Part shown: in pieces, positions 1 to 64,000 of the stretch
Layout of the letters: every line of letters starts with the position of its first letter
How positions within the stretch are numbered: position 1 is the first letter of the stretch
Assembly: GCF_030684315.1 (NCBI RefSeq)
Contig: NC_081361.1
Location: forward strand, 14,683,861-14,747,860
Source: Stegostoma tigrinum
Taxonomy: Eukaryota
DNA: 64,000 bases
Direction of reading: 5' to 3'
Notes under the pieces: generated by a model
Seen by the model: the letters and a program-made list of their open reading frames with translations, nothing else
Database searches by the model: none
Told to the model about the DNA's origin: nothing
Program-made: the position numbers and the translations under genes

Positions 1-17
1 GTAACTTTGTATTTCTT

Positions 18-175
18 GTGGCCAATCCCCCTAAACTGCACATCTTTAGACTGTGGGAGGGAACCCATGCAGATACAGGGAGAACGTATTAACTTCACAC
101 AGAGAGTCACCCAAGGCTGGAATCAAACCCAGCTTCCTGACACTGAAAGGCAACAGTGTTAACCACTGAGCCACA
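18..175 (-). mobile_element. HE1-type tRNA-derived SINE, truncated
   Basis: Reverse complement reads GTGGCTCAGTGGTTAACACTGTTGCC...GGGTTTGATTCCAGCC...GTGACTCTCTGTGTGAAG...CCTCCCACAGTCTAAAGATGTGCAG: A/B-box-like head and body matching the other copies (7957, 14576, 23680, 54135). Confidence 0.8.
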
Positions 176-184
176 GTCACTGCA

Positions 185-510
185 GTAAGACAGACAACAG
201 CTAACTCCCATAACGAGCAATGAGACAAAGGCCACATTATCTGTTCTTGTGATGTTGATTGTGGGATAAACATTGACCACGATCATTGCAATAAATCCCC
301 TGCTCTCCTCTAAAATAATATCAGGGGACCTTTTACATCCATCCAAGCATACACATGGGGCTTTTGGTTTAATTTTTCATCTGAAAGATGGCACCTAACT
401 GAAAGTGCAGTTTTTGTCCTTCACCACTGCACAGGATGCTCAGCCTAGATTTTCTGCTCAAGTCCTGCGTCGGGACTTGAATCTGAAATGTCATTCAGAG
501 ACAAGAGTCA
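185..510 (-). mobile_element. SacSINE1/DeuSINE-like element
   Basis: Reverse complement contains TTCAAGTCCCGACGCAGGACTTGAGC...GGTGCCATCTTTCAGATGAAAAATTAAACC...GATGTAAAAGGTCCC...GAGCAGGGG...TTTATCCCACAATCAACATCAC, matching the Deu-domain SINE consensus. Confidence 0.75.
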
Positions 511-1339
511 ATGGGGCCCTCTTGACAACTTGAATGACCTCATAGACCTTGACTTCAAATTGTCACACAATTTTGTGTCAACAATCTCAGGCCATCTCGG
601 GAAAGGCCAATATTTCTAAACCAAAGGTTCGGAAAGATAAACAGTTTCAAGTGTGTTATACACCAGTTGACAAAATTAAAATACTGTAGATGATGGAATT
701 CTGAGCCAATAACAAAAAACCTGGAAAAACTACAAATGGCCACTCTCTGTGGAAAGAAAAATGATGTCCACTGTTAAAGGTGTATTAAATTGCTTCTCGG
801 AATGATATTGGGATTAAAAAGGTCCTTTTCTCCCCCACATTAACAGCCACACTGTAATAAGAGGAATTAATATTCTATCCCGATGTTTATGACCTCAATG
901 TGTTTGTCAACGTTTGACAATTTTATTTTTCACACTTCCTCGCTGATCATTGCCAACTAGCAGTTTGTCATGATGATGGAAGATGGATTAAACGTGTTTA
1001 TCTGCATCCCACCTCTGAGAGCTTCACTTTTCCCAAAACGCAAACCCAAGTAATCCTTTGCCTCACTTATTGCCCTTTAGTGCTTTCACTACATTTTTAA
1101 ATTTCTCTTCGTATGAGTTGGCAATGTTCTATTTTCGGGTCATCTACTTTTGTGCATTTCAATGACTACTCCACTGAATGAGTCATTGCTCTCAACAAAC
1201 CGGTGCCACTATATTTTGACTATCTCGGATCCTATTGCATTTTCTGCACAATGAATTTATTGAAAATATCGGAGGGTCCAGATTAATTCACTTAAAACCC
1301 ATTTCAATCAACTTTGCAGGGTCTGTCCACCTTGACTCG

Positions 1340-1640
1340 ATGGTAGCCTTCTTGTCTCTGAATCTGAAGACTGTGTTTAGGTTCCAATCCAGAGTTTTAA
1401 GAGATGTCTTTCTGATGGGACATGCAACAAAGACCTGCTTGTCCATTCAAGTAGAAATAAAAGATCCTTTTGGAGAAAAGCAAGGCTGAGCAACATGGTA
1501 CCTCGACAAATATTTATGACTTAAAAAAAAACTTTGCAGGGCATTGCTATGTCTAAATTGGTTATTTTATCTGTAATAGAACAGACCAATGGGATTCAAT
1601 TTGCTGTAAAAAGTACTTAAAATCTTGTTCATTTGCCTGC
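1340..1640 (+). mobile_element. SacSINE1/DeuSINE-like element, heavily decayed
   Basis: GGTAGCCTTCTTGTCTCTGAATCTGAAG head, then GTCTTTCTGATGGGAC...AAAAGATCC...AAAAGCAAGG...AATATTTAT. Confidence 0.55.
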
Positions 1641-4600
1641 ATCAACATTTCATTTATATATCATCAAGCCAACAACGTCGCAGCTTTCACTAATACTGGG
1701 TTCTCAAAATCCAACAAATGGATACAACAGTTCATTAACAATCTGATAAAGCTGAACCTATGGAGTACTATCCTCACAGTTCGTATGAAATAGGAAGAAC
1801 AAGACGAATGCAGGCTTATTTGTGTCCTACCAAGTTCAAAGTGAAGTACAGCAAATCAAATGTTTAACATTGATTGTTGAATAAAGCTGCCATTTGGTTG
1901 TTGATTTAAAGCAGTGATTCTGCCTTCTGCCATCTAAATGCACTTAAGAGGTGTTAAAAGCCTCTCAGGAGAAGTGAAACACAAATCAATCCAGGTTCAA
2001 TTCCAAAATGCTTAATATTCACATACCACCCCCAGAACAAATAAAGTAAGGCAATAATCAAGGTTGCAATTAAAACATTGGCACAACAATGGCATCTATA
2101 GCATTTTGCAGGAGGGCTGCAGATTTATGGATTCTCTTCCAATCCTATTTGTGTTGGTAGGTATAATTTTTAAAGGAAGATTTTTACCACCAAGAAAACC
2201 AGAAGAAGTAGTGAAGCGAAGACCTGAATCTTCTGAGAGCAGTAATCGTGATCATGTTGCTGGTCACATGTACATTGTTTCACCATGCACCCATCTCCCA
2301 CATTTCTGGGCTCAACTTCACAAAGAAAAATGTAAATTGCATTGTGTCTCTTCAACACAGTCAAATCCCCTTGGCGTAAGACAAAGTAAGAAAGCCATGC
2401 CATGTATCATATTTTCCAACTACAGCAACCACTCCATTGTGCTAAATTTGTTTGGTTAAACAGTTGCAGGACATTTAAATAGCTCTTCAGCATGTTAGTG
2501 AATGAATACAAGTCAGGTAAGTAGGTTAGGGAATGGGGGAAGTGAGGCAAGTGCATAACGGTCTGTATAGGATGGGCCAAAATTGACGATGATATTCGAC
2601 AGCTGCATGGCCTTGAATGCGTCCTGTGAACATTCCTGTACGTGCTGAAGACGGCACAATGTGTTTTTCAGGGATGGTTTTTCTGTACTTGCTGTTTGTT
2701 ACACCATGCAAGAGAGTTTTGTTCTGAGTCTTTCGATTTTAGCTCAGGCTGGGGTCGGAAATGGTACCATGAACAAACTAGACCTCCAGACCAGTCAGAC
2801 ATCGATTGAGTGGTCCCCAATGGACAGATGGGTGTGAGAGTTGTTGAAAAAGAATAGGGGAAAAGGAAACATTTTTATTTACCCACTTAATATATGTTCA
2901 CATTTACGTTAATTCGTATTTTTGAGTCTTCTCATAACCGAATCTGAAAAGAACTACTTAGACATACTCTGTGATCAAAAACAGGGACACAGGACAAGAT
3001 GGGAAAGGGTGACTGAGTGTGTAGCTGGGTGGAGGAGTTAATCAGATTAGGTTGGGACTTTGTTAGAGAGACACAGTCTTGGCATAATTGATTGACAGTC
3101 AGATCGGGGTGTTGGCGAGGACAATGTAAGCCAGGTGGTCGGTTCCAGAGTGGTAATGATAAGGAGGTTAGATCGGAAGTGTGTCTATGTCTGCAAGGGA
3201 TTGCAAAGGAGGACTATTTTGGTCAGAGGCAGTATTATTATGTAATAAATAGGGCAGATAGTTATAGTTATATAACTCTGCTTATAGTTAGCTAGGAGTT
3301 CCAACAGGCTTTATTTTCTCTAACTTTTCCTCTGCAACTGAGCTGAGAACGTCAGAGGGTTCCAACTGTTGGGTGATTGTCTGAAAGTTTCAACTTTCTG
3401 GGCAATTCACTAGTCAATGCATTGGGAATTGCAAGAGGACTGGTTGCAAATCTTTCAGGACTTACTCCTGTCTTTAACTATCTAGATGCTGGAAAATTCA
3501 GGCCACAGTTCTCAATTTTATTTTGGATTTGTGGGAAAATTTTTTAAAAAATGTTGCACTTACTGTTTTCATTCATCTCATTCTATAAATTCTTGACTGA
3601 TTTCGAACTCTGCAGGGATATAGTGTAGATGACAGGGAGAGGAGGAAGACAAAAAGAGAGAACAGGCAGGCTAGAAACAGAACAAAGAAAAATGACTGCT
3701 ATTTGTGCGTCATATCAACAGGCTACAGAAGGTAACATTCCTGGGTCACCTTCTTGAAAAAAAAGAGAATTGCATACTGAACCAAACTCCTGTTTTTATT
3801 TCAAATATTTACCATGGTACAATTTTGCTTTCAAGACTGTATTTTTCAAAAGAGGGAGATTGGAAAATATTGAAATATTCCTAATTGAAAATTTGGGATA
3901 ATTGCAAATGAAGTACATGAAACATACTTCCTGAAAAATGAAATCATTAAAAAGATTTATCTTTGAGAAGGTAAATCCAAGTTTGATATTCCTTTCTTCA
4001 TCTTGCAACTGATAAAGTTGCCAGTTTTAGGTTTGCACCAAGCATTGGATATGTCACTAAGGAGCCTGAAATATATAGGTTCAAAATTCATTGTCGGAAA
4101 AAAAAGCATTCTTACATCAACACAGACTTCAGCCACAATTCAGCTGCAAGTGTGATGCCTAGCCGCAGGCTATATATTGATCAGGTTTGATTCTCCCTTT
4201 TCAACACTTCCCTCAAAGGGGTTACCATCGGCTTTCACTCAACCCCTCACCAATTAATTGCACAACCCTGGAGACTGTTCAAAGAACAGATCAAACCGAC
4301 CATCACCCAGGGGAAATCAGAACTCCAGTAAGGTGTAGGAGGAGTGATTTCATCCTGAATCACTATCTGATCTATTCCTAAATCATTAAAACACATTAGA
4401 GGGTTTCCCGACAAACTGAATCCAAGCACAAGGCAAATTGGTTAACTGTAAGAGATCCCGGCAGTACATTTTGGATCTGCATGTTTATCAGATCATGTGG
4501 AAGGTCGAACTGAGCTGTTGAAATGTTTAATTTCATGCTGGATGCTTTTGAGGTTTCAAATTTAGATCTATAGGGACGTGTGCAACATGTTGTATATGTG

Positions 4601-5489
4601 CCTTTGCGGTTAGAGCCATTTTACATTCACCCTGGGGTGATGGATCATTTGAATGTTTTTACATCGTGCATTTATATAGATATGCATCTCTGGTCAGCTC
4701 TTGGAGGTATTTATGGTATTTTCAAAGTCTCCTCAAGCCCACGCCCCCACTTTTTTCCCCGATTTAAACCCACTATTTTAACCAGCTACTCCCTTCTCCA
4801 TCTAGTACTTATCTAGCCTCCCCTAAAATGCATTCATGCTATTCATTTCAACAACGGTGGGTACAGATATTCTCTTTTTACCTCCTGGGCTTCTCTCTGA
4901 TTTTTTTGGTGAGTTTTTTTTATTGACAGCCTGTAGTCCACAAGAGAAAACATCCTTTCTGCATTTATTGCATCAAAAGCTATCAGAATTCTAAAAATCT
5001 CTGTAAGACCATTATGTTATCCTTGCTTTTCAAGAAATAATGATGATGCTTGTCAATCCTTCCCAGGTATGTAAATCCATGCAGTTCGGATATCACCATC
5101 TTTGTGAATATTCTCCCTAGTGTTCCAATATCCCCTATATTAATATTGTCAACAGAACTGCATGCTGTACTGTAAGTGCGGACAAACCAAACATTCAACA
5201 CAGGAATATTTTAAAATTTCTCGCTTTGAGAACAAAACCTATTGCTTGGTTTTCTCTTTTCTTTAAATATAATGAACTTGCCAGCTAACCTGCACTGAAG
5301 TTTTTAGTGAGCCTTATGTCCTTGGACTAACACAGACATGTCTTGCCAAGCAATAAATGACTTCCCTGCCATAATATGTTCATTGCCAAAACATAGAGAG
5401 CAGTGCGTACCGGCCACAAAGTGCAATGCAGTAACAAACTAAAGTTTCTTCAACAATGCGCTTCAAACCTGCAACCAAAATCAAAAAAG

Positions 5490-5730
5490 GGCGGGGGCAG
5501 CAGATGCATGGACACACCAATTGCAGGTTCCTCTCCAAAATCGCATGCCATTCTGACTTGGAAATATATCAGTGTGCATTCATTGTCATTGGATCAAAAT
5601 CCACAAATTCTCTTCCTCTCAGAACTGTGGGTCCAAGGACTGCATCAGTTGAAGCAGGCAATTTACCAGCACCATCTCCAGGGCAATTAGGGATGCACAA
5701 TATATGCTGGCATGGCCAGTGTTGCTACCA
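5490..5730 (+). mobile_element. 3' fragment of second non-LTR LINE family (as 49640-51155)
   Basis: CCATTCTGACTTGGAAATATATC...GGACTGCATCAGTTGAAG...CACCATCTCCAGGGCAATTAGGGATG resembles 50940-51110 and 61930-62110. Confidence 0.65.
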
Positions 5731-5964
5731 TGTCAATGTTGAAATTCATCTGCCGTTTCTTGCACACATTTCCATGTCCTCCTGCAAGTTGATGCACTTC
5801 TCTTCAGTAATGAGTATATCTTCCCATTTGGTGTTATCAACAAATTTATAAATTGTGCTTCTGATTGCAGCAGTCCAAATTATTAAAGTAACTTGCGAAC
5901 ACAATGGTGCCTGTCTTGATCCTTATGGAACACCACTTCTCAAACTCTGTCACTCTGAATAACG

Positions 5965-6180
5965 GATTTGATCTGATTTGATTTGATTTATTATTTTTGT
6001 CAAATGTACCTAGGTACAGTAAAAAGTTTTGTTCTGCGTGCAGTCCAGGCACATCATACTGATACAAAGTACACCACGGTGATAGGGCATAGTGAGGAAT
6101 ACAATACTACGGCCACAGAGAAGGTGCATAAAAAAAGTCAATATTAAATTTGAAATTGGAGGGGGTCCATTCAAAGCTCT
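5965..6180 (-). mobile_element. Rex1/Babar-like LINE 3' end with (ATCAA)n tail
   Basis: Reverse complement ends CTTTTTACTGTACCTAGGTACATTTGAC...AATAAATCAAATCAAATCAGATCAA; clade assignment from 3'UTR resemblance only. Confidence 0.5.
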
Positions 6181-7610
6181 CTACTTCCATGATCTATTAT
6201 TAATCTTGAAGCTCGCTAGCAATGACTCCACATCTCATCATCTTAAGGGGGATAAGGGACACCTTATCAAAGGCCTTTTGAAAATTCACATCAACCGCAT
6301 CTGATACATTACCACTGTCTAGTCCCTCTATTACTTCTTGAAGCAAATTTCTTCCTGTTGATATCTATGCTGATTAATCGTTGTTATAGTTCTTACATCT
6401 AGATGTTCTTCTGTTATTGCTTTAAGTAAAAAAACACAGTGAAACCCTCTATCAGATTGTTTTCTCCCCTTTCTTAAATCTTCCTCTTCCTAAGCAATCC
6501 CTCAAAAAGATAATTCTTTTCCACTCTGGATGGTTGGTCCTGGGGTAAACAATCCAGTACCAGATCCGCACACCCTCCTTTGGTGGGAGAAATGGCTTTT
6601 GTAGAGGTAGGTGGGTGGGATGCTTGTTTCTGTTTTGCACACTCACTTCTGCTTAGTCCTACCTGGGCCTATACGAGACACTCCAGACGATTGGCATTTT
6701 CACTGTTTCTTCTCCAATTTATCCCAAGAGAGGACACCGGTATTGGAGCACTTCTCCTTCCACTGGACACTCAGGACCTTGCAGAGGCATCTGTTTTTGG
6801 TCACCCTCAAGGAATTGGAGGTGCCTGTTGCACATTGTCCAAGTCTACGCCACATACAGGAGGGCAATTAACACTGTCAGCTTGTAGCCCGGTCAGGTGT
6901 CATGATTGAGGTCTTTGTCACCAAATGCTCGGTTCCTCAAAAGCTGTGCTGACACAATGTTGAATTTCACCAGTAGTATTGACCCAAGCTAAAGCGGAGG
7001 CTCCAAAAAAAGGTATCACAATTGATCCACATTGTCCAGTGCCTCACCCTCAATCGTGATAATCAGGGGCACTAGTGTCTCCCTACTTTAAAAAAAATAC
7101 ATTAGCTATCTACATGTCTCCAAGTGGACTGCATTGTTTTGTCACAAATTTATAAAAATATGATTGATGATGCCCCTGCTACGACTTCATAAATTCTTTT
7201 GAAATATGCAGCTACAATCCATCTGAGTCAGGCATCTTATCTTTCCCCAATATGATCAATGAAGCCAATTTATACTCTAAACAGACTTATTGTTGTTTTC
7301 ATGTTTCAGAGTAATATCCATCTATTCTGTCCCATAAATGCCACAGCAAAATCATTTTGATATTTTTGTCATTTCTCCAATGTTATCTGTCGTTCAATAC
7401 TGCCTGCCCCTTAGTCTCATTTTCAACAAAAGCCTTTTTAAAAAATTGATGCATCTGTAAAATGTTGTCCTGCTTTTTTTTGTGCTCATCATCAATTCAA
7501 GTTCACAGTTAGTCTTTATCTTGCTTCTTTTCTAACTTTTCTTTTCATCTCTTCATATTCTCTCTCATCATGACCTCTTCTGCTGTTAACTTATTTATTG
7601 TCTGCTTATA
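6180..7610 (-). mobile_element. Old CR1 ORF2 relic, interrupted by an RTE fragment
   Basis: Minus strand near 6260-6300 reads DAVDVNFQKAFDKV (RT motif); more decayed CR1 sequence continues beyond 7080. Confidence 0.55.
6490..7080 (-). mobile_element. RTE-clade LINE fragment (RT C-terminal region)
   Basis: Minus-strand translation across frameshifts gives ...ALLYVA*TWTMCNRH...RCLCKVLSVQWKEKCSNTGVL, matching the RTE pattern LLYGxETWT...RCLRxILxIxWxDxxxNxxVL. Confidence 0.65.
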
Positions 7611-7624
7611 TTTTCATTTAATTC

Positions 7625-7900
7625 ATTCTCTGGCTAGGCCAGTATTTGTTGTCTATCCTTAATTGCCAGAGCACAGTTGAGAGTCAACCACACTGCAGTG
7701 GGCCTGGAGTTACATGTGGGCCAGACTAAGTTAGGATGACAGATTTCCTTCCCAAAAGGACATGAGTGAACCAGATGGATTTCTTTGATAACTAATAACA
7801 CCATTCAGTGGTCTTCATTAGACTCTTAATTCCAGGTCACCAGTACATTGCCTGGGTCTTTAATAGTCAAGTAATAATCACTTGAGGCCATTGCCTCTCC
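7625..7900 (-). mobile_element. Second shark tRNA-type SINE (same family as 17880-18190)
   Basis: Reverse complement contains GGAATTAAGAGTCTAATGAAGACC...CCATCTGGTTCACTCATGTCCTTTTGGGAAGGAAATCTG...GGCCCACATGTAACTCCAGGCCCACTGCAGTGTGGTTGACTCTCAACTG. Confidence 0.7.
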
Positions 7901-7956
7901 CAACCTTAGACCGTCAAACTGTATCTTAGACAAATGTAGGTGATTTTGACAAAGTT

Positions 7957-8292
7957 AGGTGGCACAATGCTGCTGCCTCACAGCACCAGGGTCCCTGGTT
8001 TGCTTCCACCCTTGGTGTCTGTGTGGAGTTTGTACATTCTCTGTGTATGCATGGGTTTCCTCTGGGTGCTCCACTTACCTCCCACAGTCCAAAGATGTGC
8101 AGGCTAGGTGGATTGACTTTGCTAAATTGCGTCGTAGTGACCAGAGATGTGCAGACTAGGTGGGTAAGCCATGGGAAATGCAGGGTTACAAGATAGGGTA
8201 AGGGAGCTGCGTCTGGGTGGGATGCTCTTCGGAGGGTCACTGTGGACATGATGAGCCAGTGGCCCCTCTCTGCACCGTATGGATTGTATGTA
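7957..8292 (+). mobile_element. HE1-type SINE, near full length
   Basis: GGTGGCACAATGCTGCTGCCTCACAGCACCAGGG head, CCTCCCACAGTCCAAAGATGTGCAGGCTAGGTGGATTG body with internal duplication, CR1-like 3' tail. Confidence 0.85.
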
Positions 8293-8791
8293 TGGCTTGC
8301 TCCATGGCTAGTTAAGCTATTGGCCTTAGCTGGTATATTGCCAACTTCACTGCCCCTCTGGACAGGAAGGCCACTCCCCAAGATCTCTTGTTCAAGCACC
8401 GCTGCTGGGTGAGGTGGCCACTCCTGGGACTGCAGAGAGGATATCAGGTCATGGTAACTCCATGATCTGGTAGGAGCCTGTCTGGTTGGCATTAGAAGGA
8501 TAGTGAGGGGGACTGACGTGGTGAGCTGAAATATGGGAAAGAAGGCAGAATAAGCTGCAGGGGGCTACTGATGGGATAGGGTACCCAACTGGGACCCATG
8601 CTCACCATTGTCTAATAATCACTATGCCAGGCTTGGAGACTGGGTACAGGCCTCCTTCCACTGTGAGCTAAGGCCTGAAGACAAGGTCATTGAGTGGCCA
8701 TTAATTGGCCTCTGAATGACTACAATATGCACATGGTGTCTCCAGTGCCTATAACATTGGTTAAACATAGTCTGCTGTGCAGACATAGCAA

Positions 8792-8794
<3 letters not shown>

Positions 8795-8842
<48 letters not shown>
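8795..8842. repeat. (CA)n microsatellite
   Basis: Perfect AC dinucleotide run of about 24 units. Confidence 0.97.
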
Positions 8843-8844
<2 letters not shown>

Positions 8845-8989
8845 CGAGGCCTTCAAACCAGCGTGTGTGTGTTGAGTACCCTAGTAGGGCATTCAGTCCT
8901 ATGTTTCTATTCAATTCTCTCAAGTGTCTCTACTTCTTCCACCTCTACCTCCTACTCATGATTAGGCAGTCTGCAGACTATACCTATTA

Positions 8990-9260
8990 GTGCAGTAACC
9001 TTTGTTAAATAGCAGCTGTATTCATGTGCTTTCCATTTCATCTGACTGATAGCAGTGACTTTTACTTTCTATGGCAATGATGTTATCCCAAACAAAATAC
9101 AGCTGCCCCACCTCCCTGACTCCTCCCTCTGTCTTCTGCTAAATATTTTATAAATTGCTTGATTCCCAGCAATGATTTTTTCTCTGGCCATAACTCTGTG
9201 ACATGGATCATATCTGGTTCATAATGAAACTCGATTACCGACAAAGCTGCCCTGTTTTGG
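8990..9260 (-). mobile_element. CR1 AP-endonuclease relic
   Basis: ORF 9083..9271 contains IHVTELW...EDRGRSQGGGAAVF, a decayed form of IxVTETWL...RxDRxxxRGGGVA. Confidence 0.6.
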
Positions 9261-11329
9261 GAAGGACACACTGAACACTGCCATACAGCTGTTTATAAAA
9301 TAAGGTTAATGGGATTTGCTACGACTTAAAAGTTGAGCCATCTTATTTGTTCCCTGTTTAATTTTGTGCTCTTCATGACCTTGTGCTTCCCATCCCAGCC
9401 GTCAAAATATGACTTGGCAAGAAAAAGTCTCAACTCCTGGAATATTGCTTTTGAGAAGCGCAGGAAATATTGTTACAGTAGAAGATGGAGCTGCTGTATT
9501 CACTCAAACTGGAGCTGTGCTCCATTATTTCTGGTGCTGTTCCCCTCCATTCACAGATCCTTTGGTTACCAAAGCTGCTTGTACACATCATTAAATGGCT
9601 GCCTTTTCAGGAAATGATAGAAAACAAGCGTACACCACATATCACAGACCCATCATAAAGTCTCCATTCAGTGCCAATGTAATCAGCAAAACTGAGCTCA
9701 ATATATTTTACGTACACTGGGATACAGAAGGGTTAGTTCTGATGCCAACTGTGAACTAGTCGGTGAATTTTTGTTGTGAAGATGTTACTTGCGAATCAAG
9801 ACTCCATTCTTTAAGTAATGGTTCAGGCTACATATGATTGGACACACAAAAAGGACACCCATGATTAACCCACAATCAACTTCGTTGAATACACTCGTTT
9901 CCATTTAGCCAAAGGCATGTATGTAATGATGCTACCTGTTGAAAGTTAGTTGCGATTATACACCTACTCTGTAGTCAAATGATACAGCAAAAGAATTGTG
10001 CATCCAAGCAACTGTAGTTACAATTGTGGTAATTATCCTGAAGACGATGAACACTATGTTCTGCTGGAAAAAATGAAAGGGATAATGGACCGGATTATGC
10101 TTTGCTAATAGTCGTGAAGCTGTCAGCACTCACTGGTGTTAAAGGATAAATTCCACTGCAATGTCTCACGTCTCCAACTGTTGCAGGTACGCTGCTGCTA
10201 AGCCAATGGAATCTGCACAGAATCTCTAATAAGGTGCAATTTTATACCGCCTACATACCATTATTCACATGAAAGATTTTGAAAACTTTGTTCATTGAAG
10301 GACTACCTCAGGTATTAAATGATGTTAAATCACAAGTGTGTGTCATGATATTTATTTCACTTCCTGTGCGATGATTTAAATGTGACTTATATTTCTTGTC
10401 CTTTATTACACTCCCTGCTTTTGTGTGTGAAGTTTGATCAACCTGACTTGGATTCACTGCGGCTTCCCCTGTTCACACGCTTGACTTGTCCCGGGTGTGG
10501 TGAATGACACTGGCAAAAAAAATCTAAAGGACAGAGGGTGGGGCTGGCTGGGAAAAAAAAAGTCATTGCTCCTCTACTGTTGACTGCTGTTCAATCAAAT
10601 GTTACTAATCTGGAAAATATTGGTGTAAACTATTGGAGAGCACATGTGGCAAGGCAAATTGAAGCGTTCAGCAATGGTATGCAAAATTGAACAAAGTGAA
10701 TAATGTGGAGTGAGCGGATATTAGTGAACAGACTGGTCATCATAGATGTGTATCCCAATTCAAATCAACAAAAATAGTGAACATGTACTTACTGTACAAA
10801 ATGTAACCTACAAAAGAGATCAAGTCACCTATTCTGAACATTCCTCGAGTAGAAGAAAATTAGAGTGTTCATAACGCCCATAACCGAATATTTCAGATGT
10901 GTTGTCCTTTATTGGCTATACTGAACAATTCCTGCAGTTCTTAAAAATGAACATGCTAAAAACACATATGCGCAGAAAAACACAACTTCAGAAGTTACTG
11001 TCAGAGATACAGTCCTTTTAGCCAATGGAACCTGCATAGAATCACTAATTATGTATAAAATTTATATTAACTACATGTCATTATTCACATTAAATACTTG
11101 GAAAACTTCTGGGTAAAAGAAATGGATCCAGCACAGTTTGTGGTGAATGAAACAAAAGTTAACGGGCAAACATTTTCTCAGGGTAGTCTCACCAAAATGA
11201 CAGGGCCAGGATGTCAGCATATCAAAGACTGAATGAGAGTCTTTGATAGTCATGAAATTTATAGCTTGCCTTTGAATTTCCCGAACAGAGGGCAGACCGG
11301 ACAACGTCCCAGTTCTGTCAAAGAAGGAA

Positions 11330-11680
11330 TAAAAATGGCAGATGAGCTTCCCCCATGTAAGGAGAGACTAGGACTAGGTAGCATAGTTCAAAAAGGAGAC
11401 ACTCCTCTCCCTTATTTAAGAATGCAGTGAGGAGAATTTATTCTTTCCTTTCAGAGGGCCGTTAGTCTGTGCCTAAAAGAAGAGTGGAGGAGAAATCAAT
11501 CATCAGATATATTCAAGCCTGAGCTAGATTGGTTTTGATTGAAGAGGGTATTGAGAGTTATGGAGTGCAGACAGGAATGTGGAACCAGAAAGGCCATTAT
11601 TGAATTAGTCACAATCTTACTGAATAGGAGAGCAGACTCCAGGGACCAAGTGCCCTGCTTCTGCTACCACTGCTCAAATT
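11330..11680 (+). mobile_element. CR1 3' end fragment
   Basis: GAGGAGAATTTATTCTTT...CAGATATATTCAAGCCTGAGCTAGATTGGTTTTGATT...GAATAGGAGAGCAGACTCCAGGGACCAAGTG...CTGCTTCT, the CR1 ORF2 end/3'UTR pattern. Confidence 0.6.
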
Positions 11681-11800
11681 CTCCTGGATCTGAATGGCTG
11701 CGGGAAATTTTCCCCTCGGGTACAGGCATGCGGTTGGACAATGAAACCAAGGCTCGGGGAGCCTACAGCCATTGGTCATCCTCCTGCTCACTTCACCAAT

Positions 11801-12004
11801 GCACCATGTCATCACTTTCTCTGGCTCATGGATTCATTCCTTGAGATATTGTGGGATGCAGTCAAGACCAGGAGGGAATTCTGCTTGCCAGTGGATGGGA
11901 ACACTTGGCATTTGGGCCTGACCATGCAGGCATGGATGCAAGTGACAGTAACTGTGCACATCCACAGTGTGGCACCCAAGATCTTGATCCAGGGGCAGAG
12001 AGGA
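11801..12004 (+). pseudogene. Myb/SANT-like (trihelix, Myb_DNA-bind_5-type) domain relic of Harbinger ORF1
   Basis: Fits the pattern FSDxxLExLLxAVxxRRxxLFPxDG...TxxAWxEVAxxVxxxSxxPRTxxQC, with substitutions at several positions. Confidence 0.6.
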
Positions 12005-13344
12005 ACTCATCACCTAAACAGTTCTGTCAAGACTAATTTGCAGCTGGTTACTACCACTCTTGCCTACTTAGCATCCTCCTGCACTGCAACGAGTATTCCT
12101 CAGAGTGCTGTACCTTGCAGTTACACACCTTCCTAATTCTGCAGCCTCCTTCTCTAATCTCCTCCTCAGCAATGAACACTTGCACTTGCCTTCACTCCTT
12201 GGAGTCACTCTTCTCAAGTGTTTGCATGCCACACTCAGTTCACATTACACTTCTTACACACAACACTCTGCCTTTTCTCATTATGAAGGCACAATGGTCA
12301 CACCAGACAGGGTTCAGTACCCCATGTCCTGTTGCCACCTCCCCCATCCCCCTGAACAAAATGGAGGAAGGTGTGCCTCTCTGCTTATCTCAGGGACAGG
12401 TATTGGGTAAGCATGGGAAGAGTCATCTAGAGACTCAGTGATAGCACTGAAGAATGCCCATCATCTAGCATGTACGTTACACTCACATTGAATAGGAATC
12501 AACAAAGATAACTATAATGGTCCGTACTGTGTTAATTTTGGATAATTTATCGTATCACTTTCAGGAGCAATTGTGACATTCATCTCCCATGAGACACCAG
12601 CTGAAGGAGCCCTCAGAGGGGAGATGAACATTTTGAGGATTCACTGATGGGGATACATTTTTCTCAGGGCATCTTGTATTACAGACACATCACACTCCAC
12701 ACAGTGAGGAACACAGTACATCTGAATAATAACATGTGCTTGGAGCCAGATGTCATGATCTATTTAGCTGTGCCTGCAGCCTGATCCTCCAGCATGATGA
12801 GAAGCAACAGGAAACATGTACGCTGCTGTCAGCATTTCCAGAAGCATGGAGCGTTGTACATTGGGAAAGAATGGCAAAGCCCATCTCAACATCTGAGGCA
12901 TGTGCATTGATTACCTTCAGGAAAAGTGGTTGCTCTCACTGAGAATCACATGTGCCAAGTCAGAGTGCTCAAATCAATGGCGTGCATATTATGGATGCCA
13001 CTGGAGAGGGGAGTAATGAAAAGCATCCTCTTAGTACTCAGTACCTGACTGAAATGAAGCCAAGTTCTTTCCAGCTCTAGACTAGTTGCAAAGTGCTGGT
13101 AGACTTCGGCAGGAAAGGGAGAAAACAGGTTCATGGAACTGGGGGCTGCACGGTGCTCTAATTTATGTCCCTCGCCTTCTCGTGCGTTTCCAGCCCCACG
13201 AACAACTCTGCCTCTTTACAAATACAAGTAACGCACTCTTGGTGTGGAACTGATTCAAAACTCTGCCACCAGGTCTGTGTAAAAATGATTATAACAAATG
13301 TCTCAGATGCATCACCGGTATACGCACGCATTTCTACCAGATTA

Positions 13345-13530
13345 AATAGGAACCAAAAGAACTGCAGATGCTGGAAATCAGAAAGACATGGAGATACGCT
13401 GGGAAAGCTCAGCAGGTCTGGCAGCATCTGTGGAGAGGAATCAGAGTTATTGTCTCGGATCCAGTGACCCTTCCTCAAAACTGATCTGGAACTGCAACAC
13501 TGGCTGAGTTTTTCCAGCAATTTCTGTTTT
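13345..13530. mobile_element. Penelope-like pseudo-LTR fragment (partly fold-back), nested in the Harbinger relic
   Basis: AGAACTGCAGATGCTGGAAATC...CTCAGCAGGTCTGGCAGCATCTGTGGAG...GGATCCAGTGACCCTTCCTCA followed by the inverted arm GCTGAGTTTTTCCAGCAATTTCTGTTTT. Confidence 0.65.
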
Positions 13531-14299
13531 CTTAGTCTATACCATGTTCATGTTTTAACAGCCATTATGTCAGTGAAAAGATGGTTTTATGTGAACTCCT
13601 CACCGTGTGGTCTGTCCACTCTCATTTAGATCCAGCAGTTTGCTTCTGGTGAATGATACGACGAGTTGGAAGAGCTGCGAGAGGATGGGTGGGTGGGTGA
13701 TTGTCAGAATGAGGTCTGTTCAGAGTGAAAGACACACGTGGGGCCTCCGGTTTACTATGTTGCGGATGCACATAAGTGAAACATGTCTGGATAACTCTGT
13801 TGCAAGACACATTAACAGATTTGGAAAACTTGACGGGACCTCGGCCTGCAAATTAACATTCTTTTCTCTTCATTTATCAAACCCTGTTGGCATGGGGAAA
13901 ATCCATTGTCAGAAGTGCCAGAGCGTTGCTCCTTATTAGACAGAGTCACTGAAAAGATGTTACAAATATTGCTCAGCTGTTTCTTGAACTTGTACTGAAT
14001 ATACTTAAGAGGTTTTTTAGAAGGCTTCTTCCTGATTAAGCATTCCTGAGGAAGCATGGACCGAAATGAAACCACAGCAGCAGATTTTCAAGAAGCAAGT
14101 AGGTTTTTTCAAGTAGAGTTTCTTTCTTAAATAAAAGATTGCACGATTATTTTTGCCCAAGTCAGAATATTTTCATAGTGGGCACTCATCCATTACCTGA
14201 CGCACCCAGGGTCTTTGAAGCCGGTTACATAACGTACCAACTTAATAAGAAATTGGTTTGTTTAGATCATGCGCATCCTAAATTGCATCTCAGTCACAA

Positions 14300-14575
14300 T
14301 GGAGCACTTCTGAAGCGCTGACAGTGTTGGAATAGAGAGTAACAGCCATTATATGCACTGTGAGATCTCACAAAGACCAATGAGGATGATATGGACAGGG
14401 GACCCTCAGCATGGGATCCTCTTTTGTCAAAATGTACCATGGCACTTTTTTTTGTCAAACAATCCATCTGAAAGGCCAATCTTCAGCATTGACGGAGGTG
14501 CAATTAAATGTGAACTCACTCAGCTTTGGAGTTTCACGGTGGCGCTCTGTAGTGGGGTTCGGGCTCATGAGGTTC
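14300..14575 (-). mobile_element. SacSINE1/DeuSINE-like element
   Basis: Decayed Deu-domain sequence (CCATGGCAC, CATCTGAAAG, GTGGGGTTCGGGCTCATGA); head interrupted by an HE1 SINE. Confidence 0.5.
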
Positions 14576-14892
14576 AGATTAGATTAGGTTAGATTCCCTA
14601 CAGCGTGGAAACAGGCCCTTTGGCCCGACAAGTCCACACCACCCCTTGAATCATCCCACCCAGACACACTCCCCTATAACTCATACACCCCTGAACACTA
14701 TGGGCAATACAGCATGGCCGATCCATCTAGTCTGCACATCTTTGGACTGTGGGAGGAAATCGGAGCACCCGGGGGAAAACACACGCAGACACAGGGAGAA
14801 TGTGCAAACTCCACACAGACAGTCGACCGCTGGAATCAAACCCGGGTCCCTGATGCTGTGAGGCTGCAGTGCTAACCACTGAGCCACCGTGC
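14576..14892 (-). mobile_element. HE1-type SINE, full length, with (AATCT)n tail
   Basis: Reverse complement starts GCACGGTGGCTCAGTGGTTAGCACTGCAGCCTCACAGCATCAGGGACCCGGGTTTGATTCC (A and B boxes); tail AGATTAGATTAGGTTAGATT on +. Confidence 0.9.
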
Positions 14893-15239
14893 TGTCCTAT
14901 GCAGAGGCAGGATTGTTCCGCACAGAGCAGTTTTGACATGTGTTTCTTTTATGATGTCTATGCGGGATGAGTGGGCTTCCTCAATAAGTGTGTTCTCACA
15001 ATGGCCAAGGAATTTGGTCAATTGGCACCAGGAGAACAACACCCACAGCAGAAGTCAGTGTTTTCCCAAAGGTGAATAAAAGGCACAAACCATTTGATAT
15101 TATCCCCCAATGGATTTTTGCTCTGAGGTTCAAACATTGCGGATTTGTTTTTAAAACTGTTTGTGCCACATTTACCATCGGAAAATAGAATAATCCCCTG
15201 TAATGTTCCACTGGGTCATCAGTCAGGTAACTTGTTTGG

Positions 15240-15570
15240 CCGCACAGAATCCTTAGTGTGCAAGCAAGACACATTTGGCCAATCGAGACCACACCAACCC
15301 ACTCACCTACCCCTGTCACCCTGAATTTCCCATGGCTAATCCCCAAGCGTTCACATTGATGGGAACTACAGTCAATTTAGCATGATCAATCCACCCTAAC
15401 CTGCAGATCTTCAGGCTGGAGAAGCAAATCGGAGCACCTGGGAGGAAACCCATGTAGACATGGGGATAGTGTGTACACTCCAAATAGACAGTCACCCAAG
15501 AGTGGAAGTGAACCTGGATCCCTGGCTCTGTGAGGCAGCAGCGCTAACCAATGATCTACTGTGCCACCAC
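15240..15570 (-). mobile_element. HE1-type SINE
   Basis: Same head and body as 14576-14892, more diverged. Confidence 0.8.
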
Positions 15571-16189
15571 AAAGATCACTTATGGTTTGTAGAGTCAGCT
15601 GGTTTACTTTGCAAATTCTTGTCTGAAGATGTGGCTATTCTGCAAGCCCTAAAGAGAACCTCTATGGTCATTTCTTCACCTTAATCCTTTAATCGTACTT
15701 GGACATTGATCTAAGTTTCAAAAATTACCACAGTACATGAATAATGGTCTGCACATGCTTCAAGTCCCTCAGTCAAAAAATATTTAAAACATTAAAAAAA
15801 AAGCAAGCTTCCCATATTCCTCACTACCTGAGTCTCAATGACAAGGAAAATTAAAAATTGACTGACTGGCACCAAACTGTGAGAGTAATTGCTAAAAATT
15901 GATTGAATCAAATGGTTATGAATCTCCCTGCATCAAAAACATTGACTGAATCAGATTAAAAACATCCGTTTTCACATCAGCTCTCCGTGAGTGTACATTG
16001 ACATTTATGTAATGGATTTTTCCGCTTTATACATAAAAACATTAGTTTTAAAACGCATTAGAGAGTCACACGTGCCTATAAATATTCTATTCTACCCCAA
16101 AAACACATACTTGTGCAAGCCCTCAGAGATGATCACTTGGTAAAGTGGTTTCTGAAGTTGTCAAGTTACTTTCTGCATCACTGTATTAG

Positions 16190-16190
<1 letters not shown>

Positions 16191-16226
<36 letters not shown>
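16191..16226. repeat. (CA)n microsatellite
   Basis: Perfect CA run of about 18 units. Confidence 0.95.
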
Positions 16227-16230
<4 letters not shown>

Positions 16231-16242
16231 CACAGCGCATTT

Positions 16243-16442
16243 AAGACCATAAGCCCATAAGACATAGGAGTGGAAGTAAGGCCATTCAGCCCATCGAGTC
16301 CACTCCACCATTTAATCATGGCTGATGGGCATTTCATCTCCACTTCCCTGCACTCACCCCGTAGCCCTTGATTCCGTGAGATCAAAAATAATCAAACTCT
16401 GCCTTGAAGACATTTAATGTCCCGGCCTCCACTGCACTTCCA
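16243..16442 (-). mobile_element. CR1 3' end with short tandem tail
   Basis: TAAGACCATAAGCCCATAAGACATAGGAGTGGAAGTAAGGCCATTCAGCCCATCGAGTCC tail and 3'UTR; same family as 24790-25050. Confidence 0.75.
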
Positions 16443-17879
16443 TCCTGAGTTTTAAGCACAGTTTCGGACTGCAATACTCAAATCAGGCTGACAGCACAAC
16501 TGCCTCGGGATATATGGTTTCCCAGAGCAGTGCTGATTTTTAGAAAAACGAGGTGCGGGAGAGTAACAAGCTACAACTACCTGGGAGGTGGGAGATGGAA
16601 ATCACAAACCAAAACTTCTATTTTCCTACTCTCTGCTGCTGCCTGGCCTACTGTGTTCCTCCAGCTCCACACTGTGTTATACCTGGGTGGGCTGCAACGG
16701 GAGGTGGAGGTGGGCTGAGGGTTGGTGATATCCAGGGCACGCTGTTGATTTGGGACAATGAAACTGGAAAAAAAAGTGGACATGGTCATTATTTGAGCTC
16801 CCAAAACAAAAAAAATGCAGCCTTATTTCATACTTGCATTTGCAAACATTTATAACCTGCAGCAACTTGTTTCTCCCTGTAGGTTCCTCCCATCCACCTT
16901 GCCTCAACACTAGGTGTCTGAGTGGACGTCAAAACAGCAGAAAGTCAATGATGCTGAACTGTAAAATCATATTTTTTTCACAATTATGCTATCTCAGCCA
17001 GCTGTAAGCATGAGGCAGCACTCATACTAAACCCCATTAGAGAGATGACAACACAATACATTATATTCAATTGGATCATTTCCGGTTTAGATCGTGAGTT
17101 ATGTTCTGACACATTTGTGCTATTTCTGCCCCCCACATGCTCCCTCTCATTCCTGCCTCACTGAATTTCCATCTTTTATTTTATGCTCTCCTTTCAGTCT
17201 AAGTTGTCACACTACTTTTATGTCGTTCCCATTTCCATCTCCATTCTGCAACTGCCACCTTTTCTCCTACTACCCAGTGTGATTCTGCTTGCGGCATTCT
17301 GGCTCCATTCATTTTCACGGACCCAAACTTTCACAGATTTTCACATGTTTAATTCAGGTGTCAAACATGCCATGTCAGAGGCATGAGGTGATCAAGAGGG
17401 CACTGGATGGTTACTTGGATAGAATTAACGTGCAAGGAAATGAGGCAAAAAAAAGAGGAGATTGGCACTGCTCATGTGAAAAAAAGCAGCATAGGCATGA
17501 TGGACCAAAATGGCCACCTACCATGTCAACACTTCTGGTGAAGGTGCTGTGGGGAGGAGGCGTAGGGGAGTGGGGGAAGATATAACGCCAGGAGCTGGGC
17601 TGTCATTAAAAAAACCTCAAAATTTCCTGGCTTGGCCCACCAGCCTTGAAACAACATGACTTCAAAAGATGGAATTTTCAGTGGAGGGAGGAAAAGGTGG
17701 GCAGCAGAGAGGCCAGTCAACCTAGCAAAGTGTTCAGAGATAGCCACATGAGCCACCGGGTGCGACCAGCGTATGTTGAATGCTCACATTATTGCTACAG
17801 AGTACAGACAAACCCTTATCCCCATTCATGCACCACACTGTCCCACTCTATTGCTCTTCACCAACTCTCATACCTCATG

Positions 17880-18190
17880 ACTCCAGAACCCAAGGCTAAT
17901 GTCTTGGGGACAAGGGTTCAAAACCCACAATGGAAGATGGTGAAATTTGAATTCATTAAAAGAGAAACGAATCTGGAATTAAAGAGCTAGCCAAATGGCC
18001 AACCATGTGACCACTGTTAAGCACACATCTGTTTCACTAATGCCCTTTAGAGCAGGCAACCTGGCATCCTCGCTTGGTCTGGCCTACAGGTGACCCTAGC
18101 CCCATGGCAAAATGGTTGACTTAACTGTGCTCTGAGCAATCAGGCTTGAGCAGGAGCGAGCAACACCTCCACCCTGTGGAAAGAAAAATT
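17880..18190 (+). mobile_element. Second shark tRNA-type SINE
   Basis: CCAGAACCCAAGGCTAATGTCTTGGGGACAAGGGTTCAAAACCCAC (B-box-like)...ATCTGGAATTAAAGAGCTAG...GGTCTGGCCTACAGGTGAC; matches 7625-7900. Confidence 0.75.
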
Positions 18191-20084
18191 TTAAACAAAT
18201 CTTCCACAAAGGGAATAGTTGAGACCAATCTGAATAAAGCTGTCATTTGTATATTTTCTCAATATATCACATTGAAAAATCCCTACTAATGCATCTAGGT
18301 CAAAGGACTAGTTGCTTCAGCATTGCTGTTTTTGCTGCTATGAGAAAAACACCAGTCAGAACAGAGGGGGAAGAGAGAAGGTGGAGACAGCTCTTGAGCA
18401 CATTTAGCACCAACTTCCAAAATTGAAACACAATGGATGTTCCTGTCCCTCATCCAGAAGCCCACAGGATGGAAACATTGTGATGTCAGTCAGCATCTTA
18501 CAGAGACTTGGCATTTGACCTGACATTTTGGACCTTGTGGGTCTAGTTAATGCCTTTGTATCCATGTGACTGTGTGGACATCAAATCCCAAAGCTGAGAT
18601 CATTCAAAAAGCAAAGGGCACCCCCCCACCGCTTCTATCTATGTGCAGCCAATCAACAGAACATTGACTTTGTGCCATTCTGGCTGCACTCAGCTCTGCT
18701 GACTATTTTCAAACCACCATTTAGAACCAGAGGGTAGCTGCTCAGCCACAAATATTATCTACACATCCTCATAGCTCCATTCTGTGGACAGAGCATCTCA
18801 AATGAAGGCTGTGCTGAACAAAAGAGAGAGTGTACGTAGAACTCAGGTTGTAGAACTCAGAGGGACCTGGGTACTCTGGTATATAAACCACATTAAATTT
18901 GTTTGCAGGTACAGCAAGTGTTTGGCAAGGAAAATGAAATGTTGGCTTTTATTGCAATCAAATTTCAAAGTAATGAGGGCTTACTGTAGCTGTTGGTGAT
19001 ATTGCTATATTGGAAAGAGCACAATGGGAGTTTGGTATACAATTTTGGCATCCCAATAACGGGCTTAAGGTATGAATATACTCAGGAAGTGGAGTTGAGA
19101 CTATAACCAGATCAGTAATGATTTTACCAAATTGAGCAGCAGGCCTGAAAACCCGGGTGGCTGCCCTGGTCCTAATTCCTGCATCTGTTGTTTCCACAGA
19201 CATCATGAAACAGGCCAGTGCCATCCTGAAGCAATGATTCTGCTGCCTGGGTCATTTGGGAGGAGCCTGAAATACCTGATGACAGAATAGTAACCTTGCC
19301 TTCCTCTTATCCGGTCGCCAGGCCAGGAGCTGGCTAATAGTCTCCAAGGGGTTAACAGGCTATAGCTGCTCTCCCATGTCCTTTTGGCAGCTAATCATGC
19401 ACCTTCCAGTCAGCCTAACTTGAGCTTAAACCACTGGAGCAGTACAAATACAATATAAGAAATAATTCCATACAGGTCATTCACTCAGCTATATTCAAAG
19501 AAAAATGCTCATTTTTTTGTCTTCCTGCACTATTCCATGCTTTGACTCCCTTCACATTCGAATGCCTTTTCCAACTCTGTTTTGAATATACTCAATGATG
19601 ACGCATTTACAGTTCTCTGGGGGTAAACATTTCCAATGATATATTGTCTTCACTCAAATGGCAATTCCTTTCACTCCAGTTCCAAAAATGGCTGATTCCT
19701 CTTAATCCTAGACTGCAACATCTAGATTCCTCACCCTTGAGAGACATCCTCCCAGCAATCTCATGCAACTCCTCAAGAATTTAAACTGTTTCAATAAAAC
19801 TTAAAAGAAATATTGGTCTAGCCTGTTCAATTTCTCCTCATTCCATAAATGCTCCTTCTCAGGAGCCTGACTGGTAAACGTTTTTTACATTGCCTCCAGA
19901 GTAGGAAGATACTTCCTCAGGGAGGATATTGAAGCTTTAGACAGTAGTCCATGTGTGGCATGTGTGGTATCAAATATGGCTTGCACAATTATAGAGAGAC
20001 TGCGGTACTTTTCATTCCCTTTGTACCCTCTTGTTAGTAGTGGGCCACTTTTGCTCATCTTGTTCAGATTTAAATCTAGTTTGA

Positions 20085-20280
20085 GAACATTGAACATTAC
20101 AGCACAGTACAGTACAGGACCTTCGGCCCTCGATGTTGTGCCGACCTGTCATACTGATCTCAAGCCCATCTAACCTACACTATTCCATGTACGTCCATAT
20201 GCTTATCCAATGACGACTTAAATGTACCTAAAGTTGGCGAATCTACTACCGTTGCAGGCAAAGCGCTCCATTCCCTTGCT
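20085..20280 (-). mobile_element. Young CR1 3' fragment inserted in an older CR1 relic (about 20040-20640)
   Basis: Reverse complement closely matches the 3' end of the outer element at 30345-30530 (TGCAACGGTAGTAGATT...TTTAGGTACATTTAAGTCGTCATTGGA). Confidence 0.85.
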
Positions 20281-20689
20281 CTCACTCTCAAATGCAAAAT
20301 AAAATTCTATCATATTATGATCACTCTTCCTCGGTAGCTGCTTTAGTAACAAGTTATTAATGAACTCTTCCTCACTTTTCAATACCAGGTCTAACATAGT
20401 CTGTTAGCTTGTTGGCCGTGCTGATTAAGAAATCTGTTTTTTTCTCCCTCCCAAATATGTCCCACACAGATGGTTTACTGAGCCTCCATGATGAACCTTT
20501 CTCTGATCCTCTTATAACTTTCCCTAGCATATATCTCTCTTTCGTTCACTAATACTCTGTTCAGCACTGCAACCAAAAGGATGTATGACCTGCTTTTCTC
20601 AACTCCATCCAAACATCTTCCATATAACGAGACTCTAAAATGTTATCCTTTCCATTCCCTTTTCCCATCCTCTCATTTCTGAGCTGCCT

Positions 20690-20835
20690 TCCTCCTCCCC
20701 CATTTCTGAAGAAGGATCCCGACCTGAAACGTCAATTTTCCTGCTCCTCTGATGCTGCCTGGCCTGCTGTGTTCCTTCAGCTCCACACTGTGTTATCTTT
20801 GACTCCAGCATCAGCAGTTCTTACCATTTCTAACA
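20690..20835 (+). mobile_element. Penelope-like pseudo-LTR fragment
   Basis: CCCCCATTTCTGAAGAAGG...CCTGCTCCTCTGATGCTGCCTGGCCTGCTGTGTTCC...GTGTTATCT...CCAGCATCAGCAGTTC; same family as 33236-33716. Confidence 0.75.
20706..20733 (+). ncRNA. Minimal hammerhead ribozyme core (PLE-type), best-preserved copy
   Basis: CTGAAGA-AGGATCCCGACCT-GAAAC-GTC: CUGANGA box, stem II (AGG/CCT), GAAA box, palindromic ACGT stem III, GUC cleavage triplet; stem I weak. Confidence 0.6.
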
Positions 20836-21354
20836 TCAGGTCTAATTCCTATTCCATTTTATTCTCAATTACTTCTTGCGGAAGTTTAGTGTCCTAGACT
20901 ATTTAGTTACCAACAACTGGTCATTCTACAACCACACCTCTGTAATGATTATGAGATCCAAATTGTGTATTCTTATCTACGATATCAATCCATCTATTGT
21001 TGCACATGTTTTGTGCAATTTATATAAATTTGGGGACAAAGTTGATGTCAAAAAATATCTAATGCTTGTTAGCCTTCGAGAGTTCTCTGATCCTTCCTAA
21101 TCCCCTCTACTCATGTTTTTTTTCAAACCAAAATTGTTACGCTCCTCTCAAACTTGCAATTTCCTGTCAATCTGGCACAAAGATCAAAAGCAAAACCAAT
21201 CCATTCTCAAGCAATGGGAAACAGCTGCCTCTCTCAAGATGACACTGTGGGATGTGCGCTGTACTAGGTTGTATAACAGAGTAAAATGAGTTTATTTTCT
21301 CTCCCTCCAATTTTCTTCTAGCTTTCCCCATTACTCACAGGCAAAATGAGTCGA

Positions 21355-21770
21355 GTTCCCAGTGTAGGACTCAACAACCCTTCTCCAGGAGTAGGCCTTA
21401 CTTCCTTCTGTTCCTGGAACAGACCTGGGCTTGCATCAATCCCTGTTCAGAAAGCCTCAACCCATTCCTGTCCTGGACCAGGCCTTGCCTCCCACTGGCC
21501 CTGATGCTGTTGAACCCAGACTCCTGCTGCACACAGCACAGTCAGCCTCACCCATTCCATTCGCAGAGCAGACTTTTCCGCACTTCTCCCGGAGCAGGCC
21601 TCTCAGCCTTGTCTCTCCACGATCACTCCTGTAGCAAGCCTCATCTCTGCCGCTCCCTCAGAACGGGTGGCCTCACTAGCCAGTGCTCCCAGAGCAGGCT
21701 TAGTCTCCCCTGCTCCTAGAGAAGGCCTCACTTCACATCTCTCCCAATGTAGGCCTTGCTCCAACAGCTG
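21355..21770. repeat. Degenerate minisatellite, ~27-bp period, core TCCYRGAGCAGGCCT
   Basis: About 12 imperfect units, e.g. TCCAGGAGTAGGCCT, TCCTGGACCAGGCCT, TCCCGGAGCAGGCCT, TCCTGTAGCAAGCCT, TCCCAGAGCAGGCTT, TCCTAGAGAAGGCCT, TCCCAATGTAGGCCT. Confidence 0.7.
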
Positions 21771-21949
21771 GCCTCTGTCCTAGTTCAGCTTAGGCTCTGT
21801 TCTCCAACCGGCTTCCTCAGTCCCTCATCAGTAGCGTATGCACTGCTGATAACAGCACACACAGAAGGCAGTAAGATCATCATGGATCAGTCTTAAGGAA
21901 AATGATGGGATATCCAGTGGGGATTTGAGGAGAAGATAGCTTTAAACTA

Positions 21950-22150
21950 GAGGACTATGGATAGATGGAACTGACTGCCTGAAAAGGACAGTAGAGGCAA
22001 CAGCCTTCAAGATATTTAAGAACTATTTGGATGAGCACTTCAAATACTCTGTAGCATACAAAACTATGGGCCAAGAAATTGGGATTAGAATAGATGAATA
22101 TTGATGACCAGCAAAGACACAGTGGACCCAATGGCTTCAAGCCAGGGTGC
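21950..22150 (+). mobile_element. CR1 3' end fragment
   Basis: TGGAACTGACTGCCTGAAAAGGACAGTAGAGGC...ATTTAAGAACTATTTGGATGAGCACTT...CTATGGGCCAAG. Confidence 0.65.
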
Positions 22151-23679
22151 AAAATTATACATTGTTGTTATTTGCATTTCCCATCATTTTGCAAAAGTAT
22201 GTGGAGATTGGTTATCAAAATGTATCGAGTCATTGTGATCATTTTCAGCAAAAGCAAATTCCTTTATAAAGATTGCATTAAGTGTTAGAAAACTAAAGCC
22301 TGCATTTCTGCCATGATTGGATAGGAAAAGAATCAGATTCCTTAGCGCGTTTGCCTTATGGTATTTCGGAGTACATCACAATGACAGCACAACAGCTGTG
22401 AAGATTGGGAATTCTCACTGATATCACAATCTGACATTGAATCTAACATCTGAATTGAAAGGAGAACTTTAAAACTTGCAGAAGAAACTGAAAACTACTT
22501 CAGAGACAGTGTAATTATCTAAGTAGATGCTAATTGATGTGTACAGAAATCAGGAGTACTTGCAACTTGGGTACAATTTAAAGAAAATGCATGAATTAAA
22601 ACAGTACAAGCTGAAGCACTGAGAAATAAAAACAACACTTCACACATAGGATACAAAAATTGCAAACTTTGAGACAGTGGTAAATTGGTTCAGACAAAAA
22701 AAAAAGTTACTTTTTCCTTCCAATACATACATACATACATATAGAGTTTCACATGAAGTTAATAAAATGGCCCAGGAATCCCAGTGGGAAGTCATTGATG
22801 TAGCAGCAGAGATTGAAGTGGTGTGTCAGGATCATGTGGAATCCTTAACATATGTACCTCCCTGGGAGATACCAGAGAAATTTACATTTCCTTTCGACAG
22901 TAAGTAGGCATCTAGAACCCTCTGGAAAAGTTGGAAAGGTCCCAGGCTCTGAGCTAGCAAAGATTTCAAAGGGTTGCTATTCATTTAGGCTTCATCACCA
23001 ATCAAGAAAGTACTAGAGAATTTAAAAACTGCTCTCACTCCTGGCTAGGGATTGGGCTGAATCCCTGACTCATCACCAAATCTTCTCTGCCACTCTCCTC
23101 CCACAGCTACACCTCCCTGATCTCGCACGCACCCTGCCATGTGATCCCTCAACCTACTGTAAACCCTCATCCATTGATCATGTGCATTGTGATAGCCACC
23201 TAAACCTGGTATTCCTCTCACCTAAGATAACAAGGTGAAGAGCTGGATGAACACAGCAAGCCAAGCAGCATCATAGTAGTGGGGAAGCTTCTCACCTACT
23301 TGGCTTCCTACTTTGCAAATCAGTTGGCATTCTAGCCCCTCAGGTACCTGGCACTTTGACCCTAAGCTCCTGCCACACGTGCATCCTGTCAGTGGGTGCC
23401 AAAATGGCTGCAGGACATTTATACCACAGCATATGCTACCTTCTTCTCTACTGGTAGTTGGGGCTTCTACTCTTGCTGGTTGAGCATTCCTGAATTGCTG
23501 CTGTGCAACATAAGACTCTATACCCCAAACAAACAGACATTTGAGTGTAAAATGGATCAGAAGGTTTCTTTTTGTCCAGTCAGGATCAGAAACAGTGTTC
23601 CAATCCTGATTCAACACATTTGAGCCTATAAGCATTCAGGATTTTGTCTGGTAATTGACTGGCTCATGCAAATTGTTTC

Positions 23680-24010
23680 ATGGAATCATAGAATCCCTAC
23701 AGTATAGAAACAGGCCATGCAGCCCAACAAGTCCACACTGCTTCCCACAGCGTCCGACCCAGACCCATCCCTCGACCTTTTCCCTGTAACCCTGCATTTC
23801 CCACGTCTAATCCACCCAGCCTGCACACTACCATCATTTTTGTATGACTAATCCACCCTAGCCTGCACCTCTTTGGACTGTGGGAAGAAACTGGAGCACC
23901 CGGAGGAAACCCACACAGAGGGAAACATGTAAACTCCACACATGCAGTTGCCAGAGGGTGGAATTGAACCCAGGTCCCTGGCGCTGTGAGGCAGCAGTGC
24001 TAACCAGCAA
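23680..24010 (-). mobile_element. HE1-type SINE
   Basis: Reverse complement GGTTAGCACTGCTGCCTCACAGCGCCAGGGACCTGGGTTCAATTCC head; tail CATGGAATCATAGAATC on +. Confidence 0.88.
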
Positions 24011-24594
24011 TGTCATGCTCAAACAACATGAAGAGAAATCACAAAGTAAACTGTGTTCCCTTCTACATTTCCATGCAAAAGTTCTGTTTCTATTAAAACA
24101 AGTGGACAAATTTGCTGGTCTTAAAACGGCTGAGTATGATCACACGAATGCATTTCCAGAAGCTTCTGAACTCCTTCCATCGTACAGAGACTTCAGCTAA
24201 AGCTGACATGAAGGGACTTGGAGAACAGCCATCTGCTTCCAAACAGCTGTGGACAAAGGAAAACGTCAAGATCCGTTATGCAAAACAAAAGCACAGATTC
24301 TTTTATAGAGCTTCCATTGTGTGCTAACTAATGGGGGGAGTCAGAGCTACAGTGTTTTGATTAATGATTTTTAATTAGCCTATTGAGATGGGCCATCGGC
24401 ATCCAAAATGTCTATCTTTATAGCCTGACTGCACTTAGAGCTGGTTAAAATTGCTTAACATTATAGGAGCTGAAGTCAGTTGCTGTTTCATCTCCCAGAG
24501 TGGAAGCAGGACACCAGGTAGAGTCTGCATTCTGCCTCAGAGCGTCCAGCGCGCCCTCTCTCTCTCACACACACACACACACAAACTGCCACTT

Positions 24595-24625
24595 GGGTGG
24601 GGGTGGGGGGAGGGGGGCGCGGGGG
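24595..24625 (+). other. G-quadruplex-forming motif in a small CpG/GC patch
   Basis: GGGTGGGGGTGGGGGGAGGGGGGCGCGGGGG: five G-runs of 3 or more with 1-3 nt loops, next to (CT)(CA) repeat and GCGCGCC. Confidence 0.6.
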
Positions 24626-24789
24626 AGTGCAGTGGAGAGAAAGAAACCAAAACTTTGCCGGAAAGAAGGAAAATAGCAGAATCCATCTTACTGGGGCACT
24701 ATTATTGAACACTGACCGCTAGAGATTCCTAAAACATACAAACTGATTTTTAACACTTCTGAAGTTACCAAATTGTGTAATTTATAACT

Positions 24790-25050
24790 GATAAGACCAC
24801 AAGGCATAGGAGCAGAAGTTAGGCCATTCAGCCCATCAAGTCTGCTCTACCATTCAATCATGACTGAAAAGTTTCTCAACCCCATTCTCCCACTTTCTCC
24901 CCATAACCCTTGATTGCCTTGAAAAATCAAGAACCTACACATCTCTGTCTTGATAAGACACAATGACCCGGCCTCCACAGCCTTCTGTGCCAGTGAACTC
25001 CACAGACTCACCAATCTCAGGCTGAAGTTTCTCTATCTCCGTTTCTCCTT
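24790..25050 (-). mobile_element. CR1 3' end fragment
   Basis: TAAGACCACAAGGCATAGGAGCAGAAGTTAGGCCATTCAGCCCATCAAGTCTGCTC. Confidence 0.75.
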
Positions 25051-25403
25051 CCCACGTCTCCTCTCCTGCTTTCGCTCATGTCTGGAGTATATACATCTTA
25101 CGATTGGTGAAGCAATTGCCCTGCCTTTTGAAATGTTTCTTCTTTGTAACCCCTGTGACTTCATCTCAAAAGAAGTGTTTTGCTATTTTAAAAATTGGAA
25201 TGCGAGAACAAGGGTCTGAGCAATACCCTTCAGTAAGAGAGAGGAGGTAAAAAGAGAAACAAGAACACCAAGCAATACTTCATTGCTTTGACTTAGCAGG
25301 GGAAAGGTCTTTCTAATTTAAATTCATCCCCTTTTTCCCCATTATGGTAGAAAAACAAAATAATACCTTTACAAATCTATTAATTGGAGAAATGACTAAC
25401 CTA

Positions 25404-26536
25404 TGGCTGGGAACACTATTGTTCGAGTACGATAGATGGGTCAGTTTTTGTCCAGTGTGTGCAGGAGGGCTTCCTGACACAGTATGTAGACAGGCCAACA
25501 AGGGGCGAAGCCACATTAGATTTGGTACTGGGTAATGAGCCCGGCCAGGTGTTAGATTTGGTAGTAGGTGAGCATTTTGGTGCTAGCGATCACAATTCTG
25601 TTATGTTTAATTTAGTGATGGAAAGGGGTAGGTGTATACCACTGGGTAAGAGATATAGCTGGGGGAAAGGCACTTACGATGAGATTAGGCAAGAATTAGG
25701 GAGCATAGGATGGGGAAGGAAACTGCAGGGGATGGGCACATTAGAAATGTGGAGCTTATTCAAGGAAAAGCTCCTGTGTGTCCGAGATAACTATGTACCT
25801 TTCAGGCAGGGAGGAAGCTATACAGCATGGTAGCCGTGGTTTACGAAGGAGGTGGAATCTCTGGTCAAGAGGAAGAAGGCGGCTGATGTTAGGATGAAAA
25901 TGTGAAGGCTCAGTTAGGTCACTTGAGGGCTACGAGGTAGCCAGGAAAGACCTAAAGAGAGAGCTCAGAAGAGCCAGGAGGAGACATGAGAAGTTGTTGG
26001 CAGATAGGATCAGTGTAAACCCTAAGGCTTTCTATAGGTTTTTAAGGAATAAAAGAATGACAAAAGTAAGTTTAGGGCCAATCAAAGATAGTAGTGGTAA
26101 GTTGTGTGTGGAGTCAGATGAGATAGGGGAAGCGCTAAATGAATATTTTTCAACAGTATTCACTCTAGAAAACGACAATGTTATCGAGGAGAATACTGAG
26201 GTACAGGCTACTAGACTAGGTGGGATTGAGGTTCACAAGGAAGAGGTATTAGAAATCCTAGAGGGTGAAGATAGATAAGTCCCCTGGGCTGGATGGGATT
26301 TATCCTCAGATCCTCTGGGAAGCCAGGGAGAAGATTGCAGAGCCTTGAGCATTGATCTTTAACTCGTCATTGTCTACAGGAATAGTGCCAGATGACTGGA
26401 AGATAGCAAATGTGGTTCCCTGTTCAAGAAGGGGAGGAGAGACAACCCTGGTAATTTTAGACCAGTGAGCCTTACTTCAGTTGTTGGTAAAGTGTTGGAA
26501 AAGGTTATAAGGGATAGGATTTGTAATCATCTAGAA
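25404..26536 (+). mobile_element. Outer CR1/HER1-type LINE, 5' part (endonuclease end to start of RT), pseudogenised
   Basis: ORFs 25459..25833 (QEGFLTQYVDRPTRGEATLDLVLGNEPGQV...GASDHN) and 25994..26278 (NPKAFYR...EALNEYFSTVFT); frame resumes at 29244. Confidence 0.92.
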
Positions 26537-29240
26537 CATAGAACAGTACAGCACAGAACAGGCCCTTCAGCCTACAATGTTGTGCCGACCATTAATCCTC
26601 ATGTATGCACCCTCAAATTTCTGTGACCATATGCATGTCCAGCAGTCTCTTAAATGACCCCAATGACCTTGCTTCCACAACTGCTGCTGGCAACGCATTC
26701 CATGCTCTCACAACTCTCTGTGTAAAGAACCCGCCTCTGACATCCCCTCTATACTTTCCTCCAACCAGCTTAAAACGATGACCCCTCATGCTAGCCATTT
26801 CTGCCCTGGGAAATAGTCTCTGGCTATCAACTCTATCTCTGCCTCTCATTATCTTGTATACCTCAATTAGGTCCCCTCTCCTCCTCCTTTTCTCCAGTGA
26901 AAAGAGGCCAAGCTCAGTCAAACTCTCTTCATAAGATAAGCCCTTCAGTCCAGGCAGCATCCTGGTAAACCTCCTCTGAACCCTCTCCAAAGCATCCACA
27001 TCTTTCCTATAATAGGGTGACCAGAACTGGACGCAGTATTCCAAGTGCGGTCTAACCAAAGTTTTATAGAGCTGCAACAAGATCTCACGACTTTTAAACT
27101 CAATCCCCCTGTTAAATGAAAGCCAAAACACCATATGCTTTCTAAACAACCCTGTCCACTTGGGTGGACATTTTAAGGGATCTATGTATCTGCACACCAA
27201 GATCCCTCTGTTCCTCCACACTGCCAAGAATCCTATCCTTAATCCTGTACTCAGCTTTCAAATTCGACATTCCAAAATGCATCACCTCGCATTTATCCAG
27301 GTTGAACTCCATCTGCCACCTCTCAGCCCATCTCTGCATCCTGTCAATGTCCTGCTGCAGCCTACAACAGCCGTCAATACTGTCAATGACACCTCCGACC
27401 TTTGTCGTCTGCAAACTTGCTGACCCATCCTTCAATCCCCTCATCCAAGTCATTAATAAAAATTACAAACAGTAGAGGCCCAAGGACAGAGCCCTGTGGA
27501 ACCCCACTCACCACTGACTTCCAGGCAGAATATTTTCCTTCTACTACCACTCGCTGTCTTCTGTTGGCCAGCCAATTCTGTATCCAGGCAGCTAAGTTCC
27601 CCTGTATCCCATTCCTCCTGACCTTCTGAATGAGCCTACCATGGGGAACCTTATCAAATGCCTTACTGAAGTCCATTTACACCACATCAACAGCTCGACC
27701 CTCATCGACTTTTCTAGTCACATCCTCAAAGAACTCGATAAGGTTTGTGAGGCATGACCTGCCCCTCACAAAGCAGTGTTGACTGCATTTGATCAAGCCA
27801 TGCTCTTCCGGGTGGTCATAAATCCTATCCCTCAGAATCCTTTCTAACACTTTGCAGACGACAGACGTGAGAATTACTGGTCTGTAATTGCCGGGGATTT
27901 CCCTATTTCCTTTCTTGAAGAGAGGAGTTGCATTTGCCTCTCTCTCCAGTCCTCAGGTACGACTCCAGTGGAGAGCGAGGATGCAAAGATCTTCGCAAGT
28001 GGCAAAGCAATTGCATTTCTCGCTTCCCAAAGCAGCCGAGGACAAATCTGGTCCGGGGCTGGCGACTTGTCAATCTTAGTGTTTGACAAAATTTTCAGCA
28101 CCTCAGCTTCCTCTATCTCTATCCATTCCAGCATGCACACCTGCTCTTCAAAGGCTTCATTCACTACAAAGTTCGTTTCTTTCGTAAAGACAGAAGCAAA
28201 AAACTCATTTAGGGCTTCCCCTACCTCCTCAGACTCCACACACAAGTTCCCTATGCTATCCCTGATCGGCCCTACTCTTTCTTTGACCATTCTCTTATTC
28301 CTCACGTAAGTGTAAAATGCCTTTGTGTTTTCCCTAATTCGTTCCGCCAAGCCTTTCTCGTGCCCCCTCCTGGCTCTCCTCAGACCAATTTTGAGCTCCT
28401 TCCTTGCCTGCGTGTAATCCTCTCTAGCTGAACTTGACCCTAGCTTCCTCCACCTTATGTAAGCTACCTTCTTCCTTTTCACAAGAAGCTCCACCGCTCT
28501 CGTCATCCAAGGTTCCTTTATCTTACCTGTCTCAGAGGGACATATTTACTCATCACTCGCAACAACTGTTCCTTAAACAGTCTCCACATGTCTATAGTTC
28601 CCTTACCATCGAACAATTGCTCCCAGTCCATACTTCCTAACTCATGTCTAATCGCGTCATAGTTTCCTCTTCCCCAATTAAATATCCTCCCATTTTGCCT
28701 AATCCTCTCCTTCTCCACAGCTATGTAGAATGTGAGGCAGTTATGGTCACTATCACCAAAATGCTCTCCCACCACAAGATCTGATACCTGCCCCGGCTCG
28801 TTTCCAAGCACCAAGTCTAGAATGGCCTCTCCCCTCGTCGGCCTGTCAACGTACTGCGTTAGGAAACCCTCCTGAACACACCTTACAAAAACAACTCCAT
28901 TCAAATCTTCTGCTCGAAGGAGGTTCCAATCAATATTAGGAAAGTTAAAGTCACCCATTACAACAACCCTACTGCGTCCACACTTTTCCGAAATCTGTCG
29001 ACCTATGCTTTCTTCAATCTCCCTGCTGCTATTGGGGGGGCCTGTAGTAATCCCCATAACGAGGTGACTACTCCCTTGCTGTTCCTAATTTCCACCCGCA
29101 CTGACTCGGTAGGCAGATCTTCCTCGACAATGGAAGCTTCTGTAGCTGTGATACCCTCTCTGATTAGTAGTGCTACACCCACTCCTCTTTTTCCCCCCCT
29201 CCCTATTCTTTTTAAATGTTCTAAACCCTGGAACATCCAG
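26537..29240 (-). mobile_element. Inner CR1/HER1-type LINE, 5'-truncated, inserted in opposite orientation
   Basis: Minus ORFs 28518..29057 (MGDFNFPNIDW, SDHN), 27874..28506, 27383..27676 ([28 protein letters not shown]), 26613..27227 (YKTLVRPHLEYCVQFW); (TTCTATG)-type tail; TSD CATCTAGAA at 26528-26536 and 29244-29252. Confidence 0.95.
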
Positions 29241-29243
29241 GAA

Positions 29244-30532
29244 CATCTAGAAACGAATAATTTGATTAGGGCTAGTCAGCATGGTTTTGTGAAGGGTAGG
29301 TCATGCCTCACAAACTTTATTGAGTTCTTTGAGAAGGTGACCAAACAGGTAGATGAGAGTAAACCGGTTGATGTGGTATATATGGATTTCAGCAAGACGT
29401 TCAATAACGTTCCCCACAGTAGGCTATTGTACCAAAAGTAGAGGAATGGGATTGTGGGAGATATAGCAGTTTGGAACAGAAATTAGCTTTCTGAAAGAAG
29501 ACAGAGGGTGGTGGCTGATGGGAAATGTTCATCCTGGAGACCAGTTACTAGTGGTGTACCGCAAGGGTTGGTGTTGGGTCCACTGCTGTTCGTCATTTTT
29601 ATAAACGACCTGGATGAGGGTGTAGAAGGATGGGTTAGCAAATTTGCAGACGACTAAGGTCGGTGGAGTTATGGATTGTGATGAAGGATGTTGTAGGGTA
29701 CAGAGAGACAAAAACAAGCTGTAGAGCTGGGCTGAGAGGTGGCAAATGGAGTTTAATGCAGACAAGTGTGAGGTGATGCACTTTGGTAGGAGTAACCGGA
29801 AGGCAAAGTACAGGGCTAATGGTAAGAGTCTTAGCAGCGTAGAGGAGCAGAGAGATCTCGGTGTCCATGTACACAGATCCTTGAAAGTTGCCACCCAGGT
29901 TGGCAGGGCTGTTAAGAAGGCATACAGTGTTTTAGCTTTTATTAATAGAGGGATCGAGTTCTGGAACCATGAGGTTATGCTGCAGCTGTACAAAACTCTG
30001 GTGCGGCCACACTTGGAGTATTGCGTACAGTTCTGGTCACCGCATTATAAGGAGGATGTGGAAGATTTGGAAAGGGTGCAGAGGAGATTTACTACGATGT
30101 TGCCTGGTATGGAGGGAAGGTCTTACAAGGAAAGGGTGAGGGGCTGGAGGCTGTTTTTTGTTAAAGAGAAGAAGGTTGAGAGGTGACTTAATTAAGACAT
30201 ATAAAATTATCAGAGGGTTTGATAGAGTGGATAGGGCAAGCCTTTTTCTTAGGATGGTGATGGTGAGCACGAGGGGGCACAGCTTTAAATTGAGGGGTGA
30301 AAGATATAGGACAGATGTCAGAGGTAGTTTCTTTCCTCAGACAGTAGTAAGGGAACGGAACGGAACGCTTTGCCTGCAACGGTAGTAGATTTGCCAACTT
30401 TAGGTACATTTAAGTCGTCATTGGACAAGCATATGGACATACATAGAATACTGTAGGTTAGATGGGCTTCAGGTTGGCACAACGTTGAGGGGCGAAGGGC
30501 CTGTACTGTGCTGTAATGTTCTATGTTCTATG
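29244..30532 (+). mobile_element. Outer CR1/HER1-type LINE, 3' part (RT to tail)
   Basis: HLETNNLIRASQHGFVKGRSCLTN..., ORF 29746..30186 (MEFNADKCEVMHFG...RPHLEYCVQFW), tail ATGTTCTATGTTCTATG. Confidence 0.93.
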
Positions 30533-30691
30533 CAAAGATGTGGAACAAGATGTGAAACAAACATGTTTCAATGCTCACATGCAGCAGTTTGTAGCTAGCT
30601 GGACTGTTCAAACTGAATGTCTCGGTAATCCAAAAACAGAAAACACAATATTACCACAGTTGTATTAGACCATGTGCCGCCCTTGCACGAG

Positions 30692-30741
30692 AGGGAAGAA
30701 GAAAGAAAAAAAAGGGAAGAAGAAAGAAAAAAAAGGGAAGA
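30692..30741. repeat. 21-bp polypurine tandem repeat (about 2.4 copies)
   Basis: AGGGAAGAAGAAAGAAAAAAA repeated exactly. Confidence 0.9.
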
Positions 30742-31129
30742 TCTTTTGTCCTGGTGGTAATCAAGAATCCATCAACCACTTAAAAAAATAAAGTCACCCA
30801 CTGCCTTTTGGAGGAAGAGAATTTCAAATATTCTCACCTCTTAAGAGAAAATGAAATGTTTTCTCAGCTCTGTTTCAATGGGCACCAGCTCCCTCCTGCC
30901 CCTTATTTTTAAACCATGACCCCTAATTCTAGTTTCTCCCTAAAGAGGAAACATTCTTTTGAAATCCACCTGGTCAGGTCCCATCAGGATCTTCTATGCT
31001 TCAATCAAGCCACTTTGACTCTAAACTGCGGAATAGACAGGCCAAGCTTGTCTAGGCTTTCCACAAAGCAATCCATTCATTCCAGGTATGAGTCTCTGAA
31101 CTGCTTTTAATGCATTAACATTCTTCAGT

Positions 31130-33220
31130 ACGTATGGTGAACAGTATTATACACATTGGGAGGTGGGGCAAGAAAGAGGTCAATTAAAGGGTATAGAACA
31201 GGACAGAGTGGGTCCCACAATATATGTTGGCCAGCTGGTGCCAAGGTGAAGGTTGTCCTGAGCTGACTTGAAAGGATGCTCTGACAGGAGAGTGGAGGAT
31301 TCAGTCATAATGTTCCATATTAGCACCAGTAACAGGAAGGGGTTGCAAGAGATCCTATTGGAACAATATCAAAAATTTGGAGCAGATTTGTAAAATTGGA
31401 TCCCAAGGATATTAGCCTGTTATGTATTACCCTTTGCCATGGTGGGGATAGTAAACATATGGCTGAAGGAACATTGTGAGAAGAAGGAAGGTGTTGCATT
31501 TCATGGGACACTGGCGGCAGTACTGGGTTAAGAATGAATGGTACCATTGCAACGAGCATCACCTGTCTGGGACTGCAATCAAAGGTCCCAATATAAAGGC
31601 TAAACAGGTTGTTCACAAGGACTTTACCCTATTCCATTAGAATCAGGGGACGGAACGGGTAGAACAGGTCATTTAAAATGACAGTACAAAAACAACCGGG
31701 GAGGGAAAGTACAGGAATGATCAGAAATTGTGCTTAAGACATGGAGGAAAGTTAAACTAAAAAAATTAACGGAATTACATTGGAAGAGAAAGCTTAGAAA
31801 ATTAGGATATGTAGCCGTGATAAGGATTCTATATATAAATGTACAGCACTTAAGGGAATGAGTTGTGCTGGCAAGTTTGTTGTGGAGAGTCTAATGTGGC
31901 AACCGTCATTGAGACATGGCTGTGTAACAAACAGGGCTGGAAACTAAAGTGGAAATATTACAAGCCCCACAGGAAAGGTTGGAAAATTGGAGTAGAGAAC
32001 AGCAGCATTCACCATTAAGGATGAAATGATGTCGATGATAATCGAGAGCATAATGGGAGGCAAACATACAGTGAAGATTTTAAGAGTCAAGAAATCAGAA
32101 AAGAATTTAATGCTACCATGGGACTTCTATATAGTTTCTCTAGATCACTTGTAAATATTAGACAAGCATGAGCTCCCAAGGAGAGGCACTTTAGATCAGA
32201 AATGTTAACTGTTTCTCTGTCCACTGGTGTTGCCAGACTTCCTGAGCTTCTCTTGTTCTGTACTTCAGTTTTAACCTCAGATCCCCAGCATTTGGGTAAT
32301 TAGCAGTTGTTCTAGTAAAAAGGCAGAGCAGCCTTAATGTGGGTGATATTTAAACTTTGATATAGATTGACAAAAGACAACAAGCACACATTAGAAATTC
32401 AGTGAACATCTGTACGTTTGGGATAGTTTTCTGACACTTTTGTCCCAGGTCCTAACAAAGGACCATGCCATATTTGATCAATGAATCTGTGATGAACCAG
32501 ATGTTGAGCTTTAAAAAGAAGGAATGGGAAAAAAAAGAAGAGATTCTATATTTGGATAATGCTGACTTCAATAATCAAGACAGAAACTCTCCGCAGTTAA
32601 CTGAGCAACCTATGAATGTTGAAAGACAGAGGATAAGTAAGTGAGGGGTGCTAAACAAAAGTCCTTCATGAAATACAAAACGAGGATTGAAGGAGCCAAA
32701 TCTCCCCAGCCATGTCAACAACTATGGATAGCTAAAGCAGTCAGGGATAAAATGTAAAAATACAAGTTGAGGCAAACAAAAGTGAAAATAAATAGCACAG
32801 TTTGTGTTACATGAGAAAGATAGAGAGAACAGCAAATGGTGACAAAGAAGACAGTCAGAGCTACAAAAAGGACTATGAAAATAAATTGTAAACAACATCA
32901 AAATTAAATTTGTACATTTTTACAAGTGACAGATTCAACATAGGACCTGAGAAAATGGTTCATGGGATGACTGACAATAAGGAGATGGACATACTTTGAA
33001 TTATTGCTTTGCATCTGTATTCACTGTTTAGATCGCTGTCAGAAACCTGTTCAGTATGGTGAGCGCCATTTTGTCTCACTCAACAATTTGGACATAAATT
33101 ACAGCAATATAAAAAAAGTGTTAACGACTACCAGTTCCCATTTAGGTGTGTTTGAAAGCATACTTCGAACTCTACTACATTGCGAGTGATAGGCTGCAAT
33201 GATAAATTCATAAAAATGAA
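31130..33220 (+). mobile_element. Old, long CR1 relic including ORF1 SGNH/esterase region and ORF2 endonuclease
   Basis: 31460-31590 translates (one frameshift) WLKEHC...FMGHWRQYW...YHCNEHHL, resembling CR1 ORF1 FxGHWxxxW...DGLHL; ~31900 VATVIETWL. Confidence 0.55.
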
Positions 33221-33235
33221 CAGTTTCGGTGATCT

Positions 33236-33716
33236 CAGATAGTAGGAACTGCAGATGCTGGAGAGTCTCAGATAACAAGGTGTAGGAGTTGGATGAACAC
33301 AGCAGGCCAAGCAGCATCAGAGGAGCCGGAAAGCAGACATTTCGGGCCTAGACTCTTCTTCAGAAATGTGGGAGGGTAAAGGGATCTGAAATAAATAGGG
33401 AGAGATGGGGAGGCGGATAGAAGATGGATACTGGAGGGAGGCTGTCCTCCCTGGACTAACCTATCCCCTCCCAAACTCCCCACCTACACTCACCTTTACT
33501 GACTCCATTCCCATCCATTTGGCCTGTCTGTCTCCTCTCCACCCACCTTCTCCTCTGTCCATCTTCTCTCTGCCTACCCCTCTTTCCCCATATTCTTCAG
33601 AACCCCTTTCCCCTCCCCCATTTCTGAAGAAGGGTCTAGGCCGGAAACATTGGCCTTCCTGCTCCTCTGATGCTGCTTCGCCTGCTGTGTTCATCCAGCT
33701 CTACACCTTGTTATCT
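33236..33716. mobile_element. Penelope-like fold-back element with two hammerhead cores
   Basis: Arms 33270-33440 and 33540-33716 are inverted copies; cores at 33336-33363 (-) and 33624-33651 (+); flanking TSD CAGTTTCRRTGATCT at 33221-33235 and 33717-33731. Confidence 0.8.
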
Positions 33717-34779
33717 CAGTTTCAATGATCTGTCTGACAATGACAATGACAGTCACTTGCAACCTGGCTTCAAGGCTTTGGTCAGGGAAATTTTCCAATA
33801 TTTTCAACTTTGCCAGAAATTCATGCTTTTAGCGACCCAACATCTGATTATAAACCAGAGTTTGTCCGAAACACAAATAATAGAAGATATTAATCTGAAA
33901 TAATTATTTCAGGAGGTCTTGTTATCTTGTCTGTAACATGAACGTTTTTTCAGCAGAGCTCAAACATTTAGAAATTCTGATCTATGCAAGAAGAGGAGAA
34001 TATGTTACAAACATGGCAGAAACTTGATACATTGTTCCATACTTCATGAGCTGATTGTCAAAGAAAACGAGGATAAAGCATACTTCAATAATATTCCATG
34101 ATTTAATGTACTTGCATGAAAATCCTTCAAAGGAATTGATTTTCTGATCTTACGATTGTGGAAAAACAATAAAATGTTAAACTGAATAGCTTTTATGAAC
34201 CTATTCTGAATTGGACTGCTATATTGTATGGTGGGATAATTAGATTCCGGAATAATTCATTTTATTCCATTAGACCATTGGGTTTAATCTAATTGAGAAA
34301 TTATTTATAGGGTCTGCATTTAACCCAGACATCAGCTGTCCTCTCACATTGCTTTCATCCACAGCAAACATATTTCTTTGCTGCACATTTATTAGGTTGT
34401 GATCTTTTCATAATTCCCCAAAGATTTGTGTGCACAGTACATCTGTACCATAAACGGATATGGTTAAACGCCAAGATGTCATTGCCACCCACACATTGCA
34501 AGTGGTAACACCAGCAATTACAAACAAACCGAGAATAGCAAGAAACTATGTATATTGAGGCCCATTATTGCCTAACACAAAAAGCACAGAAGCACTTGCA
34601 AATCTTCCAACACTCTTCTTCCTCAACTAATAGTGCAGCCTTTCATTTCCTTTACCCTCAAATGCTCATCTACATTTTTCTTAATACAGTATCTCTAATA
34701 TCCTTTTCTAACACACTGGGGTAATGCAATTTAAAAATCAGGCCCCGTTATTCCTAAATGACCAAGTGTCTTTTTTTTT

Positions 34780-35411
34780 AAAAAGATACACCGTGCACCA
34801 ACTGATTCGACTTTTAAACCGAGGTGATAGAAAATATGGAGCAGGTTTCTGCAGTAAGCAAATAAGCTAATACGAGCCATTGGTATGTATCAAACTCGAA
34901 TCCCTGAAAACTCCTCCTTGCACACAGGCGAAACGGAAAAATAAATTATTGGCCGAGGTAGAATAAAAAAACTGAAAAGTTAGTTGACGTGTGCGCTTTT
35001 CAGTTCTGACGGTGAGACGATCCTGCTTTGGCTGGCCAGATCCCTCATTTTTTTGTTGTTTTCCTCTGGAAGCTTCCACTGGTTTTAAAGGTGTACAAAT
35101 TGAGTGATTCATTTGGAAGAGGCTTCCTATTTATCAATTCTGAAATAGTTCACTGCTGCAGTAAAGATAACTTGTTTTCTTTAAGTTGAGCCGAGTTTTT
35201 GATTCTAGAAAGTAGTAACTTACGGTGGGGAGAAAGAATGGGAGAAGTAGATTTGTGTGTATCTGTGTCTCTGTAATTTGTCTCCAGTTCCAACCTGCAC
35301 AGTTAGCTGACAACCGATCAGCTTCACTTGTCAATATCCAATTGCCGGATCCCATAGCCGCATTCGCAATAGTTATCGGGTTCCTTGCTGTGAAATTATA
35401 CAGTTATCCTG
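34780..35411. promoter_or_regulatory. CpG-retaining, non-repeat island with splice-site-like signals (candidate promoter/exon region)
   Basis: Roughly 20 CpGs in ~630 bp against a CpG-poor background; + donor ACG|GTGAGA (35011/12), + acceptor at 35287, + donor 35411/12, - donor ACC|GTAAGT (35224/23). Confidence 0.35.
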
Positions 35412-37817
35412 GTAAATCCATGTTTAAAAAAAAAGACAGTTATTTCTCATTGCAACCCATAGTTTTTAAAAGACACAACAGAAAAAAGGGCATGGCCTTC
35501 AGAAGTCTATGGTAGAATATTTCACATTGTTATCACTCGACTAAGGAAGCTTCATTTGAATTCCCTACTCGATTTCTTGGCATCTCCTCATGTGGATGAC
35601 TTTTTTAGATAGTAATCCAATTCCACTTCAAAAGCCTCAATTGATTCTGCTTCCACCATGCTGTTAGGCAGCACATTCAATTTCCTCTTAACCAGCCGAG
35701 AGAAAAATATTTTCCTCATGTCACCATCGATTCCTCTGATTACCTGCTGATTGTGCCCTCTATACACGTTTTACAGGGTACCAAACAGCCTATACAATGT
35801 CCACGGGGAGGGGAACGCTGCAGTCATCCTCAGCATTACCAATGGAACAGATATCCAGTATCCTTTTATTTCCTATGCTTAGCTCAAGATGCTTTGCACA
35901 TGCTAGTTGTTGCCTAAGTTAGTGACTCTGAAAAGACTAATGTTGGAGATTGCATTAAGCTCATGACAATTTGATGTTATACTGGTTTTGGTGAATCTAA
36001 GGCAATACATCTTAGAATCTTGTGGGGTGCAGTCCTACATACACATCTTCCCTTTTACGTGTTAGTAGCACTTGTCACTTTGTTAATTTTACTTGGACCT
36101 TACTGCTTATAAACTATGTTTGGTTAAGGCCTGAGCTTTTTCTTGTTAAGAATCAACATTGATGGGTCCTTACCCACAATAAACCAAACATGTCTTTAGA
36201 CCAAAGTGAGGGAAAAAGAGGAATAGTGCACATCTATGTATCCACGAGTAGTGCATAGTGATCAGCAATGGGCATCATTTATTAATAAAAACCAAAATAA
36301 CTGCGGATGCTGTAAATCATTTATTAATACCTCAAAATACAAGAATGCAAATCCCTTGGACCCAGAGGAAGAAATTTCCAGAACACCAGGCATGTTTACA
36401 GCTTTAAAGACACTATCGTTTTAAAAACTGACCTATTAAGAGCAAACAGCTGCATGTATCTGAACAAAGAAGCAATCAGCGGGAAATTGCGGAAAGACCA
36501 ATAAGGGAGAAAGGCACTCCAGAGATGGTAAGGTGTGCAGATTAGAAAGAGCTTAAAGATTTGTCTCACCTGGCAGTGACAGTTTCTAGTATCGAGCTCC
36601 AAGGACTTTATGTTTCAATAGGTCACCCCACATTCTTCAAAATTCCAACAAATAAAGGCCCAACCTTGTCAACCTATCCTCAAGGCAGTTCCCCCATATC
36701 TCTGGGCTGCTTCCAATACCATACATCTTTCCCTTTATCAGGGGAACAAAAAAAAAACTTCCTTGTGCTCCAGTTTTGGTCTGATGAGTTCTTTATATCA
36801 ACTGAGCAATGGAACTGTTCTAAGACTCCATGCCCTTTGAAATAAAGGCTGACATTTCATTTGACAGCCCAGTCACCAGGTAAGGTCAAATACGAGCTTT
36901 TTGTGATTCATGCTCGAGGAACCCAGATTGCTGTGCTGCAGCTTTCTGCTTTCTCCACTTAAATAATATTCTGCTCCTCAATTCTTCTGGCCAAAGTGCA
37001 TAACGTCACATTTTCCCCACATTACATATCGGTCAAGTTTTTGCCCACTTTAATTAGCCTGTCTATATCCGTTTGCAGACTCTTTGTACCATTATTAATT
37101 TATCAAGTGGCGACAATCAAAACAAAAATAGGCAGGAAGGCAAGCATTTAATCCTACCGGAAAGTAGCTAAGTGTGCCTTTTAGCAAGCTTAATAGAGGG
37201 TTTCTATCCAAAAGCCCTAGCACGTTTTCTCACATTATCTTCCCAAAGACCCCTCGCCATCTAGGTGCCATACCCCGAAGGCACATCACTCATCTTAAGC
37301 GCCCACTCACCACAGCTCAGATTTTGAGTGTGACAGAATTTCTTGGGAATTCTGGCTTTGGCACCATCCTTAACCTCGAATTGCACACCCAGTCAGGGGC
37401 CGGCAGTCTGTCATTCCACTGCATGGCTCATTTTTATCTGCCCTGGCCACATTCTGCCTTTTCAATCCACTTTATCATGGTGAAGCGGAGCTCCTGGTGG
37501 ATGAGAGTTGCATGCATGTGTCCATGCATTGTGCCCCGAGTTGTTCTTGACCAATAGAGGTCTGGAGGAATCTAGAAGCGAGCTGGAGTTGTCAATTAAC
37601 AGCTACGACCTTCAGTTTGGGCGTCCTAGTCATCTAACTTCTATTCAGTTGGTGGGAGAATGGGAAACTGCATACCAGTGAGGTGAGCATGTAATAAAGA
37701 GCATGTTAATACACAACATAATCACAAGCAAGAATTTCATTTCATCGTTTAGTACTTTGATGGCAAGTACAATTTTGTTTTGCTCTTAGGGTTGAAAAAC
37801 ATATGATTTTGCCAGTG

Positions 37818-38007
37818 ATAATGGGAACTGCAGAATCCAAGATAACAAAAAGTGTGAAGCTGGATGAACATAACAGGCCAAGCAGCATCTCAGGAGCACA
37901 AAAGTTGACATTTTGTTGAAGAGTCTAGGCCCGAAACGTCAGCTTTTGTGCTCCTGAGATGCTGCTTGGCCTGCTGTGTTCATCCAGCTTCACACTTTGT
38001 TATCTTG
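37818..38007. mobile_element. Penelope-like fold-back mini-element
   Basis: Near-perfect inverted arms (ATCCAAGATAACAAA...GAGCACAAAAG / CTTTTGTGCTC...TTATCTTGGAT); central decayed hammerhead 37913-37940; exact 13-bp TSD GATTTTGCCAGTG at 37805-37817 and 38008-38020. Confidence 0.85.
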
Positions 38008-38089
38008 GATTTTGCCAGTGCCTACATCATTTAGTGCCTGGGTAGGAACCCTCCAAATTTAGCTCAGGGAAACCACTCAGAACAATTAG

Positions 38090-38860
38090 TCAAGGAATAA
38101 ACCATTGTTGTCCATTTGGTCAAGGGGTAACCAATAGAACATTTCAGTGGGCCTACAGCCTGTTATAGAACAGTGAGACCCAAAAGTTCAGGTATATAAT
38201 TCTTTGAAGTTTGAATCACACATAGACATGGTGGGTCAGAAGGCATTTAGCATGTTAGCTTTCATTGTTCAGACCTTCGAGCATAACCTTTGAGACATTA
38301 CGTTGAGGTTGTACTGGATGTTGTTGAGTCCTCTTCTGGAGTACTGTGTCCAGTTCTGGTCTCTCTCTCTCTCTCTCTCTCATAGGAAGGATGTTATTAA
38401 ACTAGGAGGGTTCAATAGAGATTTACCAGAATGCGGCTGGGAATGGAGGGTTTGTGCGATAAGAAGAGACTTTTTTTAACTGGAGAGTAGGAAGTTGAGA
38501 GGAAGAGATAAGGTGAATGGTGAGTGCCTTTTCCCTCTTCCCACCTTCCTGAGCATGTGTGCCAATGTTAATTCACAATTCAAATATCACATTGAGTTTG
38601 AATAGGAGAAGGTTTGGCGGGATATGGGACAAATACAGGGAGCTGCGACAAGTTTAGTTTGGGAACACGGTCAGTGTGGTCTGGTTGAACCCAAGAGATA
38701 ATAGGAACTGCAGAGAATCCGAGATAACCAGGTATAGAGCTGGATGAACACAGCAGACCAAGCAGCATCATAGGAGCAGGAAAACTGGCATTTTGGGCCT
38801 AGACCCTTCATCAGAAAAACTCTTAAGGATCTGTTTCCATGCTGTATGACTAATCATAAA
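38090..38860 (+). mobile_element. CR1 3' fragment containing a (CT)n run, a templated insertion and a Penelope fragment (38694-38815)
   Basis: CTGGAGTACTGTGTCCAGTTCTGG (LEYCVQFW); tail TGTTTCCATGCTGTATGACT. Confidence 0.7.
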
Positions 38861-40446
38861 GGGGAGAGAGACACGCACAGGGACAGAGAATCTATGACAT
38901 CTATGTTGGCATAAGACAATTGATTCACAGTGTCATCAGGATGGAAATAAGGCAAAAAAGGGGGAGTGAAAATGTTTTCAATTCCTATCACCACAGAAGA
39001 ATTTACAGATGACAAATCAGTACGATTTATGAGCAAAAAACAATACAGACGAGAATGAGCAGAACAGTTCACAAACAGTGAGGAATGGCTAACTCAAGTC
39101 ATTCAGCAAAATCATCTGAAGAAAAAATATTTGTAGCAGATTTGAACTTGGCATCAAATGGTGAGATGGCATGTTCATGAGGAACATCCAATTCTGTGTT
39201 GAAAGGCAGAATTATCAGTGATAGAAAATTCTAGGTACACAGCAATCTTTCAGTACCATCACTGAGGCTGTCAAGTGTCTGGTGTACCAGTGCAACAACA
39301 ACAAAGGGCTATCTGAATACGTAACCCACAAATGCATCAATAACAGAAGAAAAATCATGATAGGATCGATCCAGAACAGATGCCTGTTATGTAATCACAG
39401 ATATTGGTGGTAAAATGCCAAAAAAAAATAAGTTGTTTAATACAATATTTACGACAGACACTTACATGGTCAGCACATTAAGACATCAAAAAGTTACTAA
39501 AAACTTTGAAAATCTGTTAAAATAACACTTTAAACTAGGGTGCAATACAAGTAGCTTTTATGTACAAAGCTTCACAGATAGTTCTGCTTCTCGCATTTGT
39601 TTGTTCTGCTCGGAGTGTAGTTATTTTTTGTCAACCAGTTGAGAGATATCATAACATGTGCCTGGATCAGGTGGGTTTTCAGCCTTGATCTTTTGACCCA
39701 GAGATGGGAACACTACCACTGTGTGACAAGCCCCTCTGTATTAATTGTATCCTGGTGTAGTGGGCATGGAAGTCCTGTAGGTTGTCATGGACGGTTTGAG
39801 GGGTCATCGCAGGGGCTAGACGGACAAGCATAGCTGGGTAAGGAGTCTATAGTGGGCTATGAGGTAAGTAAATTGTCATCACCTGGTATGCAAGAAATGG
39901 GGATCTATGGGCTATGTGTGGAAAGGGTTAACATGGCATGGAGAGGTCTTGTATTTTAATACAAATTAATACAAAGTCTGTTTTGTCATTCAGCACAATC
40001 ATGGAAAATCTTGCTGTAATCTGACACACGCATTCCCACTTACCCTGGACAACAATCCACTATAAAAATGAAAAAGAAAGAAAGTCCGTTGAAATAAAAG
40101 TGTAAGTTATTTTATGTAGGATAGTATTCAGGGCAAATAATGTGACTTTAGAAAAAAATAGTTGATTTAATCCACTGTGTTAAGCTTACCTTCAGAGCAG
40201 ACCAAACAGAGGAGAAAGGATTAAAACAAACGATAATGTCCTGGAGGGATGGTAGAATCACACAGGATAATGAAACAATAACACTCCCCTGCGAATAATG
40301 CTAGACGAAGAGAAAACAGCTCCTTTCCCATGGGCTCCCAGATATGCCACCATAGTATGTTAAGCCAGTTCACTTGGCCAATAGCCAAAATAAAGATACT
40401 CCAAAAAGTTACCTGCCACTTAAAAACAAGATTAATGACAGTTAGC

Positions 40447-40592
40447 AATAATGGGAATTGTAGGTGCTGGAGAATCCAAGATAACAAAGTGTGAAGCTGG
40501 ATGAACACAGCCAGCCAAGCAGCATCTCAGGAGCTTTTGCACTCCTGAGATGCTGCTTGGCCTGTGTTCATCCAGCTTCACACTTTGTTATT
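40447..40592. mobile_element. Penelope-like fold-back mini-element (core deleted)
   Basis: ATAACAAAGTGTGAAGCTGGATGAACAC...CATCTCAGGAG / CTCCTGAGATG...GTTCATCCAGCTTCACACTTTGTTAT; TSD GACAGTTAGC at 40437-40446 and 40598-40607. Confidence 0.8.
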
Positions 40593-41578
40593 TTAAAGAC
40601 AGTTAGCCATCTGTTTACCTCCTCTTCCCACCTTCCTGAGCATGTGTCCCAATGTTAATTCACAATTCAAATATCACATTGAGTTTGATGATGGAATCAC
40701 AAGTATTATGGGTGTTTGCTATATTCGAACAACATAACACTCATAAAAGGTAGTATAAATATTAATATTTTTGAACTGCTCATTTTCCTTTCAGGAGGGG
40801 TGTATTCCCCTCACATATGTATGAAGGAACACAGTGAATCTTCCAAATGTTCTACCTGGCTTTTATGAGTTCAGGTAAAACAAGAGAAAAATCTTCCCCT
40901 TCACATGCCTTACCTAGCAAGGATCTACCTACCATTTTTTGAAAATGTTTCAGGCACTGTGATTCAATCACTATTTCAGGAAAAAAACATTCCAAAGACT
41001 CTTGATCCTCAATTTCTTCTTTCCTTCTTTTTTTGAGCTCTTATTTATCAACAGTGATCCCAAATTCTGGATTGTCCAACAACTGGACTGTCAAAATCCC
41101 TTAAAATCTTGCATGTTTCAATACAAAGTTAGTGTCTAACCTTTCCTCATAAGACAATTCCAATAAACCTGAAGGGTCTCCAGTGTGTTTATATCCTGCT
41201 TTAAATATGGTAAACACCTGCTGTGCAACATCCTTCCAATGTATAGCCCTGTAAAACTGAAGCATAAACCTCCCTAATTTTGGATTAAATTTGCCTTATG
41301 ATAAATGACAACATTCTGTTACCTTACTAACTTCTTGTTGTACTTGCATGCTAACCTGTTGCGTTTCATGCATGAGGAAACTCAAATTCCTTTGCATTTC
41401 AGATCTCATCAATCCCTCTTCGTAGCACTTAGTTGTGTGTTAGATAACCACACAAGGAAGAGAGAAATTTAAGGCAAATTAAATGGTATTTGATGTTACG
41501 AGGTGAAAAAGGAGGCTCCAAGGCCTCCTTAATAATCCTGGAACGTATTAGCAATTAAAAGCACAGAACTGGGTGATA

Positions 41579-41795
41579 CAATGTGGAGTTGAGAAACACG
41601 GCAGGTCAGGCAGTGTCAGAATAGGAGGAGGAGAAGAGTCGCTATTTCGGGCCTTGGCCCCAATCAGGGCTAATGAACAGTCCAGGCCCGAAGTGTTAAT
41701 TCTCCTCCTCCTCCAATGCTGCCTGACCTGCTGCGCTCCTCCAATCTACATTGTATCAACTCTGACTCCAGCATCTGCAGTTCTTGCTGTCTCAA
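41579..41795. mobile_element. Penelope-like fold-back mini-element, older subfamily
   Basis: Inverted arms GGCAGGTCAGGCAG...AGGAGGAGAAG / CTCCTCCTCC...GCTGCCTGACCTGC; TSD AACTGGGTGATA at 41567-41578 and 41796-41807. Confidence 0.7.
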
Positions 41796-43569
41796 AACTG
41801 GGTGATAGCAGAGCACAGTACAATGTTGGAAAATCAACATAACACTAGTATCTAATTAAGACCAGAATATATTTCACATACACGTATTTTACTTCAGTAA
41901 TTTCAGTTTTGCTACAAAGCGCAGCAAGGTAATTTCAACGCTAATGCAAACTTCTTTGCCCATGTACTAGACATAGAGTGTTCAAAGCTCAGTAGAACAC
42001 TGATGATAGTCTTTTTTTCTCTTATCATTATGTCATCAGTACTTAATCATAAAGTGCTTTCGCATGAACAAGACAGAAATTCCACTCTTTCTACAGAATC
42101 TAATCACTATTTTATGTATTGGGGGATCCACAAGGAATAATAATGCACTCACGTTTATCATTTGCTTTGTGGTTAATGATTAAAGAGTTATGCTTGCTGA
42201 TACTCATGCCTAAGTGAGGCTTACAACTTGAATTATGTGGCATTCTATGGTGAGAGTAGGCTCAATGTGGGAGAGTGACAGTCATGGCGTTTGAAGTCTT
42301 CATTGTATCAAGCAAGTTTTATTCTCAAATTATCATTGGAAGTAGAGCTTAATATCTGTCTGAGGGTGCCTTGCAGCCTAGTTCTTCCTCCACTATATCA
42401 ATCAACAGATCTCAGCTCCAGTATCTCTGTTTTTCATTGTTTAAATCAACACCCTCCCTGGTTCTGGCATAACATCAGAGCCAAGACAGAATTGATAGAA
42501 AGAGAGATGGAGATGGCTGAAGATGTACTTAAGAATTTCATTATTGGCAAAATATTTGTGAGTTGCCTAACAAAAAATGAAAAAAGTGGCAAATAAGAGC
42601 TACAAAAATAAAGGACACATGGATATCATAACCAATTCAGAAGTATCGACAAGTAGGGAAGGGAAAAAACATTAATCCAATGCAATAAAAACTGATAATG
42701 ATATTATCAATTAAAATAAAGAAATGGTGAATAATGCTGGTAATGCTAATAATGGTGAATATACTGAATAATTATATTGTGGCAATGTTAGGAAAATTCA
42801 GATATTCCATGGAAACTGTAAAATTGGAGACAAACAATTGGATTGACAGTGTCATGGACCTCACATACCTACGTGAATTAGTGGGGAGATTACTCAGGGG
42901 AAGGATGGCCACTCTAGGTCACTTAATGGTCAACTGGCTACTGGTGGACTCGAGGTGGGACTTCATCCTCAGAAACAGGACGTCCCACCTCTGGGAGACA
43001 CTGTTTAATCAGATGGTTCGCAGCTCTGTGCCCCAGTTTAACGGGCAAGAGCAGTGAGCAGAGCTGGGAATGTAAACAGTGCTTAACAGAGACTGTCACT
43101 GAAGCTAGCTGTCCAGGTACATTTGGGGACAAGGTCATTTTGCCAGGGTCTTGTCAATAGGATCCAGTGAGGGCTGGGGTGGGGTAGGAAACCAGCAGCC
43201 AAGGTTAGAGGGAAGACAGAAGGAGTAAGGGTGCTCTTGAGATAGGTGTACCCGCAAAACTCAAAACAGAGCTCAGCCCCTCACCCTGCAAAAAGCCATG
43301 CAGCTGAAGCTTCTGGATATCCCACGTGGCATGGGTCTCCCACCATTTTGGACAAAATAGCAGCAGAAGTGAAATGAGACCATTAAGTAGTCACATTGGC
43401 CAGACGAGAGCCTCAACGGGCCAAAGCCTGGGTGGGCACCGTCCTGCCTTCAGCATCCCCATAACATTTCACAGTGGTCCATAGGCAGGCAGGTAAATCA
43501 AGTCCTGGATTTTACAAGCTCTCCACATTCCAACCACTGGCCAAGGAGCACTTGTAAACACACAAACAA

Positions 43570-44370
43570 ACCTCTGAATCAGGAAAGTACTCTGGCCACT
43601 CAGCCCTCCTCCATCATTCAGTAAGATTGCAGCAGGTCAGATTACTCCATACACCCTCTTGCTTATCAATAAGCTCTCTACTTCTGTCTGAAAATTATTG
43701 AAAGACTGCTTTCACTGCCCTCAAGAGTTCCAAAGGCTCACAGCCATCTTTGGGAAAACAGATTTCCTCATCTGTCTCAAATGGGTAACCCCATATTTTT
43801 AAACAGTGAGCCCTCGCTCTAGATTCCCTCAGAAGAGGAAACATCTTTTCCATTTTCATCCTTTCAAGACCCCTCAGCGTTTTATATCTTGCAACCAACT
43901 AATCTCTTACTCTCCTAAACTCCAGTCATTATGAGCCAAGTGTGTCCAAACTTCCCCATTTGACAGTCTGTGTCTTCGGGTATTAGTCAGATAAATATTC
44001 TCTGAATTGCTTTCAATGCATATACATCCTTAAATATGGAGCTAATATTGTACGCAGCAATCTCTGGATGTGATCTCATCAGTGACTCATATTACACAAA
44101 AATAACCTCTCTAACTTCGTAGTTAATTCCCTTCACAAGAAACGATTATGTAGCAGTTTTCCTAATTAATTGCTGTGTATGCATACTAATCTTGTGGCTT
44201 CGTGCACTAGGACCCCCAGGTCCCTCTGCATGTTGCAGGTCTGCGATCTAATATTTAGACAATAGTAATGTTTTAATATACTCCATTTACCACATTTTAC
44301 ACACTCAGTGAACCCTTAAGATACTTGTAATAAATCTGTTTAGATGTCTTACAGCTCATGTCCTCCTGGT
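43570..44370 (-). mobile_element. CR1 3' fragment
   Basis: ORF 43695..43898 (YKTLRGLERM...MFPL...SRARAHCLKI) matches the CR1 ORF2 C-terminus. Confidence 0.7.
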
Positions 44371-45998
44371 CCAGAGCTATTGGATGACGAAAGCACCCAC
44401 AATGTACTACAGCAAATATTTTGAATCCACCTGTTCGGATGCATCGCTGGTGCAGCGAGGACTTGAACCTGGGGCCTCATTGTCCAGGGGCAACACCACA
44501 ACCACTGTACCATAAGAGCTCTAAGGTGAACTTAAGTGCTCAGAAGATCTGAATACACATTTTAAAACCGACCTGTCTGTAGGTCCAATTCTGAGCATTT
44601 TACAGGACAGGAGGATGAAAATAAGAGCAAATTGACATCAACTAGATGCTACTTGTGTTGAGTCAATAATCTCAGAAATACAAAATGTATCCCTTAACTA
44701 TGTCTAAAATGCCTTGACACATTACTCATCAATAGTATCGAACGGCAGCATTAGTGGTCCATAATCAAGCTTCAGTTCAGCTTTGCTCTCACAGCATAGA
44801 GGGAAGTTTTTTTACAACGTTGCATCTAATAGTCCAGACCAAACCGAGAGCACTCACCTGACAGGCCTTCCAATGGCTGGCAGCCAATAGCCCACGGCCC
44901 CAAACACGCAACTTTCTGCTTTTGCAGTCAAGTTCTCAACCAGTTTGGCTGTGAGACAATGCTTGACGTGCTTTCAATTGCAAAAAAAACAGCTTCAAAT
45001 TGATGTTATTACTTTACAACAAACCCACTGAAGTTGAAAATTTTGGCAGGGTCTGTCCTGCCACATCTCCCTGGACTAATTCTCTGTTGCTAAGCCCATT
45101 AGTTTCGACAGAAAACACTTCCAAACTCTTTTCGCAAACTCAGGGAATTTGCTGCGCAGCATCAGTCAGACTCACTGCAAACATCATCTTTCACAAATAA
45201 CGAGGTGAAATTGGGTGGGTCTCTCTGGTATTGGAGTGAAAGAAAATGAATATCACTTCCCAGCTGCAGAACATATTTCCTCAGGTTGAGTTGCTAAATT
45301 AGTCATGCTGGTAACATTAACAATTCAGTAAGTCTGCCCATTTTTAAAATTCCAGTTGTGCATGTTTGCTTGCTCTGATTTGTAGTGCTGATTGGGTCAG
45401 CATCTGTTCCCCACCTGTTTGTGATTACTTAACGATGTGTCTGTACTCTACCTTGTGGGGAGGAGCCGTGGCTGATTGGGTTAAAGTGAACAAGCAATCC
45501 TGAGTTTGAATTTCACTGATGCTTTTACCTATTTTAAAAAAAAACAAATCCAGATTTTACCTTTGCCTATGAACAGCAGGATTCCGTTTCATCTTTATTT
45601 ACCTGTGAAGAGCAGGGCTTTAAAAGTACCTTCGCTATACTGTACTACAGACAGAGGCCTAATAAAGCAGATCTCCAATCCTCTCGCAGATTACATATAG
45701 CATGTTCTGAATCCTTCAGGATTCTAAAGGCTTAGTGGGACTACTGATATCAGTTGAAATATTTGATTTTTTTGTCGGCACTTGGGATAGCTGTAAACAC
45801 CTCTAAGCTTGATACTTTTGTATCTTTTGTTATCCACGAACTGAAATTAATATCAATACTGAATGACCTGCTACACGACTCTCCCCATCTGATATCAATA
45901 ACTTAGATTAATATCAATATGACAGATTGGTAAGGTGTCCACACAATGCCTTCGGCAGAAGATGGCTCAATCTTGGTAAACTGGACAGAATTATTATA

Positions 45999-46160
45999 GA
46001 TAACAAGGTGTAGAGCTGGATGAGCTCAGCAGGTCAAGCAGCATCAGAGGAGCAGGAAAGCTGATGTTTCGGGCCTACACCTTTCTTCAGAAAATTTTCC
46101 AAAGAAGGGTCTAGGCCCGAAACATCAGATTCTCCAGCATCTGCAGTTCCTACTATCTCT
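45999..46160. mobile_element. Penelope-like mini-element with back-to-back hammerhead cores
   Basis: Cores at 46063-46090 (-) and 46099-46126 (+); TSD CAGAATTATKATA at 45986-45998 and 46165-46177. Confidence 0.8.
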
Positions 46161-46857
46161 GAGGCAGAATTATGATATAACACTTAACCAGATATGTGTA
46201 CATATATTATATATATCTGAGGTACATGTTATGTACCTTATGTACATGCAGGAGTAGCTACGTGCTCTTAGCAGTAGCAACACTGGAACACTAATTAGCT
46301 TTTCCCAGGAGCAGGGCTGAGGGGCTGAATTTATCGTCTGACGTCAGTTGCTTTCAGGTGCTTACTGCCGTCTGCAACAACCAACATTTTCAATGGTGAA
46401 AAGATTACTGCCTCAAGCATATTAATGTTCTGTTAACAATTCTTTTCCAAAATACTTTGGTTGTGATGAAAGTGGGTTAGAATATTCTCATCTAGCTTTC
46501 GGATCATGAACTTCGCTGCCCGAGTCCATAACCTTGCGTTTGTCCTGCCATTTAAGTTTGACAAATTATTTCCTTGGCTTCTTTTACTTTGCTTCCATTT
46601 ATCCTCCATATTAGTTTCCCTTACTATCTGGCCAGTGCATAGAATATCTTCCCTCACTTCCAATCTTCAGTTTTTCATTTTAAAAACTTTGATTAATTTT
46701 ATACATGTTGGGGTATTGCAGCAGGAGTAGCTTGTTCAGCCTGATGAGCCTGTTCTACCACTGAATTTGACCATGGTGTGTTCTCTATTCTCTCCTCCCT
46801 CCAAATGTTAACGCATTTATTTCTCTACTGCTGCCAAACTCTGTGAACCCTCTCTCA

Positions 46858-48925
46858 TACAGTCTTAGAGAATTTTACAGCATGGAAACAGTCCCTTTGG
46901 TCCAACCAAGTATCCTAAATTAATCTAGTCCCAGTTGCCAGCATTTGGCCAATATCTCTCTAAACCCTTCCTATTCGTATACCCATCCAGATGCCTTTTA
47001 AATGTTGTAATTGTGCCAGCCCCTGCCACTTCTTCTGCCAGCTCATTCCAGACATTACGACCCTCTGTGTGCAAACGTTGCCCCATAGGTCCCTTTAAAT
47101 CTTTCCCTCTTACCTTAATCTTATGCCCACTAGTTTTGTACTCGCTCAGCCCAGGGAAATGACCTTGACTATTCGCCCTATCTATGCCCCTCATGATTTT
47201 ATAAACCTCTTTAAAGTCAACTCTCAGCCTCTGATGCTCCAGGGAAAATAGCCCCAGTCTGTTCAGCCTCTCCCTATAACCCTGGCAACATCCTTGTAAA
47301 TTATTCCCGAACCCTTCCAAGTTTCACAATTTCCTTCCTACAGCAGGGAAACCGGAAATACACCCTGTATTCCAGAAATGGCCTAACCAATGTCCTGAAC
47401 AGCCACGACATGATCTCTCATAATCAATGCGCTGACCAATAGAGGCAAGCATACCAAACCCCTTCTTCACTATCCTATCTACCTGCAACTCCACTTTCAA
47501 AGAACTATGAACCTGGATTCTGAGGTCTCTTTGTTCAGCAATACTCCCAGGACCTTACCATTAAGCGTAGAAGTCCTGCCCTGGTTTGCCTTTCCAAAAT
47601 GCAGCATCTCACATTTATTTTAATCAAACTCCATCTGCCACCCCTTGGCCCATTGGCCATCTGATCAAGATCTCAGCATACTCTGAGGTAACCTTCTTCA
47701 CTGTCCACTACATCTCCCATTTTGGTGTCATCTGCAAACTTACTATCCATACCTCCTATGTTCACACCCAAATCATTTAAATAAATGTCAAAATGTAATG
47801 GACCCAGCACCAATCCTTGCAGCAGTCACAGGCCTCCAGTCTGAAAAGCAATCCTCCACCACCACACTGTCTCCTATCTTTGAGCCACATTTTGTATCCA
47901 ATTGCTGAGTTCTCCCGAGATTCCAAGTAATCCAATTTTGTTAACGAGTCGTTTGGAACGTTGTCAAATGCCGTACTGAAGTCCACATAAACAACATCCA
48001 CCACTCTGCCTCCATCAATCTTATTCGTCAATTCTTCAAAAATCTTTATCAAGTTAGTGAGATGATTTCCCCCACAAAAAGCCATGTTGACTATCCCGAA
48101 TCAATCCTTGCCTTTCCAAATACATGTACGTTCTGGCCCTTAAGATTACCTCCAACAATTTGCCCACTACAGATGTCAGGCTCACCGGTCTATTGATTCC
48201 CTGGCTTTTACTTACCACATTTCTTAAATAGTGGCACAATGTTAGCCAACCTCCAGTCTTCCAGCACCTCACCTGTGGCTATCGATGATACAAATATCTC
48301 AGCAAGAGGCCCATCAATCACTTCCCCAGCTTCCCACTGAGTTCTAGGGTACACCTGATCAGGTCCCAGGCATTTATCCACCTTGACGCATTTTAAGACA
48401 TCCACACCCCCTCCTTTGAAATATGGATATTTTTCAGGATATTGCTATTTATTTCCCGACATTCTCCATTTTCCATTTCCTTCCACATCATAAACACTGA
48501 TGCAAAATATTCATTTAGCATCGCCACCATGTCCTGTGGTTCCACGCACAAGTGGCCTTGCTGATCTTCAAGGGGCCCTATTCTCTCCCCAGTTACCCTT
48601 TTGTCCTTAATGTTTTGTAATATCCCCTTTGGATGCTCCTCAACCCTATTTGCCAAAGCTATCTCATGTCCACTTTTTGCCCTCCTGATTTCCATCTTAA
48701 GTATACTCCTATGGTCTTGAGATCCTTCTAGGGATTCATTTGAACTCTGCTGTCTATACCTGACATATGCTTGCTTCTTATTCTTGACCAAAACCTCAAT
48801 TTCTTTAGTCATCCAGCATTGTCTATGCCTACCAGCCTTGCCCTTCTCCCTAACAGAAACATCTAGTCCCTGGACTCTAATTATCTCATTTTTGAAGGCT
48901 GTCCATTTTCCAGCTATCCCTTTAT
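46858..48925 (-). mobile_element. CR1/HER1-type LINE, 5'-truncated, pseudogenised
   Basis: Minus ORFs 48393..48812, 48208..48405 (EDWRLANIVPLFKK), 48054..48272 (RPVSLTSVVGKLLE), 47777..48085 (DVVYVDFSTAFD); intact FADDTK near 47720-47740. Confidence 0.9.
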
Positions 48926-49639
48926 ATTCAGTCCTGTGTGCACTCTTCCCACTGGCCCTGGGCTAGTCTTGCATTGTGTACCATCTGTTTCTGAGACAAA
49001 AATAGAAACAAAACCTCAACGCTAATAAAATTGAATGAAAATGACCAAACAGAATAGTTTAAAAGTTATTAATGAACTTTCATTAAAGAAATTTTCTGCA
49101 ATCTGTCTGTTTCTGTGAACCCGCAACTTTCAATGGGTTGTTCCTTGTGCATGTAAGGTGGTAGGCAACAAGTTAACTTTGCAATCATGAGTGCTCATTA
49201 ACAGCAACCTGAGGCAAAGCGTACTTTATTACTGAAGGTTGCTGTTACTAGTCTGTAACAGCTGTTACTAAGGGGTATGATGTTTAAAATGTAAAATCCA
49301 GTGCCTTTTCCAGAGCATTCTGCACTTTCTTTTCAATTGCCCTGAATCAACATTCTATTGTTGGAGTAAGTTCTTTCTAGAAGCCAAAAACAGTTAATGT
49401 GCATGACAGCAACTTGCATACCATGTATCCCTTTAGGTCACGCACCATCCTGACTTGACATCTTATGCCTGCCTACATGCAGGGTTAAAATCCTGCAACT
49501 TCCCATACCACATCATTGTGGAAATGTACCACCTATCTCTGTGCACTTTTCAGCTACTTGAAGAAAGAAAACCAGCTTATATTTCCTTCATTAGATGCTG
49601 CAAGCTGAGACTTGGAATTGGACATGTCAGGGACTATTT

Positions 49640-51155
49640 TGTAAATGCAAGGCTCTGAGTCCTGACAGCATTCCAGCAACAGTGCTAAAGATTTGTGCTC
49701 CATGACTTGCTGCTCCCCTAGCCAAGCTGTTCCAGTTACAACCCTGGCATCTACCCATTAAAGTGGGAAATTGCCCAAGTATGTCCTGTACATAAAAAGC
49801 AGGACTAATCCAACCCGGCCAATTACTGGTCCATCAGTTTACTGTCGATCATCAGTAAAGTGATGCAAGGTGTTATCAATAGTGCTATCAAGCAATACCT
49901 GCTCACTGACGTCCAGTTTGGGTTCCATCAGGGTCACTCAGCTCCCTCATTACAGCCTTGGGTCAAATATGGGCAAAAGAACTGAATTCCAGAAGTGAGG
50001 TGAGAGTGATAGACCTGGACATCAAGACTGCATTCGACTAAGCGTGGCATCAAGGAGCCCGAGCAAATCTAGAAACAACAATACTAGGGGCCAACACTCT
50101 CCTAGTTGGAGTCATACCTGGCACAAAGGGAGAGGCTCATTATTGTTGAAGATCAGTTACCTCAGCTCCAGGACATCTCTGCAGACGTTCCTCAGGGTAG
50201 TGTCCTAGGCCCAATCATCTTCAGCTGCTTCATTAATGACCATCCTTCAATCATAATATCAGAAGTGGGGACGTTCGCTGATTATTGCACAACATTCAGC
50301 ACCATTCATGACTCCTCAGATACTGAAGCAGTCCATGCCCAAATGCAACAAGATCCGCACAATATCCAGGCTTGGGCTGACAAGTGGCAAGTAACATTTG
50401 TGCCACACAAATGCCAGGCCATTACCATCTCCAAGATGAGTTAATCTCCATCCTCCCTTGACATTCAATAGTGTTACCATCACTAAATCCCCCACTTTTA
50501 ACATCCTAGGGGTTATCATTGATCAGAAACTCACCTGGTCTCACCACATAAACACAGTGGCTACAAGAGCTGGTCAGAGGCTAGGAATATTGCAGCAAGT
50601 AACTCACCTCCTGACTCCCTACAGCTTGTCCACCATCTACAAGGCAGATTTCAGGAATGTGATGGAATACTCCTCACCTGCCCAGGTGGATGCCACTCTA
50701 AAAACACTCAAGAAGCTTGACACTATCCAGGACAAAGCAGCCTGCTTGACTGGCACCACATCTACAAGCATCCACTCCCTCCATCATGCCAATAACAGCA
50801 GTATGTACTATCTACAAGGTGTACTGCAGAAATTAACCAAAGATCCTTAAACGACACCTGCCAAATGTCTGACTATGTCCACCTAGAAGGACAAGGACAG
50901 CAGATAAATGGGGATACTACCATCTGCAAGGTGTCCTCCGAGCCACTCACTGTTCTAACTTTGGAATATAATGTTGATCCTTCACTGTTACAAGAGCAAA
51001 ATTCTGGAACTGCTCCCTATGAACACTAACCCACAGAGGGTGGCCTGCAGCAGTTCAAGAAGGGCACTCATCATCATCTTTGACGGCAACTATGGACAGG
51101 CAATAAATGCTAGCCAGCCATCAATGCACCCATTCCAACAGATGAATTAAACAAA
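49640..51155 (+). mobile_element. Second non-LTR LINE family (CR1/Jockey group), RT region to 3' end
   Basis: [47 protein letters not shown]; 3' end GGCAATAAATGC...ATGAATTAAACAAAAA. Confidence 0.85.
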
Positions 51156-51199
51156 AATCAGCCAGCCAGCCTGCCACCCCCCCACCCCACCCCCGCCAG

Positions 51200-51595
51200 C
51201 CTTGTAAACGAGTGTATGTATTTGGAGAAATTAAGTTCAAAGAGAAATCTTTCAAAAATAGTAAGGAACCTTGCAAACAGATCTTTTGACAAAGATTACA
51301 TGATTGCTTTTCCTTCACCTGGTTTAGTTTTCTGTTTTTGCCTATATGCATAAGGGAAATTTATAAGCATTGAGTTTAATTAATTTAGTATATTTAGTGT
51401 AGCTAAAATCTGTATTTGTAATGTAAGTAAAGAAACCTAGCCCATAACTTTAATCAGCCTGGGTCTGAAAATCAGGTAGTTTAGGGATTTTGCTCATTTG
51501 TTTTGAAAAGCAAAACACAACTTTAACTTTGTGCCAACTTTGAGAAGAGCAGGGTTTCATGTTCAGTGCTACCGGTCCCCAGTGAGTTGTGAACC
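51200..51595 (+). mobile_element. Putative LTR fragment
   Basis: 3' portion (AAAGAAACCTAG...CTGGGTCT...TTTAACTTTGTG...CAGTGAGTTGTGAAC) parallels the end of 57234-58143. Confidence 0.3.
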
Positions 51596-51729
51596 TTGAA
51601 ATACTATATCGCTCAAAGGGGCTTTTACAGTTCAGATGTGGACAGGATGTCTCTTTCTGGAGTATCCAGGATTAGGGATTTCTGCTGAAAAAAACAGGTC
51701 ACCCCATTTAAGAGATGGGATAATTTGTT

Positions 51730-51934
51730 CAGAGATAGTATGAACTGCCGATGCTGGAGTCAGAGATAACACAGTGTGGAGCTGGAGGAACACAGCAGGC
51801 CAGGCAGCATCAGAGGGAGCAGGAAAGCTGACACTTCAGGTCAGGACCGTTCCTCAGAAAATGTCTGACCTGAAATGTCAACTTTCCTGCTCCTCTGATG
51901 CTGCCTGACCTTCTGTGTTCCTCGAGCTCCATGC
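51730..51934. mobile_element. Penelope-like fold-back mini-element inserted in a CR1 3' fragment (51600-52180)
   Basis: Inverted arms around a decayed core at 51830-51857 (-); TSD TGGGAWAATTTGTT at 51716-51729 and 51935-51948. Confidence 0.78.
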
Positions 51935-52789
51935 TGGGAAAATTTGTTTTTGTCTTAGAGTCTTTGTGCTCTGAAAAACTCTCTCTACTTGAAAAGGTGG
52001 CAGAAATAGAATCTTTGAATATTTTTGACTGAGCTGTATAGATTCTTAGAAAGCAAGGGAGCTGAAAGGAGCTCAGCAGGAATGTGGATTTTAGCATGCA
52101 ATACGATCTGCCATGATTTTATTAAATAGCAGAGCAGGCTCAAGGGGCTGAATGGCCCACTCCTGCTCCTTTGTTGGTCCATTTGTACGACATGTGCAGT
52201 GCCTGTGTGGTGATTATGCTGTGCCTGAAAATGGGGCGCAAATGGATTGCTGTCACATTCTGTTGCGAAAAGAACAATTGATGGAATAAATCTGAATTAA
52301 GTCTGCATCTAAGCCTGAAACATGAGTTGGGTTTTGACATTGGTTTAAATGCGGCAATTATGAGAATCCGTTTTCAATCATTTAACAGTAAACACTGCTA
52401 GGTACATCTGACTGAAGCAGACTGATGTCCACATATCGTCTTGAGATGTTTTCTGACTACCGATGGGAAAGTAGCAAAGTGTGCCGTAATTACCAACCGT
52501 GTTTTGTGAACAGGATAGAAGGGAACAGAGTTCAATTGCCCAGTTATCATTGCTGTTCCCTTATCTCTTCTGTAATGGGCATCCTTCAGAACACCTATGA
52601 AGGATGAAGTCCCGTTCACCCTATCACAAGCTTGCCTTGTCAAATAGTGACAAGGGCTGACTTGTTTGACCTTGAAACAAACCTACTTAATGGTCTATCT
52701 TTCGGGTAAATGGGCAATATCAAAGAAACAAATTGTTGTAAGTGCCCCAGTGTTGATTACCCAGGATGTTGGCAGGAATAGAGGGTCTG

Positions 52790-53225
52790 AGTGACAAGGA
52801 CAGGCTGAGTAATTTGGGACTTTTTCACTGGAATGTAGGAGGTTGAGTGGTGACCTTTGAGAAGTTTATAAAATCATGAGGGGTGTTAATATTGTTTGTG
52901 GCAGGTGCCTTTTTCCTGAGGGTGGGAGATTTAATGACTGGGCGGAATATTTTTAAGGTAGAGGAGAAACATTTAAAAAAGACATGGTGGTGGCAACTCT
53001 TCTTCTTTAAGCACCAGTGGTTTGCATGTGGTTTTCAGAGGAAGTGGTGGATATGTGGACAGTTAGAACATTTAAAAGGCATTTGGATAAGTACATGAAT
53101 AAAAATTGTTTTGAAGGATATGGGCCAAGTGCAGGCAAGGGTGGCTAATTTTGTTTGGAATTGTAATGAGCATGCACTGATTGGGCCAAAAGGTTTGTTT
53201 TGTGCTGTATGACTCTCTGACTCTA
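52790..53225 (+). mobile_element. CR1 3' end
   Basis: GGACTTTTTCACTGGAATGTAGGAGGTTGAGTGGTGACC...ACATTTAAAAGGCATTTGGATAAGTACATGAAT...CTGTATGACTCTCTGACTCTA. Confidence 0.8.
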
Positions 53226-54134
53226 CTTATATCCAAGTAAACATTGTATAAGATTTAAGAAAATTGTGCCAAGACAATTTGAAGGCTGTAGCAATAGTCA
53301 TAGGATACCTGTATTGAGCAATATGAGGTTGTGAGGAAGTTGGAGTAAAGGAAGCATTTTAGCTTGTCAAAGGGAGCCGGTTTAAGTGGGAATTTTTAGG
53401 TGCCATTGCTCAGTCAATTATGAGGGATAGAAATGCGTTTAGCTTTGGGAATGGCGAAACTTGGTCTTGCTCAGAGAAAAGTACAGTGTGATGAACTCCT
53501 ATTCTGGTGATGGCTGTCTTCGGCTTTCCTTACTGTCAATTACTGTTGCCTTGAGCCAACAGATAGGAAGCGGTCATAATCGTGCATTCGAAAATGTGTG
53601 ACAGTAAGTAACCTAGATAATAAAGGAACATAATCCTGAACAGAGCTGAGAACTAAGCAAAGAATTATAATGTTTTGCTTGTTGATGCAACGTGGTATAC
53701 GTCAGTGAGTCAGATTTTTGCTGTTTAGTGATGTGAATAGTGTGCAAATGTGACACCATGTGCTATTACAACCATTGATTATTGCAGTTGATCTTTGTTC
53801 CCAATTGCTTCATATATTCTCCACGTCTTCCAATTGTGTTGGATCACTTTAAGCCAATTACAATTATGTGACAGAAAGGTGGAACGTCAAGGGCAGTGTA
53901 TGCAGAATATGGGACTTTTAGCATATGTTAATAGCAAGTCGAAACACAAACTGCTTTATTGCACAGATATGCTGGGTAATCAGGACATAGATGTTGTTTA
54001 TAAAAAGGATTTGGAATCCTTTGTTGAATGTCACCCTACAACATATAATCGCAAACATTAGCATCAGTGTTTCCTGTTATTGTATATTGACACACCAGTA
54101 TCGTACACTGAAGTAGTAATATATTCACTAGCAC

Positions 54135-54405
54135 CTCATAGAATCATAGCATTTCTATGGAGTGGAAGCAGGCCATTTGGCCCATCTAGACCACACCGAC
54201 CCTCTGAAGAACATCCCACCCAGACCCAGCCCCCTACCCTATCCCTAAAATCCTGTATTTCCCATGGCCAATCCACCTAACCTGCATATCTCTGGGCTGT
54301 GGGAGGAAACCTGCACAGACTGCGTGTGCAAACTCCACACAGACAGTCACCCGAGGTTGGAATCGAACCCGGGTCCCTGGTACTATGAGGCAGCAGTGCT
54401 AACCT
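54135..54405 (-). mobile_element. HE1-type SINE
   Basis: Reverse complement GGTTAGCACTGCTGCCTCATAGTACCAGGGACCCGGGTTCGATTCC (canonical B box); CATAGAATCATAG tail on +. Confidence 0.88.
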
Positions 54406-55849
54406 AATTATAAATAATTGGCATACAAAGCATGATTGAAAAATCGTCAGATTATAAAGTTAATTAAGAAAAAGAATATTGTCTAGAAGACATCAAAACT
54501 GGAGAGACAGAACCAGGCATGTAAATTTATTTAATTTGTGAAACGATGCAATAGCAGAACATCTCACTTAATGATCAAGTATCAGAAGATTAGACGATGT
54601 ATATTAGTAACAATCTGAGCATCACTGTTTACCATTGCCACATCACTTTTCATTGTGATCTCTTATGCCACTCAACTAATGACCTTTTTTTTAAACAGTT
54701 GATATCCAGTTATTCAATGGTCTATGGTTCATAACATAGAAAACACATCTAGAGTACAGGTTTGAATCTAATTGAAGATTTCAGGTGACATATGTTATCA
54801 ATAGGTTGAGACTGCATGCTGGAATCTAACTGAGATCTTTAGCTGACTTATATACAGAAGAGATACATAGAAAAGTTATGTAATAAAAACTGCATGACAA
54901 CCTGAGCACTCTGTCTTGTATATGATGCATAATAATTGTCTGGCAATGAAATGAAGGGAGTAATTTAATCTCAGGGTTCTGATGACATTTATAAACCAGT
55001 GAAGCTTGGTTATTCCAATAAAATGAATAAAAGATGATCTTATTGAACTATATAAAATCCTTTAGAGGGCAAATACTGGATTTACTTTCCTGGGTGGAGA
55101 CCTCAAGCAAAGATCTGCAGATTGGTAAGGCATTGGGGGAAACTGAGAAAATTTGGTGACAGGGCAGTTGGAGTTGACAACTGTTCATCCACAAATGATG
55201 GAGCAGATTTTGGGGAGTGTGGGATTTGTGCTGAGAGTGGGAAGGATGTTTGATGTTGAGGAGGTCTCTGTAGTCTATATCTGCTCCTGTTTATTCTGTT
55301 CTCACATACAGTTACATGAACTTCATCAATCATTGTGTTGGCAAAGGAGGCAATTGTGTTATGTCTCAGGGCTAATGTGCAGAATAGTCTTATTTTAGTG
55401 GGACAAGCCCAATCCTCGTTAAACAATGTGACCCAATGGCATAAAAGTCTCAGTCTCCACCTTACTGAGCCCCCTTGCAGCATGTTGTGCTGAGGTAGGT
55501 GTCCTACAAACTATATTCAAATTGCTCAGTTTTAGCCAAGGCATGCCAGTGCATGTGATTTTAATATATGTAGATGGCAGAGCCAAAATAACATCTGTTG
55601 AATCCTCACCATGTTATCTATGCCTCATCCTTATGTTATAGAAGTTAACAAAAATCTCACCTCGTCAGGTAGGAAGACCTCACTGAAGGTTTAAAAAAAA
55701 TGAAGCCCATCTATGGGAAATTATGAAGTCATGATAGATATGGGTTAACAGTGGTGGTTATTTTCACTTTGAAAGAAAATTCTTGAGGTACCACATCAGA
55801 GACAACCATTTTTTTATCCAGAAAAATTGCACAGAAATTGGCCAAGAAA

Positions 55850-56085
55850 TATATTAACTGATGATCTCTTGCTCTGCTGATGTGGTGAAATAATTTTGAC
55901 AGGTTAGAAATCCATTGCTTTAAGCTTACCAAGAATCGTACCCTCTACCTGAAATTTTGGAACTGAATCTTCAATGATACTGCAGTCTCTCAATACGTTG
56001 TTGAATGCTAAACTTTAACTACGATCTTGGGTTAAGGCTGAATACACAATATCCCGAATCAGTGACAGAAGCGCGAATTGAGCTG
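55850..56085 (-). mobile_element. SacSINE1/DeuSINE-like element, very decayed
   Basis: TGATACTGCAGTCTCTCAATACGTTG...GGTTAAGGCTGAATACACAAT...TCAGTGACAGAAG resembles the reverse-complemented SINE head. Confidence 0.4.
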
Positions 56086-57233
56086 CAGTTGTGTAAGTGG
56101 TGCAATCTTAGGCAGATTGCAGAAGACTGATATAGACAAAGATTGGCATAGTTTGAAAGCTTTGGGTATGGACATTAGAATGGATAATGGAATAATACAT
56201 CTTGATTACAACAGAACAAGAACTCATGTAAGAAGGAGGTGGTATACAACTAAGTGTTGAATTTAGTTATCAGAAGAGTGATGTGAAGAGCAACAGAGAA
56301 AAAAAAGGAAGCTTTAGTTGTATTCTAATGAGTTATGAACATGAAGAGAAACTGTGAAGCACCTTTTAATGCACAGCTGAATATATCCAGACAAAGCAAC
56401 GACAATTATTCAATATTCCACAAAAACTTTGTCTCATCGTGTTTCCTTTTTTTGAAATGTCAGTAACAAGATAGACAATCAGAAGGATGCACGGAAAGAA
56501 TTATCAGAAATATTCTGCAAAACAAATCAGCAATACAGCCGAACTGTGACAGTTATTTGTTTTTTTTAAATTGCTGTGTTGCATGAAATAACCATGGCAT
56601 TAACTCTTTTATGGCTGTTTTGGACTTCCAGAAAGGTTCAGTAGCTTATTTTGCATCAAGTAGACAATAAATACCACATTTAATTGAGGGTGAGAGGGAT
56701 TTTCGGATAAGTAACATTGCAACTTTTTAACGATGGGAAAATCAATATGGAGATATCATTCTTCAATGGTGAGATGGTCTAATTCCTGTGCTTTAAGCTT
56801 ATATGAGTAACTTAAACTATGAATGTCAACATCACCATTTTCTACAGGAAACTTTCACTGCAAATATTGAAATATAGCAGGATGAATTCTGGTTTTGCAA
56901 CAGCAAATTAGACATGCTTAATGCTCTTAATATTCTAGAATAAAGTTCCTGAAATTCATTGGTCGTCTGCTTTGTAGCTCGGATGGGACACAAACCAAAT
57001 CTCATTGCAAAGCAAAAGGGAACAGTAGCATTACAAATTCCAGGATCTTCTGGCCATGCCTTAAATGAGGTCAAAGTTCTCCAAACTCTAGCCTGTGTTC
57101 GCTCACACACTCACCTCCAACCCACTAAATTGTGTAGTGGCAGCAAATTTTCCAGCTGCTTGTCAGAATTTTCGGAGTGCTGTAGAGTGGCACATACACT
57201 AACAACTAACACTTAAAGATTGTGTGCGTTTTT

Positions 57234-58143
57234 TGTGATGATGATTCTGGACTGAAAAGGAAAGAAAAAGCTGTTTAAAATCCAAGGATTATCAAAGGAT
57301 TACTGCATCCATTTTTGAAAAAGAAAAAGCAGGTTACCTGACACACGTGGTAAGTGGTGTTGACACAGCTGTTGGCTCAAGAGGTGGGAAATCCAATTAA
57401 CAAGCTGCAGTCAGGCAGCTGCATTTGAGTTGGAATTTAGTTGGCAACATGGAGCTGATTGGTCAGTAAGATGGTGACCAATTAAAACTGATGATAAAGG
57501 CCTCCTGTTGGCTAACTGCAATATGATGGGCTCCCAGGGTAGTTGAAAAGCTTGGGGGTGGGCATTTTCAGGAGAAGCTATTGGGCATCTGGAAGGGAAA
57601 GAATATTTTTTCAATGGTGGCACAAAAACAGCACGTCAAGCCTGAAGGTAGCCACTTTCTTTCCCCTCATCAGTTACTATAAGATGAATTTTTAATAAGT
57701 CTGAGACTTTTTTTCTTAGTGTGTGAGCCAGTCACTATGTGCCTCCTGCAAGAATACAAGTGGAAGTATCTGCAGAAGGAAGGAAGATTGAGAAGCAGCA
57801 CCTGGATCAAGAAAAGGATCATCTCAGCAAATACTGTGGACAGGGACCACTGAAAATTTTCCTCTGCACATCACACTTTTTTACATATGTGTATGTGTGT
57901 AGAGGGAGACATTTATAAGTTGGTTACAGTATTAACTAGTTCAATTATCTGTTGACAATTCACTGTTCATCTATAGTTAGAATCTATTAACCTGCAACAT
58001 ACAGCAGCAACTCAATTACAGAAACCTTACTGATGATTTATGTCAACTTGGGTCTAATATAACTAAATTCTGTGCACTTTTAACTTTTGTGATGACTCCA
58101 GGAATAGGGGGACTTAATTTTCAACACTCCATGAGGTGTAAGA
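57234..58143 (+). mobile_element. Putative solo LTR
   Basis: Begins TGTGATG, ends ...CCATGAGGTGTAAGA (degenerate TG...CA); its 3' part resembles 51420-51595; no TSD confirmed. Confidence 0.3.
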
Positions 58144-61100
58144 CTTAGTTTCTCTTCCAGAAACTCTCCCACTCTGCACCCACTGAGGTGGGGTGGGCAG
58201 AGTTGGTAATGGCCCATGCTGACAGGTGCAGGAAATACAATGCAGATCCCACATCCCAAAGGATTCCATGTTTGCAAGAAATGCACAGACATGGATTAGG
58301 AGATCTATGGTTTTGATTACAGTAAACTAGATTAGTGGTCCAATTGAAACAGAAATATTTGTATTAGTCGAAAAGCACGATGGACGTTAATTTATAATGA
58401 TTATTTGGAACAATTTTCATTACCTCTGTTACCGTTGCTGTCAGTGGCCTCCTTTTAAAAGTATCCAACGCTTCCTTAATTTATGGTTAACACCTACGCT
58501 ACTTGACTCCCATCTCATGCAAACTTGTTACCCTATTGTTCCTGCTCAACATACCCCACAACACGACACAAGTCCGGGCTTCTTAAATTGCGCAGAATAT
58601 AAAAACATGCCTCTGGATGTGTCTGCTTGCTGAACTTTGCTGCTCATTTTGAGCTTTAATGGCATAACTTCTCATGTGCTAATGCCATAATTATGTGTTT
58701 ATAAATGTGCTATAATCTTACAGTCTGCATTAGAGCCTGTTCCTTGCGTACTGCTCCTAGGCCTACCATACCTTTCCTAACCTTTGATAATTTTTCTGTA
58801 GACCTGGTCCTTATTGTAACATGCTCTGAAAATGAACTACATTATCATTAATTTGAGTACTTAAAATGAAGTCTGTAACTGACCTGAATACTAAGTGAAT
58901 AGGAAGTAAGCTAATTCAACCTTAATTCTAATGCCTATTGAGCAATTTTTTGAAAAAGGCTTCTAAGTTAAAAGCTAATAGCGTCTTGTACAAGCAAACA
59001 AAATACCTTGCTAATATTGGGAAGCCAAATGGAAGAGCACAGATAGGTCTAGCTCCTGGAGGAACAGTATGTTACCCTAACTGGTCTTGTCTGAAGATTA
59101 TGTCTTAGGAGAACCAGGAAATGGTAAGGGTACGGAGTATAATTTCTGTCACGTTCCATCCATCTCATTTGTGGAAACCCCAGAAGTCATTGAAAGTGGG
59201 TTGTAAGAATTTTCCCAGCTCCATAGAAGAATGGCTGGCTGGTGGAGATCCTGAGAAATTTGAGGCTTAGTCACTTTAGGTTGGTTTCCTGTTCATTTCT
59301 GCCTCAGTGGGACACTCCCAGAATTGGCTCTATGATCAACCATACGTGGCAGCCAATAAATGCACCCAAGGCCTGACTTGATGTCTGTTTTGGGATGGGG
59401 CTGATATTTTCCAGCTCTTGTGGGGGCCGATCACTGCTCAGCAGGTCATTGTAGAGGGATCTCCAGAGCAGCTGGGGGAGAGGGTGCTATCAGAGATAGA
59501 CTGCCCAAATGACAGGGTTATAACATCAAGGCTGTATTATTATCTGCCACTGTTCCAGCAAAGAGTCAAAAAGGGCTTACAGCCTCATTTTTTTTCTAAT
59601 TAAGTGAATGGCTTCTGTAAAAATCTGTTGACTTCTTGCTCAGCTCTCTGATTGGCCCTCTGCTTCTTTGGTCTAGTCTCCATCCTAATTGGATGATTTT
59701 CCAAAGGTACATCTTTAATCGTTCACCTGCCAGAAGATTGTAATCACTGCAAGTCATAACCATTTACAGATTCCCAACATGGGCTCACAGTGGACAATGA
59801 GATACCGCCAACAGAATCCAATCTCCAGAATCTAGTGTGTTCACCATCTTGAGGATTTAACTAGGTTTACAGGTGTCTTAAGAACCTACATGCCTTTGGA
59901 AGTGCTTGACAGAATTTCTCTTGCTCTCTAACATTGTTATGCTCTCTTATTTAGCTCCGTAAGCCACTCTTGATGTAGAAGATATGGAAACGAACCTTTT
60001 CCAAGTCAGAGATATCTTTTAGGGTAAGGAGGTATCATTTATAGAAGCCAAATTATATTGTTGCAGTTTCCAACTATCAGGTATGTCAATTAACTGCAAT
60101 TATCTAAGATTAGGAAAGGTGAAGCTTATACACATTAGCAGATCTTTGTCATTTGTGTAGTTACGACATGGAATAGATATATACCTTTGCTCAATTAGCA
60201 ATTCTTTAAGTTGTGATTTTGAGACCAATAGTTTGTAAGAATTAGAAGCTGGACACGGCATTTTGACATTTCAACCCTGCTCTGTCTTTCAGTATACATA
60301 CGCATGATAATCTTCAACCTGACTGTACCATCCCCCACTTACCTCAATTTCTTCAGTACAGTACAAACAAATCTATCGATCCCTGTCTTTAATAAACGCA
60401 AGTTAACACTGCATCCACACTCTCCAGGGGCAGAACGTTTCAAAGATTGAGCACACCTTTAAGTGAAGTAATTTCTGACCTGTTGGTCTGAGACACAATA
60501 TCCTAGATTCCCCTTTGTAGGGGAATTGAGCATTCAGCCTGTTAGGAAGCAGTGGAATGTATTATCAATTGCCTCTTGTTAGAACACGTATGCCCTTTTT
60601 TACATAAGGAGACTAAAGCTGGATGCAATTTTGCTAATTAAATAGAGACTTCAAAGAGCTGTATAATTGTCATAAGGTTTCTGTCAAGACTACATACCAG
60701 ATGTACTCTCAAAGTGATCCATAAACTAAGACTTTAGATAAGCATTCTATAAAAATTATTGAACACTTCAATGTAGACACAACCTGCAACACAATTTGAT
60801 GCTCTAAGCAAGGTTGAGGATTGGATTATTACACAACTATTGTTGAAGGTTACTTAAAGAAAATGCAGTAATTAGCTAAAATTTACTTGCTTTAAACTTT
60901 TGTATGTGCAAGAACAAAAACTACCAAGGAGATGGAAACATGGTCTCTAATATCATTGCCTGCCTGACCTGTTTGAAGATCCTATTTTTCAAGTGAAGGG
61001 GGTGAAACACAAAGTAGGTTTCAACAGCTCTGATGGCTCCTGTAGTCAACTAGTCAAAAGTTGCTCGCACAAGTGGACCAAGAAGACCAGGTTCTGGGAG

Positions 61101-61759
61101 TAAATGAAAGGTCCTCTGTTTCACTTTTATGGGACAACTCATCATAATCCTTTGTATAGCCTGGTAGGTACAGCAGCCCTTTTTAACTATCCCAATTGTT
61201 TTTCTCAGTCTCCTTGTTGCGAAGGAAGTTGCTGTTTCATGATGTCTCTCTCATGGTGTACCGAGAGGTTATTTTTTTAAAATGGCTGCCTGCACCTAGC
61301 TTTTGTCATCATCAGCCAAAATGGCTGCAAATCCCAACTCTCGATGTCCTTGTTCCATAAAGCAAAATTAAGCTGGAATTTCTTGTGATGTCCTTCTTGT
61401 CATCTACTAAAGGCTACGGAAGTTTTGAGTGTTTACATTTGTTGAGGGTTCAATGAACAGTAGCAGAGCCACAGAATTCATCAACAAGCCTTTCTGATTG
61501 ACTCTTGAGATAACAGCACAGCCTGTCTGCTTTTGCTTGTTGCTGAATTCATGAGAAGCTGTGTTGGATTTGGGGCCATTTTTTGAGTTTCCCCTATTAC
61601 CATTTTAAAGACAGACTAACTTTTTTCACAACATATGTATTATAGGGACACAATCTGAAATACTTTCTTGGCTCTTGAGCTTTTGGTGCAAAAGGATTGG
61701 AGTTTACTATTTACATTTCTAAGTTTTTGCGGCTTCTTTTTTTTAATGAATTATGATTG

Positions 61760-62145
61760 GCACCATATCTACAGTTATTCACTCCCTCTGCCACTGACAC
61801 TCAGTAGTAACACTGCGCACAATCTACATGGCGCACTACAAAAATTGAACAGTAACTTCCAAATCTACAACATGACCATAAAGAGGGATAAAGGCAGCAA
61901 ATACAAGGAAATACCTCTCCCCGTAAATTCCTCTCCAAGCCACACAATATCTTGATGTAGAAATACAGTTCCTTCACTGTCACTGGGTCAAAATCCTGAA
62001 ACTTTCTCTCTGACAGCTTTGTAGGCGTATATCAAATAGGCTGCAGCAATTCAAGGAGGCAGCTCACCGCCACCTTCTCAAAGGCAACAAGAGTGAGAAA
62101 TGAATGTTCACCCAGCCAGCAACACCCAAATTCCACAAATGAGTA
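61760..62145 (+). mobile_element. 3' fragment of second LINE family
   Basis: ACTCCCTCTGCCACTGACACTCAGTAG...GTTCCTTCACTGTCACTGGGTCAAAATCCTG...GCAGCAATTCAAGGAGGCAGCTCACC; matches 50770-51150. Confidence 0.8.
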
Positions 62146-62189
62146 AAGACATGGAAAAGAACATTGTGTTTCTCTGTAAACATTTCCTA

Positions 62190-62830
62190 GCCACTCAGCA
62201 CAAAAAATACTTCTTGTTTCATTATCCACTTTGGCTGGGCAACATAATTGCATACTTTGTTACATTCTATTCCATCTGCCGTGTTCTTGCCTCTTTGAAC
62301 CTACCACATTGTTGACTTTCTGACCTAACTCCGCACCATCAACAAACTTGGATTGAGTACAATTAGCTGCTTCATTAAAATCTAAGATATGGATGATAAA
62401 TAGCTGAGACCCAAACACTGGTCCTTCACCTGTTACATTTTGCAGACCTGAAAATGCCCTCTTCATTCTTGCCCTTTTCCCTGTCCATCAGCCACTTCTT
62501 AAATTCACGCTAAACGCTACCCCAATTGCAGGAGACTTAATTTTGTGCAATTATTTCATTAAATGCTTTTTGAAAAATACAAGTACACTTTATCCACTGC
62601 CTCTTACCAGTTACGGTCTCAAAAAATCTCTTATATTTGTCATCATTATTCCTCTTTCACAAATCAATGTTGGCTCTGCCTAAAACGATAAATCTGTAAT
62701 TGCCCTATTAACATGTCCGAAGTAACAAACTGAAACATTTTCCCTTACAGGGCTAAACTCTGAATAATTACCAGGGCATATCTTGGCCTTCATAAATCGA
62801 GATTTGTAATTCAGCATATCTTCTCTGCGT
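62190..62830 (-). mobile_element. CR1 RT relic
   Basis: ORF 62260..62466 contains GPVFGSQLFIIHILDF...SKFVDGAELG, a decayed GSVLGPxLFxIYINDL...SKFADDTKLG. Confidence 0.6.
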
Positions 62831-62844
62831 TTTTTTGAATTTCT

Positions 62845-63570
62845 GTAAAGTTCTGGGTAAACCAGAACTAGAATATGGCACTCAGTTTGTATCATCACAA
62901 TTTAGGAAGGATGAGGGGATTTTTAAGAGCAGGTTAATCAGAATCGTTCTAGAAATGATGGATTTTATTTCCAATGTTAGTTCTGGAGCAAAGAAGGCCG
63001 CAAGGAATCTCAACACTGTATAAGATTGTGATAAGGTTTATATAAGTTAGACAAATCAAAATAGTTCACTGACAAATTTATAACATTATGCTGTGTATAG
63101 ATAGTGTTGACGGTCAGAAGCTTTATCCCCAGAGTTGAAATGTCTAATACTAGGGGGCATGCATTTAAGCAAACGGGGCAAAGTTTCAGGGGTATGTGGG
63201 TTATGGGGGATGGGTCTGGGTGAGATATATCAAGGGGCAGTGTGGACTGTTGGGCCGAATGGCCTGTTTCCACACTGTTGGTAATCTAATCTTAGAAAAA
63301 AAGGTTCAAAGAAGATGTGAGGGGCAAGGTTTTTTTTTAAAATGGAGTGTGGTAGATGCCTGGGACGCACTGACAAGGGTGGTGATGGAGGCAAATACGA
63401 TAAGGGCATTTAAGGGCTTTTCGATAAGCGCATGAATAAGCAAGCAATGGAGGGATATGGACTAAGGGCTGGCAGAAGGAATTAGTCTAATCTAGTGTCA
63501 AATTCAGCACAATACTGTGCGCTGAAGGCGCCTGTTCCTGTGCTGCTCAGGTCTATATTCTATATTCTAA
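62845..63570 (+). mobile_element. CR1 3' fragment with an internal HE1 SINE 3' piece (about 63185-63292)
   Basis: KPELEYGTQF; WSVVDAWDAL...VMEA; tail TCTATATTCTATATTCTA; inserted piece ends GGTAATCTAATCT. Confidence 0.7.
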
Positions 63571-63769
63571 TTCATGGAAACAACGGTAGAAGGATTTGAG
63601 AAGACTATGAGGGAAATGTTATGCAGCAAGTAGTAATTATCTGGAACTCACTATTAACTAAGGGAAAGGAAAGGGTGATGCTCAATGATTTATACAATGA
63701 ATTTTAATGGGGTCCTGATCAAAACAAACTTGCAGGGCTACAGGGATTTAACAGGAGAATGGGATTTTT

Positions 63770-63995
63770 TAAACATTCATTCTTTCATGAAATGTGTGTG
63801 TTGATGGCTGGGCCAGTCTTTATTGTCTAATCATACTACCCTTGAGATGGTGGTGATGCGCTGCAATCTATATGTTGTCAATGCACCCACAGTGCTGTGA
63901 AGATGTGAGTTGCAGGATCTAGACCCAGTGTCATTGAAGCAGCAATATTGTTTTAAGTCAGTAGGCTCAATGGCATGGAGGCAGACTTCGAGCTA
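63770..63995 (-). mobile_element. 3' end of second LINE family
   Basis: AAAACATTCATTCTTTCATG...GGCTGGGCCAG...CCTTGAGATGGTGGTG...GACCCAGTG...TGGCATGG is the reverse complement of the 61900-62145 pattern. Confidence 0.65.
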
Positions 63996-64000
63996 GACAC

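Follow-up and report, generated by a model that had tools for sequence, protein, structure and literature searches.

The hammerhead-like motifs dispersed over this stretch of shark DNA are best explained, with a probability of roughly 0.7, as decayed minimal hammerhead ribozymes (min-HHRs) in the pseudo-LTRs of a Penelope-like element (PLE), whose RNA would be capped 4 nt before the ribozyme core, copied mostly uncut and, in a minority of molecules, cut with the aid of a protein. The repeat that carries them is the pseudo-LTR of an endonuclease-bearing PLE, encoding a reverse transcriptase (RT) and a GIY-YIG domain, and the motif is thus of a known kind, which works and sits like the PLE minimal hammerheads described in 2014 (PMC4209133). 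Its copies in the window, i.e. the whole 64-kb stretch analysed here, are dead relics, and copies would in general be passive once inserted. Yet the more than 100,000 intact cores elsewhere in the genome provide enough insertion junctions to read the RNA start, the priming sites and possibly the cut, and this junction record names the exact constructs to test.

A preliminary description of the window had named nine sites, and the letters are as given there at all nine. The motif by which it characterised them, CTGANGA and GAAAYRTH on either side of stem II, is matched exactly at four (20706 and 33624 on the plus strand, 33336-33363 and 46063-46090 on the minus strand), but the other five deviate. 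None of the nine is a fully intact hammerhead, and that most copies have mutated cores had been correctly cautioned. Only the site at 20706 combines both catalytic boxes with the stem III palindrome, in a minimal type I core (20706..20733, plus strand) with a 2-bp stem I and a stem II damaged by one mismatch and one wobble. Core changes affect G12 and U16.1 at 38787, U4 and G5 at 46099, C3 and A6 at 37913, and C3, A13 and U16.1 at 13445, while the changes at 51830 lie in A15.1 and G10.1 (core or closing pair). Repeat mapping further reduced the "about nine cores" to seven insertions: the minus-strand core at 33336 and the plus-strand core at 33624 are two arms of one head-to-head insertion, as are those at 46063 and 46099, and 37913 and 51830 belong to arms of fold-back insertions. 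The list was also incomplete, having overlooked a decayed pair (41578-41793) and three core-less copies (40448-40594, 16623-16680 and 23222-23279).

Counting C3 of the core as position 0, with the predicted cut after +27, the copies can be laid out as follows. A solo family A-old copy on the plus strand (20675..20831) spans -30 to +127, including a 33-35 nt tail at about 20798-20831. The head-to-head pair at 33 kb consists of a tailed left arm (33237..33436, minus strand, -74 to +125, core 33336-33363) and a right arm that lacks the tail (33444..33723, plus strand, -180 to +99, core 33624-33651), and no clear target-site duplication was seen at this pair. A fold-back insertion of family A-young (37813..38009; minus arm +21 to +128, plus arm +1 to +96) lies within an exact 13-bp target-site duplication, and a short minus-strand copy with a dead core (38694..38817, -3 to +127) covers the predicted RNA leader in full, as far as the distal RT start. 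The core-less fold-back insertion at 40448..40594, with a flanking duplication, has a plus arm that starts at +28, the base after the predicted cut, where the join shows 3 nt of microhomology; the decayed, older head-to-head pair at 41578..41793 has a flanking duplication as well. In the head-to-head insertion at 45998..46162, inside a duplication of ~15 bp, the minus arm runs from -3 to +92, and the plus arm (46096-46162) runs from -3 to +29 and resumes in the tail, at +92 to +129; this junction connects the base that follows the predicted cut with the proximal RT start. The insertion at 51722..51935, also head to head and within a ~12-bp duplication, pairs a tailed minus arm (-3 to ~+128) with a plus arm from +17 to ~+80. 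The family B copy (13345..13482, minus strand) has a 4-bp stem I and three core changes, with a short inverted piece just upstream reaching ~13530, and two core-less fragments complete the set (16623..16680, plus strand, +32 to +90; 23222..23279, minus strand, +38 to +95). Altogether, flanking duplications of 12-18 bp were found at five of the nine window units examined.

Besides, the window contains repeats of other kinds. Broken LINE-type pieces with endonuclease and RT, which we take to be CR1/L2-like, lie at 25400-30530, 46900-48960 and 50100-50850, two of them inverted to each other at ~70% identity. A dispersed repeat of ~300 nt, presumably SINE-like, occurs at 8-190, 7969-8290, 14586-14890, 15294-15575, 23678-24018, 54136-54417 and 63185-63292, and a 68-nt direct repeat (38534-38601 and 40621-40688, 99% identity) has its copies 2,087 nt apart.

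Beyond the window, we used a blind sample of 95 stretches of 10 kb each, placed at round coordinates on large contigs (950 kb, the first set comprising 550 kb). That the motifs are chance matches, or the repeat unrelated to PLEs, might be argued from an Rfam scan of the window (E up to 10), which returned hairpin-type matches on fold-back insertions and no hammerhead family, as well as from the lack of any PLE protein relic within the 64 kb. This reading is nevertheless refuted: a strict descriptor (both boxes and a stem II of at least 3 bp, stem I unconstrained) gave 49 matches in the 550 kb versus 0-1 per shuffle (10 shuffles), and one match in the window versus a shuffled mean of 0.04 (50 shuffles). 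The copies also share homology over 100-280 nt, and at many loci the repeat runs on without a break into RT and GIY-YIG.

Indeed, the best genome matches to the copy at 33.6 kb lead on their upstream side into broken ORFs in which RT motifs, a CX4CxxC linker and GIY-YIG are recognisable, so that the link to Penelope, which had been proposed from the window letters, is confirmed by relics upstream of the same repeat elsewhere in the genome. On these broken copies, Pfam scored GIY-YIG at 22.6 bits (at the cut-off) and RVT_1 at E 9e-4 (below the curated cut-off), with no match in two of five element fragments. In the blind sample, GIY-YIG ends are followed in most cases listed by a family A or B core 210-350 nt downstream, of family A in most and of family B in three. 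The order typical of endonuclease-bearing (EN+) PLEs, in which the pseudo-LTR comes after an ORF that encodes RT and, at its C-terminus, GIY-YIG, was thus found on broken copies, together with partial tandems, an inverted 5'-truncated copy and a 30-40 bp tail at one end (45/47 pairs). At about half of 30 loci chosen by their ORF start, the same repeat stands in tandem ahead of that start, which identifies the repeat as the pseudo-LTR and the tail as the first 33-35 nt after it. The CX2-5CxxC linker between RT and endonuclease that marks Neptune is present, as CX4CxxC, in the translations of L032, L034 and L035, and this motif, the one feature on which the assignment is based, would place the element among the Neptune PLEs. 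A Poseidon label for families A and B was dropped after the linker check.

The long ORF starts after the tail. Upstream, a frame of 27 codons opens at ~+47 and closes where the tail ends in seven of seven copies translated (L057, L058, L064, L070, L074, L080 and L115), in frame with the long ORF where copies are unshifted; it may be an upstream ORF or a site of read-through. Predicted folds join the stretch near +45 to the tail in a helix of 9-11 bp in a family A copy, shorter in family B (in the window, 20746-20756 with 20805-20815, and equivalents), and this helix, which lies close to the RT start sites, is a candidate protein-binding structure.

The published min-HHR descriptor specifies CUGANGA with an optional extra base, GAAANNUH, stems I and II of 3-7 bp each, a loop of 3-10 nt and the pair G10.1-C11.1 in stem II, and a palindrome at 15.2-16.2 for the stem III of dimers, which would cleave themselves after NUH (PMC4209133). 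Both boxes are present in the subfamily majority and in the 82 strict matches of the 950 kb. Stem II falls within these bounds, with 4 bp and a 4-nt loop in family A and 6 bp in family C. In a covariation alignment of 19 hand-picked related rows, from the window and four families and with one row misaligned, 80% of stem cells were paired and seven of eight pairs had changed on both sides, against 12-45% paired in slid controls; for stem II alone, the values were 87% and three of four. The stem III palindrome (15.2-16.2) is intact in 47 of the 82 strict matches, the remaining 35 being CpG transitions. Stem I is where family A departs from the descriptor: it measures 2 bp in 60 of the 82 (45/48 in A-young, 9/14 in A-old), so the earlier caveat about a weak stem I in the main subfamily was well founded, and we file family A as a min-HHR variant on account of this shortfall. 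Stems of at least 3 bp occur in 15/82, mainly in family C (10/12) and family B (2/5), and families B and C can reach the published length. The AGTT/AACT stem I noted previously at 13445 is likewise real, at 4 bp, in a copy of the sister family B. Monomer folding of five stretches gave z values from +0.64 to -1.51 and formed stem II in family C only; in the family A and B stretches tested, the minimum-energy fold did not contain the hammerhead.

Family C is a separate PLE lineage with its own GIY-YIG (L131:8475, L159:626, L162:7956 and others), and its hammerhead has a 6-bp stem II and a covarying stem I of 3-5 bp. No family C copy was seen in the window, and the family C copies in the rows listed do not show the short start at -4 described below.

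The ends of the copies are informative about the RNA from which they were made. We retained 118 of 147 pseudo-LTR matches in the first set, namely those covering +55 to +75, and 203 family A pieces in the full 950 kb. Of these, 63 begin at -5..-1 (29/118 in the first sample and 34/85 in the second), a tally that treats each arm of an insertion as a copy of its own and in which BLAST places the ends to within 1-3 nt. These ends are preceded by flank or an inverted arm. In the genome as a whole, four non-consensus bases precede a start at -4 in 7,022 exact young copies. Among 100 of these matches listed and judged by eye, the base before the start is G in 83, and in 24/41 after removal of 59 rows that inverted-arm context could explain; the window composition predicts ~26%. 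A non-templated G at the 5' end is a mark of an RT reading a cap. A capped RNA start at -4 is therefore likely, and the bases around -4, as we read them, resemble initiator or TCT consensi in three subfamilies. With such a start, the 5' strand of stem I could be no longer than 4 nt and, given an internal promoter in the pseudo-LTR, would consist of the first 4 nt of the transcript. By eye, stem I might be lengthened distally through pairing with sequence near +47, but the 5' partner lies upstream of the presumed start, and this extension was dropped. A match of the core to downstream promoter consensi was out of register, and we make no claim of it.

The -4 boundary might instead reflect RNA processing, at a splice acceptor or by a nuclease, or stem from a short, SINE-like master of its own. 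In Drosophila virilis, the end of an intron maps to the 5' end of helix I (PMC4209133), and a long pyrimidine tract lies upstream here. We consider this improbable, as the -4 ends abut flank or an inverted arm without any shared exon or leader, AG is not what precedes -4, the additional G agrees with a cap, and the boundary is common to A-young, A-old and, by inspection, family B.

At the other end, the 203 pieces fall into two clusters, 103 ending at +85..+100 and 79 at +120..+137, with five between, which matches the two RT start sites demonstrated in vitro for an anole element (PMC11167929). Moreover, 45 of 47 adjacent head-to-head pairs (24/24 and 21/23) bear a single tail, at one of their ends, and in no pair are both ends tailed; this asymmetry would have a probability of ~1e-11 if arms were independent (by-eye counts, hand arithmetic). 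The pairs lie mostly inside visible duplications of 10-15 bp, and each pair thus represents one event with two primings, one per site. A plausible course of events would be that the element protein makes nicks 10-15 bp apart in the two target strands and starts reverse transcription close to the RNA 5' end from two priming sites, ~+92 and ~+127, and that the two short cDNAs, on reaching or nearing the RNA start, are joined head to head. This would explain why the commonest insertions are pseudo-LTR pairs of 60-135 nt with a tail at one end. Two RNAs in one particle could, in addition, pair via the stem III palindrome and be cut after C17, which would remove a capped leader of 32 nt.

At the cut itself, the blind sample shows no peak, with 6/203 starts in +26..+30 (five in the first sample, one in the second), about the background level (82 over 56 positions). 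Genome-wide, the copies starting behind three non-consensus bases number 3,201 at +28, compared with 489 at +30 and 181 at +26. The four bases after the cut form a palindrome, and among 100 of the +28 matches listed, 65 are fold-backs on it and 11 show other microhomology; the +28 excess hence derives mainly from microhomology joins. The remainder, ~770 when scaled, is 1.6-4 times the +30 and +26 controls, which carry contaminants of their own, and no obvious microhomology accompanies the +28 start in about 5 of 20 inspected loci (17 independent). For fold-back joins, we counted 709 centred just after the cut; two control palindromes gave 47 (stem III, 5 nt upstream) and 23 (20 nt downstream), and 4-nt microhomology is common to all the joins compared. 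Cut RNA would yield a cDNA ending in the post-cut palindrome, so that this excess fits cleavage; RT stalling at a folded, uncut hammerhead, near +28..+31, could fit it too. The fold-back excess is hence suggestive of cutting in vivo, short of proof, and we give slightly better than even odds to family A being cut in vivo at all. In an old, non-palindromic subfamily, a search at the cut site gave 288 matches without a control position, 8 of 20 inspected being a variant with an extra base. In one old subfamily, stem I is shifted by an additional A immediately behind the predicted cut (L201, L203, L204, L207, L208, L212, L213 and L219).

In a serious, albeit less probable alternative, the element is the same but the family A hammerhead is catalytically vestigial, its core being kept as a downstream promoter element or protein site immediately behind the RNA start and the +28 joins reflecting RT stalling and microhomology. 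The 2-bp stem I, the missing hammerhead in predicted monomer folds and the origin of most short copies from uncut RNA all agree with this, as do published findings: the Penelope pseudo-LTR has an internal TATA-less promoter with a downstream element (PMC2377424), one of nine Xenopus dimers was cut in vitro (bioRxiv 10.64898/2026.07.22.740005) and many PLE clades thrive without a hammerhead (PMC8557442). However, both partners of the inner stem I pairs and of stem II differ from one family to the next, which points to an RNA structure rather than a DNA element, and the control palindromes give 15-30 times fewer fold-backs. Conversely, and tentatively, the hammerhead may be viewed as the first 32 nt of a capped mRNA and as a protein-gated decapping switch, in which a protein dimer would hold two mutually cutting RNAs and prime both target strands at two fixed RNA sites. 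If true, hundreds of thousands of tiny head-to-head insertions would record, like fossils and at base resolution, where the RNA starts, where it is cut and at which two sites it is primed, and would provide the first sign of a PLE minimal hammerhead cutting in the germ line.

The "very large genome-wide pool" of ribozyme relics anticipated from the window does exist. The 82 strict cores in 950 kb scale to ~276,000 in the genome (bootstrap 209,000-350,000), and the intact family A core, defined by a 4-bp stem II and the palindrome, has an exact count of 114,869. For coelacanth and Xenopus, ~4,000 and ~9,000 min-HHRs were counted in 2014 (PMC4209133), values not directly comparable with those of the shark because the descriptor used requires a stem I of at least 3 bp, which family A fails.

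Is this a working pool? Host transcripts with two copies might be cut, or tandem units might act as retrozymes via circular RNA. Apart from the 114,869 intact cores, this would be favoured by two tandem arrays in the first 550 kb, near-identical and with their cores intact, and by a retrozyme family reported for one chondrichthyan (bioRxiv 10.64898/2026.07.22.740005). One array (L130:4982-5845) has 2.9 units of 301 bp at 99% identity and the other (L115:7219-8434) 2.7 units of 443 bp at 97%; in both, the unit comprises the pseudo-LTR and the ORF start with an intact core. Both arrays appear retrozyme-like and may serve as ready-made natural dimers. Yet a working pool is quite unlikely overall, and we hold an action of dispersed copies on host RNA to be just as doubtful. 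No window copy is intact, and close pairs are mostly on opposite strands (27/33 in the first sample), so that a transcript contains a single sense core. G12, which lies in a CpG, is lost in 15/80 young and 28/83 old copies, and all 11 core positions are kept in 50/62 young and 25/62 old core-spanning copies. The private mutation rate of A-old is the same in core and flank (6.3% vs 6.5%, p 0.87): old copies decay neutrally. In A-young, the core is lower (1.2% vs 2.7%, p 0.013), probably through residual subfamily variation; an initial comparison (1.2% vs 5.8%; 6.3% vs 11.6%) was rejected as confounded by subfamily differences. Of the changes diagnostic for A-old, by contrast, none falls in the core, four in N7, the stem or the loop, and 12 downstream. 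Since diagnostic changes spare the core and private ones in A-old make no distinction between core and flank, the masters retained the motif, which decayed once inserted. Core conservation above the flanks, which had been expected of a genuine hammerhead, thus applies between families but not within the old subfamily, whose core mutates as fast as its flank.

How, then, does the shark element compare with known systems, as far as these are covered by the accessible parts of the sources? On shark PLE hammerheads, or on start and cut footprints in genomic copies, the accessible literature offered nothing beyond the one chondrichthyan in bioRxiv 10.64898/2026.07.22.740005; the accessible text of PMC4209133 does not name sharks, and the function of PLE hammerheads has been called unclear (PMC8557442). 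With the min-HHRs of 2014, the motif shares the catalytic boxes, a bulged base before stem II, G10.1-C11.1, an absent loop III and the palindromic stem III, as well as the pseudo-LTR position, the many dispersed single copies and the opposite-strand pairs, whereas the main family has a stem I of 2 bp instead of the 3-7 asked for, and stem II has 4 bp here versus 7-8 in Schistosoma (PMC4209133). Dimers of min-HHRs cut weakly (PMC4209133). The Penelope element of Drosophila virilis similarly combines a 2-bp helix I (PMC4209133) with an internal promoter and a start inside the pseudo-LTR (PMC2377424); its start, however, lies upstream of a 75-nt intron ending at helix I, and its helix III is extended (PMC4209133, PMC2377424), while the RNA here seems to start 4 nt before the core and no intron was seen.

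The anole element of the in vitro work, Poseidon PAc of Anolis carolinensis, is a further close parallel. There, too, two RT start sites define a tail of 30-40 nt, both target strands are cut and extended, and uncut RNA is the main template (PMC11167929), features which we infer for the shark element. The PAc hammerhead cuts in vitro only with protein and is dispensable for insertion (Frangieh et al. 2024, PMC11167929). Differences concern the ORF, which starts in stem II in PAc and here, following the 27-codon frame at ~+47, after the tail; the cut, for which the accessible PAc account reports no reads beginning there (PMC11167929), whereas genomic joins are enriched at it here; and the linker, which is of Neptune type in the shark. 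With Neptune EN+ PLEs, the element shares the RT, the CX2-5CxxC linker and the C-terminal GIY-YIG, along with partial tandems, an inverted truncated copy and a one-end tail (PMC8557442). Finally, non-LTR retrozymes (bioRxiv 10.64898/2026.07.22.740005) consist of at least two tandem units each with a complete hammerhead, and double cleavage of their RNA would yield circles. The window copies, solo or head to head and not in tandem, differ from this arrangement, but the two tandem arrays found elsewhere, L130 and L115, conform to it, being pseudo-LTR-derived and having an intact core in every unit.
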